From contig DASCMS010000052.1 in assembly GCA_036011085.1 (NCBI GenBank), positions 20,166 to 84,165 of the forward strand: 64,000 nucleotides of DNA. The letters are read 5' to 3'. Below the pieces are notes generated by a model. The model saw nothing but the letters and a program-made list of their open reading frames with translations, searched no databases and had not been told where the DNA came from. Source of the stretch: Candidatus Latescibacterota bacterium (GTDB lineage: Bacteria > Latescibacterota > UBA2968 > UBA8231). Below are positions 1 through 64,000 of the stretch, in pieces (the first letter of the stretch is position 1; every line of letters starts with the position of its first letter). Made by a program: the position numbers and the translations under genes.

Positions 1-1153
1 GTTCGCGCCAACTCCGGTGCCCCAGGCCGAGCGCGGCAAACATGTCTGCCCCCAGATTGAGGGCGTCGCTGCATTCTCCCTGGCCGGGTCGGACCTCAAT
101 GAGTTTCCCGTCCTTCCAGACCAGGTCCACGCTCTGCTTGTATAAGTTCAGCCGCAGCGCTCCTGAGTAGCCCGACAGAGGGCTCTGCCGCAGTCTTTTC
201 TCGAGAACGGGTCCGATCTTCTTCAGGTAGCCGGGCAGGTCAGGTAATTTAACCTGCCAGGCATAGGGCTTGCCCGCCTCGGCTCCCATGGCCACGGCCA
301 TTCTCCCCGCGCTCGAGTCACTGTGCAGGTTGAGCCTGATGTACGGCTTGTCGCGTTCCTGTGCTTTCTGACCACAGAACCGCAGCAGCTCTTCCATCGC
401 TCCAAAGGAGATGTCGTCGCTGATCTCGCTGACGATCAGGCCGGTGCCGAAGCCGTCCTTCGGAATCCGGCAATAGAACCGCGGGCCAACGCCCTGCTGT
501 TCCATGATCCAGAACTCGGATCCGTACTCCGTGGCGCGGCTCTCAGTGAGCAGATAGCGCCAGTTCGCTTCGTCTCGCACCGTGGCAACGGAGAAGCGGC
601 TGCGATATATCTCATCCTGCTGCAACAGGAAGGGGATGTCAGCCGTGTCGGCAAGTCGGATCGTGAAGGTGTCACGGGCGCCGTCCTCCTTTCCGGAGAT
701 GGTATGCAGAGCGACGTTGATGTGGTTCTCCAGTGGCAGGGCGTAGTGGAAACCGAACTGCTGGTAGAAGCCCGGAATCCCCTGGATCATGGCCAGGTCG
801 AATCCCTCTTCCTGGAGTGTCAGGTCGAACTCGGTGTTCAGCTGGTGCATCAGTCCCCGACCCCGGTGCGCCTCCAGCGTTCCGACAATGCCCTGTTCGG
901 CGACCTGCAACCGGATCCCTTCCAGTTCCAGCGTCCAGGGGATGAGGGCGAAACCGGCGACCATCTGTTCCGACGCCTTGTCGACGGCCACAAACCAGTG
1001 TTGCGGTTTCATCCGGGGCAGGTGATCGAACAGGGTCAGGGCGAGTGTGCCCACGTCTTCCGGGTGGAAGACGGCATCGAACAGCTGTTTCAGCTGCTCG
1101 CCTTCGTCTGCTCCAGCTCTCCTGGTAACGTACCTGTCGTTCAACCCGGTCAT
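1..1153 (-). CDS. GNAT-family N-acetyltransferase (Eis-like, long C-terminal extension); 3' end cut by window edge
   Basis: Absent from the track because the frame runs off the left edge. Manual minus-strand translation from ATG 1153-1151 is open to position 1: MTGLNDRYVTRRAGADEGEQLKQLFDAVF...GIVGTLEAHRGRGLMHQL (acetyl-CoA-binding-like motif)...FYQQFGFHY. The ATG overlaps the upstream gene's TGA (ATGA). Confidence 0.7.
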   Translation of the reverse strand, partial: MTGLNDRYVTRRAGADEGEQLKQLFDAVFHPEDVGTLALTLFDHLPRMKPQHWFVAVDKASEQMVAGFALIPWTLELEGIRLQVAEQGIVGTLEAHRGRGLMHQLNTEFDLTLQEEGFDLAMIQGIPGFYQQFGFHYALPLENHINVALHTISGKEDGARDTFTIRLADTADIPFLLQQDEIYRSRFSVATVRDEANWRYLLTESRATEYGSEFWIMEQQGVGPRFYCRIPKDGFGTGLIVSEISDDISFGAMEELLRFCGQKAQERDKPYIRLNLHSDSSAGRMAVAMGAEAGKPYAWQVKLPDLPGYLKKIGPVLEKRLRQSPLSGYSGALRLNLYKQSVDLVWKDGKLIEVRPGQGECSDALNLGADMFAALGLGHRSWRE

Positions 1154-1947
1154 TCCTCCAAGTGAGAGTCCAGGGCATTGTCAGCGGGGATGAAGCCGTA
1201 GGGGTTTGTCGTGTCGAACATCGGTCTCGGGAACTCGCCGCCGCGGTTGTCAGACACGCCGAAGGCGACCCAGAAGCCGGGCGCGTCGTCACACTCGACA
1301 AACGCTGACAGCAGCCCGGCCAGGTCCCTGTGGCTGTTCCACAGTCTCTTCCCATTGCCCTCAGGCAGTCTGTCATCGCGATCGACGGCGCCCAACCGCA
1401 CAACGAGGATCTTCTGCCTCTCGCTCAGACGCTCAGCATAGTACTGGCCGGCGATCTCCATCCATCGCTTGCTCACGCCGTAGAGACTGGTCGTAGCCAC
1501 CCCGAATACGTCCTCTCTCGTATCAGGAAAGGGTCTGGCGGGCTCGACATTCTCCGCCATCGCTTCGAGGAAGTCGTACGCGTGAACGGAGCTGGCCAGG
1601 TAGATCCTCGGGACGTCTTCGGCGATCGCCGCCTGATAGACACAGTCTACGACCACGATATTGAGCGGATCCAGACCCCCTTTGTGGTGCTCGTCGCGCG
1701 TGTTCCAGCCCAGATGGGCAACAGCATCCTTGCCGCGGAAGGCGGTGGTCAGCTCGTCCATCAGACGATCCCGGAAGGCATCGAGCTGGCCCTTCCAGGT
1801 GGGCTCGTCGCAGTCGCGGATCACATCGTCCATCCTGGCGATGCTCAATCCTGACACATCGTACGTGGCAGATAGCTCCTTCTGCAACGCCTGAGCGACG
1901 ACACCGTTGATTCCGGTAAGCAGGAGACTCTTCTTCACGATTCCCAT
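1150..1947 (-). CDS. NAD-dependent epimerase/dehydratase-family protein, uronate-dehydrogenase-like
   Basis: 265-aa track ORF. N-terminal Rossmann-like LLLTGINGVVAQAL and YGVSKRWMEIAGQYYA (YxxxK). Tail (VVRLGAV...WNSHRDLAGLL...FGVSDN) resembles Udh-type enzymes. Confidence 0.7.
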   Translation of the reverse strand: MGIVKKSLLLTGINGVVAQALQKELSATYDVSGLSIARMDDVIRDCDEPTWKGQLDAFRDRLMDELTTAFRGKDAVAHLGWNTRDEHHKGGLDPLNIVVVDCVYQAAIAEDVPRIYLASSVHAYDFLEAMAENVEPARPFPDTREDVFGVATTSLYGVSKRWMEIAGQYYAERLSERQKILVVRLGAVDRDDRLPEGNGKRLWNSHRDLAGLLSAFVECDDAPGFWVAFGVSDNRGGEFPRPMFDTTNPYGFIPADNALDSHLEE

Positions 1948-1953
1948 CCCTTC

Positions 1954-3168
1954 CTAGACCACCCCTTCCCGTTGCAGTGCCTCGATCTCTGTTTCGGAGT
2001 ATCCCAGCTCAGCAAGGATGTCAGCCCCATCACCGCCAAGGTCTGGCGGCAGCTGGCGGATGGAGCTCGGCGTTGCACTCATGCGGATCGGTGTTCCCTG
2101 GAGTCGCAGCTTGCCGGCGCGAGGATGGTCGACGTCGATGACCATGTCGTTGGCCTGAACCTGCGGATCCTCTGCCGCCTCGGCGAGGGACATGATCCTG
2201 GCGCATAGGATCCCCTTCGGTTCCAGCTGCAGGATCCAGGCCTCTGTGGTCTGTTCGACGAACCTGGCACCGACGATCTCATTCAGCGCCTCGCGGTTGT
2301 CGAGCACATCGGCATTCGTCGAAAACCGCGGATCATCACAAAGATCCCCGAGTTCCATGGCCTGGCTCAAGTCGGACAAGCCCGTCTCCGAGAACGTCGG
2401 CGACAGCTCGATGAAGCCGTCCGCCGTGCGATACGTGCGCCGCAGGGCCTGTTCGGCCGCCCCGATGTTTCCGTGAGAATCGATGCGGTCGTGGTTCAAC
2501 TGGGCCGTGCCTCCCCAAGTACTGCAGTGGAAGGCGCCACTGAGCAGGTCAGTGGTAACCCGCTGCCCCTCGCCCGTGCGATTCCGCGCTACCAGGGCCA
2601 TGAGGATTCCCTGGCCGAGAAGCAGGCCGGCCACATAGTCCACGGAGATGCCCGCCGGTGCAGGAAGACCCTCCTCGTCGACGCCGTCGAACAGACCTGC
2701 AGAAGCGCGGGCCATCATGTCGTGGCCACCCCGTCCACGTTCGACATAGGGACCCTCGTCACCCCAGCCGCTGGAAGAAGCGTAGATGAGCTGCGGATTC
2801 AACGCCCGGGCATGCTCGTATCCCAACCCCAGTCTCTCCATGGCGCCAGGGCGAAAGTTGTGCACGAGGACATCCGCGTCGGCAACCAGCTTCTGCACCA
2901 CCTCGAGACCGCGTTCGTCCTTCATGTTCAGCGCCAGGCTGCGCTTGTTCCGGTTGAGACCGGCAAAGGGCAGGCTCACATCCTTGACGTATGGTCCCCA
3001 GGCGCGGCTCCAGTCGCCTGCGCCCGGTCGCTCCACCTTGATGACGTCGGCACCGAAGTCGGCCAGCAACTGGGTGCACACCGGCCCCTGAAACACGTGA
3101 GTGAAATCGATGATACGTACGCCTGCCAGGGCGCCGGCGCCATTCTGGTTGTCTGCCATGTGTGTCAT
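1954..3168 (-). CDS. Family III CoA-transferase (CaiB/BaiF-like)
   Basis: Track ORF 1954..3744 carries an Arg/Pro-rich false extension that overlaps the crotonase gene. The conserved N-terminus LAGVRIIDFTHVFQGPVCTQLLADFGADVIKVERP follows ATG 3168, which overlaps the upstream stop (ATGA). Confidence 0.85.
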   Translation of the reverse strand: MTHMADNQNGAGALAGVRIIDFTHVFQGPVCTQLLADFGADVIKVERPGAGDWSRAWGPYVKDVSLPFAGLNRNKRSLALNMKDERGLEVVQKLVADADVLVHNFRPGAMERLGLGYEHARALNPQLIYASSSGWGDEGPYVERGRGGHDMMARASAGLFDGVDEEGLPAPAGISVDYVAGLLLGQGILMALVARNRTGEGQRVTTDLLSGAFHCSTWGGTAQLNHDRIDSHGNIGAAEQALRRTYRTADGFIELSPTFSETGLSDLSQAMELGDLCDDPRFSTNADVLDNREALNEIVGARFVEQTTEAWILQLEPKGILCARIMSLAEAAEDPQVQANDMVIDVDHPRAGKLRLQGTPIRMSATPSSIRQLPPDLGGDGADILAELGYSETEIEALQREGVV

Positions 3169-3950
3169 CGTCCTTTCCACACCGGCTTGCGCTTTTCGGC
3201 GAAGGCTTTGGGCCCTTCGGCATAGTCCTCGGACTGCCTCAGGCGCCGAACCGCGGTGAGGTCTTCCATCTGGGTCTGCGCCAACATCGCCGGGGTGTCG
3301 ATGGTGTGCAGAACGACCTGCTTGGCTGCCTGTACTGCCAGGGGGCCGCATTCCAGGATCTCGGCGGCCCAGCGTTCGGCCACAGCCAGAACCGGCTCCG
3401 ACTCGGCGGCGACCTCGTTCACCAGCCCCATGGACTGAGCTTCGTCGGCCGAAAAGAACCGACCGGTAAGGAAGATGCCCATCGCCAGATGGTAGGGCAG
3501 GCGTCGAGGCAGCTGCAGCACGCCACCGGCATCGGCCAGCAACCCACGACGGGCTTCGGGCAGGCCGAACTGCGCCTGCTGCGCCGCGACGATGAGATCG
3601 CAGCGCAGGGCCATCTCGAGCCCGCCACCGATGGCATACCCGTTCACGGCGGCGATGACCGGTTTGTAGCAGCGGTCGAGGACGTGCACCGGTGAATGCA
3701 CCGGGTTGCGAAGGGCCGAATCGTCGGCGCCTTCGACTCGCCACTTCAGGTCGGAACCGGCACAGAACGCACGGTCTCCAGCGCCGGTGAGGATGGCCAC
3801 CCAGGCGTCATCGTCATCGATGAAGTCGGACCAGGCCTGGGTCAACTCGGCATGGAGGGGCGGGTTGATGGCATTCATGACCTCGGGCCGGTCCAGGGTC
3901 ACGTAGGTGATATGCCCCTTCTTCTCATACTGGATGTTCTCGAAGTCCAT
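3165..3950 (-). CDS. Enoyl-CoA hydratase/isomerase (crotonase) family protein
   Basis: 261 aa. ITYVTLDRPEVMNAIN...ILTGAGDRAFCAGSDLK...AAVNGYAIGGGLEMALRCD are typical crotonase oxyanion-hole motifs. Confidence 0.9.
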   Translation of the reverse strand: MDFENIQYEKKGHITYVTLDRPEVMNAINPPLHAELTQAWSDFIDDDDAWVAILTGAGDRAFCAGSDLKWRVEGADDSALRNPVHSPVHVLDRCYKPVIAAVNGYAIGGGLEMALRCDLIVAAQQAQFGLPEARRGLLADAGGVLQLPRRLPYHLAMGIFLTGRFFSADEAQSMGLVNEVAAESEPVLAVAERWAAEILECGPLAVQAAKQVVLHTIDTPAMLAQTQMEDLTAVRRLRQSEDYAEGPKAFAEKRKPVWKGR

Positions 3951-3959
3951 AGATTCTCC

Positions 3960-4571
3960 TTACTGGATGTTCTGCCGCAGGCGCTCGACGGCCAGCGCCC
4001 GGTCACCGGCCTCGATGGCGGCGACGATCCTGCCGTGCTCCTGATAGCTCTCCAGCAGATTCCGGTGTCGCGAATAAGGCAGCATCATGTGGGTGACCAC
4101 CGGCAGCCAGATCGCGATCAGACCTTCGTCGCCGACACGCTGGACGATCGATCGGTGGAAGGCCATGTCGTGCTCGACGACGCTGGCCATGGCCTGCTGC
4201 TGGCAGGCCACGTGGAAGCTCTTGAGATTGGCGCGCCAGAAATCGAGATCATGAGGTTCGATATCGTCGAAGATCGAGTCGAGAGCGAAGGTCTCCACCT
4301 GGCGGCGCAGGTCGACGACGAGGGGCCGGATCGTCTCGCCGGGTGCCTCACGCACGTGCACGCCGCGGTTCTGGCGCGCCACCAGCAGCCCTTCGTTGGT
4401 GAGTTGCAGCAGGGCGTCACGGATGGGTCCACGGCTCACACCGAAACGTTCGGCCAGATGCTGCTCGCGCAGGCGTTCACCACCACTGAGCTGTCCGGTG
4501 AGGACCTCGGCACGCAGGTAGGCGACGATCTGCTCGCGGATGGTCCGATGTACAGGTGGCGTCCTAGGCAT
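3960..4571 (-). CDS. GntR-family transcriptional regulator (FadR/FCD-type C-terminal domain)
   Basis: Start re-picked to MPRTPPVHRTIREQIVAYLRAEVLTGQLSGGERLREQHLAERFGVSRGPIRDALLQLTNEGLL (winged HTH). The helical C-terminal domain looks FCD-like. The track start at 4709 overlaps the upstream gene. Confidence 0.85.
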   Translation of the reverse strand: MPRTPPVHRTIREQIVAYLRAEVLTGQLSGGERLREQHLAERFGVSRGPIRDALLQLTNEGLLVARQNRGVHVREAPGETIRPLVVDLRRQVETFALDSIFDDIEPHDLDFWRANLKSFHVACQQQAMASVVEHDMAFHRSIVQRVGDEGLIAIWLPVVTHMMLPYSRHRNLLESYQEHGRIVAAIEAGDRALAVERLRQNIQ

Positions 4572-6300
4572 CGAGCTTCTCTCTTCGAAGACGCAGCTGT
4601 CCGTCTTCCCAGCGCTGGACGATCGCCTCGCTCCACGCCTCATCTCGCCGCGGATGGTCGGACCGGAAGTGACCGCCCCGGCTCTCGGTCCGCATGCAGG
4701 CGGCGGCACCCATCATGTGGGAGACGGTCAGCATGTTCTCAGCCTCGATGGCGCCCCATAACTCTGCGGGTTGGGCGGTGTCGATCTCGGGCAACACGTG
4801 GTGTCGCAGGCGGGATATCTCGTGCTCATGGTGGATGAGACCTTCCTCGCTGCGAACGACGTACAGTGATCTGGCATTGATCTCCTGCAGCGCCAGCTTG
4901 ACCTTCTTTGCCCGGCGGTGCCCGCGTCTGCTTTGCAGACGCTGTAGACGATCCAGCGGCGCTGACAGGGTCGCCCGGCGCACATCGGGTTGTGTTCCGC
5001 GGGCGCGCTCAGCGGCATGCTGACCGGCGCGTCGACCGAAGACCTGTGCATTCGGCAACATGTTGCCGCCGAGCCGATCGGCTCCGTGGGCCCCGGCGGC
5101 GGTTTCACCCGCCGCGTAGATACCATCGATCGAGCTCTGCCCTGTGGCAGAGATCAGCACGCCGCCGTTGATGGCGTGGGCGGCGTGCGTGACCTTCGCC
5201 GCCTGCACAGGAAACGGCACCGGTCCCGGGGCGCCGGGCCAGTGGTGCTGCGGGCGAGGTCGCTTTCCGTCTCTTGCCCGCGCCCGACTGACCGGGTTGT
5301 CATAGTTCAGGGTCAGCGCCGCACGTGGGCCAATGCCCCGACCGGCCATCGCTTCGCTGCGTATGGCGATATCGAGCCAGCCGGAGGCATCCCGCGAGCT
5401 GAAAGGGTAGTGGAGGGTCCGGCACTCACAGGCTTGCTCCGCGTCGACGCCGGCGGGTAGGTACCGACCGAGAACCTCTTCACCGTGGGCGTTGCGCACC
5501 TGCGGACAGAGCATCCACAACACGGGACCACTGTCGGGCAGGCCCCGTGCCATGAACTGCATGAATTCGAGATTGACGAGCTTGGCGCCGGCTCGCAGAG
5601 CCATGGCATAGCCGTCGCCCGTGGCTTCGCGCGAGGCGGTGGCGGCAGGGAACAGCTGGCCGGCGCCGCCACAGGTGAGGATCACCGATGGGGCCTGCAG
5701 CACGAAAGCGTCGCCATCTGTCTCAAGGGCGAGGGCGCCGACGCAGCCACCGTCCTGGACCAGCAGGTCGGAGACGAGGGTGTGAGGCATCACGGTGACG
5801 CCAAGGGCCTGCAGGCGAGAGGCGGCCGCCGTTACGAGGGCGCCTGCGTGGCCGGCGGACACGTCCCAGATCCCGTGGGCACGTGGAAACGAGCCGAAGC
5901 AGCTGTAACCGGCCCAATGCGGCCGGTCCCTGCCGCAGGGCTCTGGATCGGGGATGAAACCCCAGGAGATGAGCTCCGCCAGACGGTCCGGCGCTTCGTC
6001 GGCCAGGATGCGGGCGAGTCGAGGGTCGGTCATGCCCAGCCCGGCGGTCATGATGTCGTCGAAGTGCCGGTCCGGGCTGTCGCCGTCAGCGTGAGAACAG
6101 CCGTCGGCCGCCTGATAGGCAGAGCCGTGTGGACCGTGGGCAGGGAAGCAGGTCGAGCCCGAACGGCCGACCTCGGTCTTGAGGACCATGGCGGTTCTCG
6201 CGCCGGACTCCGCCGCCGCGACGGCGGCCCGGGTGCCGGCGGCGCCACCGCCGATGACGAGAACGTCGAAATGCCGCGTGCGCAGTGTGTGAACTCCCAT
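4564..6300 (-). CDS. FAD-dependent oxidoreductase, SdhA/FrdA/NadB flavoprotein family
   Basis: 578 aa. FDVLVIGGGAAGTRAAVAAAESG dinucleotide fold and C-terminal ESRGGHFRSDHPRRD motif typical of this family. Confidence 0.85.
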   Translation of the reverse strand: MGVHTLRTRHFDVLVIGGGAAGTRAAVAAAESGARTAMVLKTEVGRSGSTCFPAHGPHGSAYQAADGCSHADGDSPDRHFDDIMTAGLGMTDPRLARILADEAPDRLAELISWGFIPDPEPCGRDRPHWAGYSCFGSFPRAHGIWDVSAGHAGALVTAAASRLQALGVTVMPHTLVSDLLVQDGGCVGALALETDGDAFVLQAPSVILTCGGAGQLFPAATASREATGDGYAMALRAGAKLVNLEFMQFMARGLPDSGPVLWMLCPQVRNAHGEEVLGRYLPAGVDAEQACECRTLHYPFSSRDASGWLDIAIRSEAMAGRGIGPRAALTLNYDNPVSRARARDGKRPRPQHHWPGAPGPVPFPVQAAKVTHAAHAINGGVLISATGQSSIDGIYAAGETAAGAHGADRLGGNMLPNAQVFGRRAGQHAAERARGTQPDVRRATLSAPLDRLQRLQSRRGHRRAKKVKLALQEINARSLYVVRSEEGLIHHEHEISRLRHHVLPEIDTAQPAELWGAIEAENMLTVSHMMGAAACMRTESRGGHFRSDHPRRDEAWSEAIVQRWEDGQLRLRREKLDA

Positions 6301-6324
6301 GGCCGATGAGCAGATGCAAATTGC

Positions 6325-6363
6325 AGATTGTTAACAATCTATCCTGATAGCTGCTCCTCGCAA
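6325..6363 (-). promoter_or_regulatory. Putative promoter (TTGCGA-16-TAGATT on minus strand) overlapped by a perfect 16-bp palindrome AGATTGTTAACAATCT; candidate GntR operator
   Basis: Palindrome at 6325-6340. Adjacent TGCAA-A-TTGCA inverted repeat at 6315-6325. -10-like AATCTA (plus coordinates 6336-6341) and -35-like TCGCAA (6358-6363). Lies 25 nt upstream of the operon's first ATG (6300). A GT-N-AC core fits GntR-type operators. Confidence 0.45.
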
Positions 6364-6395
6364 GAGGCGGGTGCCACTACCGAGTCTCTACTTCC

Positions 6396-7538
6396 TCAGT
6401 CATTCGCCTGGACACAGACGTGGTCGATGAAGCGCTCGTAGAGTTGCACGCCCTTGTGCAGCTGCTCCACCTCAACCCATTCGTCGACGGTGTGGGCCTG
6501 GGCGATGTCGCCGGGTCCGAGGACGACAAGGTTGTCCATCTTCGTGCGGAAGGCGAGACCGTCGGTGCCATAGGGGACGGTGCGGGCCTTCCGGGACCCG
6601 CTCAGCTTCAGCGATGTCCTGACGATGGCTGAGGTCGGATCGGTATAGACCGGATCCCCCGGACGGGTGATCTCGATCTTGACGCGGTGCTTCTTCGCCG
6701 CCACCTGCGTGCGCTCGATGAGACCGTCGATATCGGTACCGGGCATGGGGCGATAGTTGACGGTGCACGTGCTGGTGACCGGATAGATGTTCGTCGCCAC
6801 GTTGTGGTCGTTGATGCCGATGCTCCACTCTGAATGAGGTGGCGTGAACTCGTCATTGCGGTAGCGCTTCGACGAGAGCACGAGCTCGTTGATCTTCTTC
6901 ATCTCGACGAGGAAGGGAATCATATCGAGGTTGGCATTCCTGCCCTTCAAAGTGCTGGTGTGAGCTGCCTTGCCTCGGGTCGTGGCGCGGATCGAAAGAG
7001 ACCCCTTGTGGGCGTAGACGACGCCGAGGCGTGTCGGTTCACAGATCAGTCCGTAGCCGGAGCTGGCGTCCTTGAACAGCTTTGAACGTCGTACGATCTC
7101 CCACGCGCCCCGGGCATGGATCTCCTCGTCGGCGGTGACGACGATGAAGACCGGTTGCTTGAGGTCACTGGCCTTGAAACGGGCGGCGGCACAAAGGCTT
7201 GCCGCCAGGGGACCCTTCATGTCGCAGACGCCACGGCCAAACAGCTTCCCACCCGATGGGCGCACTTTGTACGGGTCCTGGGTCCAGCCTTCTTCCTGCT
7301 TGGCCGGGACGACATCGTCATGGCTCATCATCGTCAATCCGCCCGCGCCCTTACCGAGACGGGCGACGACACAGAGCTTCTTGACGCCGTTCCTGTCATC
7401 GTAGGGCAACTGCTCCACCTGAAACTTCAATTGCCTCAGCACGTCGATGACGCGCCGGGTGACGGGCACGTTGGTGAGCATACTCTCGGATCTGTAGCTT
7501 ACGAGCTCATTCGTCAGCTTGATGACGTCGAGTTTCAT
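6396..7538 (-). CDS. M20-family metallopeptidase / deacylase (ArgE/DapE-like)
   Basis: Start re-picked to MKLDVIKLTNELVSYRSES. SHDDVVPA...GRGVCDMKGPLAA are M20 metal- and catalytic-site motifs. Confidence 0.85.
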   Translation of the reverse strand: MKLDVIKLTNELVSYRSESMLTNVPVTRRVIDVLRQLKFQVEQLPYDDRNGVKKLCVVARLGKGAGGLTMMSHDDVVPAKQEEGWTQDPYKVRPSGGKLFGRGVCDMKGPLAASLCAAARFKASDLKQPVFIVVTADEEIHARGAWEIVRRSKLFKDASSGYGLICEPTRLGVVYAHKGSLSIRATTRGKAAHTSTLKGRNANLDMIPFLVEMKKINELVLSSKRYRNDEFTPPHSEWSIGINDHNVATNIYPVTSTCTVNYRPMPGTDIDGLIERTQVAAKKHRVKIEITRPGDPVYTDPTSAIVRTSLKLSGSRKARTVPYGTDGLAFRTKMDNLVVLGPGDIAQAHTVDEWVEVEQLHKGVQLYERFIDHVCVQAND

Positions 7539-7638
7539 CAGGTCCGTCTGCGGTTGGGTGTTGTCAGGGGATGGCTGAGGGAATCGTCGCAAAGTACCCC
7601 GGCCTGACAGGCGGGGCAAGGGAGCGCACCGCGTCTGC

Positions 7639-8643
7639 ATGAACCAGCCACCTGAAGCCTCCGTCACCGTCTTCGAAGAGCGATTGCTGGCTTTCGCCAC
7701 GGCCTGTTTCGAGAAATCGAGTGTGGGCGCCGAGCACGCCCGGATCCTCGCCCGTCTGCTCGTAAATTCCGACCTGCGTGGCGTCCGCAGTCATGGCACA
7801 CGGCAGGTCGGCGGGTACTGTTCGCACTTCGCGGAGGGGATCCTCAATCCCAATCCCCAGATCAGGATCGTCCGCGAGACCCCGGCCGTGGTGGCGGTCG
7901 ATGGCGACGGTGGCCTGGGCTATGTGCCGATGGTGCAGGCCACGGAAATGGCGATCGCCCGGGCCGGTGACGTTGGGCTGGGCATGGCCACGGTGCGTGG
8001 CATCGGCCACTATGGTTCGGCCGGCCACTATTGTCGCATGTGCATGGAAGCCGGCTGTATCGGTTTCTCGGTGCAGGGATCGGTGGGCCACGGGGACGCC
8101 GCCGGCCACGACATCAGGCCACAGCTGGCTTTCTTCGGCAACCCGCCCATCTGTTTCGCTCTACCCGGACGGGATGGTCCCGGCGTCGTGCTCGATGCGG
8201 CGACCTGCATCCTGGCCGACTATCAGCGGGGACCGGAGTATGAAGCGCTGATCTCCAAGATCCCCGCGGCTTTCTTCAAGAGTGTCGGATACACGGCTGT
8301 GGCGGCCCTGATGGGGGGTGGACTGGCCGGCGTCATGGAGCGGTCGGACCAGGCCAGAGAGCGATGGCCACGAGCCCGGGCCGGTGGCACGATCCTGGCA
8401 ATCCGCATCGATGCCGCCGTGGACGAGGATGCCTTCTACGACGAAGTCGATCGGTTGGTCCGTGATGTGGCCGAATCGTTCGAGCCATTTCCCGGGCTCG
8501 ATCGGGCTCTGCTGCCGGGAGCGATCGAGGCCGAACGCTTCGAACAATACCGACGCGAGGGGATTCCCTTCGGCGAGTACGAGCAGAAAGCAGTGAGGGA
8601 GGCATGTACGCGGCTCGAGGTGCCGCTACCATGGGACGAGTAG
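7639..8643 (+). CDS. Malate/L-lactate dehydrogenase family 2 (Ldh_2) oxidoreductase
   Basis: 334 aa. LLVNSDLRGVRSHGTRQVGGY is typical of the Ldh_2 family. Confidence 0.8.
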   Translation: MNQPPEASVTVFEERLLAFATACFEKSSVGAEHARILARLLVNSDLRGVRSHGTRQVGGYCSHFAEGILNPNPQIRIVRETPAVVAVDGDGGLGYVPMVQATEMAIARAGDVGLGMATVRGIGHYGSAGHYCRMCMEAGCIGFSVQGSVGHGDAAGHDIRPQLAFFGNPPICFALPGRDGPGVVLDAATCILADYQRGPEYEALISKIPAAFFKSVGYTAVAALMGGGLAGVMERSDQARERWPRARAGGTILAIRIDAAVDEDAFYDEVDRLVRDVAESFEPFPGLDRALLPGAIEAERFEQYRREGIPFGEYEQKAVREACTRLEVPLPWDE

Positions 8644-9755
8644 TACGTTTTGGCATCATCGGAGCCGCCGGTCGTGGCAACAGCTACGTGCGGGCTCTGC
8701 GCGCCAACCCGGCGACGGAACTGACGGCGCTGTGCGATCTGCGCACCGAGCAACTTGCAGCAAACGCCACCGAACTGGGAGTCGATCACACCTTCGTCGA
8801 TGCTGGTGAGTTGATCAGGTCCGGTACCGTCGATGCTGTCGTGGTCGGCACACCGATGCAGTTTCACGCGCCACAGGCGATTCTCGCCCTCGAGCACGAT
8901 GTCCACGTCCTCAGCGAGGTGACCGCGGCGGTCTCGATGGAGGAAAGCGTTGATCTCGTGCGTGCCGCCCGTCGCAGCGCCGCGACGTACATGATGGCAG
9001 AGAACTACACCTACACAAAGACGAACGTGCTGGTACGCGAACTGGCGCGGCTCGGTCTGTTCGGTGAGCCCTACTACGGTGAGGGAGCCTACATCCACGA
9101 GTTGAAGCAGCTCAACGAGAAGACGACCTGGCGCCGGCACTGGCAGACGGGTGTGAATGGCTGCACCTATCCGACGCACAGCCTGGGGCCGGTCCTGCAA
9201 TGGTTCGACGCGGGCCGCAGCAGACCTGACCGCGTGGTTGCCGTGTGTGCCGTCGGTACGGGGCACCACTACCGGGACCCTCGCGGTGACCGCTACGAGA
9301 TGGAGGACTCGGTGACGATGATGTGCCGGCTGGCATCGGGGGGCATGGTGCAGATCCGGGTCGACATGCTGTCGGACCGTCCGCACAACATGGTGCACTA
9401 TGCGTTGCAGGGCACCGACGGGGCGTACGAGTCCACCGACGGCCACGAAGCGGCGCCGAAGGTCTGGCTGCGTGAACGCCACGCGACACCCACGTGGGAA
9501 CCGCTGGCGGCGCTGGAAGAGGAATACCTGCCCGAGTTCTGGAAGAATCCGCCGGACGAGGCGCTGCAGGCTGGCCACGGCGGCGGTGACTACTGGGAAG
9601 TGCAGGACTTCGTCCGGGCCATCCTAGAAGAAGATGAGCCGCCCATCGGGATCGACGCTGCCATGGACATGACATTACCCGGCCTGGTGAGCCAGCAGTC
9701 ACTGTCCCAGGGCTCGACCTGGGTGGCCGTGCCCGACCCGCGCAACTGGACTTGA
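8631..9755 (+). CDS. Gfo/Idh/MocA-family oxidoreductase
   Basis: VRFGIIGAAGRGNSYVRAL Rossmann N-terminus. ATG 8631 overlaps the upstream gene end by 13 nt. Confidence 0.85.
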   Translation: MGRVVRFGIIGAAGRGNSYVRALRANPATELTALCDLRTEQLAANATELGVDHTFVDAGELIRSGTVDAVVVGTPMQFHAPQAILALEHDVHVLSEVTAAVSMEESVDLVRAARRSAATYMMAENYTYTKTNVLVRELARLGLFGEPYYGEGAYIHELKQLNEKTTWRRHWQTGVNGCTYPTHSLGPVLQWFDAGRSRPDRVVAVCAVGTGHHYRDPRGDRYEMEDSVTMMCRLASGGMVQIRVDMLSDRPHNMVHYALQGTDGAYESTDGHEAAPKVWLRERHATPTWEPLAALEEEYLPEFWKNPPDEALQAGHGGGDYWEVQDFVRAILEEDEPPIGIDAAMDMTLPGLVSQQSLSQGSTWVAVPDPRNWT

Positions 9756-10282
9756 CGGAGACGACGATGGACTGGGAGATCAAGAAACGCGGACGCGTCA
9801 CCTACTACCGGAAGAAGACGAACAGGGTGTTCTCCGACCTGGTGACGGAAGAACTCGACAACGGGGATCTGAAGATCCGCTTCGTCGGCATGACCGGGGC
9901 ACAGGCAGCGACCAATGAACTCGAGCTGCAGGACACGGCCCGCATGGATCCCGAGCGGGAGATACCGCGCACCTTCGACACCTGGGACATGTACGTGCGC
10001 GAGGCCGGGATCTGTGACGGCCTGAGCGATCTCGACTTCCTGGAGGTGCATTCCTTCGGAGCAGCGCCAAAGTCCCCGAGTCCCATCACCGAGCCGCAGG
10101 CCTACAGCGACGAGAAGAAGCGGATCCGCGAGGCCTACTCCCGGGCGTACGCCGAGTACTGGGAACAGAAGCTGCCCGACAACGGGCTGCCGGTGCGGTT
10201 CACGGTCTACCTGGAAGAGCTGCCGGATACGGACGCCAGCTACGAGCTGAGCGCCGTCGCTCTGCTTCAGCGCACGCGCTGA
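9752..10282 (+). CDS. Hypothetical protein, no recognisable domain
   Basis: 176-aa ORF with normal amino-acid composition. TTG 9752 overlaps the upstream TGA; ATG 9767 is an alternative start. Its 3' end overlaps the convergent amidohydrolase by 16 nt. Confidence 0.55.
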   Translation: MTETTMDWEIKKRGRVTYYRKKTNRVFSDLVTEELDNGDLKIRFVGMTGAQAATNELELQDTARMDPEREIPRTFDTWDMYVREAGICDGLSDLDFLEVHSFGAAPKSPSPITEPQAYSDEKKRIREAYSRAYAEYWEQKLPDNGLPVRFTVYLEELPDTDASYELSAVALLQRTR

Positions 10283-11532
10283 CCAGCCTGGAACACGGCC
10301 ACCACATCTGATACGGCGGCGATGTCCTGCGTCGGATCGCTGCCGAAGACGGTGATGTCGGCGACCCGGCCCGCCTCCAGCGTCCCGACTTCACCCGCCA
10401 TACCTATGGCATCGGCGCTGACCCGGGTGGCCGCTTCCAGCGCTTCGGCCGGCGTGAAGCCGACCTCTACGAGCAGCTGCAGGTCGTAGTCGAGATGACC
10501 GAAGGTGAGGTCGCTGACGCCGGAGTCGGTCCCGGGAACGATACGTTCCTTGCCACAGACGTCGAGGGTGCGTCGCATGACGTCCAGTCGGCCGGCGGCC
10601 CGTTGCTCCAGGGCTGCGAGCGCCTGGAGATCATCGGATGTGGCAGCATCCGCATCGCGCCGGGACCGCAGCCGCGTGATCTCGTGCCATCGACACCAGG
10701 CCTGCAGTGTGGGGCTGATCCAGACGCCGGTTTCGGCCATCTTCGCCGCCAGATCCGGATCGAAGTGGAGCTCTCCGTCGGGCTCGAGAAACTCGGCGTG
10801 TTCCAGCAGGTCGATGCCGGCCGCCACCGCATGGACCATCGACTCCTTCGCCCGGCAGTGGGCCGCTGTGAGGCGATGGAAGTGGTGGGCTTCGTGCACG
10901 GCGGCGTGCAGTTCAGCAGCCGAGTAGGAGGCCCGGGTCGGATCGGTGCCGGCGGTGCCGCCGCCCGACGCCATGATCTTGATGTAGTCGGCCCCGTCAT
11001 CGACGAGTCGGCGAACCGAGGCACGGATCTCGTCCTCGCCATCGGCGGTCTCGTTGCACATATGAAAGTGGCCGTCGGTGCAGGTGATGGGCCGCCCGGA
11101 TACCAGCATCCGCGGACCGGGGATGTAACCGCGGGCCAGCCCTTCCTTCAGCGTGAAGCCCACCAGGTTGCGGGCGCCATGCTCACGGATCGTCGTGATG
11201 CCCGCCTGCTGGTGGCGGCGCAGGTTCAGGGCCCCGGTGAGGACCATCATCTCGTCGGATTCGGAGAACATCTCGGCGTAGGAGCGGCCGTCGCCGGCCA
11301 GACTCAGGTGCGTGTGTCCGTCGATCAGGCCGGGGGCCAGGCAAGCGCCGTCGCCGAGGTCGAGGCGCTGTGCTGTGGGCGGTGCATCCCGTTCGATCTG
11401 CTGGGCAACACCGACGCCCCGGATGCGTCCCGCCTCGAGCCACAGAGAGTAACCGGCTTGCGTATTGCGGCCCGTGCCGTCCACCAGCAGACCGGCATGG
11501 AGAACGAGGCTGTCCAATGCTGTGTGGCTCAT
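10267..11532 (-). CDS. Amidohydrolase-family metal-dependent hydrolase
   Basis: 421 aa. APGLIDGHTHLSLAG (HxH) plus downstream His and Asp motifs of the amidohydrolase fold. Confidence 0.85.
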   Translation of the reverse strand: MSHTALDSLVLHAGLLVDGTGRNTQAGYSLWLEAGRIRGVGVAQQIERDAPPTAQRLDLGDGACLAPGLIDGHTHLSLAGDGRSYAEMFSESDEMMVLTGALNLRRHQQAGITTIREHGARNLVGFTLKEGLARGYIPGPRMLVSGRPITCTDGHFHMCNETADGEDEIRASVRRLVDDGADYIKIMASGGGTAGTDPTRASYSAAELHAAVHEAHHFHRLTAAHCRAKESMVHAVAAGIDLLEHAEFLEPDGELHFDPDLAAKMAETGVWISPTLQAWCRWHEITRLRSRRDADAATSDDLQALAALEQRAAGRLDVMRRTLDVCGKERIVPGTDSGVSDLTFGHLDYDLQLLVEVGFTPAEALEAATRVSADAIGMAGEVGTLEAGRVADITVFGSDPTQDIAAVSDVVAVFQAGQRVR

Positions 11533-11538
11533 GCAGTC

Positions 11539-11561
11539 AATCTACGTGACCGATCGGTCAC
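11539..11561 (-). promoter_or_regulatory. Perfect 16-bp palindrome GTGACCGATCGGTCAC next to a -10-like TAGATT; candidate operator and possibly leaderless promoter
   Basis: Palindrome at 11546-11561. TAGATT (minus strand; plus coordinates 11539-11544) ends 6 nt before ATG 11532, and no SD is visible. The palindrome fills the spacer upstream of the -10. Confidence 0.4.
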
Positions 11562-11663
11562 CGGGAAGACCGCCCTGACCTGTCGTCCATTCCGGATGCC
11601 GCTTAGAATAATCCCGGGACCGGCACCACATGCAACCAGCAGTGACGAGGAGAGGCGGACAAA

Positions 11664-12767
11664 GTGAAGGACAAGACGAACATCGGCATCGTGGGATGCG
11701 GTGCCATCAGCGGCGCATATCTGAAGATCGCCGGGGACTGGCCCATTCTGAACGTGGCGGCCTGCGCCGACATCGACCTGTCGAGGGCCCAGGCCCGGGC
11801 CGAGGAGTTCGATGTGCTGCGGGCCTGTTCTGTTGACGAACTGCTGGCGGACGAGACCATTGATATCGTCGTCAATCTGACGATTCCGGCAGCCCATCAC
11901 GATGTGGCGGCGGCGGCACTGCAGGCGGGGAAGTCGGCGTACAATGAAAAGCCCCTCGCTGTCAGCCGGGAGGATGGCAAACGCCTCGTCGACCTGGCCA
12001 AGGCCCAGGGCTGCCTGCTGGGCGGCGCGCCTGACACCTTCCTCGGAGGCGGCATCCAGACGTGCCGCAAGCTCATCGACGATGGCTGGATCGGCGAGCC
12101 GGTGGCGGCTTCGGCTTTCATGATGGGGCGTGGCCATGAGAGCTGGCACCCCGATCCGGAGTTCTACTACAAAGCCGGGGGCGGTCCCATGTTCGATATG
12201 GGGCCGTACTACCTGACAGCCCTCGTCTTCCTGATGGGGCCGGTGCAGCGTGCCTCGGGCATGACCCGGGTCACCTTCCCGGAGCGCACGATCACGAGCA
12301 AGCCGAAGTACGGTGAGAAGATCACGGTGGATGTGCCCACCCACGTGGCGGGCACGATGCAGTTTGCCAACGGCGCCATCGGCACGATCACGACCAGCTT
12401 CGACGTCTGGGGAGGCCAGCTGCCCTGCATCGAGATCTACGGCACGGAGGGCTCCATGTCGGTGCCGAATCCCAACACCTTCGGCGGTCCCGTGCAGGTC
12501 AAATTGGGACGCAAGGACTGGGCCGAGATCCCCCTGACCCATCCCAACGAGGAGAACTCGCGCAGCATCGGTGTGGCCGATATGGCCCATGCCCTGCGCT
12601 CGGGCCGGCCCCACCGGGCCAACGGCGATCTGACCTTCCACGTCCTCGACCTGATGCACGCCTTCCACGAAGCCCAGCAGAGCGGCGCCTTTGTCGAACT
12701 GAGCAGCACCTGTGAGCAGCCGGCCATGATTCCCACGGGACTGCAGCCGGGACAACTCGACGACTGA
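11664..12767 (+). CDS. Gfo/Idh/MocA-family oxidoreductase
   Basis: 367 aa with a GTG start. [16 protein letters not shown] Rossmann motif and a typical C-terminal alpha/beta domain. Confidence 0.85.
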
Positions 12768-12792
12768 GCCGGATCGGCGCCCTGTCTCACCC

Positions 12793-12822
12793 TTGACAAT
12801 CGCTGGCGAGATCCGGTATCGT
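12793..12822 (+). promoter_or_regulatory. Putative sigma70-type promoter TTGACA-18-TATCGT for the 12873-23802 operon
   Basis: TTGACA at 12793-12798 and TATCGT at 12817-12822, in the only sizeable gap (105 nt) before a run of overlapping genes. Confidence 0.4.
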
Positions 12823-12872
12823 TGCTCCCCCGAGACGAACGATTCCCGACCTGCAACGGAGTGTCGCCTCTC

Positions 12873-13589
12873 ATGCGGATCCTGCTGACGGAGGATAGCG
12901 GCCCTCTCGGCGGCGAGCTGGACCAAGCCCTTGCCGACACGCATCAGGTTCGCAGCTTGCCTGCAGGCACAGACCTCACCGATGCCAGCACAATCTGGGG
13001 GGCTGTCCGGGGCGTCGATGCCGTCGTTCACACGGGCGTGCCCCTGACGGCTGCCGCCACCGCCATCGGCAACGACGCCGAGCGGGCGGCGCTGGACGAG
13101 GCCACGCGGGGTATGCACGTACTGCTGGATGCGGCCATCCAGGCCGGCGTCCAACGCTTCGTCTACTGCAGCACTCTCGAACTGTTCGCCACGATTCCCG
13201 AAGACCGCTACATCTCCGAGCAATGGCGACCTGATCCGGGCACGGAGATGGCGACCCTGTCACGCCATCTGGCGGAGCAGGTGACCCGTGAGTTTGCCCG
13301 GGAGCGGGCCGTATCGGTTACCGTATTGCGCCTGGGGCGCCTGCGCCGCGAGGAAGATGTGGCCGCAGACGAAGCGCCCGACCTGATGTGGCTCGATCCT
13401 CGGGACGCCTCGACCGCCGTGAACCTGGCCGTACACCGGGACAGCAGCGCGCAACTCAACTGGCAATCGCGCTGGACGGTCTATCATATCTGCTCGCGCC
13501 CGCCCCATCCCAGATTTCTGCTCGACGGCGCCAGAGCTCTCGGTTTTGACCCCGTGCACAATTTCAGTGACTGCTGGGGGCCGGGATGA
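12873..13589 (+). CDS. Epimerase/dehydratase-like protein with degenerate nucleotide-binding motif
   Basis: Start re-picked to MRILLTEDSGPLGGEL, where TEDSGPLG replaces TGxxGxxG. Remainder aligns by eye with the neighbouring paralog. Stop overlaps the next ATG (ATGA). Confidence 0.65.
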   Translation: MRILLTEDSGPLGGELDQALADTHQVRSLPAGTDLTDASTIWGAVRGVDAVVHTGVPLTAAATAIGNDAERAALDEATRGMHVLLDAAIQAGVQRFVYCSTLELFATIPEDRYISEQWRPDPGTEMATLSRHLAEQVTREFARERAVSVTVLRLGRLRREEDVAADEAPDLMWLDPRDASTAVNLAVHRDSSAQLNWQSRWTVYHICSRPPHPRFLLDGARALGFDPVHNFSDCWGPG

Positions 13590-14308
13590 AGCGAGTACTC
13601 TTCCTCGGTGCGTCGGGTCTGATCGGTCCCCATCTGACGCCGGGACTTGTCGATCACTACGACCTGCGCCAGGCTGACGTCCAGCCGCACCCGGAGGGGA
13701 TCGACATCGATCACGTCGATGTGCGCGACTATGCGCAGGTCCTGGAGGCGGCGCGCGGCTGTGACGCGATCATGAACTTCACCGTCGTGCGCAACGATCC
13801 GGTCGACAGTTTCCAGGTGAATACGATCGGCGCCTGGAATGTGATGCGTGCCGCCGTCGAACTGGGGATCCGGAGGATCATCCACTCGGGGCCGCAGGCG
13901 GTACGCTCTTCCTACGACAGTGATTTTGGCGTTGACGATGCCCCCGCGGCCCCTGGCACCGGACACTACAGCATTACCAAGTGGCTGAGTGCCGAGATCT
14001 GCCGCGTGTTCTCGCAGAAGCACGGCATGCACACGGCCTACTTCGTTTTTAATGGTCTGGGTCCGGCACCGGAGACGCCCTGCACCGAGCCGACGGATAC
14101 ACCGCCTTTCGTCGTCATCTGGGAAGATCTTCAGCACGTCTGCCGCCTCGCCCTCGAGGTGCCCTCGCTGCCCGGCAACTTTCAGCTGTTCAACATGCTG
14201 TCCTACACCGGACCGGGGAAGTACAACACCGACAAGGCACGTCGGTTGCTGGGTTTCGAGCCGACACGTGACTGGGACGAGTTCTACCGTCGACGGGTAT
14301 CGGGATGA
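13586..14308 (+). CDS. NAD-dependent epimerase/dehydratase-family protein (Udh-like)
   Basis: 240 aa. VLFLGASGLIGPHL (GxxGxxG), YSITKWLSAEI (YxxxK), C-terminal LLGFEPTRDW. ATGA overlap with the next gene. Confidence 0.8.
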   Translation: MKRVLFLGASGLIGPHLTPGLVDHYDLRQADVQPHPEGIDIDHVDVRDYAQVLEAARGCDAIMNFTVVRNDPVDSFQVNTIGAWNVMRAAVELGIRRIIHSGPQAVRSSYDSDFGVDDAPAAPGTGHYSITKWLSAEICRVFSQKHGMHTAYFVFNGLGPAPETPCTEPTDTPPFVVIWEDLQHVCRLALEVPSLPGNFQLFNMLSYTGPGKYNTDKARRLLGFEPTRDWDEFYRRRVSG

Positions 14309-16470
14309 ATATCGGGCTTCCCGGCGACTTTCGACGGTACCTGTCGATGCGCGGTGCATCCGTCACCCGCGAAGAGGCCGAGAGCCACCAGCCCCTGACG
14401 CTGCGAGCTCTCGCCGTCGGCGCATTCCTCTCGTTCTTCCTCGGCGTCGGCTCCAACTATGCCGACACGGTGATCAAGGGCAGCTACATGACCCTCGATT
14501 TCAGCACACCGGGGGCGATCTTCCTGTTTCTCGTACTCGTCGGCTTCCTCAACTCGCTCTACAAGCTGACGGCCAGGCACTGGATCCTGTCGGGTGGGGT
14601 CACCATCCTGCTCGCCGCCGTCTGGGCCGTTCATTTCTCGCCCTTTGACGCATTGTATCTGTATTCGCCGGGTGTGCTGTTCTCCAGTTTCCTCATCCTC
14701 TCTCTGGCGGCAAACACGGTCCTGGCGGGGATGGGCCGCAATCTGGCACTGAATCGCAGTGAGCTGATCGTCGTCTACATCATGCTCATCGTCGTCGCGT
14801 CCCTGGCGACCATGGGGTTATGCGAGACGATTCTGCCCGCCATCACCGGCGTGTTCTATTACGCCAGTCCCGAGAACAAATGGGCGGAGATCCTGTTCCC
14901 CGTCCTGCCCGACGCGATCATGCTCGACGACGGGACGGAGAACCGGGACTTCTACGAGGGCTTCGGCACCAAGGAATTCTCGATTCCCTGGGGGATCTGG
15001 CTGCGACCGATGGCCATGTGGGGCGTCTTCCTGCTGGCTCTGTATCTGACGATGGTCTGCCTGGCAGTCATCCTGCGCCGCCAGTGGATGGACCGGGAAC
15101 GCCTGTCGTACCCGCTGGTGCAAGTGCCGCAGGCGATGATCCGCGGCGAGGACCCCGATCAGGTGGTCAATCCCTTCTTCAAGAACGGGGTCGTGTGGGC
15201 CGGTGCATCGCTGCCCATTCTCGTGGGTCTGTTCACCGGACTCAACAAGTATCTTGCGGGTTGGCCGCTGATTCCCACGGCGTGGAGCTTCCCCATCGGC
15301 TTCGGCCAGTCGATCAACATGACGATCAGCTTCGCCGTGCTCGGCTTCTCCTACCTGATCGGGCCGGATATCGCCCTCGGGATCTGGGGGTTTGCCCTGT
15401 TCTCCAAGGTGGAGAAGATGTTCTTCGTCGCCAACGGTGTGACCAAGCAGCAGGACGTCTGGGCGGTGTCCACATCGGAACTGCTCAACTACCAGGGCCT
15501 GGGGGCACTGATCGTCTTCGTCGGCATCGGCCTCTGGGTTGGTCGTGAGCACCTCGCCCAGGTACTGAAGAAGTTCCTCGGACAGGACTCAGAGCTCAGC
15601 GACGACGATGAAATCATGACCTACCGGTCGGCTGTGGCAGGTTGCCTGATCGGCACGGTGGTCATGATCGGCTGGTTCGTATTTCTCGGCACACCACTGT
15701 GGGCGGCGTCCCTGTTCGTATTCCTTGCCATGATCATCTTCACAGGCCTGTCCCGGGTCGTGGCCGAGTCCGGCATCGCCGCCATCATCTCGCCGATGAT
15801 CGCACCCGACTTCATGGTCTACGGCCTCGGCTCGAAGCTGCTCGGCGCCACGGCGACGGCCAATTTCTCCATGGGCTACATCTTCGGGGCCGACATCCGC
15901 GTCTTCCTCATGGGTGTCATAGCCAATGGCCTGAAGCTGATCGAAGGGATGAATCGCAGCAGCCGCCGTATCGTGTTCTGGGCCATCGTCATCGCCATCC
16001 TCCTCGGCGTGACGGGCTCGCTGTTCACCGTCATGTCTCTCGGCTACCGCGACGGGGGCATCAACTCCAATGGCTGGTTCTTCAAGAACATGCCGACCAT
16101 CATCTACAAGACGGCGGCGCTGAATATCGAGGAGGCAGAAGGTGTGTACTGGGAAGGCATGAGCTTCGTCGGCGTCGGCGCCGGTGCCATGCTGGCTCTC
16201 ACCTGGCTGCGTCAACGGTTTCTGTGGTGGCCCCTGCATCCGATCGGTTTCCCGATCATGACCAGCTGGCTCGTCGACTGGATGTGGTTCAGTGTCTTCC
16301 TCGCCTGGCTCATCAAAGTGACGATTCTGAAGTACGGTGGCGCGACGCTGTTCGCCCGCAGTCGCTATTTCTTCCTCGGCATGATCGCCGGGCGCATGCT
16401 GATCACGGGCGGCTTTCTCGTCGTCGACTACCTTACCGGGATGGTAAGCAATGCCATCTTCTGGATCTGA
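14305..16470 (+). CDS. Large polytopic membrane protein, possibly distant OPT-superfamily-like; paralog of 21127..23802
   Basis: 721 aa and hydrophobic throughout (I see more than 12 helices). Shares the DRERL[SP][YF]P motif (MDRERLSYPLVQVPQAMI) and N- and C-terminal patterning with the 891-aa protein downstream. Confidence 0.75.
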   Translation: MNIGLPGDFRRYLSMRGASVTREEAESHQPLTLRALAVGAFLSFFLGVGSNYADTVIKGSYMTLDFSTPGAIFLFLVLVGFLNSLYKLTARHWILSGGVTILLAAVWAVHFSPFDALYLYSPGVLFSSFLILSLAANTVLAGMGRNLALNRSELIVVYIMLIVVASLATMGLCETILPAITGVFYYASPENKWAEILFPVLPDAIMLDDGTENRDFYEGFGTKEFSIPWGIWLRPMAMWGVFLLALYLTMVCLAVILRRQWMDRERLSYPLVQVPQAMIRGEDPDQVVNPFFKNGVVWAGASLPILVGLFTGLNKYLAGWPLIPTAWSFPIGFGQSINMTISFAVLGFSYLIGPDIALGIWGFALFSKVEKMFFVANGVTKQQDVWAVSTSELLNYQGLGALIVFVGIGLWVGREHLAQVLKKFLGQDSELSDDDEIMTYRSAVAGCLIGTVVMIGWFVFLGTPLWAASLFVFLAMIIFTGLSRVVAESGIAAIISPMIAPDFMVYGLGSKLLGATATANFSMGYIFGADIRVFLMGVIANGLKLIEGMNRSSRRIVFWAIVIAILLGVTGSLFTVMSLGYRDGGINSNGWFFKNMPTIIYKTAALNIEEAEGVYWEGMSFVGVGAGAMLALTWLRQRFLWWPLHPIGFPIMTSWLVDWMWFSVFLAWLIKVTILKYGGATLFARSRYFFLGMIAGRMLITGGFLVVDYLTGMVSNAIFWI

Positions 16471-19400
16471 CAGCCCGTTGATCAGGCCCATCTGGGTTGC
16501 CATCGTCTGCGGTCTCGGCCTGTGGGTCGTGCTGCCCGCGGCGGGGAAGGGGGACATCGATCCGGAGGCCTTTGACCGGATCTCGATGACCGTGCGGGAG
16601 TTGTCGTCCAACGGCTCCCGTCTGCCGGGATACGCCGGGGATCGATATGCTGCCGACCTGATCGAGCGGGAGTTGAAGAATGCCGGCGTCGAGGGGGTAA
16701 CGCGGGATCCCTACGATCTGGCGGTGCCCATCGACAAGGGCGCATCGATGTCGATTCTCGATGGCGCCGAGCCCCGCACCATGCCACTGCTGTCTCTGTG
16801 GCCCAACCTCGTGCGGACGAATACGACGGGACCTGAAGGGATCGCCGGCAACCTGTTCTACGGCGGACATGGCGAGCACGTGGACTTCGATGGTCACCAG
16901 ATGTTCGGCGCCATCGTCATGCTCGAGTTCAACAGCTGGAAGAACTGGAAGAACGCCGCCGCCCTCGGTGCGGCGGCGATCATCTTCATCGAACCCGAAG
17001 AGACCACCCTCTTCGAGGCCCGCAACAAGTGGTCCTGGACCCCGGTGGATGTGCCGCGCTTCTGGCTGGGTCGCCAGGCCGCCCTCGCCCTGCGGCAGGA
17101 GCTGGGCGACGGCGAGCTGCAGGTTCTTCTGCAGGCGCGCATGGATTACGAAACGCGCACCACATGGAACGTGTGGGGAACGGTGCCTGGCGTGGATCCC
17201 GTGCTGAAGGACGAGATCGTCGCCGTGCAGTCATACTATGACGGCATCTCGGTCGTGCCCGCAGCCACACCTGGGGCCGAGAGCACGGCCGGGGTTGCGG
17301 CGCTGCTTGAGTTTGCCCGGTACCTGCGCGATCACCCCCCGGGGCGAACCGTCGTGCTGCTGGCTTCGGGCTCGCATTTCCAACAGGAGCGCGGCGTCTT
17401 CGCCTTCTTCCAGAAACATGCGAGGGTCCTGGCGCCATTCAAGGGTCGCATGCCGAAGCGCTTCGTTGCCGATTCTCTGAATGTGAGTCGGCTGGTCGAG
17501 GAGACCTCGGCCCGCGGTCTGTCTCTCGACACGCTCGGCGTACGCCTTCGCCCCACAGCCGGAGGCGGGCAGGCATTCGACGGGTTAGATCTCGAGCGCC
17601 TGCAAGCCCAGCTCAAGCTCCGCCGTATCGTTCCGGACTCCATCGGCATCCGCCTCGAGCCTGACAGCCTGAGCCTCGAGCTCTTCATCGCCATCGATCT
17701 GTCGAGTCGTTCCGACCAGGTCGGCTTCGTCCACAGCGCCCGGGCGCCGGCGCATCGCAAGTTCTACGTGCCCATGGGGCGCAGTCTGATGCACCATGCT
17801 GCGGATGCCGCCGCGGAGCTGGGACGGGAGCCGACGGCGATGGTCAACCTCATCAGCCCCATCAAGGGCCTGTCCTGGGACTCGTACCTGGACTTCAACA
17901 CCTACCGTGAGAATGCCTACGTCCCTTTGAACACGGGGGTCGTCACGCTCAGCATGATCACGACGACGGACCGGCGGATGATCATCGACAGTCCGCTCGA
18001 TACGCCGGACAAGGTAAACGTGGGCAACATCGCCCGGCAGAGCGCCATGCTCAATGCGACGTTGGCAAGGGCCCTGGCAGACCCGCAGCTGTTCGGCCAC
18101 GAGTGGGAGAAGCTGCGCGCCGGACACAAGAAGAACATCACCGACGTTCTGTCGTCGATCAACGGTCGGCTGCGCCTGCTGCCACAGCGGAGCGCCACGC
18201 CAGACGAACCCGTTCCCGGGGCCACGGTGGTGGTGATGAACGATCGCTTCCAGAACATGTGGCGGCCACGGATCCATATCGCCGACGAAGATGGCAACTA
18301 CCAGGTGGACGGGCTCGAGAAGTTCAAGACTCAAGTGCGTGGATACCTGGTCGATCCCGAGACGGGGGATATCACCTACAGCACCGACCACGGCGAGCGG
18401 GCGCAGAAACTAGGCGCCTTCGAGCAGACGCTGTCGAAGGCAGAGACCGTGTGGACGACGATTCTGTTCGAATCCGCGAGTCTGGAGATTCACGACCGGG
18501 TGCACGCCGCCTACCACTTCACCTACGGCAACTACAGCAAGGATCAGAAGGTACTCGACAAGCGCGGCGCCGTGCCCCGTCAGTACGGTTTCGTCATGGG
18601 CGACTGGGACGAACAGATGATGGTCCTCTACGGCGTGCCGGGCGATTCGCTGCGCCTCGTGGATGATTCGGTGGTGCTGTTGAACAACGAGGGCGCCATC
18701 GACGAATTGACAGGGCAGGGGCAGGGATTCGACATGCGGCTGGCACGGATGATCCCCTTCGTCAGCCTGCAGTCGATGAAGGACATGTGGCGCCTCGATG
18801 AGGCCCGCATCGAGCGTATGCGGAGCTTCGCCATCGAGAACCCCCGTCTCGACGCGCTGCACAGCCGCTCCTGGCAGGCCCTGCAGAAGGCCGAGATGGC
18901 CATGGAGAACCTGCAATGGGCGAGATACGCCAAGTACATCCGCGAAGCGCTGGGACTCGAGTACCGCGCCTACCCCGACGTGCGGGGTACGCAGAACGAC
19001 ATCATCGTCGGGCTTGTGTTCTTCGTTGCGCTGCTGGTGCCAGCAGCGTTCTTCGCCGAGCGCCTCCTGTTTGCGGCGCCCGAAGTGCACAAGCAACTGG
19101 CATGGTTCGCCGCGATCCTGCTCACCATATGGCTGATTCTGGCCCAGGTGCACCCCGCCTTCGAGCTGGCGCACCCAGTCATCGTGCTGCTGGCGCTGAT
19201 GGTTATGGTCATGGCCTTCTATGTCATCAGTCTCATCGTCGGGCGGTTCAATGCCTTCATGACCGATCTTCAGCAACGCGCCGCCGGAACGGCGAGCGGT
19301 GATCTGAGCCGTTCGGGCACGGCGTACGTGGCCTTCATGCTCGGAATCTCGAATATGCGCCGGAGGGTGACGCGCACGGGGCTGACCCTGGCCACGATTA

Positions 19401-21127
19401 CGATCCTGACCTTCACCGTGCTCTCCTTCACCTCCTTCAAGCCCAGCATCCAGTTCATCGGTTTCGAGAAGGACTGGAAACCCCCGTACAGCGGCATCCT
19501 GTTCCACGATGTCAACTGGTGGACCTGGGAGCCGACGCACTACGACTACCTCGAGTCCCACTTTGCCGAATCGGGCACACTGTCGCCGCGCACCTGGCTG
19601 ACCATGGGTTTCGATGGTGAGGGGTACATCCCCATGCGGCTCGAGGACAGGGAGGCGGATGGTCTCGGGGTGCTGGGCCTGTCGCCACAGGAACCGGGTG
19701 TCACCGGAATTGACGGGACGTTGATGGGCGGGCGCTGGTTCGCGGAGTCGAACGAGGAGAGTGTCATACTCTCCGACCTGCTGGCCCGGCAACTGGATGT
19801 TTCCATAGAGGCCGTGGCGCGGGGAGAGGGCCCGGAGGTGCGCATCTTCGGCAATCCCTGGAAGGTGATCGGTGTCTTCGACAGCCAGGCTTTCGACGCC
19901 AGCCCTGACCTGAACAACGAACCGATGACGCCGGCGCAGGAGCAGTTCATCCAGTTCAACATGCCGGGCATGGATCAGATGTTCATGCTCAACGACGTCT
20001 TCTTCGAAGAGGACATCGAAATCACCTACGAGCATATTCCGGCAAGTCGCCTGGCCATCGTTCCCTACGGTCGTCTGGAGAGCATGGGGGCGGAACTCAG
20101 GTCGGTTGCGGTGCGCTTTGACGAGGGCGCCGACGCGCGCGAGCTGATCGAGAGCTACCTGTCACGATCGGGCTTCCGTCTGTTCGTCGGCATGCCGGAC
20201 GATGACGGCACGATGCGCACGTACTCCTACAGCAGTATCGGCGCCACCTCGATGGAGGGTCTGGGGGCTCTCATGATCCCCATGCTGATTGCGGCGCTGA
20301 TCGTACTCAACACGATGATGGGCGCCGTGTACGAGCGTTTCCGCGAAATCGGCGTCTACTCCTCCGTGGGTCTAGCGCCCGTCCATATTTCCTTCCTCTT
20401 CATCGCCGAATCGTGCGTCTACGGTGTTCTGGGCGTCGTCATCGGCTACATTCTCGGCCAGGTCGGGGCCAAGATGCTGATCCTCTTCGACCTGGTGGGT
20501 GGCGTGTCGCTGAACTACTCCTCCACATCGGCCATAGGTTCGGCCCTGCTCGTCATCGTCGTCGTTCTCGTGTCGAGCATCTATCCGGCGCGGGCTGCCT
20601 CGCAGATGGCCGTGCCCGACGTCGTGCGCCGCTGGCAGCTGCCCGACCCCGACGGTGATGTGTGGCGCTTCCCCTTTCCCTTCACCGTCAACGTCAACGC
20701 CATCGAATCCCTGTGCGGTTTTCTGCAGAACTACTTCGGTTCCTATGGCCACGAGTCGGTGGGGAAGATGTACACCGAGCGCACGCGCATCGTCACCGAG
20801 GAGTCACCAGACGGGCGCACCTACGCCGTGCAGCTGCTGTTGTGGCTGGCGCCATTCGACATGGGGGTCAGCCAATACCTGCAGTTCACCACGTCGAAGA
20901 CGGACAACCCGAGCATCCTCGAAATCCAGTTCTACATCGAACGCGTCAGCGGTCCCGTCGCCTTCTGGCAACGGCTCAATCTGGGTTTCATGCTCGAGCT
21001 GCGTAAGCAGTTCCTCGTCTGGCAGACGCTGAAAACCGAGATTCAGCAAGAGCATACCGATCACTGTCGGCGGGTGGCGGTGGCGGCGGAAGACCTGGAA
21101 CTGGACGTCAGCGAGACGGTTCTCTAG
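16451..21127 (+). CDS. Fusion protein: signal anchor + PA/M28-peptidase-like ectodomain + TM bundle + MacB/FtsX-type permease module + C-terminal domain
   Basis: 1558 aa. PA-like IAGNLFYGGHG...GAIVMLEF...AALGAAAIIFIEP. M28-like WNVWGTVPG...IVAVQSYYDG...PGAESTAGVAALLEFARYL. FtsX-like: TM1 LTLATITILTFTVLSF, about 400-aa loop (GRWFAESNEESVILSDLLARQL...WKVIGVFD), then three TMs with VYERFREIGVYSSVGL. Confidence 0.85.
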   Translation: MPSSGSDSPLIRPIWVAIVCGLGLWVVLPAAGKGDIDPEAFDRISMTVRELSSNGSRLPGYAGDRYAADLIERELKNAGVEGVTRDPYDLAVPIDKGASMSILDGAEPRTMPLLSLWPNLVRTNTTGPEGIAGNLFYGGHGEHVDFDGHQMFGAIVMLEFNSWKNWKNAAALGAAAIIFIEPEETTLFEARNKWSWTPVDVPRFWLGRQAALALRQELGDGELQVLLQARMDYETRTTWNVWGTVPGVDPVLKDEIVAVQSYYDGISVVPAATPGAESTAGVAALLEFARYLRDHPPGRTVVLLASGSHFQQERGVFAFFQKHARVLAPFKGRMPKRFVADSLNVSRLVEETSARGLSLDTLGVRLRPTAGGGQAFDGLDLERLQAQLKLRRIVPDSIGIRLEPDSLSLELFIAIDLSSRSDQVGFVHSARAPAHRKFYVPMGRSLMHHAADAAAELGREPTAMVNLISPIKGLSWDSYLDFNTYRENAYVPLNTGVVTLSMITTTDRRMIIDSPLDTPDKVNVGNIARQSAMLNATLARALADPQLFGHEWEKLRAGHKKNITDVLSSINGRLRLLPQRSATPDEPVPGATVVVMNDRFQNMWRPRIHIADEDGNYQVDGLEKFKTQVRGYLVDPETGDITYSTDHGERAQKLGAFEQTLSKAETVWTTILFESASLEIHDRVHAAYHFTYGNYSKDQKVLDKRGAVPRQYGFVMGDWDEQMMVLYGVPGDSLRLVDDSVVLLNNEGAIDELTGQGQGFDMRLARMIPFVSLQSMKDMWRLDEARIERMRSFAIENPRLDALHSRSWQALQKAEMAMENLQWARYAKYIREALGLEYRAYPDVRGTQNDIIVGLVFFVALLVPAAFFAERLLFAAPEVHKQLAWFAAILLTIWLILAQVHPAFELAHPVIVLLALMVMVMAFYVISLIVGRFNAFMTDLQQRAAGTASGDLSRSGTAYVAFMLGISNMRRRVTRTGLTLATITILTFTVLSFTSFKPSIQFIGFEKDWKPPYSGILFHDVNWWTWEPTHYDYLESHFAESGTLSPRTWLTMGFDGEGYIPMRLEDREADGLGVLGLSPQEPGVTGIDGTLMGGRWFAESNEESVILSDLLARQLDVSIEAVARGEGPEVRIFGNPWKVIGVFDSQAFDASPDLNNEPMTPAQEQFIQFNMPGMDQMFMLNDVFFEEDIEITYEHIPASRLAIVPYGRLESMGAELRSVAVRFDEGADARELIESYLSRSGFRLFVGMPDDDGTMRTYSYSSIGATSMEGLGALMIPMLIAALIVLNTMMGAVYERFREIGVYSSVGLAPVHISFLFIAESCVYGVLGVVIGYILGQVGAKMLILFDLVGGVSLNYSSTSAIGSALLVIVVVLVSSIYPARAASQMAVPDVVRRWQLPDPDGDVWRFPFPFTVNVNAIESLCGFLQNYFGSYGHESVGKMYTERTRIVTEESPDGRTYAVQLLLWLAPFDMGVSQYLQFTTSKTDNPSILEIQFYIERVSGPVAFWQRLNLGFMLELRKQFLVWQTLKTEIQQEHTDHCRRVAVAAEDLELDVSETVL

Positions 21128-23802
21128 TGGCGGGCGAATCCAAAAGGCAGGCGAGGAAGGACCGCCAGTACGAAGAGCTCAATGAGTATCGGGATCTGCT
21201 GCAGCCGCCCGAAACGTTCGAGTCGGGGTTTACGCGCAAGACTCTGATCGGGGTGCTCTTGATCGCCTTTATCATGACCCCGGGGCAGATGTACCTGTCG
21301 TTGGTCACGGGGATCGGGATCGGGGAGGCGGCGCAGTGGGTGACGGTGATCCTGTTTCTCGAGATCGCCAAGCGCTCGTTCACCACTCTGAAGCGGCAGG
21401 AGATCTTCCTGTTGACGTACGTGGCGTCGCAGCTGATCGTGCGCGCCGAGACCCAGACGTTCCTGCAGCTGATCTGGCGCCAGTACTTTGTCAGCTCTCC
21501 CGAGGCGGCACAGTTCGGCCTGACGGACAAACTCGTCGGTCTCACCTGGCGGGGCATGGGCTGGTTTTCTCCCCATCCGGATTCGCCGGCCATCATTCAG
21601 CGCACGTTCTTCCACGAGGACTGGCTGCTGCCGATCGCTCTGCTCGTGATCGGTATCATCGTCAGTCGTGTCACCTGGTTCACTTCGGGGTACGTGCTCT
21701 TCCGGCTGGTGTCGGATCGCGAAAGGCTGCCGTTTCCCACGGCACCGCAGGCGGCGCTCGGGGCCATGGCCCTGGCCGAGGAGAGCGGCTCGGAGGACCA
21801 GTCGTGGAAGTGGCCCGCTTTTACCGTCGGTGGCGCCATCGGTCTGGTCTTCGGCTTCATCTATGTTGCCATCCCGACGTTGACCGAGACGTTTGCCGGC
21901 AAGAAGGTGTCGATCCTGCCCATCCCCTTCGCCGATCTGACGCCTGTACTCGGGCGCTTCCTGGGAGCCACGCCCATCGGCATCAGCTTCAGCCTGTCAC
22001 CGATCTTTGCCGGACTTCTGCTGCCCTTCTGGAGCGTGATGGGCTCTTTCGCGTTTGTCGCGTCCTTCATGGTGATGTCGCCGATCTTGCACCACTACGG
22101 CTTCATGCCGCACTGGGTGCCGGGAATGAGTGCGATCCAGACGCAGATCACCGCAGGTGTCGACTTCTGGCAACCCTTCGCCATGGGGGTGACGCTGGCC
22201 GTGGCCATCATCTCCATCACCCAGGTGATCCGCGCCGGGCGCGAGAAAGCCGTCGACAACGCACACGCCGAAGAGCACGGCCACGACCATGACACCTGTC
22301 GCCATCCCGACTGTGACAAGCAGAGCCAGGTCCGTGGGTACTGCATCGAGCACCTGAACCGCGGCGACTTCAGACTATGGGTCTGCGTCACACTCTTCTT
22401 CCTCGGCGCCGCGTACCCGATCCTACTGGCCAAGACGCTGTTCCCGACGCTGGTGACGACAGGACTGCTCATCGTCATCCTGCTGATCGCCTTTGTCTAC
22501 GCGCCCCTCATGTCCTTTGTGTCCGCCCGGTTGGACGGACTGGTCGGGCAGAACATCGTGATCCCTCACCTGCATGAAGGCATGGTGTTCCTCACCGGCT
22601 ATCGCGGTGTCGAGATCTGGTTCGTGCCGCTGGCGGGGGCCGACTTCGGCGGCGGCGCCGAGACCTTCCGTATCATCGAGTTGACCGGTATGCGCTTCAC
22701 GAGCCTGCTGAAGGCGGAGATCGTGATGGTGCCCATCGTGTTGGGTGCCAGTCTCATGTACTGGAGCTTTCTGTGGAAGCTGTCGCCGATCCCGTCCGAT
22801 GCCTATCCGTACGTACAGACCTTCTGGCCCGCCCGGGCCTTCGCCGAGGCGGTGAAGTATTCGGCGACCCAGTACAGCGTCACCTATGAACCGGGAGAAG
22901 AGGTGGAGGGACGGGTCGTACCTCCTGGGGAAGTGGCATGGAGTCCGGCGAATCTGCAGGATGACGCACTCTATTACTGGCGCGTGAAGGTGTCCTTCGA
23001 CATCAACATCAAGAACCCGACCAAGCGCATCTACGGTCCCTGGTCAGAGACCGGATGGTTTACTACTGATTTCCGCGGTGCTGGCGGCGTGCGTGGATCG
23101 CCGACGATTCTCGAGTTGCCCACGCCACGTGGTGTGGATGCCTCACTGCCGGTACCGCTGCTCATGGTCCCACAGACGGCCACCGTCATCGACGAGCCGG
23201 AAACCTTGTTTCGCGTGCGCCTGCCCACCGAGGGGGATACACGGGATGTGGCGTACGTGATCGAGCTGGACACGGATCCGAAGTTCCGCGGCGACTTCTT
23301 CCAAAGCTCGGCCGAGACGCCGATGTTCTTCCAGATATACTGGCAGGATCCCAGGTCCGCCGGAGACGGCCGCGACGAGGATTTCGACGGTCTCGCCGAT
23401 GAGGAGGTCCTCAATCAGAAGGACGATGATGGTGATGGGGCCATCGACGAGGATCTGCGTCACCCACTGGACGGCGAAAAGTGGCCGATTCTCCTTTTCG
23501 GACTGGTCTTCGGCATCGGCATCTATTCGATCCTCAGCTTCTTCGGCATGCCGATGTTCTTCGTCTGGGGGTACATCCGAGGCGTGGCTTCGGTCGGCGT
23601 TGCCACCTTCTTCCTCATGCTCACCGAAGTCGTCGGCGCCATGCTCGCCAAGTACTACTTCTGGCCCAGGTTCGGTAAACAGCACTGGCGCCAGGTGGCT
23701 ATGGTCCTGGCCGTTGGCTTCGGCGTGGGGATATCGCTGGTGGGGATGTTCTGCGCCGCGACCCTGATGATCAGCAAGGCCGTGTCGGCGACCACGTTCT
23801 AG
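21127..23802 (+). CDS. Large polytopic membrane protein (paralog of 14305..16470) with zinc-ribbon-like loop and acidic Ca-binding-like ectodomain insert
   Basis: 891 aa. GTG 21127 overlaps the upstream TAG by 1 nt. SDRERLPFPTAPQAALGAM motif. CRHPDCDKQSQVRGYCIEHLNR at residues 391-412. DGRDEDFDGLADEE...DDDGDGAIDED at residues 747-777, between TM blocks. Confidence 0.8.
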   Translation: MAGESKRQARKDRQYEELNEYRDLLQPPETFESGFTRKTLIGVLLIAFIMTPGQMYLSLVTGIGIGEAAQWVTVILFLEIAKRSFTTLKRQEIFLLTYVASQLIVRAETQTFLQLIWRQYFVSSPEAAQFGLTDKLVGLTWRGMGWFSPHPDSPAIIQRTFFHEDWLLPIALLVIGIIVSRVTWFTSGYVLFRLVSDRERLPFPTAPQAALGAMALAEESGSEDQSWKWPAFTVGGAIGLVFGFIYVAIPTLTETFAGKKVSILPIPFADLTPVLGRFLGATPIGISFSLSPIFAGLLLPFWSVMGSFAFVASFMVMSPILHHYGFMPHWVPGMSAIQTQITAGVDFWQPFAMGVTLAVAIISITQVIRAGREKAVDNAHAEEHGHDHDTCRHPDCDKQSQVRGYCIEHLNRGDFRLWVCVTLFFLGAAYPILLAKTLFPTLVTTGLLIVILLIAFVYAPLMSFVSARLDGLVGQNIVIPHLHEGMVFLTGYRGVEIWFVPLAGADFGGGAETFRIIELTGMRFTSLLKAEIVMVPIVLGASLMYWSFLWKLSPIPSDAYPYVQTFWPARAFAEAVKYSATQYSVTYEPGEEVEGRVVPPGEVAWSPANLQDDALYYWRVKVSFDINIKNPTKRIYGPWSETGWFTTDFRGAGGVRGSPTILELPTPRGVDASLPVPLLMVPQTATVIDEPETLFRVRLPTEGDTRDVAYVIELDTDPKFRGDFFQSSAETPMFFQIYWQDPRSAGDGRDEDFDGLADEEVLNQKDDDGDGAIDEDLRHPLDGEKWPILLFGLVFGIGIYSILSFFGMPMFFVWGYIRGVASVGVATFFLMLTEVVGAMLAKYYFWPRFGKQHWRQVAMVLAVGFGVGISLVGMFCAATLMISKAVSATTF

Positions 23803-25082
23803 CCGGCAGGTTCACCCGCCGCCTGGCGGATTCCGGCAGCTTCGTCGACGCGCGTCAACAGCAAGGCGCCGACGACGAGGAAGCCGACGACGACGGAGAT
23901 GCCGGCACGCTGGGAGGCGAAAGCCTCGGTGAGCAGACCCAGCAGGAAGGGACCAGCGAAGGCGGTGGCCTTGCCGCTGAAGGCGTAGAAGCCGTAGATC
24001 TCGTTTTCCATCTGTCGTGGTACGAATCGGCCGAGCAGCGACCGACTCGCCGCCTGCGCCGGACCTGCCAGGGCCGAGATGCACAGCGACGCCCCCCAGA
24101 AGACGCGTGTGTCATGGGTTGAAACGGCCGCAAGAGAGGCCAGGACCATGCCGCCAAGGCTCAGCAGGACGGCACGTTTGCCACCCAGCCAGTCATCGAG
24201 ATACCCGCCAAGAAAAGCGCCGATCCCCGCCGCGACACTCGTGCTGACGCCGAACACCATGAGGTCGCGGAAGGTGAAGCCGAGCGTTCCCATGGCGTAG
24301 ATGCCGCCGAAGGCGAAGACGGTGACCAGGCCGTCGTTGTAGATCAGGCGCGCCAGCAGAAGCCGGGAGATCTGTCGATACTCGCGGATCCTGGTCAGAG
24401 TTGCCCACAGCTGTCGCAGGGAACCGCCTGCCGTGACGGATGCGGTTGCAGCGCGGGGCTCGCGCAAGCGCAGGAACAGGGGCAGGCTGAAGAGGGCGAA
24501 CCAGGCGGCGACGAGCAGGTTGGCGGCGCGGATGTTTTCTCCCGCCTCCAATGAGAATCCCAGCCATGGGGTTTCGTTGTCGACGAGGCCGACCATGGCG
24601 ACGCCCATACACAGCAGTCCCCCTACGTACCCCAGGGCCCAGCCGTAGCCGGATACTCGTCCGATCCGGTCGGGTGGGGCGATCTCGGGGAGGAAGGCGT
24701 TGTAGAACACCGTACCCAACTCGAAGCCGATGTTGGCGAGCACGAACAGAGTCAGGGCCGCCGCGACCTGCCCGGGTGTCGGCAGGTAGAGCGCGGCCGT
24801 GCAGACGACGCAGAGCACCGTGGAGGCGGCCAGCAGCAGCTTGCGGCAGGCGTGACGATCGGCGATGGCACCGAGGACGGGGGACAGCAGGGCGACGATG
24901 ATGCCGGTGAGGGCCACGCCCCGTGACCACATGGCGGTTCCGGACACAACGTCGGGAGCCAGCTCGTGAGTGAACCAGGAGGAGTAGATGAAGGTGACGA
25001 CAAGAGTGGTGAAGGCGCTGTTGGCGAAGTCGTAGAAGGACCACGCGAGCACGCCCCCACGCCCGTCGGGTGATGTCGTCAT
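23799..25082 (-). CDS. MFS transporter (UMF1/Atg22-like)
   Basis: Start re-picked to MTTSPDGRGGVLAWSFYDFANSAFTTLVVTFIY, a typical UMF1-family N-terminus. About 12 TM segments. 4-nt convergent overlap with the upstream-strand gene. Confidence 0.8.
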   Translation of the reverse strand: MTTSPDGRGGVLAWSFYDFANSAFTTLVVTFIYSSWFTHELAPDVVSGTAMWSRGVALTGIIVALLSPVLGAIADRHACRKLLLAASTVLCVVCTAALYLPTPGQVAAALTLFVLANIGFELGTVFYNAFLPEIAPPDRIGRVSGYGWALGYVGGLLCMGVAMVGLVDNETPWLGFSLEAGENIRAANLLVAAWFALFSLPLFLRLREPRAATASVTAGGSLRQLWATLTRIREYRQISRLLLARLIYNDGLVTVFAFGGIYAMGTLGFTFRDLMVFGVSTSVAAGIGAFLGGYLDDWLGGKRAVLLSLGGMVLASLAAVSTHDTRVFWGASLCISALAGPAQAASRSLLGRFVPRQMENEIYGFYAFSGKATAFAGPFLLGLLTEAFASQRAGISVVVGFLVVGALLLTRVDEAAGIRQAAGEPAG

Positions 25083-25180
25083 CGGCTTTCCTGGTGAGAG
25101 TTCATGGGAGTATAGACCGCGAGCAACCGCCAGCCAATCATGACGTTGCGCGGCCCTGCCAGGCACGGTTCATTACAGGC

Positions 25181-25963
25181 ATGGAAGAAACGGCGGGTAG
25201 CACAGGCAGAACAGCCCTTGTAACCGGTGCGGCGGGAGGCATCGGGCAGTCGATCTGCGAGGCCCTGGCGGCAGCCGGGATGGCCGTGGCGGTACACTAT
25301 CATACCCACGCGGAGGCAGCAGGCTCACTGGCGGACCGGCTGCGGGGGCAGGGCGTGCAGGCCGTCGCGTACGGAGCCGATGTGACCAACCCGGACGCAG
25401 CCCGGGACCTGGTGCGACGAGTCGACGATGGGCTGGGCGGGATTGATATCCTGGTGAACAATGCGGGCATCACGGTTGGAGGACTGAACGTGGCCGACAC
25501 CGAAACGGATGCCTGGCTGCACATGGTCGACGTCAACCTCAACAGCGTGTTCTATCTGTGCCGGGCGGCCATCCCGCTGTTGCAGGCTCGGGGCGGCGGT
25601 CACATCGTCAACGTCTCTTCGAACATCGTCAACAGCCTGCCCGGAGGCAGTTCCGCGTACGCGGCGACAAAGAGTGCCCTGGTGGCCTTCACCAAGGTGC
25701 TGTCGAAGGAGGTGGCGCGTGACAACATCCGGGTCAACGCCCTGTCACCGGGGCTGATCGCCGCCGGCATGGGACAGGGGGCGATGGATCGTCGCGACCC
25801 GGCCGTACTCGAACGCTTCATCGACACGATTCCCCTGGGGCGCCCGGGAGAAGCGCAGGAGATCGCCAGTGTTGTGGCATTTCTAGTCTCTGACGCGGCA
25901 AGCTATCTCACCGGCCAGAATCTGACGGTCAACGGTGGGGATCGTACCGAGTCCTACCAATAG
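25181..25963 (+). CDS. Short-chain dehydrogenase/reductase (FabG-like)
   Basis: TALVTGAAGGIGQSI, NNAG and YAATKSAL motifs. The track start at 25070 is a false extension. Confidence 0.9.
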   Translation: MEETAGSTGRTALVTGAAGGIGQSICEALAAAGMAVAVHYHTHAEAAGSLADRLRGQGVQAVAYGADVTNPDAARDLVRRVDDGLGGIDILVNNAGITVGGLNVADTETDAWLHMVDVNLNSVFYLCRAAIPLLQARGGGHIVNVSSNIVNSLPGGSSAYAATKSALVAFTKVLSKEVARDNIRVNALSPGLIAAGMGQGAMDRRDPAVLERFIDTIPLGRPGEAQEIASVVAFLVSDAASYLTGQNLTVNGGDRTESYQ

Positions 25964-25968
25964 GCGGA

Positions 25969-26018
25969 GCTGCTGACCAGCAAGCTGGTTGAGCAGCAAA
26001 GCTGGGCCAGCAAGCTGG
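25969..26018. repeat. Three tandem copies of a short self-complementary unit (CCAGCAAGCTGG / GCAGCAAAGCTGG / CCAGCAAGCTGG) inside a larger imperfect hairpin
   Basis: Units at 25977-25988, 25993-26005 and 26007-26018. Outer arms GCTGCTGACCAGC (25969-25981) and GCTGGTTGAGCAGC (25984-25997). Sits in the 56-nt gap between convergent genes. No T-run. Confidence 0.5.
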
Positions 26019-26019
26019 C

Positions 26020-26337
26020 TTAGGCCATCAAGTCGATTTCGCGGGATGTCTCGGAGGGGCGGGGGCGTTCGACGGGTTCCTGCTGGTCGTCGGGCTCGCG
26101 GCGGCTCCCGTGCTGGCCCTGGTACTGGCCGCGGCCGTCATCGTGGTCGTCGACGCGGTTGTCGGGCCCCTCGGTTTCTTCGCTGGCTTTCGTGCGTGTC
26201 TGATCGTGCGCGTGCTGGCGATTCAGTTCCTGAGCACCATGTCGCTGGCCGAGCTCGGCACTGGACTGCTGAATGCCCTGCTCGCGGCCGGCGAGCGGCG
26301 CTTTCGAGAGATTGTCCTGGAGGTCGATGGGTCGCAT
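26020..26337 (-). CDS. Small, highly charged hydrophilic protein of unknown function
   Basis: 105-aa ORF, Gln/Glu/Asp/Arg/His-rich with no hydrophobic core. Ends ...SREIDLMA. Lies 45 nt downstream of, and co-oriented with, a small membrane ORF. Confidence 0.5.
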   Translation of the reverse strand: MRPIDLQDNLSKAPLAGREQGIQQSSAELGQRHGAQELNRQHAHDQTRTKASEETEGPDNRVDDHDDGRGQYQGQHGSRREPDDQQEPVERPRPSETSREIDLMA

Positions 26338-26382
26338 GAGGCAAGTCCTTCTGCCGTAGTAACATAAACCAGGGCAGAAATG

Positions 26383-26514
26383 TCAACGACGATTGCGCAA
26401 GATCCAGTAGATGATGCCACCAATGCCGAGCAGAAAGAGCGCATTCCACTCGAACAGATAGATCGCTGCCGCCGCGAAGATCGCGGCCATGATACGCTGT
26501 TCCCGTGGGTTCAT
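26383..26514 (-). CDS. 43-aa small membrane protein (below the track length cutoff)
   Basis: Manual translation: MNPREQRIMAAIFAAAAIYLFEWNALFLLGIGGIIYWILRNRR, two hydrophobic stretches and a basic tail. GGGAG lies about 7 nt upstream of the ATG. Replaces the implausible plus-strand ORF 26380..26583. Confidence 0.5.
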   Translation of the reverse strand: MNPREQRIMAAIFAAAAIYLFEWNALFLLGIGGIIYWILRNRR

Positions 26515-26614
26515 GAAGATCTCCCGGAGGCTGGATCGAGGCAGGCATACATCCCGATGTTGTTAAGTATCCGATGTCAGTAGCCCCGGGGGCAAGGGAC
26601 AGGAATCGACGAAG

Positions 26615-27910
26615 ATGAGAATCACTCACGCGGATCTCGATATTCAGCGCGAGCCCTTCGCCAGGCCCTTCGCTTTCAAGGGCTCCGCCTTCCACGAGAA
26701 GTGGAATCTCGTGGTGCGTCTGCGGGACGATGCCGGCACAGAAGCCTGTGGGATCGGCGGCCTGGCCGTCCTCTGGTCCGACGCCCGGGTCTTCGCCTCT
26801 CATACCGAAACCGGGGGCAATGCCCTCATGGTGGCAACCCTCGAGAGGGCCCTGCAGGCGTCGTTGTCGACGGACTGGGAACGTCCTCCAGACCTGCTGG
26901 CAGCCGTCAGAAAAGAGGCCGAACAGTTCGCCCGAGTGGCCACGGGTCGAGGCGTCGATCTGCAGTCGACCTTCGTTCTCAACGCCCTGGTCGCGCTCGA
27001 CAACGCCGCCTGGGTTCTGTGGGCGAGACGGAGGGACGTGACCGACTTCGAAGGTTGGATTCCCGCCGCCGCGGCAAGTGCCCTGGGGCATCGTCAGAGC
27101 CGCGTGGCGCTGACGCCGGCAGTGGGCTACAACATGCCGGATGCTCAGGTCGGGGAGCTCCTGCAGGAGGGGGCGGGTGTGCTCAAGCTCAAGATCGGCT
27201 ACCCGGGTCTGGAGGAGGAGATGGTCGCCGGCGACTGCCGCAACCTGCAGCGGCTGCAACCACTCCTGCGGGGGGTAAGAACGCCTCTGACCGACAGTGG
27301 CGACGTGGCACTATATCTGGATGCCAACGGTCGCTATCGCTCGAAGGCCGCACTACGGAGGGTTCTGGACGAAGCCGACCGTGTGGGCCTGCTCGACCGG
27401 ATTGTCGTGCTCGAGGAACCCTTTGCTCCCGATGTGGAGGAGTCCGTCGGTGACCTCGGCGTCCTCGTGGCCGCCGACGAGAGTCTGCACGACCCGGCCG
27501 ATGTGGCCGGCCGACGTCAAGCCGGGTACGGCGCCATCGCCGTAAAGCCGGCGGGCAAGACGCTGTCGGTGGCCTTCGACATGCTCGAGGCGGCGACCGC
27601 TCAGGAGATGGTTGCCTTCGTCGCCGACAACGCCTGTGTGCCTGTGCTGGTGGAATGGAACAAGAACATCGCGGCGAGACTGCCGGCTTTTCCCGGTGTG
27701 CGCGGAGGCATGATGGAGTCGAACGGGGCGGAGAACTACGGCGGTTGGGAGCAGATGCTGGCCGAACACCCGAGGGCGGGGGCGCCGTGGCTGGCAGCCC
27801 GGAACGGGGTCTACGAACTCGACGACGACTACTTCGTGGCCGCCGGCGGCATCCTCGATGAGCCGGAGGCGTATCTCAAAGAACTGCGACGACGCTCACC
27901 GACAGGTTAG
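26615..27910 (+). CDS. Enolase-superfamily enzyme (mandelate racemase / muconate lactonizing enzyme-like)
   Basis: 431 aa. VLKLKIGYPG (KxK), LYLDANGRY, VVLEEPF and VAADESL correspond to the MR/MLE metal-ligand and base motifs. Confidence 0.8.
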   Translation: MRITHADLDIQREPFARPFAFKGSAFHEKWNLVVRLRDDAGTEACGIGGLAVLWSDARVFASHTETGGNALMVATLERALQASLSTDWERPPDLLAAVRKEAEQFARVATGRGVDLQSTFVLNALVALDNAAWVLWARRRDVTDFEGWIPAAAASALGHRQSRVALTPAVGYNMPDAQVGELLQEGAGVLKLKIGYPGLEEEMVAGDCRNLQRLQPLLRGVRTPLTDSGDVALYLDANGRYRSKAALRRVLDEADRVGLLDRIVVLEEPFAPDVEESVGDLGVLVAADESLHDPADVAGRRQAGYGAIAVKPAGKTLSVAFDMLEAATAQEMVAFVADNACVPVLVEWNKNIAARLPAFPGVRGGMMESNGAENYGGWEQMLAEHPRAGAPWLAARNGVYELDDDYFVAAGGILDEPEAYLKELRRRSPTG

Positions 27911-27914
27911 GCCT

Positions 27915-28679
27915 TCAGACCGCGACCATGTCCTGAAGATCCTGGCGGAATACCCAGGTGTCGTCGCGAACGTAGTGTGTGGCGAAAGCCAGCCGGGGTC
28001 GGTCGGTGGTCTGGTTGGCGTAGGAGCCGTGTACGGTGAGGCTCGAGAAGAACACTCCGCCGCCCTTGGGCACGGCAAGCATGTCGAGATCATCACGGGT
28101 ATAGGCGTGGAGGTCATGGGACTGCATCGTTTCCGTCCACTGTTTGCCGCTGCGGTCGCTCATGGGGTAGTCATTCACCCACTTGGCATGCTGGTCTGAC
28201 TCCCGGACCTCGTCGGTCTCGAGCAGTCCCTGCATGTGACTGCCGGGAGCGACGCACAGGCCGCCGTTGTCACCCCCGGTGTCACCAAAGGCGATCCAGC
28301 AGGCTGTCAGCGTGTTTGGCTCGTTGCGGATATAGTGAGTATCCTGATGCAGGGCCACGCCGGTGCCGCCGCCGGGTTTCTTCGCCATGTACATGCTCTG
28401 TACGATGACCGGCGTACCGTTCATCAGCTGGCGAACTTTGGCGACGACCTGCGGGTGGCGGGCGACGGTGCCCCAGGCATCATCGGTACGATGGTTCTGC
28501 AATCCCCGAGGGCCGTCACCGTCGTGACTGGCTTCATGCTCGAGAAAGGCGTCTATATCCGTGGCGGGCAGCAGGTCGGGTACCAGGATGTAGCCATCCC
28601 GCCGATAGCGCGCCAGTTCATCGGCGTCGAGAGCGCGAGCTGTGGTGGCGACAGAGTCTGTCGCAGCAGTGTCAGTCAT
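27915..28679 (-). CDS. Phytanoyl-CoA dioxygenase (PhyH)-family Fe(II)/2-oxoglutarate oxygenase
   Basis: 254 aa. YRRDGYILVPDLL, ALHQDTHYI (HxD) and TVHGSYAN (distal His). Confidence 0.8.
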   Translation of the reverse strand: MTDTAATDSVATTARALDADELARYRRDGYILVPDLLPATDIDAFLEHEASHDGDGPRGLQNHRTDDAWGTVARHPQVVAKVRQLMNGTPVIVQSMYMAKKPGGGTGVALHQDTHYIRNEPNTLTACWIAFGDTGGDNGGLCVAPGSHMQGLLETDEVRESDQHAKWVNDYPMSDRSGKQWTETMQSHDLHAYTRDDLDMLAVPKGGGVFFSSLTVHGSYANQTTDRPRLAFATHYVRDDTWVFRQDLQDMVAV

Positions 28680-29238
28680 GGAAGCGAAGATACAAAGGGA
28701 CGGGAACGTGAGCGAACGGAAGCGGCCTGAGAGAGCCGCCTACTACATGGGCATCGCCCTGGCGGTGCGGGCGCGGGCTGATTGTCTGGGCAATCGTGTC
28801 GGGGCCATCCTCGTGCTCGAGGATCGCATCATCTCCACAGGCTACAATGGCACGCCGGCGAACATGACGAACTGTACGGACGGCGGATGCCCGCGCTGCG
28901 CCGATCGAGAACGGTACACGTCGGGTCGGGCGTACGATATCTGCATCTGTGTGCACGCGGAGCAGAACGCACTGCTGGCGGCGGCCCGTTTCGGCATCGC
29001 CACGGAGGGTACGACGCTCTATTCCACGATGCGCCCGTGCTTCGGCTGTACGAAAGAGCTGCTGCAGGCCAACGTGTCCGCCGTTCACTATCTGCATGAC
29101 TGGCAGTACCCCGACGGTGAAATGCAACAGACCTACGAATACCTTCAATCGCAGTTCAGCGGTGGCGTTCAGGCCGTCGATCTGGCCGACGACGATGCCG
29201 CCTGGGCGGTGTCCCGCAAGCGGGAACAGGGCAGCTGA
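28678..29238 (+). CDS. dCMP/CMP deaminase zinc-binding protein (ComEB-like)
   Basis: RPERAAYYMGIALAVRARADC...VHAEQNAL...PCFGCTKEL (HAE / PCxxC). ATG 28678 overlaps the divergent PhyH start, so GTG 28708, preceded by AAGGGA, is the more likely true start. Confidence 0.85.
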   Translation: MEAKIQRDGNVSERKRPERAAYYMGIALAVRARADCLGNRVGAILVLEDRIISTGYNGTPANMTNCTDGGCPRCADRERYTSGRAYDICICVHAEQNALLAAARFGIATEGTTLYSTMRPCFGCTKELLQANVSAVHYLHDWQYPDGEMQQTYEYLQSQFSGGVQAVDLADDDAAWAVSRKREQGS

Positions 29239-30734
29239 TGCGACGCCTCGTCGTCATCCTCTGCTTCATCTGCTGCTCTACCGCACACCCTTCGGTGGCG
29301 ACGGAAGTGCCCCTGCCGCTGCACCCCGTGACCATCGACGGCGATCTGCATGAATGGGGGAATGCGGCTTGGATCGGGGTTGAACCGGCAGGGGACGGTA
29401 TCGGCCTGCGGGGCGTATTCCAGGACGGTGACGATCACGACGCCGTCGTTCTCGTGCAGTGGGATGCCGAGGCTCTCTACGTTGCGGCGGCCGTGACGGA
29501 TGACACTCTCGACGCCGGGCAGGTGTCTCCCGACCAGCGGGAGTGGCAGGGATCAGGGGGACAACGCAAGGACCGCGTGTTCTATTACGACCACATGAAG
29601 GTTTTCCTCCGGGAGCCCGGCGTCAGCGCCGGATACAATCTGTGGTTTGCCCCGCGAACAGGGGACGGAGAGCTCTACTGGTGGGGAGGGCGTCAGCGGC
29701 AACCCGAGATGGTGCGTCCACCGATACGTGTCGCCGCCCTCAGTCGCGGTGAGGTACGAACCTTTGAGATGGCCATTCCCTGGGACTGGATGGAGGCCTA
29801 TCCGCAGCCGGGCGACCGCTTTGACGCCATGTTCCTGTTCACCGACTCCGACCGGCCAGGGGAGGATGTGGCCATCAAGATTTCCCGCGAGGAGGACCGT
29901 TGGATCTGGTGGCAGGGCAAACTGGAGCTGACCGGTCAACCCCAGGAGTTGAGACCGCGCCCCGAACCTGAACCGACGAGACGGGAAGAACCCGCCCCGG
30001 AGGCCGGGCCTTCCCTGGATCCACGGATCACCGAGGCCATCGCCCGCGCCAGAGACGCCGAGGCCGCTGAAGAGGCCCGGGCAGAAAGCACCGCGGCCGT
30101 TGCCAGGCAGGCAGCCGCCTCCGTGGCACGCCCTACGGCGACAGGGGCCGCCGTCACATCGACGGGGCGGGAGACCCCCTCCGAGGAAGGTGAGGTCGCC
30201 TCCTCGGCGGCGAGATCGACCACCGGATCCTTGCGGGCGCGGCTGAACCGGAAGCTGCTGGCACGCCGCGAAGGGGTGCGGGCGCCCGAGTACTTGCGTG
30301 CCCTCGAACGCGATCCGGATCTGTCAGATGCTCAGATCGACACGTTCTACGCCGTGATTCACCGACAGCTGAGCCGGGTTGTCGAGCAGCGGATCACGAG
30401 CCGGGTCGACTTCTTCGTCGTCGACATGGCGACGGCGGCAGGGTGTCGGCGGGACCAGTCGCGCAAGTATCTGGTCGATTTATTAGGGAGGCTCTCCGGG
30501 GCTCACGACGAGGACGCCAGCCGCTGGATCACCGCGGCGGCGACGGTGGCGGGGGTCGAGGATGCGGCGGCGTCTGCTTTCGTCCGCGAGATCGCCCACC
30601 GCGCCGGTGCCGTGTTCGCCGAGCGGGGCATCACGACGTCCGCTGAGCTGATCAAGCGCGGTCGCAAGGAGAGCGGGCTCGAGGAGGACGGGTCATACGC
30701 CCTCATCGGCGCTCTGCTGGGACTCTCGCCGTAG
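29238..30734 (+). CDS. Secreted protein: signal peptide + CBM9/DOMON-like sugar-binding-type domain + low-complexity linker + unknown C-terminal domain
   Basis: MRRLVVILCFICCSTAHPSVA signal. VTIDGDLHEWGNAAWIGV...WDAEALYVAAAVTDD resembles CBM9-like modules. Ala/Glu/Pro-rich linker. TGATG overlap with the deaminase gene. Confidence 0.65.
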   Translation: MRRLVVILCFICCSTAHPSVATEVPLPLHPVTIDGDLHEWGNAAWIGVEPAGDGIGLRGVFQDGDDHDAVVLVQWDAEALYVAAAVTDDTLDAGQVSPDQREWQGSGGQRKDRVFYYDHMKVFLREPGVSAGYNLWFAPRTGDGELYWWGGRQRQPEMVRPPIRVAALSRGEVRTFEMAIPWDWMEAYPQPGDRFDAMFLFTDSDRPGEDVAIKISREEDRWIWWQGKLELTGQPQELRPRPEPEPTRREEPAPEAGPSLDPRITEAIARARDAEAAEEARAESTAAVARQAAASVARPTATGAAVTSTGRETPSEEGEVASSAARSTTGSLRARLNRKLLARREGVRAPEYLRALERDPDLSDAQIDTFYAVIHRQLSRVVEQRITSRVDFFVVDMATAAGCRRDQSRKYLVDLLGRLSGAHDEDASRWITAAATVAGVEDAAASAFVREIAHRAGAVFAERGITTSAELIKRGRKESGLEEDGSYALIGALLGLSP

Positions 30735-30785
30735 AGCTCCGTTCCAGTTCGCCAGATTGCGCTGGATTTCCTTCTTTTTGATGCC

Positions 30786-33700
30786 ATGAAGGAGCTCGGC
30801 GAAATAAGGCGTCAATTCAAGGCGCTCGATGATGAACTGCACGCCATCGTCGATGCCGTTCCCGATATCATCTACCGGGTCGACGCAGAAGGATGAATTC
30901 TCTTCATCAATGAGGCCGTGCGCGAGTATGGCCTCGACCCGGCCGAGCTGATCGGCACCAGTCTTTTCGATCTGATCCATCCCGAGGATCGCGAAAGGGC
31001 ACGCCACCGCGTCGACGATCGCCGTACCGGCGAACGCAGCACACGGTCCTTCGAGCTGCGTCTCGTTTTCGCTGACAACAAGAGCATGCCCTTCGAATGG
31101 AATGAGTCGGATACCACCCGGCCCCTGGTGCAGATCGATGCCGAGGGTGTGTACTCCTCCGACCGACCAAGCTCGGCGGATTTCCTCTACACCCAGGGCG
31201 TGGCGCGGAATATCAGTGCGCGGCAGGCGGAGGAATCCTCGCTGGAGGACATGCGGCGCGAGATGACCCGGCGGATGGGCGCGCACGCAATGCAGATCCG
31301 TGCCGCCTATCGGCAGCTGCAGGTGCAACTCGAGGAGCGCGAACGCCACGAGGCCGAAACTGAGGCCATACAGCGGATCCGGGACGAGATCTGGCGTATG
31401 GTCGAACCGGAACAGGTGGACGAAGTACTCCGCGCTATCGGTGGCAGTCTTCGCGATCTGGGCGTCAACTTCCACGGCATCAGCATCAACCATGTGGACG
31501 AGAGTACCGGCCAGGTCGGTTTCTACTCCTTCGAGGACGACCGCGGCGGGTGGTCGGTTTCGGAGGATGCAGGGGAGAACCTGCGGGTCATGGAGTTCAT
31601 GAAGGCGGGCGTCCCTGCGTATCGGCCGGATCTGCACATCGACGACCCCTGGGGCGAGCTCGAACTGATTGAGGCCGGTTGGGGACCGCCCATCCGATCC
31701 GTCATCGACGTACCCTTTGAGTCGGGCACGTTCGCCATCAACAGTCGTGAAGCCGACGCCTTTCCCGAGCGCGAGCAGGCACTGCTGAGCCGGATGACGG
31801 GCCTCCTTCAGGAGGGGTTCCACCGGGTACGCGACCTGCAGGCTCTGCGAGAGCGCTCGCGTGAGGCTGAGCGTCTGGCCGCCGAACGGCAGGATGCCCT
31901 GAGGAAAGAGGTCGTGCTGAGCCGTGCGCGCGACCAGATCCTTTCAATGCACAGCTTGCGGGACGGGCCGCAGCACAGAGACATGATGGCCGCACTGCGT
32001 GATCTGGGTGTGCCGGTGGACGGATTGTCCGTACAGTTTCCTGCCAGTACACCCGGTCACTACGACACCTACTACACCTCTGATTTTCCCGTGCCGGCAG
32101 AAAGCCTGCCACTCGACGACTATCCGTGGGTCCGGCAGGTGTGGGAGACGGGAAGGTCGGTCGTCGTGGGGCCCGAGCAGCTCAGAGATTCGGCGTTTGA
32201 AGACTGGGAGACGTATTGCCTCGTGGAGGCGCCGTTGCCTGGTGGCGGCTCACTGGGTGTCAGTCGCCAGGATGGTGGCACCTTCACCGACGACATGATC
32301 CAGACCGTGGAGTCTTTTGCCGGTGTCGTCGCCGCGGGCTTCCAACGGCTGCGGGACTTCGGGCGTCTCGAGGAGAGCGAGGAGCGATACCGGCACATGC
32401 TGGAGAATCTACCCCTTGCTGTCGTTTACTCGCTGCTGGACGGGACGATTCTCTACTCGAATCCGATGGCCCGGACCATGTACGGATACACCGAAGAAGA
32501 ATGGAAGGGAGTCACCGGCGAGCAGCTCTACGTCAATCCACAGGACCGGGCGGAGTTGATGCGGACGGTACAGGGGCAACAGCATACCGAGTTCGGTTAT
32601 GCCATGCGTCACAAGAGCGGACGTGAGATCTGGGTACGGGGTCTGTTGACCCTCGTGGCGAATCCGGCAACCGGTCGCCAGGAGATTCACGGGTTTACCG
32701 AGGATGTTACCGAACGCAAGGAGATGGAAGCGCAAAACGCGTTGCTGGAAGAGCAGCTGCGCCAGTCGCAGAAAATGGAGGCAGTGGGCCAGTTGACGGC
32801 AGGCATCGCCCACAACTTCAACAACATGCTGCAGGGCATCTCCGGGAACCTGCAGCTGGCCATCCTCGATGCCGAGGGCGAGATGGGGCACCGGCTCGCC
32901 GACGCTGACCGGGTGACGCACCGGGCGGCGGACATGATTCGCCAGTTGATGGTGTTTGCCCGTCAGGGAATCAAGCCCGCCATACGGAGTGTCCAGCTGA
33001 GACCTATCGTGCAGAACACGATCGAGATCTGCCGTCGCACCTTCGATCGCAAGATCGCCATCGAGACCGATCTCGAGGAAGAGATTCACGTCGTCGGCGA
33101 TCCCGGTCTGCTGCAGCAGGTGCTCCTCAACATACTGATCAACTCCCGTGATGCCGTGTACGACGGCGGGACAGAGTCGCCCCTCATCCGCCTGCGGGCC
33201 GAGATCGTACACGTTTCGGGCGAGGAGGCATCGGACCACCTCGACGCGACCGAAGGACCTCACGTGGAGGTCCAGATCCGTGACAACGGCATCGGCATGG
33301 ATAGCGAGACCCAGCGGCACATCTTCGAGCCCTTCTTCACCACCAAGCCCGTCGATCGAGGCACCGGCCTCGGTCTGGCGACCGTGTAGGGGATCGTCAG
33401 CCAGCACGAGGGCTGGATGACGTGTGAGAGTGAGCCTGAAGTCGGCACCACATTCCGCATCTACCTGCCTGTCGGCCGCGCCCAGGACAGTGCCGACGAG
33501 ACAGCCGTCACCAGGCCGACCGGCCCAGGCGCTCAGAAGGCTCTTCTGATCATCGATGACGAGGAGATCGTGCGGGTGACGACGAGCCGGCTTCTCGAAG
33601 TACAGGGCTATCGTGTCCTGGTCGCCGACAGTGGCGCTGCCGGCATCGAGATCGTCTCCAGCCAGGAGCCGATCGACCTGGTCCTGCTCGACATGTCCAT

Positions 33701-33887
33701 GCCTGCCATGTCAGGGCAGGAGGTGCTGATCGAGATGCGCCGGCTGCGACCTGAGATCAAGGTCGTCATCTTCACCGGGTATACCACAGCGGACGAAGAG
33801 GTGTCGGGGGCCGACGGCGTGGTGCAGAAGCCGGTCACCATGCGGGAGCTGTTGACACGTATCGAGCAGATCCTCGACCCGGATTGA
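30786..33887 (+). pseudogene. Hybrid sensor histidine kinase / response regulator (PAS-GAF?-PAS-HisKA-HATPase-REC) interrupted by in-frame TGA (30894-30896) and TAG (33387-33389)
   Basis: One continuous frame. MKELGEIRRQFKALDDELHAIVDAVPDIIYRVDAEG-TGA-ILFINEAVREYGLDPAELIGTSLFDLIHPED is a single PAS domain. ...[39 protein letters not shown] is a single HATPase_c G2/G3 region. REC (IIDDEE, LLDMSMP, FTGY, QKP) follows in frame. Confidence 0.75.
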
Positions 33888-34966
33888 TCTGTCGCACCGA
33901 AACAGTGCTGGCCGAGTACTGTGAGTCCGGCGCCCATACGGGTGCCCTGCTGTCGATGTCGCTCTCAGGCCGGTTGGTGCAGTGGTCGTCCGGGGAGATG
34001 CGTCCCGGCGTACCGATGACCCCGGATGTCGTGATCCCCTGGCTGTCGGCCGGCAAGCTACTCACGGCAACGGCCGTGGCTCAACTCTGGGAGCAGGGAA
34101 AACTCGGATTGGACGACACCGTGGTGAGATGGGTGCCGGCATTCGCGGACCGGGGCAAGGAAAGCATCACGCTGCGGCACGTGCTGACCCACACCGGCGG
34201 GTTCCGCTCCATGTTCGACCTGGACGGACGGGCCGACTCATCCCAGGATGCGGTGCAGCGGATCTGCGCCAGTCGTCTCGAGCGAGACTGGGTACCGGGC
34301 CGTCGCGCCGCGTACCAGGCGCGTTCCGGGTGGCAGATTCTCGGAGAGGTGGTGCGCCAGGTTTCCGGGGTTGCTCCGGAAGAGTACGTGACCGAACACG
34401 TGCTCCGTCCCGCGGGGATGGCACAGACCTGGTTGTGGGCTTCTGCAGACGTGGCCGACACCCTCGGCGATCGTCTGGCGCCTCTGTTCGACACCACAGG
34501 TTCGGAGCCGATTCCGGCAGGGGAGACAGGGGCGTCATACTGCTCTCCCGGAGCTGGCGCCTGCGGCACGGTTGACGATCTGCGGCGGTTCTACGAAATG
34601 CTGCTGGCTGGTGGCATGGGTCCCGACGGTGACCGCGTGCTGCAGCCGGCGACGGTGGCGGCCATGGTCCAGCGGCACAGGGAGGGACTGATGGACGAGT
34701 CTTTCCGCCACGTCATCGACTGGGGGCTGGGCTTCGTGCTGGACTCCAACCAACATGGCGCTGACACGGTGCCCTACGGCTATGGCCGACACTGTTCACA
34801 CCGTACCTTCGGACACGGGGGAAGTCAGTGCTGCACCGGGTTTGCCGATCCGGAACACGGACTGGCGGTCGCCATGATCGTCAACGGACGCCCTGGCGAG
34901 GCAGCCCACGGGGAGCGTTTCCGCCGTGCACTGAGCGCGTTGTACGAGGATCTGGGACTCAGATAG
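33884..34966 (+). CDS. Beta-lactamase-family serine hydrolase
   Basis: 360 aa. WLSAGKLLTATAV (SxxK) and LRHVLTHTGG. TTG start overlaps the upstream TGA. Confidence 0.75.
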   Translation: MICRTETVLAEYCESGAHTGALLSMSLSGRLVQWSSGEMRPGVPMTPDVVIPWLSAGKLLTATAVAQLWEQGKLGLDDTVVRWVPAFADRGKESITLRHVLTHTGGFRSMFDLDGRADSSQDAVQRICASRLERDWVPGRRAAYQARSGWQILGEVVRQVSGVAPEEYVTEHVLRPAGMAQTWLWASADVADTLGDRLAPLFDTTGSEPIPAGETGASYCSPGAGACGTVDDLRRFYEMLLAGGMGPDGDRVLQPATVAAMVQRHREGLMDESFRHVIDWGLGFVLDSNQHGADTVPYGYGRHCSHRTFGHGGSQCCTGFADPEHGLAVAMIVNGRPGEAAHGERFRRALSALYEDLGLR

Positions 34967-35001
34967 AGGACGGCAATCGAGACCATGGTGGGAGAGACAG
35001 C

Positions 35002-36636
<1,635 letters not shown>

Positions 36637-37557
36637 ATGGCGCGGATCCACGTCGCCGGCAACACCGTGCTAGACATCGTAGCCCACGGTGGGCCTCTCA
36701 CCGAAGCCGGGGCGGACGGTTGGGGGGCGAACGTGCAGCTCCTCGACGAGCCGGTCACAGTGACACTTGGCGGGTGTGGCGCCGCGCCCGCGTACCTGCT
36801 GTCGCGGCTGGGGCATTCGGTGACGCTGTCGACGAATCTTGGCGACGATTCATTCGGCATGCTGCTCGCCGGCTGGTTGCGGCAGGCAGGTGTCGTGCTC
36901 GACCCGGAGCCTGCCGCCGGGACCGCGTCGGCGACGCACGTGATCCATGTCAGTGGCAGCGAGCGTCAGTCATCCTACTACCGGGGTGGTCCCGTGGACT
37001 GGGCCGCCGGTTCGCCACTTGGGTCGTCGGACTGGTATGTGGCCTCCGGATACGGTGCCGTCGGTGCCGATGACCTGCGCCGGTTGACCGAAGTATGTGT
37101 GAGATTGCGGGATTCCGGCATCCGGGTGTTGTTTGATCCCAGCCCATGGTTTTCGGGCCGGGTGGAGAGAGCCGACATGCTGCGGTTGTGGTCCGCGGTT
37201 GATGTGCTGTCAGGTACCGAGGAAGAACTGGCTGTCTGGGTGCCGGGCATCGACGACGCAGCCGGTATGGCGCGGGCGGCAGTAGATTCAGGCCCGAGCC
37301 TCGTGGTGGTGAAACGTGGTGCGGCTGGCGCCGCCTGGGCCACGGCGCAGGATCAGGGCCAGGTGGCGACTCGACAGGTGGAGGGCAACAGCGTGGGTGC
37401 GGGGGACTGCTTCAACGCCCAGCTCGTCGACGGGCTGGCCCGAGGCGAGTCACCCGGAACAGCAGTTGCCGCAGCAGTAGAAACAGCGACGAAGGTGGTG
37501 GAGGCCGGCAGGGGAGTTCTGGGTCTGTATCCACCGTCCCCTCAAGGAGAAGGATAA
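36637..37557 (+). CDS. PfkB-family carbohydrate kinase
   Basis: 306 aa. ATG immediately follows the upstream TAA. TLGGCGAAPAYLLSRLG and C-terminal GAGDCFNAQLVDGL motifs. Confidence 0.8.
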   Translation: MARIHVAGNTVLDIVAHGGPLTEAGADGWGANVQLLDEPVTVTLGGCGAAPAYLLSRLGHSVTLSTNLGDDSFGMLLAGWLRQAGVVLDPEPAAGTASATHVIHVSGSERQSSYYRGGPVDWAAGSPLGSSDWYVASGYGAVGADDLRRLTEVCVRLRDSGIRVLFDPSPWFSGRVERADMLRLWSAVDVLSGTEEELAVWVPGIDDAAGMARAAVDSGPSLVVVKRGAAGAAWATAQDQGQVATRQVEGNSVGAGDCFNAQLVDGLARGESPGTAVAAAVETATKVVEAGRGVLGLYPPSPQGEG

Positions 37558-37565
37558 CGAGACAG

Positions 37566-39044
37566 ATGTCGCAGAATCCACCGAATGTCATCGTGATCAT
37601 GACCGACCAGCAGAAGGCGACGTCGAGCCATCTGTGGGGCAACACCTTCTGCGAGACGCCGGCCCTGGCGTCCCTGGCCGGAGACGGCGTGCTGTTCGAC
37701 TGTGCCGTCACGCCGCATCCGCTCTGCGGGCCGGCGCGTCAGTCTCTGTGGACGAGTCAGTTTCCCCATTCCCACGGAGGGCGTCGCAACCAGACGCTCA
37801 TGTCCCCCCACGCCGTGCATGCCTTCCAGATCTGGAAGGAGGCGGGTTATCACAACGGACTGATCGGCAAGAATCACTGCTTCGAGACGGCCGAGGACCT
37901 GGCGCTGTTCGACACCTGGTGTGAGTGCGGCCACGGCGGCATCACGGAGCCTTCGACGAAGGGCATGGAGTGGTTCCGCCCACGTGCCGGCATCGACGCC
38001 GCCCACGCGGCACGCAAGAACATGACACCGCAGAGCCCACGATTTGCCTACGGCACCAACGACCTGCCGCTGGAGGACAGTGGTACAGGTCTTATCGCCG
38101 GGCAGACGGTGCGGTTTCTCGAAGAACACCAGAACGATCCCTTCGCTCTGTGGGTGTCGTTCCCCGATCCCCACGAGCCCTGGGTGTGCCCCGAGAAGTA
38201 TGCCGACATGTTTCCGGCGGATCGTGTCGAGATGCCGCCCTGGCGCCGGGACGAGTTCGCCGACCCGGAGACGGTGCCCGAGCGCAACCGGGTGCTGAAC
38301 AAGATCCTCGGCTTCGACGACGACGACCCGGAAGACATGATGGGTGTGCAGGGGGTCTACTACGGTATGGTCAAGTACCTCGACGACGGCCTTTCACAGA
38401 TCACCGCTGCCCTCGACCGGCTGAACCTGCGGGAGAACACGATCGTCGTCTACTGCTCAGACCACGGCGACTTCATGGGCGAGCACGGCATGCAGTGCAA
38501 GGGGGGCGTGTTCTACGACTGCCTGACGCGCGTGCCCCTGGTTGTATCGTGGCCGGGGCAGGTCTCCGGCGGCGTGCGGGAGGACAGCCCGGTGAATCTG
38601 ATCGACATCGTGCCCACCGTGCTGGGTCTGCAGGGCTTGGACGTGCCGCGGTCGATGCACGGGGAGCCGCTGCCATCGGTGGTGGAGGATGGGCCGGGCA
38701 GGGAAGTCACGTTCAGCGAGTACGGCGCCGGGGGGCCCGCCTTCACGATGGCAGATCTGGAGCAGATGGAGCAGCCGTACGGGCGGCGAGCGCTGATGAA
38801 CTCGCTGCAGTGGCGTGAGGCGGAGGGCCGGCGCAAGATGGCGCGCACGCGGGAGTGGAAGTACGTGCACGATCCCATGGGGGACCTGGATGAGCTGTAT
38901 GATTTGAAGAACGACCCCTGGGAGGTGACGAATGTGGCACACCTGGCTGAGCATACGGATGTGGTCGCGATGATGCGGGGGCATCTGGCGGACTGGTCGA
39001 TTCGGACGGAGGACTCGCGGGCGGTGCCGATGCCGGTTTCTTGA
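37566..39044 (+). CDS. Sulfatase (formylglycine-dependent, cytoplasmic-looking: no signal peptide seen)
   Basis: NVIVIMTDQQ...PLCGPARQSLWTSQFPH (CxPxR signature) and CSDHGDFMGEHG. Confidence 0.9.
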   Translation: MSQNPPNVIVIMTDQQKATSSHLWGNTFCETPALASLAGDGVLFDCAVTPHPLCGPARQSLWTSQFPHSHGGRRNQTLMSPHAVHAFQIWKEAGYHNGLIGKNHCFETAEDLALFDTWCECGHGGITEPSTKGMEWFRPRAGIDAAHAARKNMTPQSPRFAYGTNDLPLEDSGTGLIAGQTVRFLEEHQNDPFALWVSFPDPHEPWVCPEKYADMFPADRVEMPPWRRDEFADPETVPERNRVLNKILGFDDDDPEDMMGVQGVYYGMVKYLDDGLSQITAALDRLNLRENTIVVYCSDHGDFMGEHGMQCKGGVFYDCLTRVPLVVSWPGQVSGGVREDSPVNLIDIVPTVLGLQGLDVPRSMHGEPLPSVVEDGPGREVTFSEYGAGGPAFTMADLEQMEQPYGRRALMNSLQWREAEGRRKMARTREWKYVHDPMGDLDELYDLKNDPWEVTNVAHLAEHTDVVAMMRGHLADWSIRTEDSRAVPMPVS

Positions 39045-39070
39045 CATCCTCCAACCCCCCCGGCTATACT
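39041..39070 (+). promoter_or_regulatory. Near-consensus sigma70 promoter TTGACA-18-TATACT
   Basis: TTGACA at 39041-39046 (overlapping the sulfatase stop) and TATACT at 39065-39070. Followed by an SD (GGAG 39106-39109) and a small ORF. Confidence 0.6.
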
Positions 39071-39118
39071 TAACTCGTTCCAACCGACCGAATTACCTTC
39101 AAGACGGAGTCAATCAGG

Positions 39119-39253
39119 ATGTCATACGACCGGATCGTACAGGTCGCCGGAGTGGGCGGGATCGCCCTGCGCCGGATGACGTCCACCCCTACGACCACAC
39201 CGCCCGCCACGGGTACTCGTGACGGACAGACGATGGTGGTGTTTCCGGGGTAA
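39119..39253 (+). CDS. Putative Thr-rich leader peptide upstream of thrS (44 codons)
   Basis: Manual translation: MSYDRIVQVAGVGGIALRRMTSTPTTTPPATGTRDGQTMVVFPG. 7 Thr in a 13-codon stretch (39179-39217). GGAG lies 9 nt upstream of the ATG. Ends 32 nt before a strong terminator. Confidence 0.5.
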   Translation: MSYDRIVQVAGVGGIALRRMTSTPTTTPPATGTRDGQTMVVFPG

Positions 39254-39284
39254 GACCCGATCTCGAACTGACATTGACGAGAAA

Positions 39285-39323
39285 GCCCGCTGTCGACCGA
39301 CATATCGACAGGGGGCTTTTTTT
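39285..39323 (+). terminator. Intrinsic terminator (attenuator candidate) between promoter and thrS
   Basis: GCCCGCTGTCGA (39285-39296), loop CCGACATA, TCGACAGGGGGC (39305-39316): a 12-bp stem with one mismatch, then TTTTTTT (39317-39323). Only 35 nt remain before the thrS GTG. Confidence 0.8.
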
Positions 39324-39358
39324 CATGGAATACTGGACTGGAGTGAGATAGAAACAGC

Positions 39359-41284
39359 GTGAGAATCCAAATACGGGAAGGAGAGGTGCTCGAACACGAG
39401 GGCGGGGGCAACCTGCGTGACATCCTCATCGAGCACGACAAGACGATGCTGCGGGAGTTCATCGCGGCACGCAGCAGCGAGGAGAGCCGCATCGACTTCC
39501 ACACAGAGCTCGGTGCGGATGCCGAAGTCGAGTTGATGGCCTGGGATGACCCCGAAGCGGCGTGGATCTACCGGCACAGCATGTCCCATGTGCTGGCCCA
39601 GGCGGTCAGGCACCTGTTTCCCGACGCGCAGCTGGCCATCGGGCCGGCCATCGACGACGGCTTCTATTATGACTTCGATGTGGAGGAACCGTTTACACCG
39701 GAGGACCTGAAGGCGATCGAGAAACAGATGAAGCGCGTGGTGAAGCAGAACCACCGCTTCGAGCGCGAGGAGGTCAGCCGCGACGAGGCGCTCAGCCGAC
39801 TCGAGGGCGACACGTACAAGCTCGAACTGCTCGAAGATCTCGATGCGGAGGAGACGCTCACCTTCTATAAGGATGGGGACTTCGTCGATCTGTGCCGGGG
39901 GCCGCACATGCTGAGCACGGGGCAGGTCAAGCACTACAAGCTGCTCAACGTGGCCGGCGCCTACTGGCGTGGGGACGAGAGTCGCAAGATGCTGCAGCGC
40001 ATCTATGGCACGGCCTTCGCCACGCGCGAAGCCCTCGACCATCACATGAAGATGCTGGAGGAGGCGAAGAAGCGGGACCATCGCCGCCTCGGGCAGGAGC
40101 TGGAGCTGTTCTTCTTCGACGACGAGGTCGGCCCGGGTCTGCCGCTGTGGCAGCCAAAGGGAACTGTGCTGATCGACGAGCTGGAGAAGCTGGCGAAGGA
40201 GACGGAGACGGAAGCCGACTACCTGCGGGTGCGCACACCGCACATCGCCAAGGACAGCATCTACCTGACATCCGGTCATCTGCCGTATTACAAAGAATCG
40301 ATGTTCCCTCCCATGGAGATGGAGGGGGTGACGTACTACCTGAAGCCGATGAACTGTCCGCACCATCACAAGATCTTCGGCTCGGAGCCGCGCTCCTACC
40401 GTGATCTGCCGATCCGGCTGACGGAGTACGGCACGTGCTACCGGTATGAGCAGTCGGGCGAGTTGTTCGGTCTGATGCGGGTGCGGTCGATGCAGATGAA
40501 TGACGCGCACATCTACTGCCGCATCGATCAGTTCGAAGAGGAGTTCCTCGCCGTCTGTCGCATGTACCTGAAGTACTTCGAGCTGTTCGGCATCGAGAAG
40601 TACATGATGCGGTTCTCGACACACTCCGAGGAGGGGCTCGGCAAGAAGTACGTCGACGCACCGGAGCTGTGGAAGAAGACGGAGGACATGGTGCGCCGCA
40701 CGCTCGAGAACGGGGGCATCCCGTATGAGGAGGTCGCCGGCGAGGCCGCCTTCTACGGGCCGAAGATCGACGTCGAGATCTGGTCCGCCATCGGGCGCGA
40801 GTTCAGTATCGCCACGAACCAGGTCGATTTCGCTGTACCGGAGAGGTTCGGGCTGCACTACACAACAACGGAAGGTGGCGACGAAACGCCGTTGTGTATT
40901 CACCGGGCCCCACTGGGCACACACGAGCGCATGATCGGCTTTCTGATCGAGCACTATGCGGGGGCTTTCCCGCCGTGGCTGGCCCCGGTGCAGGCCGTCG
41001 TTCTGCCGATCGCTGAGCGTCATCAGGAGTACGGTGCCAAGGTGCTGGCGGCTCTGCGGGCGGAGGGCGTCCGAGCCGAATCACATGCGGACCAGACGCT
41101 CAACTACCGTATCAGGGCGGCGCAGAAACAGAAGATACCGTTCATGATGATCCTCGGTGATCGCGAGGTGGAGGATGGGCAGGTCGCTATCAGGCTGCGG
41201 TCCGGTGACAACATGGATCCCATGGGAGCTGATGCCGCGGTGACGATGATCACCGACAAGATCGCCACTCGTTCGGCCGAGTAA
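39359..41284 (+). CDS. thrS: Threonine--tRNA ligase
   Basis: 641 aa with a GTG start. TGS-like N-terminus, editing-domain HSMSHVLAQAV, class II motifs (FRRDE-like RVRTPHI, GELFGLMRVRSMQMNDAHIYC, YGPKIDVEI) and an anticodon-binding C-terminus. Confidence 0.95.
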   Translation: MRIQIREGEVLEHEGGGNLRDILIEHDKTMLREFIAARSSEESRIDFHTELGADAEVELMAWDDPEAAWIYRHSMSHVLAQAVRHLFPDAQLAIGPAIDDGFYYDFDVEEPFTPEDLKAIEKQMKRVVKQNHRFEREEVSRDEALSRLEGDTYKLELLEDLDAEETLTFYKDGDFVDLCRGPHMLSTGQVKHYKLLNVAGAYWRGDESRKMLQRIYGTAFATREALDHHMKMLEEAKKRDHRRLGQELELFFFDDEVGPGLPLWQPKGTVLIDELEKLAKETETEADYLRVRTPHIAKDSIYLTSGHLPYYKESMFPPMEMEGVTYYLKPMNCPHHHKIFGSEPRSYRDLPIRLTEYGTCYRYEQSGELFGLMRVRSMQMNDAHIYCRIDQFEEEFLAVCRMYLKYFELFGIEKYMMRFSTHSEEGLGKKYVDAPELWKKTEDMVRRTLENGGIPYEEVAGEAAFYGPKIDVEIWSAIGREFSIATNQVDFAVPERFGLHYTTTEGGDETPLCIHRAPLGTHERMIGFLIEHYAGAFPPWLAPVQAVVLPIAERHQEYGAKVLAALRAEGVRAESHADQTLNYRIRAAQKQKIPFMMILGDREVEDGQVAIRLRSGDNMDPMGADAAVTMITDKIATRSAE

Positions 41285-41384
41285 GCAGAGGACCTCCCTG
41301 GCAAAACGGCGGCAGCCTCTGGGAAAACGGGTACGTCGTACGGCGACGATCCTGTGGCGCTTCCGGTTCCATTTCCTGTGTGCC

Positions 41385-42005
41385 GTGGGTGCCCTGCTGC
41401 TGTGGAACACGGCGTTGATCAAGCCCTTCAGGGTCTTTGTCGTGATGGTGCACGAGGTGTGCCACGCCTCCGCCTCGTTGATGACGGGGGGCGATGTCAT
41501 CGAGATGCACACCGCCTGGGAGGAATCGGGACATACCCTGACCAGCGGCGGGTGGCCGCCGCTGATCATTTCGGCCGGGTACGTGGGATCGGCACTGATC
41601 GGGGCGGCCCTCATCGGTGCCGGAATACTGCCCCAGTTGCAGCGGTTCTTCGTCCTGCTCGTGGGTGCCGTCACCATGGGTATGACGATGGCCTATACGC
41701 CGGTGGGTGGGGCCGGGTTCTACCTCGGGATTCTGGGTGGACTGGCGTTGGTCTGCCTGGCCATGTACTCGGCCAGGGCGGGCGCCGCCTGTGCCGTGTG
41801 GCTGGGGGTGATGCTTTGCCTCTACAGTTTCCACGACTTCCACTCCGACTTGTGGTTGTTCGCCCAGTACACCGACGCCGGCATCCTGGCCGCGTACTGG
41901 GGACTGCCCTGGCTGGCCTATCCCATCGCTGCGCTGTGGGTGTGGCTGTCCGTCTGGGTGATGTACCGTGCCATGGGCACGCTGATGAGACACGAAAAGG
42001 ACTGA
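41385..42005 (+). CDS. M50B-like membrane metallopeptidase
   Basis: FRVFVVMVHEVCHASASLMTGG (HExxH in a TM helix) followed by about 5 hydrophobic segments. The true start may lie upstream: the frame is open from 41283, with CTG 41352 possible. Confidence 0.7.
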   Translation: MGALLLWNTALIKPFRVFVVMVHEVCHASASLMTGGDVIEMHTAWEESGHTLTSGGWPPLIISAGYVGSALIGAALIGAGILPQLQRFFVLLVGAVTMGMTMAYTPVGGAGFYLGILGGLALVCLAMYSARAGAACAVWLGVMLCLYSFHDFHSDLWLFAQYTDAGILAAYWGLPWLAYPIAALWVWLSVWVMYRAMGTLMRHEKD

Positions 42006-42021
42006 GAAGACAGGACACACT

Positions 42022-43800
42022 ATGCGAATGAGTCAGTTGTTCAGCCAGACCCTGCGCGAAGCACCGAATGATGCCGAGGTGGCCAGTCACATCCTGCTGC
42101 TGCGGGCAGGATTCATGCGTCAACTCGCCAGTGGTGTCTTCAGTTACCTGCCGTTGGCGCAGAGAGCACTGGGCAAGATCGAGGCGATCATCCGGGCCGA
42201 GATGGAAGCCATCGGCGGCCAGGAGATCAAGATGCCGGTGGTGCACTCCGCCGAGGTGTGGAAGGAGTCGGGTCGCTATCTCGAATATGACGACTCACTG
42301 ACCCGCTTCGAGGACCGCCACGGTCGCGACATGGTGCTGGCCACAACCCATGAGGAGATCGCCGCCGACCTGGCACGCAAAGAGATCAAGTCGTATCGCC
42401 AGCTGCCGCAGATGATCTACCATTTCCAGACCAAGTGGCGCGATGAGGCCCGGCCCACGTCGGGTCTGCTGAGAGTGCGCGAGTTCACCATGAAGGACTC
42501 GTATTCCCTCGATGCGACACAGGAGGGTCTGGAGAGGCAGTACATAGCCCACCACCAGGCCTACTTCAACATCTTCCGGCGGTGCGGCATACCGATCGTG
42601 GCTGTGGCCGCTGACTCGGGGATCATGGGAGGAAAGGTGTCCCATGAGTTCATGTTTCTGAGCGATGTCGGTGAGGACACGATCGTCCGCTGTGAGGGCT
42701 GCGGATACTCGGCCAACGGACAGGTCGCTGAGTTCGCCCGATCCGAACCGGTCGCTGCCGACCCTGCGGTCATGGAGAGGATCGCCACGCCGGAGACGAA
42801 GACGATCGAGGACCTGGCGCAGCTGCTCGACATTGAGTCCCGGCAGACGGCCAAGGCCGTGTTCTTCATGGGGCGCTACAAGGACGAGGACGGAGAAGGG
42901 GACGAAGAGAAACTGATCTTCGCCGTCGTGCGAGGGGATCTCGAGGTGAATGAGACGAAGGTGGCCAATGCCGCCGGCGCCCTCGAGCTCCGTCCGGCCC
43001 ATGACGACGAGATCAAGGCGGTGGGCGCCGTCGCCGGGTACGCTTCTCCCATCGGTCTGCAGGACGTGCTCGTCATCGCCGACGAGTCGATCCCGGCAGC
43101 CGCCAACCTCGTGGCGGGCGCCAACGAGGACGGCTTTCACATGAAAGATGTGAACTACGGCCGCGACTGGGAGGCGACGACGGTGGCCGATATCGCCTCG
43201 GCGGGGGAAGGAGATGCCTGCCATCGCTGCGGCAAGCCGCTGTCACTTGCCAGAGGTGTCGAGGTAGGCAACATCTTCCAGCTTGGCACGCGTTTCACCG
43301 ACGCTCTGGGCGCCAGCTTCCTCGACGAGAACGGCAGGGCTCAGTCGATCATCATGGGATCGTATGGCATCGGCGTCGGTCGTCTTCTGGCCTGCGTGGC
43401 CGAACACTCTCACGACGACGCCGGGTGCGTCTGGCCGGTGACGATCGCTCCGTACCAGGTCCATCTCGTGTCCCTGGCCAAGAGTGATGGCGATGCCAGA
43501 ACCGCGGCGGAAGGGCTCTACGCCGAACTGATCTCCCGTGGGATCGAGGTGCTCTACGACGATCGCAAGGAGAACCCGGGGGTCAAGTTCAACGATGCCG
43601 ATCTCATCGGCTGTCCGGTGCGCATCACCGTGGGAGACCGTGGCCTGAAGAAGGAGATCATGGAACTGAAGGTGCGCACCGACGAGGGCAAGGGAGACGA
43701 AGTGCCCGTGGCCGACATCGCCGGACGGGTGGAGGCGATCCTTGCCGAGCTTCGGGCAGCCATCGAGGCGACGGTCGTGGAGGAGCCCTACGAGCCCTGA
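42022..43800 (+). CDS. proS: Proline--tRNA ligase (bacterial type with INS editing domain)
   Basis: 592 aa. MRMSQLFSQTLREAPNDAEVASHILLLRAGFMRQLASGVFSYLPL is a typical ProRS N-terminus. Class II motifs and a C-terminal anticodon-binding domain. Confidence 0.95.
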   Translation: MRMSQLFSQTLREAPNDAEVASHILLLRAGFMRQLASGVFSYLPLAQRALGKIEAIIRAEMEAIGGQEIKMPVVHSAEVWKESGRYLEYDDSLTRFEDRHGRDMVLATTHEEIAADLARKEIKSYRQLPQMIYHFQTKWRDEARPTSGLLRVREFTMKDSYSLDATQEGLERQYIAHHQAYFNIFRRCGIPIVAVAADSGIMGGKVSHEFMFLSDVGEDTIVRCEGCGYSANGQVAEFARSEPVAADPAVMERIATPETKTIEDLAQLLDIESRQTAKAVFFMGRYKDEDGEGDEEKLIFAVVRGDLEVNETKVANAAGALELRPAHDDEIKAVGAVAGYASPIGLQDVLVIADESIPAAANLVAGANEDGFHMKDVNYGRDWEATTVADIASAGEGDACHRCGKPLSLARGVEVGNIFQLGTRFTDALGASFLDENGRAQSIIMGSYGIGVGRLLACVAEHSHDDAGCVWPVTIAPYQVHLVSLAKSDGDARTAAEGLYAELISRGIEVLYDDRKENPGVKFNDADLIGCPVRITVGDRGLKKEIMELKVRTDEGKGDEVPVADIAGRVEAILAELRAAIEATVVEEPYEP

Positions 43801-43809
43801 AGATTCGGT

Positions 43810-44784
43810 TCAGTTCTCAGCGTAGACGGCCTCGCGGATGCCTTTGAGATACCCCACGGCGAAGAGCCGGGCGATGCGCAGTTCATCGGCGTATTCGCCA
43901 TCACCCATCGCCGGGTAATGATCCGGTCGACAGACCCCCCCGACGCCGGCATCCTTGTAGGCGCGCCAGCACTCCACAAGATCTGACTGACCGTCGTCGT
44001 GGAAGGCCTCCTGGAAATGGTCGGGTGTACCGCGCACGTCGCGCATGTGGACGAAGTGGATCCTGTCCTGCTCGCCGAAATGGCGGATCGCGGCGGGCAG
44101 GTCGTCCGTCATCAGGGCGAAATTCCCCTGACACAGGCCGATGCCGTTCATCGGGCTCGGCACCAGGTCGATCAGGCGCTGGTAGTTGTCGATCGTGCTC
44201 ATGATGCGGGCGACGCCGCGGATCGGTGACAGGGGCGGGTCATCGGGGTGCATGGCCATCTTCACTCCCGCTTCTTCGGCGACGGGGACGACGCGCTCCA
44301 GGAAGTACTTCAGATTCTCCCACTGCTGCTCTTCTGTGACGACGCCGTGTTCGGTCAGCGGTTCGTCGCGGACGTGCTCGTGGTGGTAGGCGCTGACCGT
44401 GGCGCCCCCCCGCGTGGGCTGGTCACGGCTCGTGCGCATGACCCCCAGGATCGGCATCCAGGAGCTGCACCAAACGGGGATTCCGAGCTCACCCATGTTG
44501 CGCAGCATGTGGCAGACGACGTCGATCTCTTCGTCGCGGCCGGGCAGTGCAAGTTTGATGTTCTCCATACCGGGCCGGCCCTCGATGACGGCCAGTTCCA
44601 CGCCGATCTTCTCGTAGGTCTCCTTCCAGCCTCTCAGTCCCGTCAGACTCCAGGGCTGCTCGTCCTCAGGTGCGTTGGGGATCGTCTTCAGCCCCTTGTG
44701 GCAGACGGCATGTTCGACGCCGCACTGGCGCATCAGGGTCCAGGGCAGGCCGGGCTCGGGGGGCAGGTTGACGGCGATCTTCAT
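43810..44784 (-). CDS. uxuA: Mannonate dehydratase
   Basis: Start re-picked to MKIAVNLPPEPG, preceded by GGGAG. ...GVKMAMHPDDPP...GIGLCQGNF...HFVHMRDV match the UxuA/xylose-isomerase-like TIM barrel. The symbol rests on motif recognition only. Confidence 0.75.
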   Translation of the reverse strand: MKIAVNLPPEPGLPWTLMRQCGVEHAVCHKGLKTIPNAPEDEQPWSLTGLRGWKETYEKIGVELAVIEGRPGMENIKLALPGRDEEIDVVCHMLRNMGELGIPVWCSSWMPILGVMRTSRDQPTRGGATVSAYHHEHVRDEPLTEHGVVTEEQQWENLKYFLERVVPVAEEAGVKMAMHPDDPPLSPIRGVARIMSTIDNYQRLIDLVPSPMNGIGLCQGNFALMTDDLPAAIRHFGEQDRIHFVHMRDVRGTPDHFQEAFHDDGQSDLVECWRAYKDAGVGGVCRPDHYPAMGDGEYADELRIARLFAVGYLKGIREAVYAEN

Positions 44785-44941
44785 CGGTATACTCCCGGTG
44801 ACCGGGTTCGGAGCGGCGGATTGCGGTCCCCAAGATAGGCAACCCCGGGGTCCCGTCGAGGCCGCCCTGATTGACATGAGCCCGGCCAGTGCTCAACATG
44901 TCCGGGCTGGAAAAACCCAACCTCAAGAAAGGTGACCCACC

Positions 44942-45835
44942 GTGCATTTCGACAACCGCGATGACATCCTCCTGATGACCCCGAAGTGGGAGGGAGACCG
45001 TTTCGACAATGGCCGTCCCCGCGTACCCGACGAGATTCTGACCCGTATCTCGAAGATCGCCATCGAAGAGGCCTGGGGCGTCTGCTGGGGACAGGACTAC
45101 AAGCACCAGTTCCAGGGAGAATGGCAGGTCATCAATCCCAAGGCCAAGACGCTGGCGGGGCGTGCCGTCACGGGCGTCATGGTGCCCAAGCGCCCCGACC
45201 TGCACGACACACTGCTGGAGCTGGGACAGAAGGAAGAGGGCCGTGTTGGCTTCTTCAATTCCTGGGTCATCGAGGTGCTGGAGAAGGATGACGTCATCGT
45301 CATCGACATGTTCGACAAGGTCTTCCAGGGGACCTACTCCGGCGGCAACCTGACCAACGCCATCGCCGCCCGGGGCGCCAGAGGACAGGTGCTGTGGTGC
45401 GGCGTGCGTGACCTCGAGCAGATCATGGACATGGAGGAGCTGGTCACCTATCACCGCGGCAACGACCCCACCGCCATCGGTGATGTGACCCTTACAGGAA
45501 TCAACGTGCCCTGTCGCATCGGCAATGCCATCTGCATGCCGGGAGACGTGGTGCTGGGCACCCGGGCAGGAATCCTGTTCGTGCCTCCGCACCTGGCCGA
45601 GGAATGCTGCCTGCGTGCCGAGCACGTGCAGCTGCGTGAGATCTTCCAGTTCAAGCGCATCCACGAAGGCGTGTACAACTCGTTCCAGATGGACTCGAAG
45701 TGGTCGGACGAGATCGAGGCCGACTTCAAGGAGTGGCGCAAGACGGATACGCCGGAGGACTTCCAGCACCTGACGTTCGACGAGGACAAGCCGAAGGACG
45801 ATCAGGCGACCTCAGACGCCGGGACGAGCCTGTAA
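44942..45835 (+). CDS. RraA-family protein (HMG/CHA-aldolase-like), unusually long
   Basis: 297 aa with a GTG start. GDVIVIDMF-type segment DDVIVIDMFDKVFQGTYSGGNLTNAIAARGARGQVLWCGVRD is the RraA-fold signature. TTGACA at 44871-44876 is a possible -35. Confidence 0.7.
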   Translation: MHFDNRDDILLMTPKWEGDRFDNGRPRVPDEILTRISKIAIEEAWGVCWGQDYKHQFQGEWQVINPKAKTLAGRAVTGVMVPKRPDLHDTLLELGQKEEGRVGFFNSWVIEVLEKDDVIVIDMFDKVFQGTYSGGNLTNAIAARGARGQVLWCGVRDLEQIMDMEELVTYHRGNDPTAIGDVTLTGINVPCRIGNAICMPGDVVLGTRAGILFVPPHLAEECCLRAEHVQLREIFQFKRIHEGVYNSFQMDSKWSDEIEADFKEWRKTDTPEDFQHLTFDEDKPKDDQATSDAGTSL

Positions 45836-45852
45836 CCCGCAGGCGGAACGGC

Positions 45853-46491
45853 ATGCCGGTCTTTCGCGCGGGTCCCGGCCAGGCACCGGCCTGGAGTGAG
45901 TTGGAGTCTTTCTCCATCGTCCGGCTGACCCCTGGCCAGACGCACGGCATCGAACGCGTCGGCGCCAGGGAAAAGCTCATCGTCGGACGTGGGAGCTGCC
46001 GCATCTCCCTCGATGGCGGTGACGGCGAGCCCGTTGAAGAAGGCGCCAATCTCGATCTGACGGGGCTGGATGAAGCCTTCGGTGTCACCGAGGTCAGTGA
46101 GGCGGTCACCCTGATCCACATGTGCGGCCGGTGGGGGGACGAACTCGGTGGTTCCGGCCTGTTTTCGGGAGCCGCGAGCGCCGACCCGCAGGACAAGGGC
46201 GACGCGGTGGACTATCCGAAGCAGACAGACTTCGACAGTCACTACCACGACTGTGACGAGCACTGGATTCTGTTCGAGGGGCGCGCCGAGGCGATCAGCG
46301 AAGGACATCGATACGAGGTCGGCCCGGGAGACTGCGTGGCCACAGGCATGGGGCATCACCACGATCTCCCCATCGTGCATGAAACGCTCCGGGCGGTCTA
46401 TTTCGAGACGACGATGCAGGGTGAGAAGCGGCGCGGCCATCTCTGGGACCACACGCACGGTAGGGCGCAACCTATTCCGGAGCGCGCCTGA
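45853..46491 (+). CDS. Cupin-domain protein
   Basis: Start re-picked to MPVFRAGPG. HYHDCDEHWILFEGRAE...GDCVATGMGHHH resembles a cupin metal motif. Confidence 0.6.
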   Translation: MPVFRAGPGQAPAWSELESFSIVRLTPGQTHGIERVGAREKLIVGRGSCRISLDGGDGEPVEEGANLDLTGLDEAFGVTEVSEAVTLIHMCGRWGDELGGSGLFSGAASADPQDKGDAVDYPKQTDFDSHYHDCDEHWILFEGRAEAISEGHRYEVGPGDCVATGMGHHHDLPIVHETLRAVYFETTMQGEKRRGHLWDHTHGRAQPIPERA

Positions 46492-46504
46492 GAAGGCGCC
46501 ACGG

Positions 46505-47947
<1,443 letters not shown>

Positions 47948-47948
47948 G

Positions 47949-50900
47949 TCAGATATTCATCGGATTTCGTGGGGCACGGAACGCCATGACCCACAGAACC
48001 ACGACGACAAGACCGGCGACGCCCAACCAGATCCAGCCGTGCAATCTGAAGCCCTCGGCGGATTGCTCCAGCAGTCGGATGGAACCATCGACGGAGGTGA
48101 TGAGGAATCCGGTGAGGGCGTAGGCGGCGATGTTATCCCGAAACAGCCAGATCAGGGCGCCCGCGGTGAAGGCGGACGAGAGCAGAAAGCCGCCCCAGGA
48201 AAAGAAGAATTCCTCAGGCGTGTACGCACCGGCGCCGGCGGCGCACGCTCCCAGAATCAGCACCGCACTGATGACGAGGGAGGCCCGCTTCAGAACGCGA
48301 GTCGCGTAGTAGATGGCAATGGCGGCCGATATCGGCATGTAGAGCCCACGTGCCAGAGCCCTGGAGAGCCCGCCAAGGGAGGGGAACAGGCTGTCGACGT
48401 CGGGTACACCCGGACCGGTGGGGACTGTCGCCTGCGGCCAGGTCAGCATGACGACGTCCAACCAGCGCTCCACTGCCAGACTGCCGGCCACGGCAAGAGC
48501 GGCCAGCAGGACGGCATCCTTCAACTGGGGTGCCAGCATCTTCGGCGTCAGTCGGCTCAGCACACCAGGAAACATGGATTCCGCCAGACCCGACCCGCCG
48601 GCGACGACGAGACCGGTTACGAGCGCGGCGAAGACGAGGACGATGACCTGGATGAGAGTGAAGACACCGAGGGGAATCTCAGTGGTGTAGGAGGCGAAGA
48701 ACGTGGGCAGGCCGTTGACGGAGCTGACGGCGAACAACAGGGCTCCCGCCGCACCGATCCACAAGGGGCGGCGCCAGGTGAGGTCCCCGGCGCGGATGCC
48801 GGCTACGAGCAGCCACAGCAGATGGAGACCGACGGCGATGATCGTCAGGATGGGAGCCCAGCGCAGGACGGTTCGCCAGATGCTGCCTTCCTCCCGTTCC
48901 CGCAGCCACTCCTCCGGAAGCTTGACGAAACGGCGCAGGCCCGCCGGTTGGTCGCCGGCCACGTGGACCTCGCAGCGGAAGGTGGATTCCTCGACGTTTC
49001 GAGGGTCGCCAGCCGTCGCTTCCCAGACGAACCAGTGATCTCGTCGATTGGGCAGTTTCTCCGACGACGCCTCCTTCAGCGTGAAACGGCTGGGGTCGAG
49101 GCCCTGAGAACGCATCCGCTGCTCCGCTACCGTCCGGGCCTCGTCCTCGCTCAGGTCGGCGCCTGCCGCATCCTCGGCAAGCTGGTGTTGGACGGAATAG
49201 AGGTCGCCGTCCTCCGGTCGCAGGTAGACCTGCCACTCCTCCTTCTGCTGCGGGCGGTAGAAGCGGACCCGCCACAGGGCTGTGGCCAGATCGTCGCGAT
49301 ACAACCTCACCGCCGCTTCCGACCCGGCGCGCTCGTGCCGGTAGGCGACATCGTTGTGATCCCACTGATTGTGCTGGGCGACGACGGAGTGGAAGCTGTC
49401 GACGGCAACGCCGCCATCCTGCAGGTGCTGGCTGGCCCGCGCCAGCGCCGTGTCGGCGGTGATAGCGAAGTCGGGCTCCGGAGACCAGTCCGGCGCTGAG
49501 AAGGCGAAGACGGACAGTCCGGCAAGCACGACGAGGGCTGCGGTACCCAATCGGGACGGGCGCAGGGGGTGGTACATGGCGATGGTACCCGCCCCCGACA
49601 GGATCTGGGCCTCCGGGCTCATGTCCGCCCGGCTGCGGTCTCGCGGCTGGATCAACGGGGGTGCGTCTTCACGGTTGAGCAGGGAGACGGGGTCGATGAA
49701 GTAACGGCCACGCACGTACAGGAAGATGGCCACTGCCAGGGGGATCAGCATGATGCCGACGGATGCGGCGGCAGACAACACGAAATAGGGGTTGGAGGAG
49801 CGCAGCAGGATAAGAGCCGTGTAGAGCGCGTCGATCGTGTAGTGCCACACCAGGGCGGGAAGCAGTCCCCAGCGGATGACGACATACCCCATGATGATAC
49901 CCGCCAGGCCCACCTCGACCCCTCGAATCCAGAAAGGCTGCTGCGGGTAGCCGGCGTGGGCGAAGCCCCACACCAGCGCCGAAAGCAGCACCGCGAGCCA
50001 ACGGTGTTTGAGGAGACGGTGCAGGAAAGGGATCGAGAACGCCCTTGAGGTGAACTCCTCGGAGACGGCAGGCATGAAGCCGATGAGAAGCACCACGACC
50101 CACGGAAAATGGGTATTGACCATCTCCCGATAGGGGATATCGGCAGGGCTCCAGGCGCCATAGTGGTCGGCCACGAGGTAGAACAGGGTCTGATAGGCGA
50201 CGAACACCGCCGTCAGCGTCAAGCCGATGATGGTACCGATGAGGAAGCGTTTGGTGCGCATGCCGTCCGGCAGGAACTGCTCCGTAACACTGACCTGACC
50301 GCCGTACCAACGGCGGTATTCCGGTTCGGCGCCGGCGACGATGAAGGCGATGCCCACCCCCGAGGCGAGGGCGGCAGCCAGACCGATCAACACGCTTTCG
50401 GTGAGGAAGTTGGAGAAGGTGTCGGTCGTGTCGAAGCCGAAGATCGTCACCGGCAGATTGTTGAGCTGCGACAGGAAGGTGAGAGCGAAGGCGATGGCGC
50501 CGAAGATCAGCGCCGTCCGCCAGCGCACGTCCTGACCACGGATTCCGGCCACCAGACGAGCCAGCATGGCGATCCACGTGACAAACATCAACAGTCTGGC
50601 GATCAGGCCCGTGGCCTGGTTGCTGGAGCGCAACTCGTCGTACTGGCGCTGCCATGCCTCGGGGACCTTCAGGTATTCGGCATAGCCGCCGACGAGGTCA
50701 CCTTGAATACGGACCCGGTAGCGATAGGTGCCTTCGGCGACTGTGAAGCCTGCCAGCTTCCAGGTGAAGGCGTGATCGATCCGGTGGGGGCGTTCCGTCG
50801 TCTCGGCTTCAACGAACTCGAGGCCCGCCATGTCGAGGCCGATGGTCTGCGCCAGGAACTGCTCGGCCAACCGGCGGGCTTCGGTCTGCGCCAGACTGGC

Positions 50901-51323
50901 GCCCCTGGCCTCCTCCTCGACAAGGTGTGAGAAGCCCACCAGGTCGCCGGTTGTGGTGTGCTCGACGCGGAACTCCTCCTTCTGCAACTCCCGGAACCAG
51001 CGATTGCTCCAGCGCCACAAGCGCACAGGTTGGCCGATGATGTGGCTGGCACCCTCGAGACCCAGCTCCCGCTCGAGGAAGGTCTTGGCCTGATCGTCAA
51101 ACTCGAACACGGCGGCGTGCCGGTAGTCGGCCAGGTCGAAGCCGCGATGTTCGAGGAAGGAGGCGGCATGCACACGGGCCTCTGCCCGGGTCAGACGGAA
51201 GTCGATGGTCGCCTCGGGAAAGGCGTCGTAGAAGAAGTGGGTACCCACAAGCAGGCTCACGATCGTGAGCCCGGCGCAGATCAGGATGAGCCGGATATCC
51301 CGACTGAGGAGGCGTTGTTCCAT
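47949..51323 (-). CDS. Giant polytopic membrane protein with CPBP (CAAX/Abi-type) intramembrane protease core and duplicated ectodomain modules
   Basis: 1124 aa. SEEFTSRAF...WGFAHAG...VWHYTIDA are the CPBP motifs (EExxxR, FxxxH, HxxxD/N). Two similar extracytoplasmic modules (residues about 30-230 and about 600-800) are each followed by a multi-TM block. Confidence 0.8.
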   Translation of the reverse strand: MEQRLLSRDIRLILICAGLTIVSLLVGTHFFYDAFPEATIDFRLTRAEARVHAASFLEHRGFDLADYRHAAVFEFDDQAKTFLERELGLEGASHIIGQPVRLWRWSNRWFRELQKEEFRVEHTTTGDLVGFSHLVEEEARGASLAQTEARRLAEQFLAQTIGLDMAGLEFVEAETTERPHRIDHAFTWKLAGFTVAEGTYRYRVRIQGDLVGGYAEYLKVPEAWQRQYDELRSSNQATGLIARLLMFVTWIAMLARLVAGIRGQDVRWRTALIFGAIAFALTFLSQLNNLPVTIFGFDTTDTFSNFLTESVLIGLAAALASGVGIAFIVAGAEPEYRRWYGGQVSVTEQFLPDGMRTKRFLIGTIIGLTLTAVFVAYQTLFYLVADHYGAWSPADIPYREMVNTHFPWVVVLLIGFMPAVSEEFTSRAFSIPFLHRLLKHRWLAVLLSALVWGFAHAGYPQQPFWIRGVEVGLAGIIMGYVVIRWGLLPALVWHYTIDALYTALILLRSSNPYFVLSAAASVGIMLIPLAVAIFLYVRGRYFIDPVSLLNREDAPPLIQPRDRSRADMSPEAQILSGAGTIAMYHPLRPSRLGTAALVVLAGLSVFAFSAPDWSPEPDFAITADTALARASQHLQDGGVAVDSFHSVVAQHNQWDHNDVAYRHERAGSEAAVRLYRDDLATALWRVRFYRPQQKEEWQVYLRPEDGDLYSVQHQLAEDAAGADLSEDEARTVAEQRMRSQGLDPSRFTLKEASSEKLPNRRDHWFVWEATAGDPRNVEESTFRCEVHVAGDQPAGLRRFVKLPEEWLREREEGSIWRTVLRWAPILTIIAVGLHLLWLLVAGIRAGDLTWRRPLWIGAAGALLFAVSSVNGLPTFFASYTTEIPLGVFTLIQVIVLVFAALVTGLVVAGGSGLAESMFPGVLSRLTPKMLAPQLKDAVLLAALAVAGSLAVERWLDVVMLTWPQATVPTGPGVPDVDSLFPSLGGLSRALARGLYMPISAAIAIYYATRVLKRASLVISAVLILGACAAGAGAYTPEEFFFSWGGFLLSSAFTAGALIWLFRDNIAAYALTGFLITSVDGSIRLLEQSAEGFRLHGWIWLGVAGLVVVVLWVMAFRAPRNPMNI

Positions 51324-51419
51324 GACCGATATAGTAGGGTAAGGCTTTGTCCTCCGACAGACGCCTTATTACGTTACGATCAACCGTTGTGCCTTCTCAC
51401 CCGCAGGACGTATGAGCTG

Positions 51420-52151
51420 ATGAACCACCGCACGGCGCTGGTCGCCGCCCTCCTGGTGACCTCGAGTCTGACACAGGCCGAAGCCCAGTTCAGGCCGCCT
51501 CGTATCCGGCATGTCATCAACCCGGTAAGCACGGGGCAGGCCGTCGATCAGGAGTTGGCGGAGCGTCGCTACTATATCGACCGCGGTCTGACCTCGAGCA
51601 TCAACAAGGGTGATGTCCTGAACGTCTATCGGGAGAAACGTATCGTGCGGGGTCTGCCGGTGCCGATGCGGGTCTTCATCGGCACCATGCTGATCACCGA
51701 TGCACAGCAGTCCTCCTCGGTGGGACTCTTCGAGCCGAATGAAACCGCCATCGCCCACCCCATGATCCGTTACAAGACGGCGATGAAGAGTGATATCGTG
51801 GTGCCGCGTCTCGTCATCGACAACAGCGTGTTGTTTGATCCAGGGGACGGGGCGTTAAAGGCCGGAGCAGCCGAGGAGTTCGCCACGGTGGCGGACTTCG
51901 TGAAGATGTTCTCGCCGGGGAAGCTGATGATCGAAGGCCACACCGACTCAGATGGCGATGCCGAGGGCAATCTGGCTCTGTCGTTGGCGCGGGCCGAGAA
52001 TGTGAAAGATTACATGGTGCAGAACTACGACTTCATCACGAATCAGATGATCGAAGCCAAGGGATACGGTGAAGAACAGCCCGTGGTCGCCAACGACACG
52101 GCGGAGAACAAACAGCTGAATCGGCGCATCGAGGTGCTAATCTGGGAATAG
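51420..52151 (+). CDS. OmpA-family (OmpA_C-like) protein with signal peptide
   Basis: Start re-picked to MNHRTALVAALLVTSSLTQAEA. C-terminus IEGHTDSDGDAEGNLALSLARAENVKDYM...GYGEEQPV...NRRIEV is the OmpA peptidoglycan-binding motif. Confidence 0.85.
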   Translation: MNHRTALVAALLVTSSLTQAEAQFRPPRIRHVINPVSTGQAVDQELAERRYYIDRGLTSSINKGDVLNVYREKRIVRGLPVPMRVFIGTMLITDAQQSSSVGLFEPNETAIAHPMIRYKTAMKSDIVVPRLVIDNSVLFDPGDGALKAGAAEEFATVADFVKMFSPGKLMIEGHTDSDGDAEGNLALSLARAENVKDYMVQNYDFITNQMIEAKGYGEEQPVVANDTAENKQLNRRIEVLIWE

Positions 52152-52188
52152 GACGAGCAAGCTCGTTTCGCGAACGAGTTCGCCTGCG

Positions 52189-52380
52189 TCAGGCCAGGAC
52201 GTCGATCAGTTCACCCGTACCGGCGGGGGACACCGAGGGCAGGGCCTGCAGCAGTGTCATGGCCATCTGGCCCTGCTGATCGAGGGCCTTGTCGAGCAGC
52301 CTGATCGACATTTCGCCCTGCAGGCGCTGAGCGCTGAGGACCGACGCGGTGTCGGCGATCGAGGCCGTCAATCCATCCAT
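52189..52380 (-). CDS. YjfB-like small putative motility protein
   Basis: 63 aa. MDGLTASIADTASVLSAQRLQGEMSIRLLDKALDQQGQMAMTLLQAL...ELIDVLA matches the YjfB-family pattern as I remember it. Confidence 0.6.
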   Translation of the reverse strand: MDGLTASIADTASVLSAQRLQGEMSIRLLDKALDQQGQMAMTLLQALPSVSPAGTGELIDVLA

Positions 52381-52430
52381 AGAATAACGCTACCATTCGA
52401 CATGGTGATTCGCAAGGGGGTGTGTGAGTT

Positions 52431-53141
52431 GTGAAACCTCTGGACTATGGCCGATCCTTCGTCATCGGCACAGCTCCCTCCAATGAAGTCAGATTCTGGG
52501 TCGAGTCACGCACTCGCCTGATCGACGACCGTACGGGTACACACGAGGACTACGTCCAGTGCGGTTCGTGCAAGAGCGAAGCCACTTTCGCCGACAAGGA
52601 CCTGTTCCAGGAGGACAACTACGACTTCCTGCCCGTGTTCGGACCCGCCTGGGGCGTCGTCTTCCGGCGCAAAGCCTATCTGTACGAAAGCTACCGTGAG
52701 ATGCGCCCGGCCGACGAGTGGTGGAACGGCGTGAAGTACGACCTGGTGGCCGAGGCGGGACGTGAACTGACCACCGATACCGAGATCCGTGAGGCCACGT
52801 ACGACAACGCGCCCATCGTGGCGCAGGTCGAGATTGCCGCTGGCCACAGCGGCCTGCGGGCGATCATCGAATGCCCGGTGAAGACGATGAACACACACCG
52901 GGAGCACGACATGTATCAGATCGATACCGGACCCGTCATGCTGCCCGACCTGGACCGGCACGAACGCAGTGTGGACGGGCTGCGACTGGCCTATGTGGCG
53001 TTCAACGTGGCGACCTTCGCCGACTTTGTCGTCGAAGTGCCGACCACCATCGGCGAGGAGGCCGGGCAGACGCGGATCCACCACTTCTCCGAACGCCTCA
53101 GTCTGCCGTCCGCTAACCGGCTCTTCGCCCTGAAAGGTTGA
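52431..53141 (+). CDS. Hypothetical protein, no recognisable domain
   Basis: 236-aa ORF with a GTG start and globular-looking composition. Fills an otherwise empty interval upstream of the GH2 gene. Confidence 0.55.
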   Translation: MKPLDYGRSFVIGTAPSNEVRFWVESRTRLIDDRTGTHEDYVQCGSCKSEATFADKDLFQEDNYDFLPVFGPAWGVVFRRKAYLYESYREMRPADEWWNGVKYDLVAEAGRELTTDTEIREATYDNAPIVAQVEIAAGHSGLRAIIECPVKTMNTHREHDMYQIDTGPVMLPDLDRHERSVDGLRLAYVAFNVATFADFVVEVPTTIGEEAGQTRIHHFSERLSLPSANRLFALKG

Positions 53142-53150
53142 CTGGCGCCA

Positions 53151-54926
53151 GTGGACACACCCCGCCCCGAGCATCCGCGCCCGCAGATGCAGCGCCACCG
53201 ATGGCAGAGCCTCAACGGTGACTGGGACTTCGATTTCGACTTCGGGCTCTCCGGCCGTGAGCGTGGCTGGCACGCCGATCCGGAGCTGACGCAGCAGATC
53301 ACCGTGCCGTTCTGCCCCGAGAGCCGGCTGTCGGGTATCGCGTACACGGACTTCATCCCCGCCGTGTGGTATGGCCGGCAGATCTCCATTCCCACCGGCT
53401 GGCGATCCGGACGTGTGCGTCTGCACTTCGGCGGCGTCGACTACGAGTGCCAGGCGTGGGTGAACGGCCGCCTGGTTGGACGACACCTGGGCGGCTCTTC
53501 CTCGTTCCACTTCGACATCACCGAGGCACTTGGCGACGGAGAGACCGACGCACTGGTCGTTGAAGCGCGGGATGACACGCGCTCCGGACTGCAACCCGGC
53601 GGCAAGCAGAGCCATCACCTGCTTTCGCAGGGCTGCCACTACACGCGGACCACCGGCATCTGGCAGAGCGTGTGGCTCGAAGCGATCCCGCACAGCTGCG
53701 TCGAGGACATGCGGATCGTACCCGACCTCGACGGATCCCGCTTTGTGCTGACGCCGACGCTGACCGACGTACGCCAGGGGATGAAGCTCAGGGTGACGCT
53801 GCTGGCAGGACCGGAAGAGGAGCAGGTGCTGCGTCAGGTGGAAGCGCCGGCGCTGTCGGGTGCGGCCCTGTCGCTGAAGGTCGATGAACCCCGGGCCTGG
53901 TCACCTGATGATCCACATCTCTACGGCCTGCGTTTCGAACTGGTTGACGACGAGGGAGGCGTACTCGACAACGTCAACAGTTATTCCGGGTTGCGGAAGT
54001 TCCACATCGAGGGCCACCGGTTCCTGCTCAACAATGAGCCGATCTTCCTGCGCCTCGTTCTCGACCAGGGGTTCTATCCTGACGGGATCTGGACGGCGCC
54101 ATCAGATGACGCGCTGAAGGCCGACGTGCAGTACGCTCAAGCCGTCGGCTTCAATGGGGCTCGTCTGCATCAGAAGGTGTTCGAGGAGCGGTTCCACTAC
54201 TGGGCCGACCGTCTCGGCTACCTGACGTGGGGGGAGTTCGCCGACTGGGGTCTGGATTTCGGCCAGCCGGCGGCGATCCACAACCACCAGCGCGAGTGGC
54301 GCGAAATCGTACTGCGGGATCGGAACCACCCCTCCATCGTCGTCTGGACACCGTTCAACGAGACGGTCGGTGCCGCCAGGTCCCAACCCGCTGCGCACCA
54401 TCAGGCCCTGGGCGAGACCTACGCCCTGACGAAGGCACTCGATCCGAACCGTCCCTGCCACGACACAAGCGGTTACGTCCACGTCATCACCGATGTGTTC
54501 ACCGTCCACGACTACGAGCAGAACCCGGAGACCTTCGGCGAGCGCTATGCCCGGGTGGATCCATCAGACCCGGACGCTGCCTACGTCAGTCAGGAGGAAC
54601 ACTCGATCCGCTGGGATGGCCGACGTCCGTACGTGGTCGACGAATACGGCGGCACCTGGTGGGTGGAGGGCAGTGACGAAGGTGGTACAGACCGTGAGGA
54701 CGGCTGGGGTTACGGCAATCGCCCGAACAGTATCGAGGAGGTATACGAGCGGATCGAGGGCCTTTCGGCGGTGCTGTTGTCGCAGCCATACATCAGCGGG
54801 TACTGCTACACGCAGCTCACGGACATCGAGCAGGAGCAGAACGGGATCTACACCTACGACCGCCGGTTGAAGTTCGATGCCGCCCGGCTGCGCGCCGCCT
54901 TCGGGGGACCGGCGGCAGGGGAGTGA
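53151..54926 (+). CDS. Glycoside hydrolase family 2 (beta-glucuronidase/galactosidase/mannosidase-like)
   Basis: 591 aa. LNGDWDF...VRLHFGGVDYECQAWVNGRLVGRHLGGSSSFHFDIT (sugar-binding domain), GFNGARLHQK and VVWTPFNE (acid/base NE). Confidence 0.85.
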   Translation: MDTPRPEHPRPQMQRHRWQSLNGDWDFDFDFGLSGRERGWHADPELTQQITVPFCPESRLSGIAYTDFIPAVWYGRQISIPTGWRSGRVRLHFGGVDYECQAWVNGRLVGRHLGGSSSFHFDITEALGDGETDALVVEARDDTRSGLQPGGKQSHHLLSQGCHYTRTTGIWQSVWLEAIPHSCVEDMRIVPDLDGSRFVLTPTLTDVRQGMKLRVTLLAGPEEEQVLRQVEAPALSGAALSLKVDEPRAWSPDDPHLYGLRFELVDDEGGVLDNVNSYSGLRKFHIEGHRFLLNNEPIFLRLVLDQGFYPDGIWTAPSDDALKADVQYAQAVGFNGARLHQKVFEERFHYWADRLGYLTWGEFADWGLDFGQPAAIHNHQREWREIVLRDRNHPSIVVWTPFNETVGAARSQPAAHHQALGETYALTKALDPNRPCHDTSGYVHVITDVFTVHDYEQNPETFGERYARVDPSDPDAAYVSQEEHSIRWDGRRPYVVDEYGGTWWVEGSDEGGTDREDGWGYGNRPNSIEEVYERIEGLSAVLLSQPYISGYCYTQLTDIEQEQNGIYTYDRRLKFDAARLRAAFGGPAAGE

Positions 54927-54929
54927 CCG

Positions 54930-55643
54930 GTGGATCTCTTCGTCGGCACCAGCGGCTACAACTACAAAGAGTGGAAGGGACCCTTCTACCCGAAAGAACT
55001 GCCGAACAAGGAGATGTTGGCGTTCTACTCGCAACAGTTCAACAGTGTTGAGATCAACAACTCCTTCTATCGTGTGCCCAAGCCGGATGTAGTGGTGAAA
55101 TGGGCTGAGACGGTGCCGGAGGGCTTTCAGTTCGTCATGAAGGCCACGCGCCGCATTACCCACTTCAAGCGGCTCAAGGACGTGGCGGAGGAGACGGAGT
55201 ACTTCGTCGGCATCGCCAACGAGCTGCGGGATCGACTGGGGGCGATCCTGTTTCAGTTCCCGCCGAATCTCAAGAAGGACATGGAGCGCATGCAGACCTT
55301 CGTCGATCTGCTGCCGCCGCGGCTGCCCGTGGCCATGGAATTCCGCCATGACAGCTGGTATGACGACGAACTGCGTGCTTGCCTGCGCGGCCACAACGCG
55401 GCGCTCTGCTTTGCCCACGAGGATGACGATACTGCAGAACTGGTAGACGAACGGTTTATCAGTACGGCGGACTGGGGGTACCTGCGGCTGCGCGGCAGCG
55501 AGTACGGCGAACAGGAGATGAAGGTGTGGTCCCAGCGCGTGCTGTCACAGGACTGGGATCGCGCCTTCGTGTTCTTCAAGCACGAGGACGACGGCCTCGG
55601 TCCGAAACTTGCCCGCGGCTTTCTCGACGCGACGGGGGTATGA
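54930..55643 (+). CDS. DUF72-family protein
   Basis: 237 aa. VGTSGYNYKEWKGPFYP...FNSVEINNSFYR is the DUF72 N-terminal signature. Confidence 0.8.
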   Translation: MDLFVGTSGYNYKEWKGPFYPKELPNKEMLAFYSQQFNSVEINNSFYRVPKPDVVVKWAETVPEGFQFVMKATRRITHFKRLKDVAEETEYFVGIANELRDRLGAILFQFPPNLKKDMERMQTFVDLLPPRLPVAMEFRHDSWYDDELRACLRGHNAALCFAHEDDDTAELVDERFISTADWGYLRLRGSEYGEQEMKVWSQRVLSQDWDRAFVFFKHEDDGLGPKLARGFLDATGV

Positions 55644-56407
55644 TGGGTGCACTGACGGGCAACAAGGCACTGGTGACGGGAGGCAAGCGCAACATCGGGC
55701 GGGGGATCGCGCTGGCGCTGGCCGAGGCAGGCTGCGATGTGGGCATCAACGATCTGGAGGAAGATGACGACGCGTGCGAGACGGTCCGTCGAATCGAATC
55801 GATGGGCCGCAGGTCGGCCTTCTATGCCGCGGACATATCAGATGCCAGTCAGGTGGAAGAGTTGCTCCGCCAGTTCGTCGCCGACTTCGGCACGATCGAC
55901 ACACTGGTGAACAACCCCTTCTGGTCGACGAACCGGCCCTTCCTCGAACTGGAAGTAGACAACTGGTCCCGCACCATGGACGTATGTGTGAAGGGCTTCT
56001 TTCTCTGCAGCCAGGCCGCCGCGCGCGTGATGGTCGATGACGGCCATGGCGGGTCGATCACCTCTATCGCTTCGGTGCATGCCGAGACGGTATGGCCGGA
56101 AGACTGCGCCTACGGCGTCGCCAAGGCGGCGATTCTGCGCCTGACACGAAGTATGGCGATCGAGCTGGGCCAGCACGGGATCCGCGCCAACGCCATTCTG
56201 CCGGGGTTCATGGATACCGACCACGAGTTCGGCACACCGCCGCCAACACCCGACACAGCAGCCGGCGTCTCTCGCGGCACACCCGTGCTGGGCAGGCCGA
56301 GCACGCCGGAAGACATCGGGCGCGCCGTGGCGTTCCTGGCATCGCCGGCGGCAGCGACGATCAACGGCGTGTCGCTGCCCGTGGACGGAGGACTGCTGGC
56401 GTGGTAG
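55640..56407 (+). CDS. Short-chain dehydrogenase/reductase
   Basis: Start re-picked to MMGALTGNKALVTGGKRNIGRGIA, with an ATGA overlap. NNP, YGVAKAA and PG motifs. Confidence 0.85.
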   Translation: MMGALTGNKALVTGGKRNIGRGIALALAEAGCDVGINDLEEDDDACETVRRIESMGRRSAFYAADISDASQVEELLRQFVADFGTIDTLVNNPFWSTNRPFLELEVDNWSRTMDVCVKGFFLCSQAAARVMVDDGHGGSITSIASVHAETVWPEDCAYGVAKAAILRLTRSMAIELGQHGIRANAILPGFMDTDHEFGTPPPTPDTAAGVSRGTPVLGRPSTPEDIGRAVAFLASPAAATINGVSLPVDGGLLAW

Positions 56408-57339
56408 AAGACAGGGAGTTCGGTTCCACCGGCCTGAAGGTCACGGCTCTGGGTCTCGGTGGAGCGCCGTTGAGCGAATCGTGTTTTGCCGATGGCGTCG
56501 CCACCATCCGCCACGCGATCGATGCCGGCCTCACCTACTTCGACACGTCACCACTCTATGGGCAGGGCATGTCGCAGGCGATATACGGTACCGCCCTCTC
56601 GGCGCAGGATACCGGATTCCTGTTCGCCACAAAACTCGGACACTTCCGCGACCCGAGACTCTACCGATCTCCCGACGCCCTGAGGGCACAGCTGCACGAG
56701 AACCTGCGCCTGTTGCGTCGCGAGCGCGTGGATCTGCTGCAGATCCACGAGGCCGACTTCCACTCGTGGTGGTCTGACGACGGTCAGGGCGGACGGCTGC
56801 AGGACGGTGTGGATTACGATTTCGATGGTGCACCCGTCGTCGAAATCCTGCGGGAGGCGCGGGATCGCGGGCAATGCCGCTTCATCGGGATCTCGGGCAA
56901 TACGGCGGGGGACATGGCGCGCGTACTGCAGGCCCTCGACGTCGATACCTGTCTGATGGCTTTCAACTACGATCTGATCTGGCGTGGAGCACGTGAGAAG
57001 GTGATTCCGTTGGCTCGCCAGAAGGGGGCGGCTCTCATCCTCGGGGCGATCTTACAGTACGGACGTTTCACCCAGGTGCGCGCCGACTGGCTGGCGAGTC
57101 CACCGGACTGGATGACGGAGGATGTGCGTGAGCGCTTTGTCAGACTCTACGACCTGCAGGCGGAATCGGGCCTGTCGCTGGTGGAACTCACCGTGCGCTT
57201 TCTGCTGGCGGAACCGGCTTTCGCGACAATGCTGATCGGTGCGGCAACGCCAGTCCAGCTGGAGGAGAGTGTCGCCGCCGCGCGACGGGGACAACTGCCT
57301 GCGGATCTTCACACCCGGATCGAGGCACTCGGGTTGTAG
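56401..57339 (+). CDS. Aldo/keto reductase
   Basis: GTG 56401 overlaps the SDR stop. VEDREFGSTGLKVTALGLGG...YFDTSPLYGQG...DLLQIHE are typical AKR motifs. Confidence 0.85.
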   Translation: MVEDREFGSTGLKVTALGLGGAPLSESCFADGVATIRHAIDAGLTYFDTSPLYGQGMSQAIYGTALSAQDTGFLFATKLGHFRDPRLYRSPDALRAQLHENLRLLRRERVDLLQIHEADFHSWWSDDGQGGRLQDGVDYDFDGAPVVEILREARDRGQCRFIGISGNTAGDMARVLQALDVDTCLMAFNYDLIWRGAREKVIPLARQKGAALILGAILQYGRFTQVRADWLASPPDWMTEDVRERFVRLYDLQAESGLSLVELTVRFLLAEPAFATMLIGAATPVQLEESVAAARRGQLPADLHTRIEALGL

Positions 57340-57341
57340 GA

Positions 57342-58685
57342 TCAGGGACCGCGGGGCGCCTGGCTGACGACATTGGGGTCGCGCATCAGTTCCAGAATCC
57401 AGCGGTTGTGCAGATCGATGAGGCGGATCTCGACATGACGGTGGCTCTGCCTGTGATCGATCGTCTCCGTCGGGTCCAGAGCCAGATTGGCGAGGAAGAT
57501 CTCGTCGCCCCGACCGACGATCTTCCAGGGGCCCTCCCGGACCGCCCAGTCATCCTTGTAGACCCAGTAGAGTGCTTCGTGAGGAGAACTCGACTCCTTT
57601 GAGGCCAGGACGGACGCCAGACTCCTGCCGTCCATGATGGCATTGGGCAGTGGGGCGTCGCAGAACTCGGCCAGAGTTGGCAGCAGATCCAAGGCTGTTA
57701 CCGCTTGCGGCCGCAACTGTCCCTTTGCCAGCTGTGCCGGCCAGGAAATGATGGCCGGAACCCTGAGTCCACCTTCCCACAACGTCATCTTGCCACCACG
57801 CAGGGCGCCGGCACTGCCGCCACCGCCGGAGCGCTCTTCGGTGGAATGGCCGTGATCGGAGAGGAAGATGACGATGGTGTCATCGCGCAGATCGAGCTCT
57901 TCGAGCTTGGCCATGATCATGCCCACACGATCGTCGAGGGTGCTGACCAGGGCGGCGTACTCCCGTCTCGACTCGTTGCTGATGTGCCCGTAGCGTTCCC
58001 GCGCCGCAGGATCGGGCTGGATCGGGTAGTGGGGGATGTTGAAAGGCACATAGAGGAAGAAGGGTTCGTCCTTGCTCTGTTCGATGAACCGAACCGACTC
58101 CCTGACGATCATATCGGGGAAATATGCTCCCTCCTCATGCCACCGTTCTTTGCCGCGCCACAACACGTGACGGTCGGGTCCGCCCCAGTAGTAGTGGTGG
58201 GAGTAGTTGTCCATGGCTCCGGTGCGGTGGCCGAAGAACTCGTCGAATCCCTGGTCTTTGGCGTACATGCCGTCGTCAAAGCCCAGATGCCACTTGCCGA
58301 TGCAGGCCGTGCGGTAGCCGACACCCTTGAGCATCTCGGCGATCGTCGTTTCGGCGGGGTTGATGCCGTACCCCAGCTTGAGGGCCCGCGGGTGTTGCCG
58401 CCCGGTGAGCATGGCGGTACGCGATGGCGTGCAGGCGGGAGCGGTAACGTAGAACTGGGTGAAGCGCAGGCCGTCATGGGCCAGCTTGTTGATATGTGGT
58501 GTGAGCAGATCGGGGCTGCCGTAACAGCCTAGATCGACAGCGCCCAGGTCGTCGGCGACAAAGAGAACGACGTTGGGTCGCCGGCCGAGCAGGCTGCAAC
58601 CACTGGTTGTGCTGCCGCTGGCGAGGGCGGCGGCGCCGAGGCCGAGAGAGGCCAGCGCCTGCCTGCGGGTCATGGGTATCGTCAT
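57342..58685 (-). CDS. Sulfatase with Tat-type signal peptide
   Basis: MTIPMTRRQALASLGLGAAALA (twin-Arg), VLFVADDLG, APACTPSRTAMLTGR (CxPxR) and LSDHGH. Confidence 0.9.
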   Translation of the reverse strand: MTIPMTRRQALASLGLGAAALASGSTTSGCSLLGRRPNVVLFVADDLGAVDLGCYGSPDLLTPHINKLAHDGLRFTQFYVTAPACTPSRTAMLTGRQHPRALKLGYGINPAETTIAEMLKGVGYRTACIGKWHLGFDDGMYAKDQGFDEFFGHRTGAMDNYSHHYYWGGPDRHVLWRGKERWHEEGAYFPDMIVRESVRFIEQSKDEPFFLYVPFNIPHYPIQPDPAARERYGHISNESRREYAALVSTLDDRVGMIMAKLEELDLRDDTIVIFLSDHGHSTEERSGGGGSAGALRGGKMTLWEGGLRVPAIISWPAQLAKGQLRPQAVTALDLLPTLAEFCDAPLPNAIMDGRSLASVLASKESSSPHEALYWVYKDDWAVREGPWKIVGRGDEIFLANLALDPTETIDHRQSHRHVEIRLIDLHNRWILELMRDPNVVSQAPRGP

Positions 58686-58757
58686 GGAAGGGAAGATGCG
58701 GCCGAAGGCGCGCCGGCACCAGCGGTCAGCATGGTGCGTATCGCCTGGTGGACCCGT

Positions 58758-60080
58758 TCACTTCTCCAGCGAGAAGCCCAGGCGCTCGTACTTCGTGCGG
58801 TACTTGTCATACAGCTGGGTGTGGTGGCTGGAAAGATCGACCTGCCGGCCGCGGATGAATTCCAGTTCCACGTGGGTCGTCAGCTCCAGCAGATCACCGT
58901 CGGTGACGACGAGGGTTGCCTCCTTGCCGACCTCGATGGACCCGAGGCGGTGGTCGACACCGAAGATACGCGCCGGGTTCAGTGTCACGGCGCGCAGTGC
59001 TTCGTCGTGGGGCAGACCATAGGCGACGGCGCGACCGGCTTCCTCGGGAAGATAGCGGGCGAAGGCAGGACTCGAGGTGTGGGCGAAGCAGAACTCGACG
59101 CCTGCCTCGAACAGTTTGAGGGGGATCGTGTATCCGGTGTCGTAGGCATCGTCGGCACGTCGAGGCAGGTTGTAGCTGTTCCAGTAGATGACGGGCACGC
59201 TATGGGCGGCCAGCTCGGCGCTGGCACGCCAGATGTCACCCGTGCCCCCGATAATGAGTTGGACACCTTCGGTCCGCGCCCAATCGAGGGCGGCCTGCAC
59301 CTGACGCACGTCGCGTACGGTGACGAGCACCGGCACCTCACCATCGAGAACGGGGATCAGGGTCTCGGAGCGCAGGTCGAGGCCGGCGCTGCCGCCTCGG
59401 CCTTCCTTCCGGGACTTCCGGTAGGCGCGCACCGTGGCGAACAGCTCCCGAAGCTGTCGAATCTGTGCGTCACGCCGTTCTACCTGCTCCTCGGGCTTCG
59501 GCCTGGCTCCCTCCCGCCGGTTGATGTGCATCACCGGCCAGTTGACGACCAGGGCAGCGGGCGCCTCGATGACGAGATCCTCCGTGGTCCAGCCATCCAT
59601 CCGGATCAGAGAGGCCATGCCCGGGACGAGTCCACCCGACGGCATGGTCAGGGCGGCGGTGATGCCGTTGGCCCTGGCTACAGGCAGGTGCTCACTGTCC
59701 GGGTTGACGGCGATATGAGCCCGAACCTCCGGTGTGAGCTCACCGACTTCATCGTAGTCGTTGCCGGCACGCACGGCGCGGATCTCGGACAGACCGAGGG
59801 CGCTGGCGGCGTCGATCATGCCGGGGTAGACGTGGCGGCCGGTCACGTCAATTCGCCGGGCATCATCGGGGATGTCCACGTCCGTGCCGACAGCGGTAAT
59901 AACCCCATCGGTGAAGAGCACCGTGCCGCCGTGAACGTCCTCGCCCGACACGGTGTGCACGGTGGCGCCCATCAGGGCAACCGGGGTCTGCTGGGCTGCG
60001 CCGGGAATCTGTGTGGATGCAGCCAGCAGTGCCGGCAGGCCGAGATGGAGCAGCAGGGCGCCGAAAATGGATCGCATCAC
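58758..60080 (-). CDS. Secreted amidohydrolase-family protein lacking the HxH metal motif
   Basis: 440 aa with a signal peptide. VYPGMIDAASALG appears where the family has PGxIDxHxH. ATGA-type overlap with the upstream gene. Confidence 0.75.
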   Translation of the reverse strand: MMRSIFGALLLHLGLPALLAASTQIPGAAQQTPVALMGATVHTVSGEDVHGGTVLFTDGVITAVGTDVDIPDDARRIDVTGRHVYPGMIDAASALGLSEIRAVRAGNDYDEVGELTPEVRAHIAVNPDSEHLPVARANGITAALTMPSGGLVPGMASLIRMDGWTTEDLVIEAPAALVVNWPVMHINRREGARPKPEEQVERRDAQIRQLRELFATVRAYRKSRKEGRGGSAGLDLRSETLIPVLDGEVPVLVTVRDVRQVQAALDWARTEGVQLIIGGTGDIWRASAELAAHSVPVIYWNSYNLPRRADDAYDTGYTIPLKLFEAGVEFCFAHTSSPAFARYLPEEAGRAVAYGLPHDEALRAVTLNPARIFGVDHRLGSIEVGKEATLVVTDGDLLELTTHVELEFIRGRQVDLSSHHTQLYDKYRTKYERLGFSLEK

Positions 60081-63000
60081 TTCTTCCCTCCCTCGGCAAG
60101 AACCGCCTGAATCAACCGCGCGCGTTCGGCCTCGACCTGCGTCCGTCGGGCCATGTCATCCTCAAGGTCGAAGTAGCGCCGGCCGTCGATCCAGGTCTGC
60201 TCGCAGCGTGTGAAGCTGGACATGGGGGAGTGGCTCCAGATGACGAAGTCGGCGTCCTTGCCCGGCTCCAGGGAACCGACCAGATGATCAGCGCCCAGCT
60301 GTCGTGCCGGTTCGATGGTGACCATGTGCAGGGCTTGTTCCGGCGGCACGCCGCCGTATTTCACCGCCTTGGTGGCGTCCACGTGGATGCGGCCGCCATA
60401 GTTCGACAGGTCCGAATTGAGGGACACGCCGACGCCGACGAAATGCATGAGAGCGGCGTTGTGGGGAATGGCGTCGATGACCTCGAACTTGTAGCCCCAC
60501 CAGTCCGAAAAAGTCGAAGCGTGAGCGCCATGCTCGGCGATCAGCTCGGCGACCTTGTAGCCTTCGAGGACGTGCTGGAAGGTGCCGACGGTGAAGTCGA
60601 AGTCATCGGCGATGCGGATGAGGGCGAGAATTTCGTCCTGGCGGTAGGAGTGGCAGTGCACGAGTCGGTCTCCCGCCAGAACTTCGACGAGGGCATCCAG
60701 TTCGAGATCACGACGCACGGACTTGTCCCGCCGCCGATGCTCGCCGTATTCGCGCGCTGCGGCGAGGCGGTCGCGGATCAGCGCTTCCACACCCAGCCGC
60801 GTCTGCGGGTAACGTGTGGTGAAGTGTGGGCCGCGGTTGCTGTGCTTCACGTTTTCGCCGAGAGCGAACTTGATCGTCGGCGCCGCACCTGCCAGCAACA
60901 GGCCTTCGGCGTCGGCCCCCCAACGCAGCTTGATCGTCGCGTTCTGCCCGCCGATGGGGTTGGAGGAGCCGTGCATGACGTGGACTGTCGTCGTGCCCTG
61001 GGCCATGTGGCGGTAGATCCGGTTGTCGTAGGCATTGAGGACGTCGCGCACGCGGACCTCGGCGCTCACCGCCTGGGCCCATTCGTTGAGACCACCCATG
61101 GCACCGACGTGGACATGGGCGTCGACGAGACCCGGGGTCACGTGCTTGCCGGCGGCGTCGATCACCATGGCACCTGAGGGAGCCTGAAGATTTGGTCCTA
61201 CCTCGGCGATTCGGTCTTCGCGGATCAGCAGGTCGGCCTTTTCGAGGATGCCCGCCGGCCCGGATGTCCAGACTGTGGCGCCACGTACGAGGACGTCCTT
61301 CGGCCGGTCCGGCAGGCCGTAGACACCGTAGCCAACGGGGGGAAAGGGCGGCAACTGCAGACTCCGGGTCAGCTCGGATTCGGGCGCCGTCGTCGTTGAG
61401 TCGGTACCGGCGTTGCCGCCGGTATCAGGGGCGGCTGGCTGGCGGGTGGCTCGCCAGGTGAAGCGGGCTCCCGCAGGCGTCTCGCCCTCGCCGGAGAGCA
61501 GGCTGTCTCCGGTCCGGCCGGACAAGCGCACGACTCCGTCCAGCCCGAGAGAGTCGCTCTCGAAGGCCAGGGTCAGTCGCCGGCCCTCGAGACGGAGGGT
61601 GCTGACGGTGATTTCGATACTGTCACGGAGTACCGTGCCCTTCCAGTTGCTCGCAGGCGCCGACGCACCGGCGATCTTCAACTCGACGGCCACCGGTGTC
61701 GACGGCAGCTGCAGATCCAGGGCCCAGTTGCCGCGCAGGTCGTGGTCCGGCGAGAGCTCCTCCATGTGATGGTATTCACCATCGATCCAGAGACCGAGGA
61801 TCCGCGTCTCTTCGTCAAACAGATCGCCGTCGGTGATGACGAGGTGGGCGAGGCGGCCTTTGGCCACCGTTCCCAGGTCATCGGCGACATCGAGAATCCT
61901 CGCAGGAACCGTGGTCAGCGCCGCGAGGGCGTCGTCAGCGGTCAGCCCCTGGTCGATGGCACGACGTACGCGCTCAGGGAACTCCGCCTTCTTCTTCAGG
62001 CCGTCGCTGGTGAGGGCCACGTCGATGCCGGCATGCCGCGCCCGTGACGCATTGGCGGGTGCTGCCTCCCAGTGCCAGAGCGATGTCAGGCTCACGGCGA
62101 CTGCGTCCTCCGGATCGGCCACGTCCGGCACGCCAGGGAAGTCGACGGGCAGGATGAGGGGCACACCCATGGCTCTGGCCCGCTGCAGCTGCCGATACTC
62201 GGCCCCGCCACCCCGTATCGCCACGCGCAGGTCGAAGTCGTCCGTGAGCTCGGTGGCAACGCGCAGCAGGCGGTCGTCGCCGACCTCCAGGATGATGAGA
62301 TCGCGTCGATCCCGGCCACCGGAGACGGCGCCGCTCAGCGCTGCGAGTGCCACGATGGTCTCCGGTGGCGCCTGATCCGCCGGTGGGTTCGCCTGCACGC
62401 GGGCGTACCAGTCCGCATCCATCAATGTCTGTCGCGTGAGGGCGATGGAACCCATCAATGACGCGGGGTAGCGCACGTTCTCCCAGGTGTCCCGGGGCGA
62501 GCCCAGGTTCTTCAGCGCGATGTGGTGGGCCACGTCTTCGCGGATCAGCGTCGAGGGAGTGTCGCCGTCGGCGGTGCTCACCAGGGCGCTGCGTCCATGG
62601 ATGAGACCTGCCGACGGCACGATGAGAGCGGCGGTGAAGCCGAGGCTGCGCAGTTCCTTCAGTGCATGTGAGTCCGGCTGGTACACTTCAGCGGCACGCA
62701 GTTCAGCCAGGACACGCTCGTTCCAATGTGAGTCCGCACGCTGCCGCAGGGCCTCGTCGTCAGGCAGGCCGACGTGGGCGTAGGACTCGATCAGGCCGGC
62801 ATAGACAGTGCGACCGGCGCCATCCCAGATGCGAGCGTCGGCAGGCGGCTGGACCTTTGCCGACGGACCGACGGCCTCGATGCGGCCATCGCGCAGGACG
62901 ATGGTGCCGCTGTCGATCACGGTACCGGGTCGCGGCACGACGCGAGCGCCGACTATGGCGTGTACCCGGGGATTGGCGTCGCGGATACCAACCGTTGGCG

Positions 63001-63091
63001 AGACGCCGGTCCTGGGTGTGGCATCGGCGGGTCCGGCGAGCGCGCAGAGAACGGCTGCCGCCAGAACTGCAAGAGCTCTCAGACAGATCAT
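60077..63091 (-). CDS. Large secreted two-module amidohydrolase-family protein
   Basis: Start re-picked to MICLRALAVLAAAVLCALAGPADA, with an ATGA overlap to the upstream sulfatase. The N-module has VYAGLIESYAHVG (degenerate) and the C-module has VTPGLVDAHVHVG (canonical HxH). Confidence 0.8.
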   Translation of the reverse strand: MICLRALAVLAAAVLCALAGPADATPRTGVSPTVGIRDANPRVHAIVGARVVPRPGTVIDSGTIVLRDGRIEAVGPSAKVQPPADARIWDGAGRTVYAGLIESYAHVGLPDDEALRQRADSHWNERVLAELRAAEVYQPDSHALKELRSLGFTAALIVPSAGLIHGRSALVSTADGDTPSTLIREDVAHHIALKNLGSPRDTWENVRYPASLMGSIALTRQTLMDADWYARVQANPPADQAPPETIVALAALSGAVSGGRDRRDLIILEVGDDRLLRVATELTDDFDLRVAIRGGGAEYRQLQRARAMGVPLILPVDFPGVPDVADPEDAVAVSLTSLWHWEAAPANASRARHAGIDVALTSDGLKKKAEFPERVRRAIDQGLTADDALAALTTVPARILDVADDLGTVAKGRLAHLVITDGDLFDEETRILGLWIDGEYHHMEELSPDHDLRGNWALDLQLPSTPVAVELKIAGASAPASNWKGTVLRDSIEITVSTLRLEGRRLTLAFESDSLGLDGVVRLSGRTGDSLLSGEGETPAGARFTWRATRQPAAPDTGGNAGTDSTTTAPESELTRSLQLPPFPPVGYGVYGLPDRPKDVLVRGATVWTSGPAGILEKADLLIREDRIAEVGPNLQAPSGAMVIDAAGKHVTPGLVDAHVHVGAMGGLNEWAQAVSAEVRVRDVLNAYDNRIYRHMAQGTTTVHVMHGSSNPIGGQNATIKLRWGADAEGLLLAGAAPTIKFALGENVKHSNRGPHFTTRYPQTRLGVEALIRDRLAAAREYGEHRRRDKSVRRDLELDALVEVLAGDRLVHCHSYRQDEILALIRIADDFDFTVGTFQHVLEGYKVAELIAEHGAHASTFSDWWGYKFEVIDAIPHNAALMHFVGVGVSLNSDLSNYGGRIHVDATKAVKYGGVPPEQALHMVTIEPARQLGADHLVGSLEPGKDADFVIWSHSPMSSFTRCEQTWIDGRRYFDLEDDMARRTQVEAERARLIQAVLAEGGKK

Positions 63092-64000
63092 CCCAGGTGC
63101 AGCTCGTCGGCAGACCCGAAGCGCCAGACGGGGACCGGTCCCGGGATCAGTTTCTCGCCGTCTGACAGGCCCTCCTCCCGGTTCTGCAACTCCACCACCA
63201 TGCGAGCGCGCCAGCGCTCCAGCTCGGGGATTCGGGTTGCGGCCAGGTCCCGGCACTCGTGCGGATCCTCTGCCAGGTGGAACAGCTGCTCCTGGCCCGT
63301 GATCGGGTTCCAGATGTACTTCCAGTGGCCGTCCGTCAGGTACTGGTTGGCGTTCTCGGCGTCATAGCAGGGCGAGTGCTCGCCGTGGTAGAAATCACGC
63401 CAGCCGTCGGTGTCGCCCCGCAGCAGGGGCAGGACACTGCGGCCCTCGACGGTGGCGGGGATCTCCACCCCGGCGGTGTCGAGGAAGGTGGGCATGATGT
63501 CCTCCCAGCCGACGGCGACAGGGGCGCCGATCTCGACGTTGCGCGGTCCCTCGAAGGCGGCTGGCGGACGCACGATGAACGGGACTCGGGCGGAGGCCTC
63601 GTAGGCGTAGGTCTTGCGCCACAGGTGATGGTCGCCGAGCATCTCGCCGTGATCGGAGGTGAACAGGGTCAGCGTGTCGCGCAGATCGCCGGACCGGTTC
63701 ATGGTCTCCACGAGGCGGCCGATCTGAGCGTCGAGGTAGGCCAGGTAGGCGAAGTAGGCGGCCCGCGCCCGCTGCATGACATGGTCGGGGACACGACCAC
63801 GCCACTGGTTGATGTCCATCGGGACCGTCGCTTCCTCCGCGTGGCGTGCGGCCCAGTCGCCGATGGCGGGCCCCGGCAGGTCGCGATCGATGAACTGATC
63901 GTAGTAGACCTGCGGCGGGCACCAGGGCGGGTGGGGCCCGTTGAAGGAGAGGCACAGCAGGTAGGGCCGGGTGGGGTCGCGATGGCGGAGAAAGTCCAGG
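63088..64000 (-). CDS. Sulfatase, 5' end beyond the window edge
   Basis: Track ORF 63088..63819. The frame stays open upstream to position 64000 (my translation ...PYLLCLSFNGPHPPWCPP...). TSDHGEMLGDHH is the sulfatase C-terminal motif. Confidence 0.8.
   Translation of the reverse strand, partial: LDFLRHRDPTRPYLLCLSFNGPHPPWCPPQVYYDQFIDRDLPGPAIGDWAARHAEEATVPMDINQWRGRVPDHVMQRARAAYFAYLAYLDAQIGRLVETMNRSGDLRDTLTLFTSDHGEMLGDHHLWRKTYAYEASARVPFIVRPPAAFEGPRNVEIGAPVAVGWEDIMPTFLDTAGVEIPATVEGRSVLPLLRGDTDGWRDFYHGEHSPCYDAENANQYLTDGHWKYIWNPITGQEQLFHLAEDPHECRDLAATRIPELERWRARMVVELQNREEGLSDGEKLIPGPVPVWRFGSADELHLG

What the first reader, a model, noticed from the sequence alone, without database searches (positions are those of the whole stretch)
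12793..23802. Tightly coupled operon: two epimerase-like proteins, two paralogous giant membrane proteins and a PA/M28-FtsX fusion, with no ABC ATPase
Seen in sequence:
- A TTGACA-18-TATCGT promoter-like element precedes five ORFs.
- Their junctions overlap: ATGA at 13586 and at 14305, 20 nt at 16451-16470, and TAGTG at 21127.
- The 721-aa and 891-aa proteins share the motif DRERL[SP][YF]P and similar end patterning, so they look like distant paralogs.
- They flank the 1558-aa fusion protein.

Established knowledge: FtsX/MacB-type 4-TM permease modules (FtsEX, MacB, LolCDE) are mechanotransmitters driven by a cytoplasmic ABC ATPase. None is encoded in this operon or within the window.

Inference: this may be a dedicated envelope machine, for example peptide or glycan processing and uptake, or cell-surface remodelling. 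I cannot assign it to a characterised system. The OPT-like resemblance of the two paralogs (LxFP-type motif after a charged loop) is from memory only.
Basis: partly seen in the sequence, partly recalled or inferred. Interest (0 to 1): 0.7.

Follow-up and report, generated by a model that had tools for sequence, protein, structure and literature searches.

The report
OPT-like transporters with peptidase-like FtsX fusion
This is a real, widely conserved but unstudied membrane gene cluster in uncultivated bacteria that joins two oligopeptide-transporter-like proteins to a giant peptidase-like ABC-type permease; its 'missing' ATP motor is encoded next to the cluster in some relatives, so here it probably lies elsewhere in the genome.

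Summary
Five same-strand ORFs (12822/12873-23802) have overlapping junctions, and the 64-kb window has no ABC ATPase. The conserved unit is smaller than the five genes:
- a about 1,500-aa fusion of a PA/M28-like ectodomain, a MacB/FtsX-type permease module and a family-specific C-terminal domain;
- one or both of two polytopic partners next to it.

In 54 dereplicated loci from at least nine phylum-level groups, almost every fusion has a partner adjacent on the same strand. Several proteins fuse the two covalently. The SDR pair occurs only in close relatives.

The 721-aa protein is Pfam DUF6785+DUF6784. Its confident AlphaFold model matches only the barley Yellow Stripe 1 transporter, so it has the OPT/YSL fold. 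The unannotated 891-aa protein is a distant paralog (hhalign 91%).

The M28-like domain lacks the canonical zinc ligands in all 29 diverse members aligned.

'No ATPase' is not a property of the system. Relatives encode a LolD/MacB-type ATPase beside the cluster, often with a small FtsX protein. The ATPase-coupling helix motif is conserved.

Best reading: a Type VII ABC mechanotransmitter, energised in trans, working with OPT-fold transporters, probably in peptide capture and uptake. The function is untested and no publication describes it.

The parts
12793..12822 (+). Sigma-70-like promoter match (TTGACA-18-TATCGT) in the 55-105 nt gap after the upstream Gfo/Idh/MocA gene
   Evidence: The number of such matches in the region equals the shuffle expectation, so only its position is suggestive.
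12873..13589 (+). SDR1: short atypical SDR/epimerase-like protein. The ORF opens at TTG 12822; the likely start is ATG 12873. Its glycine-rich NAD motif and catalytic YxxxK are degenerate.
   Evidence: Pfam NAD_binding_10 5.6e-9 and Epimerase 1e-8. Sequence read. Found only in close relatives L006 and L007.
13586..14308 (+). SDR2: short SDR/epimerase-like protein with intact GASGLIG and YSITK motifs. Its start overlaps the SDR1 stop (ATGA).
   Evidence: Pfam Epimerase 2.2e-12. Overlap confirmed. A clade-specific accessory gene.
14305..16470 (+). 721-aa polytopic protein, Pfam DUF6785+DUF6784, with the OPT/YSL (Yellow Stripe 1) transporter fold
   Evidence: Pfam 4.2e-110 and 3.5e-27. AF2 model pLDDT 86.4, pTM 0.87. 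Foldseek PDB hit 7wsr_A E 2.7e-8, TM 0.57/0.67, with the next-best fold at TM<=0.13.
16451..21127 (+). 1558-aa fusion protein: signal anchor, PA/M28-like ectodomain, unassigned periplasmic region, 3 TM, FtsX/MacB-type 4-TM module with periplasmic domain, family-specific C-terminal domain
16568..18130 (+). PA/M28-like ectodomain (residues about 40-560). The canonical di-zinc ligands are replaced: HxD becomes YYD, D becomes E277, EE becomes H309-F310, H becomes D513.
   Evidence: Family profile vs PDB: 2ek8 1e-23, 6hc6 3.8e-23, then transferrin receptor, nicalin and nicastrin. Ligand columns checked in 29 members. PA Pfam hits in 5/29 and M28 hits in 24/29 members.
18131..18985 (+). Periplasmic region of unknown fold (residues about 561-845)
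   Evidence: No Pfam or PDB sequence match. Some relatives carry F5/8 type C (discoidin) domains in their ectodomain; where they sit in the protein was not determined.
18986..19264 (+). Three predicted transmembrane helices that return the chain to the cytoplasm ahead of the FtsX module
   Evidence: Hydropathy scan
19328..20608 (+). Type VII ABC (MacB/FtsX/LolC-type) permease module: TM1, MacB_PCD-like periplasmic domain, TM2-4, with a conserved coupling-helix motif VYERFREIG
   Evidence: Pfam FtsX 5.8e-14 and MacB_PCD 4.8e-4. PDB hits MacB 5lil 5.8e-13, YtrF, LolC, LolF. Motif conserved in all 29 members.
20612..21124 (+). Family-specific C-terminal (inferred cytoplasmic) domain of about 170 aa, fold unknown
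   Evidence: 1298 representative clusters at E<=1e-3. It lies at the C-terminus of about 1450-1900-aa proteins in most full-length hits. It is also present in fusions that have an adjacent ATPase.
21127..23802 (+). 891-aa polytopic protein with no Pfam family ('C891'). It is a distant paralog of DUF6785 and the most frequent partner found immediately downstream of the fusion.
   Evidence: hhalign 91%, E 1.1e-6. 38% identity to the downstream gene in Planctomycetes and other distant loci. The poor AF2 model (pLDDT 54.8) still ranks HvYS1 first. JGI names a member 'OPT family protein'.
22297..22353 (+). Conserved Cys/His motif (C391, H393, C396, C406, H409), zinc-finger-like, in a loop of the 891-aa protein
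   Evidence: Invariant columns. Weak Pfam Zf_WRKY19 match in 16/22 members.
22879..23466 (+). Inserted beta-rich (Ig-like) domain plus an acidic Asp-rich repeat in the 891-aa protein. Other members of the family carry PDZ domains.
   Evidence: pLDDT about 80 for residues 585-730 and DSSP strands. Ig-like Foldseek hits. NCBIfam acidic-repeat hits in 11/22 members. PDZ-bearing homologs.

Best explanation
Shown:
- The region encodes one copy of a conserved, uncharacterised envelope module.
- Its invariant part is a about 1,500-aa inner-membrane protein. This carries a large periplasmic PA/M28-like ectodomain without the canonical zinc site, fused to a MacB/FtsX-type (Type VII ABC) permease module and a family-specific C-terminal domain.
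- One or two large polytopic proteins are encoded beside it. These are DUF6785/6784 and an unannotated distant paralog. DUF6785/6784 has the fold of OPT/YSL transporters; for the paralog this is inferred from homology and a weak model hit.

Inferred:
- The FtsX module works as in other Type VII ABC systems. A cytoplasmic LolD/MacB-type ATPase, with or without a small FtsX-only partner subunit, drives movements of the periplasmic domains.
- In this genome those two genes lie outside the 64-kb window. They may be shared by several paralogous clusters.
- The ATP-driven ectodomain captures, and possibly trims, an extracytoplasmic substrate and hands it to the OPT-fold proteins for import. Oligopeptides or protein termini are the most likely substrate.
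- The fusion and the OPT-fold proteins form a physical complex.
- The two short SDR genes are a lineage-specific add-on.
For: Co-localisation:
- Of 54 dereplicated loci, 39 have the C891 gene directly downstream. 20 have DUF6785 directly upstream. 2 have DUF6785 downstream instead. 2 have it fused in-frame. Only 2 full-context loci have neither.
- Independent fused proteins: P0059, P0060, P0077, the L065 ORF and P0387.

Folds:
- The DUF6785/6784 model (pLDDT 86) matches only HvYS1. HvYS1 is a proton-driven symporter for which an elevator-type mechanism was proposed (PMC9691689).
- C891 is homologous to DUF6785.

ABC engine:
- FtsX Pfam domain, and MacB/LolC/YtrF PDB matches.
- The ERxREIG coupling-helix motif is conserved in all 29 diverse members.
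- A lone LolD/MacB-type ATPase lies directly upstream of the cluster in L022, L035 and L036.
- DUF6785-fusion-C891-smallFtsX-ATPase occurs in L132 and L149, with permuted orders in L097, L104, L108, L144 and L162.
- The smallFtsX-ATPase pair also occurs alone (31/80 loci have the pair; 5 with 5-kb flanks or more have no cluster), which fits encoding in trans.
- Genomes carry 2-3 paralogous clusters.

Peptide hints:
- M28/PA fold.
- PDZ inserts in C891 paralogs.
- An M42 aminopeptidase gene is conserved divergently upstream in one clade.
- An M20 peptidase gene lies at window 6396-7700.

Precedent: Type VII ABC systems that work with periplasmic hydrolases, namely FtsEX-EnvC and YbbAP-TesA (PMC12646458).
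Against: - No ATPase or small FtsX gene lies in the window, or within 10 kb in about 75 of the 80 loci closest to the window's fusion. For this genome the in-trans partner is an inference.
- The M28-like site lacks all canonical ligands, so hydrolysis may not occur at all.
- Context also points to glycans: SDR 'epimerase-like' genes, Gfo/Idh/MocA genes, discoidin/CBM-like inserts in some fusions, and a sulfatase elsewhere in the window.
- The direction of transport, and the physical interaction apart from the fused cases, are untested.
- The C891 structural model is poor.
Confidence: 0.45

Rival explanations
1. Export or envelope remodelling rather than uptake. As in LolCDE, MacAB or YbbAP-TesA, the ATP-driven FtsX module extracts or expels a hydrophobic, lipid-linked or peptide substrate from the inner membrane or periplasm. 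The OPT-fold proteins would act as exporters or flippases. The SDR and Gfo/Idh/MocA enzymes would modify a glycan moiety.
For: - All characterised Type VII ABC systems act outward or within the envelope (PMC12646458; PMC5985334, listed).
- SDR and Gfo/Idh/MocA genes flank the cluster here and in L002.
- Some fusions carry discoidin-type carbohydrate-binding inserts.
Against: - The only solved OPT-fold protein is an importer, a proton symporter (PMC9691689).
- The SDR pair is not conserved with the cluster.
- Several divergent copies per genome fit nutrient acquisition better than a housekeeping envelope pathway.
- No outer-membrane or adaptor (MacA/TolC-like) gene was noticed beside the core, though neighbours were not surveyed systematically.
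Confidence: 0.2
2. An ATPase-independent machine in this lineage. The FtsX module has become a structural or regulatory membrane anchor. Any energy comes from the proton-motive force through the OPT-fold proteins. The family-specific C-terminal domain would take over the cytoplasmic role.
For: - There is no ATPase in the 64-kb window.
- There is none within 10 kb in most close relatives.
- The C-terminal domain is a hallmark of the family.
Against: - The ERxREIG coupling-helix motif is strictly conserved.
- Fusions with an adjacent ATPase also carry the C-terminal domain, so it is not a substitute (HMM coverage to position about 1500 in L108, L144, L149).
- ATPase linkage recurs in at least 12 loci with different gene orders.
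Confidence: 0.15
3. Metal-chelate (siderophore- or nicotianamine-like) uptake. The OPT/YSL-fold proteins import a metal complex, and the modified M28-like site (conserved Tyr/Phe, Asp, Glu, His, Asp) binds the metal or chelate.
For: - The only structural match is the Fe(III)-phytosiderophore transporter HvYS1.
- The substituted M28 positions are conserved rather than degenerate.
Against: - Fold similarity says nothing about substrate. Identity to HvYS1 is 13-14%.
- The Tyr positions vary to Phe.
- No chelator-biosynthesis or iron-regulation genes were seen nearby.
Confidence: 0.07
4. Chance juxtaposition of unrelated membrane genes, or an annotation artefact.
For: None beyond the weak pairwise BLAST similarity between the two large proteins.
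Against: - Same-strand adjacency is conserved in dozens of loci from many phyla.
- Translational overlaps link the genes.
- Repeated in-frame gene fusions exist.
Confidence: 0.02

Closest known systems
YbbAP-TesA (E. coli Type VII ABC transporter-hydrolase complex; PMC12646458)
   Same: - A MacB/FtsX-type permease works with an extracytoplasmic hydrolase-fold partner.
- ATP-driven mechanotransmission is proposed to present substrates to that partner.
   Different: - Here the hydrolase-like domain (PA/M28 fold, not SGNH) is fused to the permease and lacks canonical catalytic residues.
- The ATPase is not adjacent in this genome.
- OPT-fold polytopic partners are present, which YbbAP-TesA lacks.
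FtsEX with EnvC/PcsB/RipC; MacAB-TolC; LolCDE (characterised Type VII ABC systems; PMC7668044, PMC5985334)
   Same: - 4-TM FtsX module with a periplasmic domain between TM1 and TM2.
- Conserved coupling helix.
- LolD/MacB/FtsE-like ATPase in relatives.
- A possible heterodimer of two different FtsX-type subunits, as in LolC/LolE.
   Different: - The fusion scores far below every NCBIfam equivalog cut-off.
- It has an extra about 800-aa ectodomain, three extra TM helices and a unique C-terminal domain.
- No MacA/TolC or LolA-type partner was noticed.
- Several copies per genome.
- Association with OPT-fold proteins.
OPT superfamily / Yellow Stripe 1 (HvYS1, PDB 7wsr; PMC9691689)
   Same: Whole-chain fold match of the DUF6785/6784 model (TM 0.57/0.67). 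A comparable motif after a basic loop (LxYP/LxFP) is recalled from memory only.
   Different: - 13-14% identity, and no Pfam OPT or PDB sequence-level match.
- C891 carries Ig-like, acidic or PDZ inserts and a Cys/His motif.
- These proteins are encoded with, or fused to, an ABC-type permease. I know of no such arrangement described for OPT proteins.
Non-catalytic M28-like ectodomains: transferrin receptor, nicalin, nicastrin
   Same: - The family profile matches them.
- Like them, the domain has lost the canonical di-zinc ligands and sits on a membrane protein. It may act as a substrate or ligand receptor.
   Different: - The replaced positions are themselves conserved (D264, E277, H309, D513), so a modified metal or active site cannot be excluded.
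- Bacterial, and fused to an FtsX module.
Pfam DUF6785 / DUF6784
   Same: The 721-aa protein is a full-length member.
   Different: - Pfam gives no function.
- The 891-aa paralog is outside both models.
- The link to the FtsX fusion is not found in the searched literature, which has no paper containing these accessions.

Membership tests
Type VII ABC transporter permease (MacB/FtsX/LolCE type) | FtsX 4-TM domain (PF02687) above the Pfam threshold | tested here: met
   52.6 bits against a cut-off of 25.5 at residues 1278-1386. All 29 diverse members match. PDB matches to MacB, YtrF, LolC and LolF.
Type VII ABC transporter permease (MacB/FtsX/LolCE type) | Periplasmic domain between TM1 and TM2 of MacB_PCD type | tested here: inconclusive
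   The window protein scores 20.9 bits, below the cut-off of 27. 10/29 family members match, best 7.4e-9. The stretch aligned to the MacB periplasmic domain has E 1.6.
Type VII ABC transporter permease (MacB/FtsX/LolCE type) | Conserved cytoplasmic coupling helix (ERxxEIG) between TM2 and TM3 | tested here: met
   VYERFREIG in the window protein. E-R and E/D-I are conserved in all 29 members. Identification of this motif as the coupling helix rests on my knowledge of MacB structures.
Type VII ABC transporter permease (MacB/FtsX/LolCE type) | Cognate cytoplasmic ABC ATPase | tested here: inconclusive
   None in the window. A LolD/MacB-type ATPase is adjacent to the cluster in L022, L035, L036, L063, L097, L104, L108, L132, L144, L149 and L162. 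The rest of this genome could not be searched.
Named equivalogs LolC/LolE, MacB, FtsX | Score above the NCBIfam equivalog cut-off | tested here: not met
   Best scores are 29 bits (FtsX_actino, cut-off 250), 21.7 (MacB, cut-off 966) and 17 (LolC, cut-off 473).
Peptidase family M28 (with PA domain) | M28/PA fold homology | tested here: met
   Family profile vs PDB: 2ek8 1e-23 and 6hc6 3.8e-23, including the PA insert. Pfam M28 in 24/29 and PA in 5/29 members. The window protein itself scores 21.0 bits against a cut-off of 21.3.
Peptidase family M28 (with PA domain) | Co-catalytic zinc ligands (His, Asp, Glu, Asp, His) and catalytic Glu | tested here: not met
   HxD becomes [YF][YF]D. The bridging Asp becomes Glu. 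EE becomes H-F. The last His becomes Asp/Asn. This holds in all 29 members. The equivalent of the fourth ligand (Asp179 of the Vibrio enzyme) was not located.
OPT superfamily (oligopeptide / Yellow Stripe-like transporters) | OPT/YSL fold | tested here: met
   For the 721-aa protein: Foldseek E 2.7e-8, probability 1.00, TM 0.57/0.67 over 732 columns to 7wsr_A, with all other folds at TM<=0.13. For the 891-aa protein the evidence is weak: a poor model still ranks 7wsr first at E 0.03, plus homology to DUF6785.
OPT superfamily (oligopeptide / Yellow Stripe-like transporters) | Sequence membership in Pfam OPT (PF03169) or the NCBIfam OPT models | tested here: not met
   No OPT hit for either protein, or for 22 family members at E<=10. 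No PDB sequence match at E<=10. One JGI record names a member 'OPT family protein'.
OPT superfamily (oligopeptide / Yellow Stripe-like transporters) | Proton-coupled substrate import | not testable with these tools
   Needs transport assays.
Pfam DUF6785 + DUF6784 | Both models above threshold | tested here: met
   721-aa protein: 369 bits and 95 bits. The 891-aa protein matches neither. It is related only at profile-profile level, and only in its N-terminal half.
Extended SDR (NAD-dependent epimerase/dehydratase) | GxxGxxG NAD motif, catalytic YxxxK, and about 310-340 aa with a substrate-binding domain | tested here: inconclusive
   SDR2 has GASGLIG and YSITK. SDR1 has TEDSGPLGG and no YxxxK. 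Both are only about 240 aa and score far below every NCBIfam equivalog cut-off.

The most novel reading that the evidence does not exclude
A previously unrecognised class of hybrid transport machine. A Type VII ABC mechanotransmitter is made of a giant FtsX-type subunit with a receptor- or peptidase-like ectodomain, with or without a small FtsX subunit, plus a LolD-type ATPase. It is physically coupled, and in some lineages covalently fused, to OPT-fold secondary transporters. ATP-driven periplasmic work (capture, unfolding or trimming of a substrate) would then be mechanically linked to proton-driven import. The energising pair may be shared in trans among several substrate-specific clusters, as in group II ECF transporters.
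Probability: 0.3. Interest if true: 0.8.

Novelty: new variant of a known kind. Interest (0 to 1): 0.62.

Why it matters
- Type VII ABC systems are few and each does something different: cell division, lipoprotein sorting, efflux, lipid hydrolysis. A large further branch (about 1,300 clusters at 50% identity for its hallmark domain) is tied to OPT-fold proteins. That would extend the known uses of mechanotransmission. It would also be the first link between an ABC-type engine and OPT-type secondary transporters.
- It gives a fold and a context to Pfam DUF6785/DUF6784 and to an unannotated paralogous family.
- The module is multi-copy in Latescibacterota and marine Gemmatimonadota-like MAGs, and occurs in Armatimonadota, Omnitrophota and others. 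It may be a major route of polymer-derived nutrient uptake in uncultivated heterotrophs.
- For annotation: an FtsX gene without a neighbouring ATPase need not be an orphan.

Tried and rejected
- Pairwise BLASTP of the two large proteins found only the motif region (E 0.006).
- hhalign on shallow alignments gave 7% probability. Homology became convincing only with diverse locus-derived alignments. The C-terminal halves alone stay non-significant.
- Pfam and NCBIfam scans of 22 C891 members at E<=10 gave no transporter family.
- PDB sequence searches with both profiles found nothing.
- tblastn of C891 against plasmids gave only noise.
- A motif search for bona fide OPT genes in the fetched loci found none, so no direct profile comparison with OPT was possible.
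- The AF2 model of the 891-aa protein from 24 sequences was poor (pLDDT 54.8). Its Foldseek result is used only as a hint.
- Literature searches for DUF6785/DUF6784, FtsX+M28+Latescibacteria and FtsX+OPT found nothing relevant.
- Greedy longest-ORF gene calling for a neighbour-enrichment survey picked spurious antisense ORFs in this high-GC DNA. I therefore report only profile-confirmed genes and a few targeted neighbours.
- I considered that the C-terminal domain replaces the ATPase. I rejected this because fusions with a cis ATPase keep the domain.
- I considered that the smallFtsX-ATPase pair is FtsEX or LolCDE. Gene order, size (many about 210 aa with almost no periplasmic loop) and sub-threshold scores argue against it.

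Full report
**Observation**

The junction overlaps are confirmed: ATGA at 13586 and 14305, 20 nt at 16451-16470, and TAGTG at 21127.

The TTGACA-18-TATCGT element lies at 12793-12822 in the gap after an upstream Gfo/Idh/MocA gene. Such matches are as frequent in shuffled sequence (3 found, 2.9 expected). The TTG start at 12822 overlaps the -10 hexamer, so ATG 12873 is the more plausible start of gene 1.

No ABC ATPase ORF exists anywhere in the 64-kb window. I checked with a Walker A plus signature regex and with phmmer using a LolD/MacB-type ATPase. No small FtsX-only protein is present either.

**What the proteins are**

*Genes 1 and 2.* Both are short (about 240 aa) SDR/epimerase-like proteins. 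Only the second has an intact GxxGxxG and YxxxK (sequence).

*Gene 3 (721 aa).* This is a full-length Pfam DUF6785+DUF6784 protein (4e-110 and 3.5e-27).

*Gene 4 (1558 aa).* Hydropathy and profile matches give this order:
- an N-terminal signal anchor;
- a PA/M28-like ectodomain;
- about 290 residues with no detectable relatives;
- three TM helices;
- a MacB/FtsX-type module (TM1, PCD-like periplasmic domain, TM2-4);
- a about 170-aa C-terminal domain.

A family profile matches the PA-containing aminopeptidases 2ek8 and 6hc6 at about 1e-23. It also matches the non-catalytic M28-like ectodomains of transferrin receptor, nicalin and nicastrin, and MacB, YtrF, LolC and LolF for the C-terminal part.

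In all 29 diverse members the canonical M28 ligands are replaced. HxD becomes [YF][YF]D, the bridging Asp becomes Glu, the Glu-Glu pair becomes His-Phe, and the last His becomes Asp/Asn. The domain is therefore not a canonical di-zinc aminopeptidase. The substituted positions are themselves conserved, so a modified site cannot be excluded.

The C-terminal domain is a hallmark of this family. It has 1298 representative clusters at E<=1e-3, in most full-length hits at the C-terminus of 1450-1900-aa proteins.

*Gene 5 (891 aa).* It has no Pfam or NCBIfam family.

**Conservation and linkage**

Relatives of the fusion occur in MAGs labelled Gemmatimonadota, Latescibacterota, Zixibacteria, WS1, Planctomycetes, Ratteibacteria, Armatimonadota, Omnitrophota and Handelsmanbacteria. 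At least 11 genomes appear with two or three different copies.

I searched six-frame ORFs of 84 fetched loci with profiles of the three families and dereplicated to 54 loci.

| Arrangement (all same strand, adjacent) | Loci |
|---|---|
| Fusion then C891, no DUF6785 called directly upstream | 18 |
| DUF6785, fusion, C891 (as in the window) | 14 |
| Fusion then C891, contig ends upstream | 7 |
| DUF6785 then fusion only | 6 |
| Fusion then DUF6785 | 2 |
| DUF6785 fused in-frame to the C-terminus of the fusion | 2 |
| Neither partner, full context available | 2 |
| Neither partner called, contig ends upstream | 2 |
| Contig ends on both sides | 1 |

Further in-frame fusions are P0059, P0060, P0077 and P0387.

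The downstream gene in Planctomycetes (L001) and another distant locus (L002) is 38% identical to the window's 891-aa protein.

The SDR pair accompanies the cluster only in the two closest relatives, L006 and L007. There it directly precedes the fusion and DUF6785 is absent. The conserved unit is thus the fusion plus at least one of two interchangeable polytopic partners, not the five-gene operon.

**Paralogy and fold of the partners**

BLASTP links the two large proteins only through the DRERLxxP region (E 0.006). Shallow alignments gave a weak profile-profile score. Alignments built from the diverse loci gave hhalign probability 90.9% and E 1.1e-6 over 305 columns of the N-terminal halves. 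The C-terminal halves align collinearly but not significantly on their own.

An AlphaFold2 model of the DUF6785/6784 protein from 107 sequences is confident (pLDDT 86.4, pTM 0.87). Foldseek against the PDB returns only the barley Yellow Stripe 1 transporter (7wsr/7wst) as a real match: E 2.7e-8, TM 0.57/0.67, 732 aligned columns. Every other hit has TM<=0.13.

HvYS1 is an OPT-superfamily member. It is a proton-driven symporter for which an elevator-like mechanism with core and scaffold domains was proposed, and it dimerises through the scaffold (PMC9691689).

The model of the 891-aa protein is poor (pLDDT 54.8) but still ranks the same two entries first (E 0.03). One JGI record calls a member an OPT family protein. 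Neither protein is a sequence-level member of Pfam OPT.

The 891-aa family also carries extra elements:
- a conserved Cys/His motif;
- an inserted Ig-like domain plus an acidic repeat;
- PDZ domains in other members of the family.

**The missing ATPase**

In L022, L035 and L036 a lone 262-aa ABC ATPase lies on the same strand about 0.6 kb upstream of DUF6785-fusion-C891. L038 and L063 have close homologs nearby. Its best NCBIfam matches are LolD, MacB, FtsE and DevA, all below equivalog cut-offs.

Using this ATPase as a probe in metagenome contigs, 11 of 80 loci contain cluster members:
- DUF6785-fusion-C891-smallFtsX-ATPase in L132 and L149;
- fusion-C891-smallFtsX-ATPase in L097 and L104;
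- smallFtsX-ATPase-fusion-DUF6785-C891 in L108;
- smallFtsX-ATPase-DUF6785-fusion in L162;
- ATPase-fusion-C891-DUF6785 in L144.

The small FtsX proteins are 205-355 aa, carry PF02687 only, and many have almost no periplasmic loop. They keep the TERxREIG motif.

The smallFtsX-ATPase pair is also found on its own. 31 of 80 loci have the pair, and five with at least 5 kb of flank on both sides have no cluster. Some pairs sit next to shorter relatives of the fusion's C-terminal half.

The fusion keeps the ERxREIG motif in all 29 members. In MacB-type proteins this forms the helix that docks the ATPase; that point rests on my knowledge of MacB structures. Fusions with a cis ATPase still have the C-terminal domain.

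I conclude that the system is ABC-powered and that this genome most likely encodes the ATPase, with or without the small FtsX, elsewhere. The pair may be shared among paralogous clusters. This last step is inference, because I could not search the rest of the genome.

**Mechanism proposed**

By analogy with FtsEX-EnvC and YbbAP-TesA (PMC12646458; PMC7668044, listed), ATP hydrolysis in the cytoplasm would move the periplasmic domains of the fusion. The PA/M28-like ectodomain would capture, and perhaps process, a substrate. It would then deliver it to the adjacent OPT-fold protein(s) for import. The covalent fusions argue for a physical complex.

I favour oligopeptides or protein termini as substrate, for these reasons:
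- the M28/PA fold;
- the PDZ inserts;
- OPT precedent;
- an M42 aminopeptidase gene conserved divergently upstream in the PDZ-bearing clade;
- an M20 peptidase gene at window 6396-7700.

The glycan-flavoured neighbours keep other substrates open. These are the SDRs, the Gfo/Idh/MocA genes and the discoidin inserts in some fusions. Direction of transport, catalysis and complex formation are all untested.

**Comparison and novelty**

The components belong to known superfamilies: Type VII ABC permease, M28-like ectodomain, OPT fold and SDR. The fusion fails every named equivalog. The M28 catalytic test is not met. The OPT relation is at fold level only.

No paper in the searched library mentions DUF6785/DUF6784 or this combination. 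I rate it a new variant of a known kind: a large, uncharacterised branch of Type VII ABC systems with OPT-fold partners. The headline puzzle of an FtsX module without an ATPase is largely explained away. The association itself is robust and new.

Noticed in passing
window 46505-47947 (-) and 47949-51323 (-): A second SDR arrangement. A 480-aa protein has two tandem epimerase/NAD-binding halves and is similar to both SDR1 and SDR2, like a fused version of the pair. It is encoded 1 nt after a 1124-aa membrane protein with an Rce1-like CAAX protease domain and a DUF4901 repeat. Tandem short SDRs next to giant membrane proteins thus occur twice in this window.
   Followed up: partly
window 23799-23802: The 891-aa gene and the convergent Atg22-like MFS gene (23799-25166, - strand) end on overlapping stop codons (CTAG). 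This leaves no room for an intergenic terminator.
   Followed up: no
L015, L046, L048, L050, L053, L054, L056, L085, L086 (about 1-3 kb upstream of DUF6785): In one Latescibacterota clade an M42-family peptidase gene (divergent strand) and an adh_short SDR gene are conserved just upstream of the cluster. In several of these loci (L048, L050, L053, L054, L056, L086) the downstream partner is the long, about 1070-aa PDZ-bearing form.
   Followed up: partly
L130, L142, L151, L156 (minus-strand ORFs next to the smallFtsX-ATPase pair): Shorter relatives match only the FtsX module of the fusion, some extending a short way past it (HMM positions about 830-1420 of about 1508). The full-length ones are about 950-1000 aa and lack the M28-like half. 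They sit divergently beside smallFtsX-ATPase pairs, which suggests a wider family of large FtsX-type subunits using the same energising pair.
   Followed up: no
L046 and L085 (two DUF6785 genes in tandem upstream of the fusion); L064 and L144 (DUF6785 after C891): The number and order of OPT-fold partners vary. There are tandem duplications of DUF6785 and permuted positions, as expected for interchangeable paralogous subunits.
   Followed up: no
L002/L003 positions about 2200-9800: In one distant relative the cluster lies next to a bacterial microcompartment locus with BMC shell proteins, EutN, aldehyde dehydrogenase, class II aldolase and an RnfC-like protein.
   Followed up: no
window 10495-11667 (+): A 390-aa ORF overlaps the start of the upstream Gfo/Idh/MocA gene by 4 nt. 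It has no Pfam match. It may belong to the same transcription unit as the Gfo gene.
   Followed up: no
window 10000-26000: The simple terminator-like scan found 18 sites against 6.8 +/- 2.6 expected in shuffles. All lie inside coding sequence on either strand, and none follows the cluster. Cause unknown; it may be a codon or composition effect of T-rich membrane-protein codons.
   Followed up: no

Follow-up and report, generated by a model that had tools for sequence, protein, structure and literature searches.

Threonine codons, an antiterminator and a conserved terminator upstream of thrS point to leader-peptide attenuation in Latescibacterota

In the 64-kb window (the whole stretch of DNA analysed here), the gene for threonyl-tRNA synthetase (ThrRS), thrS, is preceded by a sigma-70-type promoter, a small open reading frame (ORF) with a run of threonine codons, and an intrinsic terminator whose 5' arm can pair instead with a segment of the ORF (Table 1). 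Judging from its sequence, this leader is likely to act as a ribosome-mediated, Thr-dependent transcription attenuator of thrS. Such leader-peptide attenuation had been proposed in a preliminary description of this DNA, and the proposal gains support from the conservation of the Thr run, the ORF and the terminator, from an antiterminator located in the leader, and from the absence of a match to a known RNA family.

E. coli controls thrS by feedback through a translational operator that binds ThrRS, and Firmicutes do so through a tRNA-sensing T-box; a Thr-codon leader-peptide attenuator would be a third solution to the control of this gene. The preliminary description had called it a different solution from those two; neither the operator nor the T-box fits the leader, but the novelty is smaller than that wording implies, leader-peptide attenuation of synthetases being already known. 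We are thus dealing with a known mechanism, applied to a gene and to lineages for which it has not been clearly documented before, and the conceptual gain is modest because the mechanism is classical. With it, attenuation by ribosomes, which implies functional coupling of transcription and translation, would reach Latescibacterota and neighbouring phyla, most of them uncultivated and little studied. The compact family of about 18 sequences could also seed an Rfam-type model and improve the annotation of genomes, in which the leader ORF risks being entered as a hypothetical protein.

Table 1. Features of the thrS leader, with positions in the window.
Feature	Position	Strand	Details
Sigma-70-type promoter	39041..39070	+	-35 TTGACA 39041-39046, 18-nt spacer, -10 TATACT 39065-39070
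Leader ORF Shine-Dalgarno (SD), GGAG	39106..39109	+	Spaced 9 nt from ATG 39119
Leader-peptide ORF	39119..39253	+	44 codons plus TAA; MSYDRIVQVAGVGGIALRRMTSTPTTTPPATGTRDGQTMVVFPG; second in-frame ATG 39176
Thr-codon run (region 1)	39179..39217	+	7 Thr in 13 codons; core ACG ACC ACA 39191-39199
Hairpin P1	39204..39225	+	CCG-C-CACGG / GUAC / UCGUG-A-CGG; between Thr run and region 2
Region 2, antiterminator 5' strand	39231..39244	+	CGAUGGUGG 39231-39239, bulged U40, GUUU 39241-39244
Hairpins P2 and P3, enclosed by antiterminator	39246..39282	+	P2 CGGG 39246-49/CCCG 39256-59; P3 UCUCG 39261-65/CGAGA 39278-82
Region 3, common to antiterminator and terminator	39283..39296	+	AAGC + CCGCUGUCG (39287-39295) pairs with region 2
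Intrinsic terminator	39285..39323	+	Arms 39285-39296 (GCCCGCUGUCGA) and 39305-39316 (region 4); loop 39297-39304; T7 39317-39323; dG -20.4 kcal/mol
Likely thrS Shine-Dalgarno, GGAG	39340..39343	+	15 nt upstream of GTG
thrS, threonyl-tRNA synthetase	39359..41284	+	641 aa, GTG start; Pfam tRNA_SAD, tRNA-synt_2b, HGTP_anticodon

The thrS leader and its threonine codons

The promoter, which lies where the preliminary description had placed it, matches the consensus at 11 of 12 positions, and its -35 box overlaps the TGA stop of the sulfatase gene upstream; in a promoter scan, 2 promoter-like sites per 1.4 kb were found against 0.4 expected. The same TTGACA-18-TATACT stands unchanged upstream of the leader in the majority of the related thrS loci (L081-L085, L087-L089 and L134), and L069 carries the variant TTGACA-18-TACATT. 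The GGAG reported ahead of the ORF is likewise present, in a GGAG(T)-N9-10-ATG context that is kept in L081-L084, L087-L089, L134 and L135. At the other end of the leader, the GTG of thrS lies 35 nt past the T-tract of the terminator, in agreement with the distance originally given, and the start position of thrS is kept in relatives (MRIQ, MKIQ, MLIK); the SD-to-start spacing is 6 nt in L081, compared with 15 nt in the window. A mini-ORF (39325-39351) lies between the terminator and thrS.

The 44-codon ORF with 7 Thr among 13 codons was confirmed. The run begins at codon 21, immediately after the second in-frame ATG, and uses all four Thr codons; the 13 codons from 39179 read TSTPTTTPPATGT (ACG TCC ACC CCT ACG ACC ACA CCG CCC GCC ACG GGT ACT). 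Equally dense stretches are rare, though not unique, in the six frames of the 64-kb window (18 of 127,924 13-codon windows, at 5 sites). With 44 codons this would be a long leader peptide, which counts against the attenuator reading.

The sources of the related loci were Latescibacterota-type MAGs, metagenome contigs, and two further MAGs, one labelled Gemmatimonadetes and the other Planctomycetota; L081-L089 go back to marine and groundwater samples. The ThrS search listed at least 120 clusters at 74% identity or more, and 5 of them were fetched. Comparison with relatives, which had been suggested as a check, bore out both the Thr-codon run and the terminator. A homologous leader precedes thrS at 17 related loci, all of which keep a strong terminator and 16 of which keep a canonical upstream ORF. 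At least 4 Thr per 8 consecutive codons are found in 14 of 17 leaders (window included), as against 1.7% of 6,993 background small ORFs, and at least 5 in 13 of 17, as against 0.26% of the same background set; in each of those 14 leaders Thr is the most enriched residue. Apart from the small ORF, the Thr run and the terminator, the leader sequences of the relatives have diverged, and the runs (TSTPTTT, TTTPATT, TATTTTTTTTT, TIPTTSTRSTT, TATTWTTTT) stand in otherwise unalignable sequence. Five distinct substitutions affect core Thr codons in group A, and every one is synonymous. Synonymous changes number 11 of 25 in frame 0 vs 5 of 24 and 7 of 24 in the other frames, and indels in the ORF of relatives come in multiples of 3, the frame staying open.

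The remaining parts of the ORF vary more freely. The N-terminal residues MS[YI]DR are conserved in several loci; the N-terminal part is absent in L085, shorter in L084 and unrelated in L003, L069 and L137, and the C-terminus shifts frame in L086. L085 appears leaderless, its ORF beginning at the equivalent of 39176 with an ATG 6 nt past the -10 box. The run itself has decayed to 2 Thr per 8 codons in L001 and L135, where the terminator persists; L134 has only 3 Thr per 8 codons, L136 has the Thr-run frame without an ATG, GTG or TTG start, and L002 has a thrS with no leader at all. When thrS loci of more distant groups were scanned for Thr ORFs (120 loci, from Chloroflexota, Marinimicrobia, Elusimicrobiota, Verrucomicrobiota and others), no comparable leader turned up. 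Since the gene upstream of the leader differs from locus to locus (sulfatase, PfkB, gamma-glutamyl transpeptidase, MOSC and others), the leader cassette belongs to thrS, and the composite signature occurs solely upstream of thrS in the 855 kb searched on both strands.

Two helices that share the 5' arm of the terminator

The 12-bp GC-rich hairpin followed by T7 was found as previously described, except that its stem contains one G.G mismatch, where relatives have G-C or G.U. It is the only hairpin on the + strand of the 64-kb window at or below -12 kcal/mol that is followed by T5 or more. Across 18 loci the terminators range from -16 to -24 kcal/mol with T5-T9 tracts, and the distance from terminator to thrS is 24-104 nt in the 17 related loci and 24-51 nt in most. 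In an alignment of 12 loci, 96.9% of cells are paired (vs 30-50% in slid-register controls) and 4 of the 12 pairs show compensatory changes. Pairs were counted on a terminator-only alignment (A2) and on hand-registered mini-sequences (A3), because MAFFT alignment of groups A and B together had misaligned the GACGAUGG motif.

An antiterminator, which the preliminary description had failed to find by eye, does exist: CGAUGGUGG (39231-39239) pairs with CCGCUGUCG (39287-39295) within a longer pairing of 39231-39244 with 39283-39295. The folding check suggested there thus yields mutually exclusive 2:3 and 3:4 helices, the covariation of 2:3 being weak. Of 153 ungapped 10-nt windows in the leader, region 2 offers the best complement to the 5' arm of the terminator, and its end lies 11 nt ahead of the stop codon. 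In 12 of the 16 loci compared, the corresponding segment ranks first leader-wide as a complement to the arm, and in 10 of these 12 its end is 5-11 nt from the stop. L137 and L138 carry the motif as two tandem copies, which take the first two ranks; the second copy ends 11 nt before the stop. The CGAUGGUGG motif is kept as RNA even in L086, where the reading frame shifts across it, and the consensus CGAYGGYGG is retained in L135. The covariation of the antiterminator can be put in numbers: 88.8% of cells are paired, with one compensatory pair, and 168 of 500 column shuffles do as well. Slid by +3, the helix pairs almost as well (87.5% of cells), owing to the G/U-rich GGU repeat that makes up region 2. 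A GACAG-based antiterminator spotted by eye was rejected, L081 and L082 being without GACAG.

Folding with a ribosome placed on the leader is consistent with a switch. When the ribosome is set on the Thr run and the RNA ends ahead of the 3' arm, 11 of 13 loci are predicted to pair the 5' arm with region 2, whichever of the two stall positions is used. In L085, the minimal leader, the three-state fold agrees with the prediction of the model: of 11 arm nucleotides, 0 are sequestered without a ribosome, 0 with the ribosome at the stop and 10 with the ribosome at the Thr codons. Against dinucleotide shuffles, the 2:3 duplex scores z -2.4 to -3.0 in three lineages and z = -0.9 in the window. For the long, GC-rich leaders, equilibrium folding is too noisy to decide the matter: the 5' arm also pairs with other segments upstream, and the window is predicted to form the antiterminator with no ribosome present. 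The terminator state exceeds the antiterminator state in stability by 3-15 kcal/mol, so that the switch would have to be kinetic, as in the E. coli trp attenuator, whose terminator state is likewise the more stable. If the Thr codons pair with GGU-rich region 2 (1:2), the energy comes to -10 to -14 kcal/mol; we do not claim a specific 1:2 helix, because this is no better than shuffled sequence, and such a protector or pause helix is not essential to every attenuator.

Of the smaller hairpins, P1 is conserved and possibly serves as a pause or spacing element. Its C.A mismatch in the window is U-A in L085 and C-G in L082, and group B has a hairpin of different sequence (GCCUGC/GCAGGC) in the same place. 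P2, whose loop holds the UAA stop of the leader (39251-53), and P3 form in both conformations and are conserved in group A. Folded alone, 39170-39284 is not more stable than shuffles (z = +0.38); the whole leader reaches z = -3.75, largely because of the terminator and long-range GC pairing. The GGU-repeat strand complements Thr codons and looks like a row of tRNA-Thr anticodons.

Proposed mechanism and known systems

Transcription would start at a putative site about 7 nt past the -10 box, and a ribosome would load at the GGAG and the AUG at 39119, translating the leader as RNA polymerase nears the terminator. With Thr-tRNA-Thr plentiful, the ribosome would pass the Thr run and reach the UAA at 39251, its footprint lying over region 2 (39231-39244); with region 2 masked, region 3 would pair with the emerging region 4, and the terminator with its U7 tract would halt transcription 35 nt before thrS. 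With charged tRNA-Thr scarce, through low threonine or low ThrRS activity, the ribosome would instead stall at 39179-39217 (core 39191-39199) with its footprint ending short of region 2; CGAUGGUGG.GUUU could then pair with AAGC.CCGCUGUCG before region 4 is made, no terminator would form, and polymerase would read through into thrS. What the sequences show directly is which elements are present, in what order and how far they are conserved, and that the two helices exclude each other; that the ORF is translated, that the ribosome stalls, that the helices compete kinetically and that the cell responds in this way is inferred.

A close precedent for attenuation of a synthetase, named as one in PMC1262725, is the pheST operon of E. 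coli with its leader pheM, in which leader-peptide transcription attenuation likewise controls an aminoacyl-tRNA synthetase operon through the matching order of promoter, cognate-codon ORF, exclusive antiterminator and terminator, and synthetase gene. An attenuator of this type senses the charged cognate tRNA and therefore responds both to the amino acid and to synthetase activity. The pheST system differs in using Phe rather than Thr, in belonging to another phylum and in having no sequence similarity to the present leader, which has 44 codons vs 14 in pheM, carries its run in mid-leader and possesses the extra hairpins P1-P3. The thrL leader of the E. coli thr operon (RF00506) also combines a Thr-rich peptide, ribosome stalling and an intrinsic terminator, but it contains Ile codons too and controls the biosynthetic genes thrABC, not a synthetase.

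In Streptomyces, trpS and leuS attenuators have been predicted, and thrL-thrS and alaL-alaS leaders emerged from RNA-seq of S. lividans TK24 (PMC1262725, PMC8079986). These synthetase leaders likewise have a short upstream ORF with cognate codons, and some are leaderless; they come from another phylum and bear no sequence relationship to the leader described here. The S. lividans thrL peptide, MKRVRPFLETTPGFVPAR, has two Thr codons, and its authors regarded termination as unclear, with one hairpin and no U-tract (PMC1262725, PMC8079986). By comparison, the present leaders have 5-8 Thr per 8 codons (at least 5 in 13 of 17), a canonical terminator and an antiterminator, and they recur at many loci. 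Among the openly accessible papers searched, this weak S. lividans candidate is the sole earlier thrS leader-peptide attenuator.

At the gathering score, no Rfam family was matched by the window or by any of 14 related loci. The Thr_leader model (RF00506) found no match at E values up to 1 in 38900-39500, and the window is therefore not a member of that family. The sole hit in this interval was a sub-threshold one to His_leader (24.9 bits vs a cut-off of 49, E = 0.07); a His_leader identity was rejected, the score being driven by similarity of the terminator.

Alternative explanations

A T-box riboswitch of divergent sequence, in which tRNA-Thr brings about antitermination as it does for Bacillus thrS, would suit the gene and the leader length (~250 nt), both typical of T-boxes, as well as the ACC codons and the UGGU-containing motif of the leader. 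The B. subtilis thrS T-box also chooses between terminator and antiterminator in a ~250-nt leader and reports tRNA-Thr charging, but there uncharged tRNA binds Stem I and the T-box bulge, and the leader is not translated. This possibility is effectively refuted: the Rfam T-box model has no match at E up to 1 in 38900-39500 and, at gathering score, none in the window or the 14 related loci, there is no Stem I or specifier-loop architecture, the UGGU belongs to an unbroken helix strand rather than to an antiterminator bulge, and multiple Thr codons are conserved with synonymous variation, together with the ORF and its SD. The E. coli thrS operator likewise provides negative feedback on thrS through the 5' leader; it differs in that ThrRS binds beside the SD to a mimic of the tRNA-Thr anticodon arm and acts on translation initiation, whereas here the 24-51 nt from terminator to start (in most loci) are mostly unstructured, contain no hairpin, and the leader has no conserved anticodon-like loop. 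The loops of P1 (GUAC, GAAU, UUU, AAGA), P2 and the terminator vary between lineages, and no anticodon-arm mimic is therefore evident. A GGUAA in the P2 loop was considered as an operator mimic and rejected, as it stems from the codons GGG-UAA and neither L086 nor group B has it. A factor acting in trans (ThrRS, uncharged tRNA-Thr or another RNA-binding protein) might nevertheless bind P1 and the CGAUGGUGG motif, the Thr-rich ORF being secondary. E. coli ThrRS, which binds its own mRNA and autoregulates (PMC2965389), offers a precedent; L001 and L135 keep promoter, ORF and terminator (L135 also the motif) despite their decayed Thr runs, and the motif is conserved as RNA across the L086 frame shift. 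We consider this quite unlikely, given that Thr enrichment is strong and independent of lineage (14 of 17 leaders), that core Thr codons change only synonymously, that neither a T-box match at E up to 1 nor an anticodon-arm mimic is evident, and that the distance between stop codon and region 2 is fixed, which is only sensible with a ribosome as effector. Retention of the switch core in L001 and L135 would imply a second input, such as an action of ThrRS or of uncharged tRNA-Thr on the strand with the GGU repeat; that the leader, a conserved and uncatalogued family of cis-regulatory RNA, has more than a single input is a reading to which we attach little weight.

The upstream ORF could, alternatively, act mainly after transcription, on the stability or translation initiation of thrS mRNA, or be released as a small RNA or peptide, as for Sinorhizobium trpL, whose attenuator-derived sRNAs and peptides have functions in trans (PMC6614838, PMC7298713). 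The unusual length of the ORF, the MS[YI]DR residues conserved in several loci and the mini-ORF at 39325-39351 are compatible with such a role, but the N-terminal part is dispensable (L085, L084, L003, L069, L137), the C-terminus changes frame in L086, and what is invariant (the Thr run, region 2 near the stop, the terminator and its U-tract) are the parts of a transcription attenuator, which makes this idea very improbable. The preliminary description saw no room for a separate thrS promoter, a remark that is slightly too strong, because a weak promoter-like match (TCGACA 39305-10, 18-nt spacer, AATACT 39329-34; 9/12, with a TG before the -10 box) overlaps the terminator. Were thrS transcribed from it, the upstream elements would be an independent short unit or a constitutive terminator. 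There is scarcely any likelihood of this: the site is not conserved, being absent between terminator and thrS in the 12 other leaders scanned (L001, L003, L069, L081-L089), and the terminator-thrS interval is just 24-51 nt in most loci. Moreover, the cassette remains linked to thrS while the genes upstream change, and its composite signature is restricted to thrS upstream regions throughout the 855 kb.

Conservation of the thrS leader

All elements named in the preliminary description of a candidate Thr-dependent attenuator, from promoter to thrS start, are present in the sequence (see the table of features). A promoter scan returned two promoter-like sites in 1.4 kb versus 0.4 in shuffles. 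Equally dense Thr stretches are rare in the 64-kb window without being unique (18 of 127,924 13-codon windows, at five sites), and the leader contains all four Thr codons; one of these, ACT, accounts for 2% of the Thr codons of neighbouring genes. In the whole 64 kb, the terminator alone among plus-strand hairpins reaches −12 kcal/mol and is trailed by at least five Ts.

Features of the thrS leader in the window
Feature	Position	Strand	Remarks
Promoter	−35 TTGACA 39041-46; −10 TATACT 39065-70	+	18-nt spacer; 11/12 positions matched
Leader SD	GGAG 39106-09	+	9 nt 5′ of ATG 39119
Leader ORF	ATG 39119 to TAA 39251-53	+	44 codons
Thr run (region 1)	39179-39217	+	13 codons, T-S-T-P-T-T-T-P-P-A-T-G-T
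Region 2	39231-39244		antiterminator 5′ strand
Region 3	39283-39296		common to antiterminator and terminator
Terminator	arms 39285-96 and 39305-16 (region 4); T7 39317-23	+	one G.G mismatch; dG −20.4 kcal/mol
thrS	GTG 39359	+	35 nt 3′ of T-tract; product with ThrRS domain set

The ThrS of the window shares 73–75% identity with proteins from Latescibacterota MAGs. Scanning metagenomes with the clade-specific ThrS N-terminus as query gave nine closer loci (76–90% identity), and a protein search with context look-ups gave five further locus contexts. A recognisably homologous leader was found at 17 related loci from other genomes or metagenome contigs (L081–L086, L087–L089, L134, L135–L138, L003, L001 and L069; the MAG labels as given are Gemmatimonadetes for L134 and Planctomycetota for L069). 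No comparable Thr-rich ORF turned up when about 120 thrS loci of greater divergence (Chloroflexota, Marinimicrobia, Elusimicrobiota and others) were scanned, and L002 (upstream of 3001) is without any leader, although its ThrS N-terminus is the same as that of L001.

The Thr run and the terminator singled out in the preliminary description both recur upstream of thrS in these relatives. At least four Thr in eight consecutive codons occur in 14 of 17 leaders (window included) versus 1.7% of 6,993 other small ORFs drawn from the same sequences, and at least five in 13 of 17 versus 0.26%; in all 14 Thr-dense leaders no residue is more enriched than Thr. The runs (TSTPTTT, TTTPATT, TATTTTTTTTT, TIPTTSTRSTT, TATTWTTTT) are embedded in peptides that otherwise cannot be aligned, and in the window-like leaders L081–L086 the core Thr codons differ by five distinct substitutions, all of them synonymous. 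Indels inside the open frame are multiples of three, GGAG lies 9–10 nt 5′ of the ATG, and TTGACA-18-TATACT is identical in nine relatives and near-identical in L069. The terminator is present in 18/18 loci, 24–51 nt 5′ of thrS in most and 76–104 nt in L134 and L135, with 96.9% of cells paired (30–50% in slid registers) and compensatory changes in 4 of 12 pairs. The leader stays with thrS, whereas the gene upstream of it varies by locus (sulfatase, PfkB kinase, gamma-glutamyl transpeptidase, MOSC, others).

A candidate antiterminator

No convincing antiterminator had been found by eye. Folds of the RNA left free 3′ of a ribosome halted on the Thr run, truncated so that the terminator 3′ arm was not yet made, located a helix (39231-44/39283-95) that is mutually exclusive with the terminator. 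With either of the two stall positions tested, 11 of 13 loci pair the terminator 5′ arm with a stretch lying shortly 5′ of the leader stop codon. The window helix joins CGAUGGUGG (39231-39) to CCGCUGUCG (39287-95), is extended by GUUU (39241-44) with AAGC (39283-86), and encloses two small hairpins, one of which carries the UAA stop in its loop. The same register, with changed sequence, is used in L087–L089 and L134 (CGAUGGUGGG with CCCAUCGUCG), in L003 (CGAUAGCG, with one bulged G, and CGCUGUCG), in L069 (GGCGGUGGG with CCCACUGCC) and in L137 (CGACGGUGG with CCCACUGUCG).

At 12 of 16 loci, an unbiased sliding-window scan across the entire leader (111–233 windows) ranked the region 2 motif first among ungapped 10-nt complements of the arm. 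In ten of these 12 it ends 5–11 nt 5′ of the stop codon, the exceptions being L086 (stop codon within region 2) and L135 (20 nt). L137 (580-609) and L138 (583-612) carry two tandem copies, CGACAGTGGG and CGACGGTGGA, 21 nt apart, which rank first and second as complements of the arm; the upstream copy matches at 10/10 positions and the second ends 11 nt 5′ of the stop. The composite of region 2 and terminator occurs 15 times in 855 kb (both strands), every time directly upstream of thrS, which shows specificity only, as the pattern was derived from these same leaders. Given how close region 2 lies to the stop, it would be covered by a ribosome terminating there but not by one stalled 30–55 nt upstream. 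In the minimal leader L085 the arm nucleotides sequestered were 0/11 with no ribosome, 0/11 with a ribosome at the stop and 10/11 with a ribosome at the Thr run. The terminator conformation is 3–15 kcal/mol more stable than the antiterminator conformation, and the switch must therefore be kinetic, akin to the trp attenuator, where the terminator conformation is likewise the more stable.

Pair counting gave 88.8% of cells paired for the helix of regions 2 and 3 with only one compensatory pair; its pairing did not exceed that of column shuffles, and sliding the register by +3 costs little pairing. Region 2 is a G/U-rich GGU repeat in which transitions are tolerated. Against dinucleotide shuffles the duplex scored only z = −0.9 in the window, and −2.4 to −3.0 in the group of L087–L089 and L134, in L003 and in L069. 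Equilibrium folds of full-length leaders were noisy, and specific pairing between the Thr codons and region 2 was not supported. The identity of the antiterminator is well supported by position and recurrence, though covariation does not prove it.

Probable attenuation and its alternatives

Classical ribosome-mediated attenuation reporting the supply of Thr-tRNA-Thr is the best-supported reading of these sequences. The analysis shows that the attenuator elements are present and conserved in a set order and that the two helices exclude each other; leader translation, stalling, kinetics and physiology are inferred. With ample charged tRNA, the ribosome would reach UAA 39251 and mask region 2, regions 3 and 4 would form the terminator, and transcription would halt at the U7 tract; with charged tRNA scarce, the ribosome would stall at 39179-39217, region 2 would capture region 3, and polymerase would continue into thrS. 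Since the signal is charged tRNA, the circuit would report ThrRS insufficiency as well as threonine shortage. Sensing charged tRNA, hence synthetase shortage as well as amino acid, is the known logic of pheST.

The variant leaders bear on the improbable alternative that a trans factor acts on the leader RNA, for which they are the main support. L001 (2726-2982) and L135 (403-631) keep promoter, ORF and terminator with the Thr run down to 2 Thr in 8 codons, L135 retaining a CGAYGGYGG motif despite this decay; L134 has 3 Thr in 8 codons; and L136 has a TTT run but no in-frame ATG, GTG or TTG start. These four could be decaying or re-purposed switches, and the attenuator appears to be in the course of loss or re-purposing in part of the clade (L001, L135, L002). 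That the leader works mostly after transcription, or through a trans-acting product, is slightly less probable still. We consider it very unlikely that the leader is a transcription unit of its own and that thrS is served by a second promoter at 39305-39334; the 12 other leaders scanned for this site lack it. A T-box can be virtually discounted: Rfam searches of the window and 14 related loci gave neither a T-box nor a Thr_leader, and no other family at gathering score, the sole match being a sub-threshold His_leader (24.9 versus 49 bits) aligned mainly over the terminator.

Attenuation, the favoured reading, is a known mechanism and not new. Among synthetase genes, E. coli pheST is an established case of leader-peptide attenuation; predictions exist for trpS and leuS of Streptomyces (PMC1262725) and a hisS paralog of Bacillus (PMC2965389). 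The only earlier thrS case found in the literature is the RNA-seq-derived thrL of S. lividans TK24, with two Thr codons and termination that its authors call not clear (PMC8079986); compared with it, the family described here, which belongs to different phyla, is much more clearly defined.

Further features of the locus

Between the PfkB kinase gene and the leader (region 36637-39046) is a sulfatase gene (37566-39044) whose TGA stop (39042-44) falls inside the −35 hexamer; in L134 and the P0022 contig PfkB is directly upstream of thrS, then an M50B-like gene. This 64% GC window has very few canonical intrinsic terminators (that of the thrS leader on the plus strand, a weaker candidate at 60552-60508 on the minus strand), and transcription of most of its genes presumably ends by other means.

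In the leader's MFE fold, GGAUGUCAU at 39117-25, with the first AUG, is paired to AUGACGUCC at 39176-84, with the second in-frame AUG. The stem-loop domain closed in this way spans the variable N-terminal portion of the ORF and might serve as a ribosome-loading timer. In L085 (1013-1141; compare window 39041-39253) just 6 nt separate the conserved −10 TATACT from the leader ATG (MTSTPTTT...), which probably makes the leader-peptide mRNA leaderless. The 5′ 57 nt of the window ORF (39119-39175) are missing in L085 and shortened in L084, and ATG 39176 may therefore be a functional start in the window too.

CAT(G) follows the T-tract in 11 of 18 loci (window region 39317-39351). In the window, ATG 39325 opens a mini-ORF, MEYWTGVR*, whose TAG (39349-51) is 7 nt 5′ of the thrS GTG; it could reflect ribosome standby or reinitiation on read-through transcripts, or chance. 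A similar mini-ORF, MRYGNGS*, occurs in L082.
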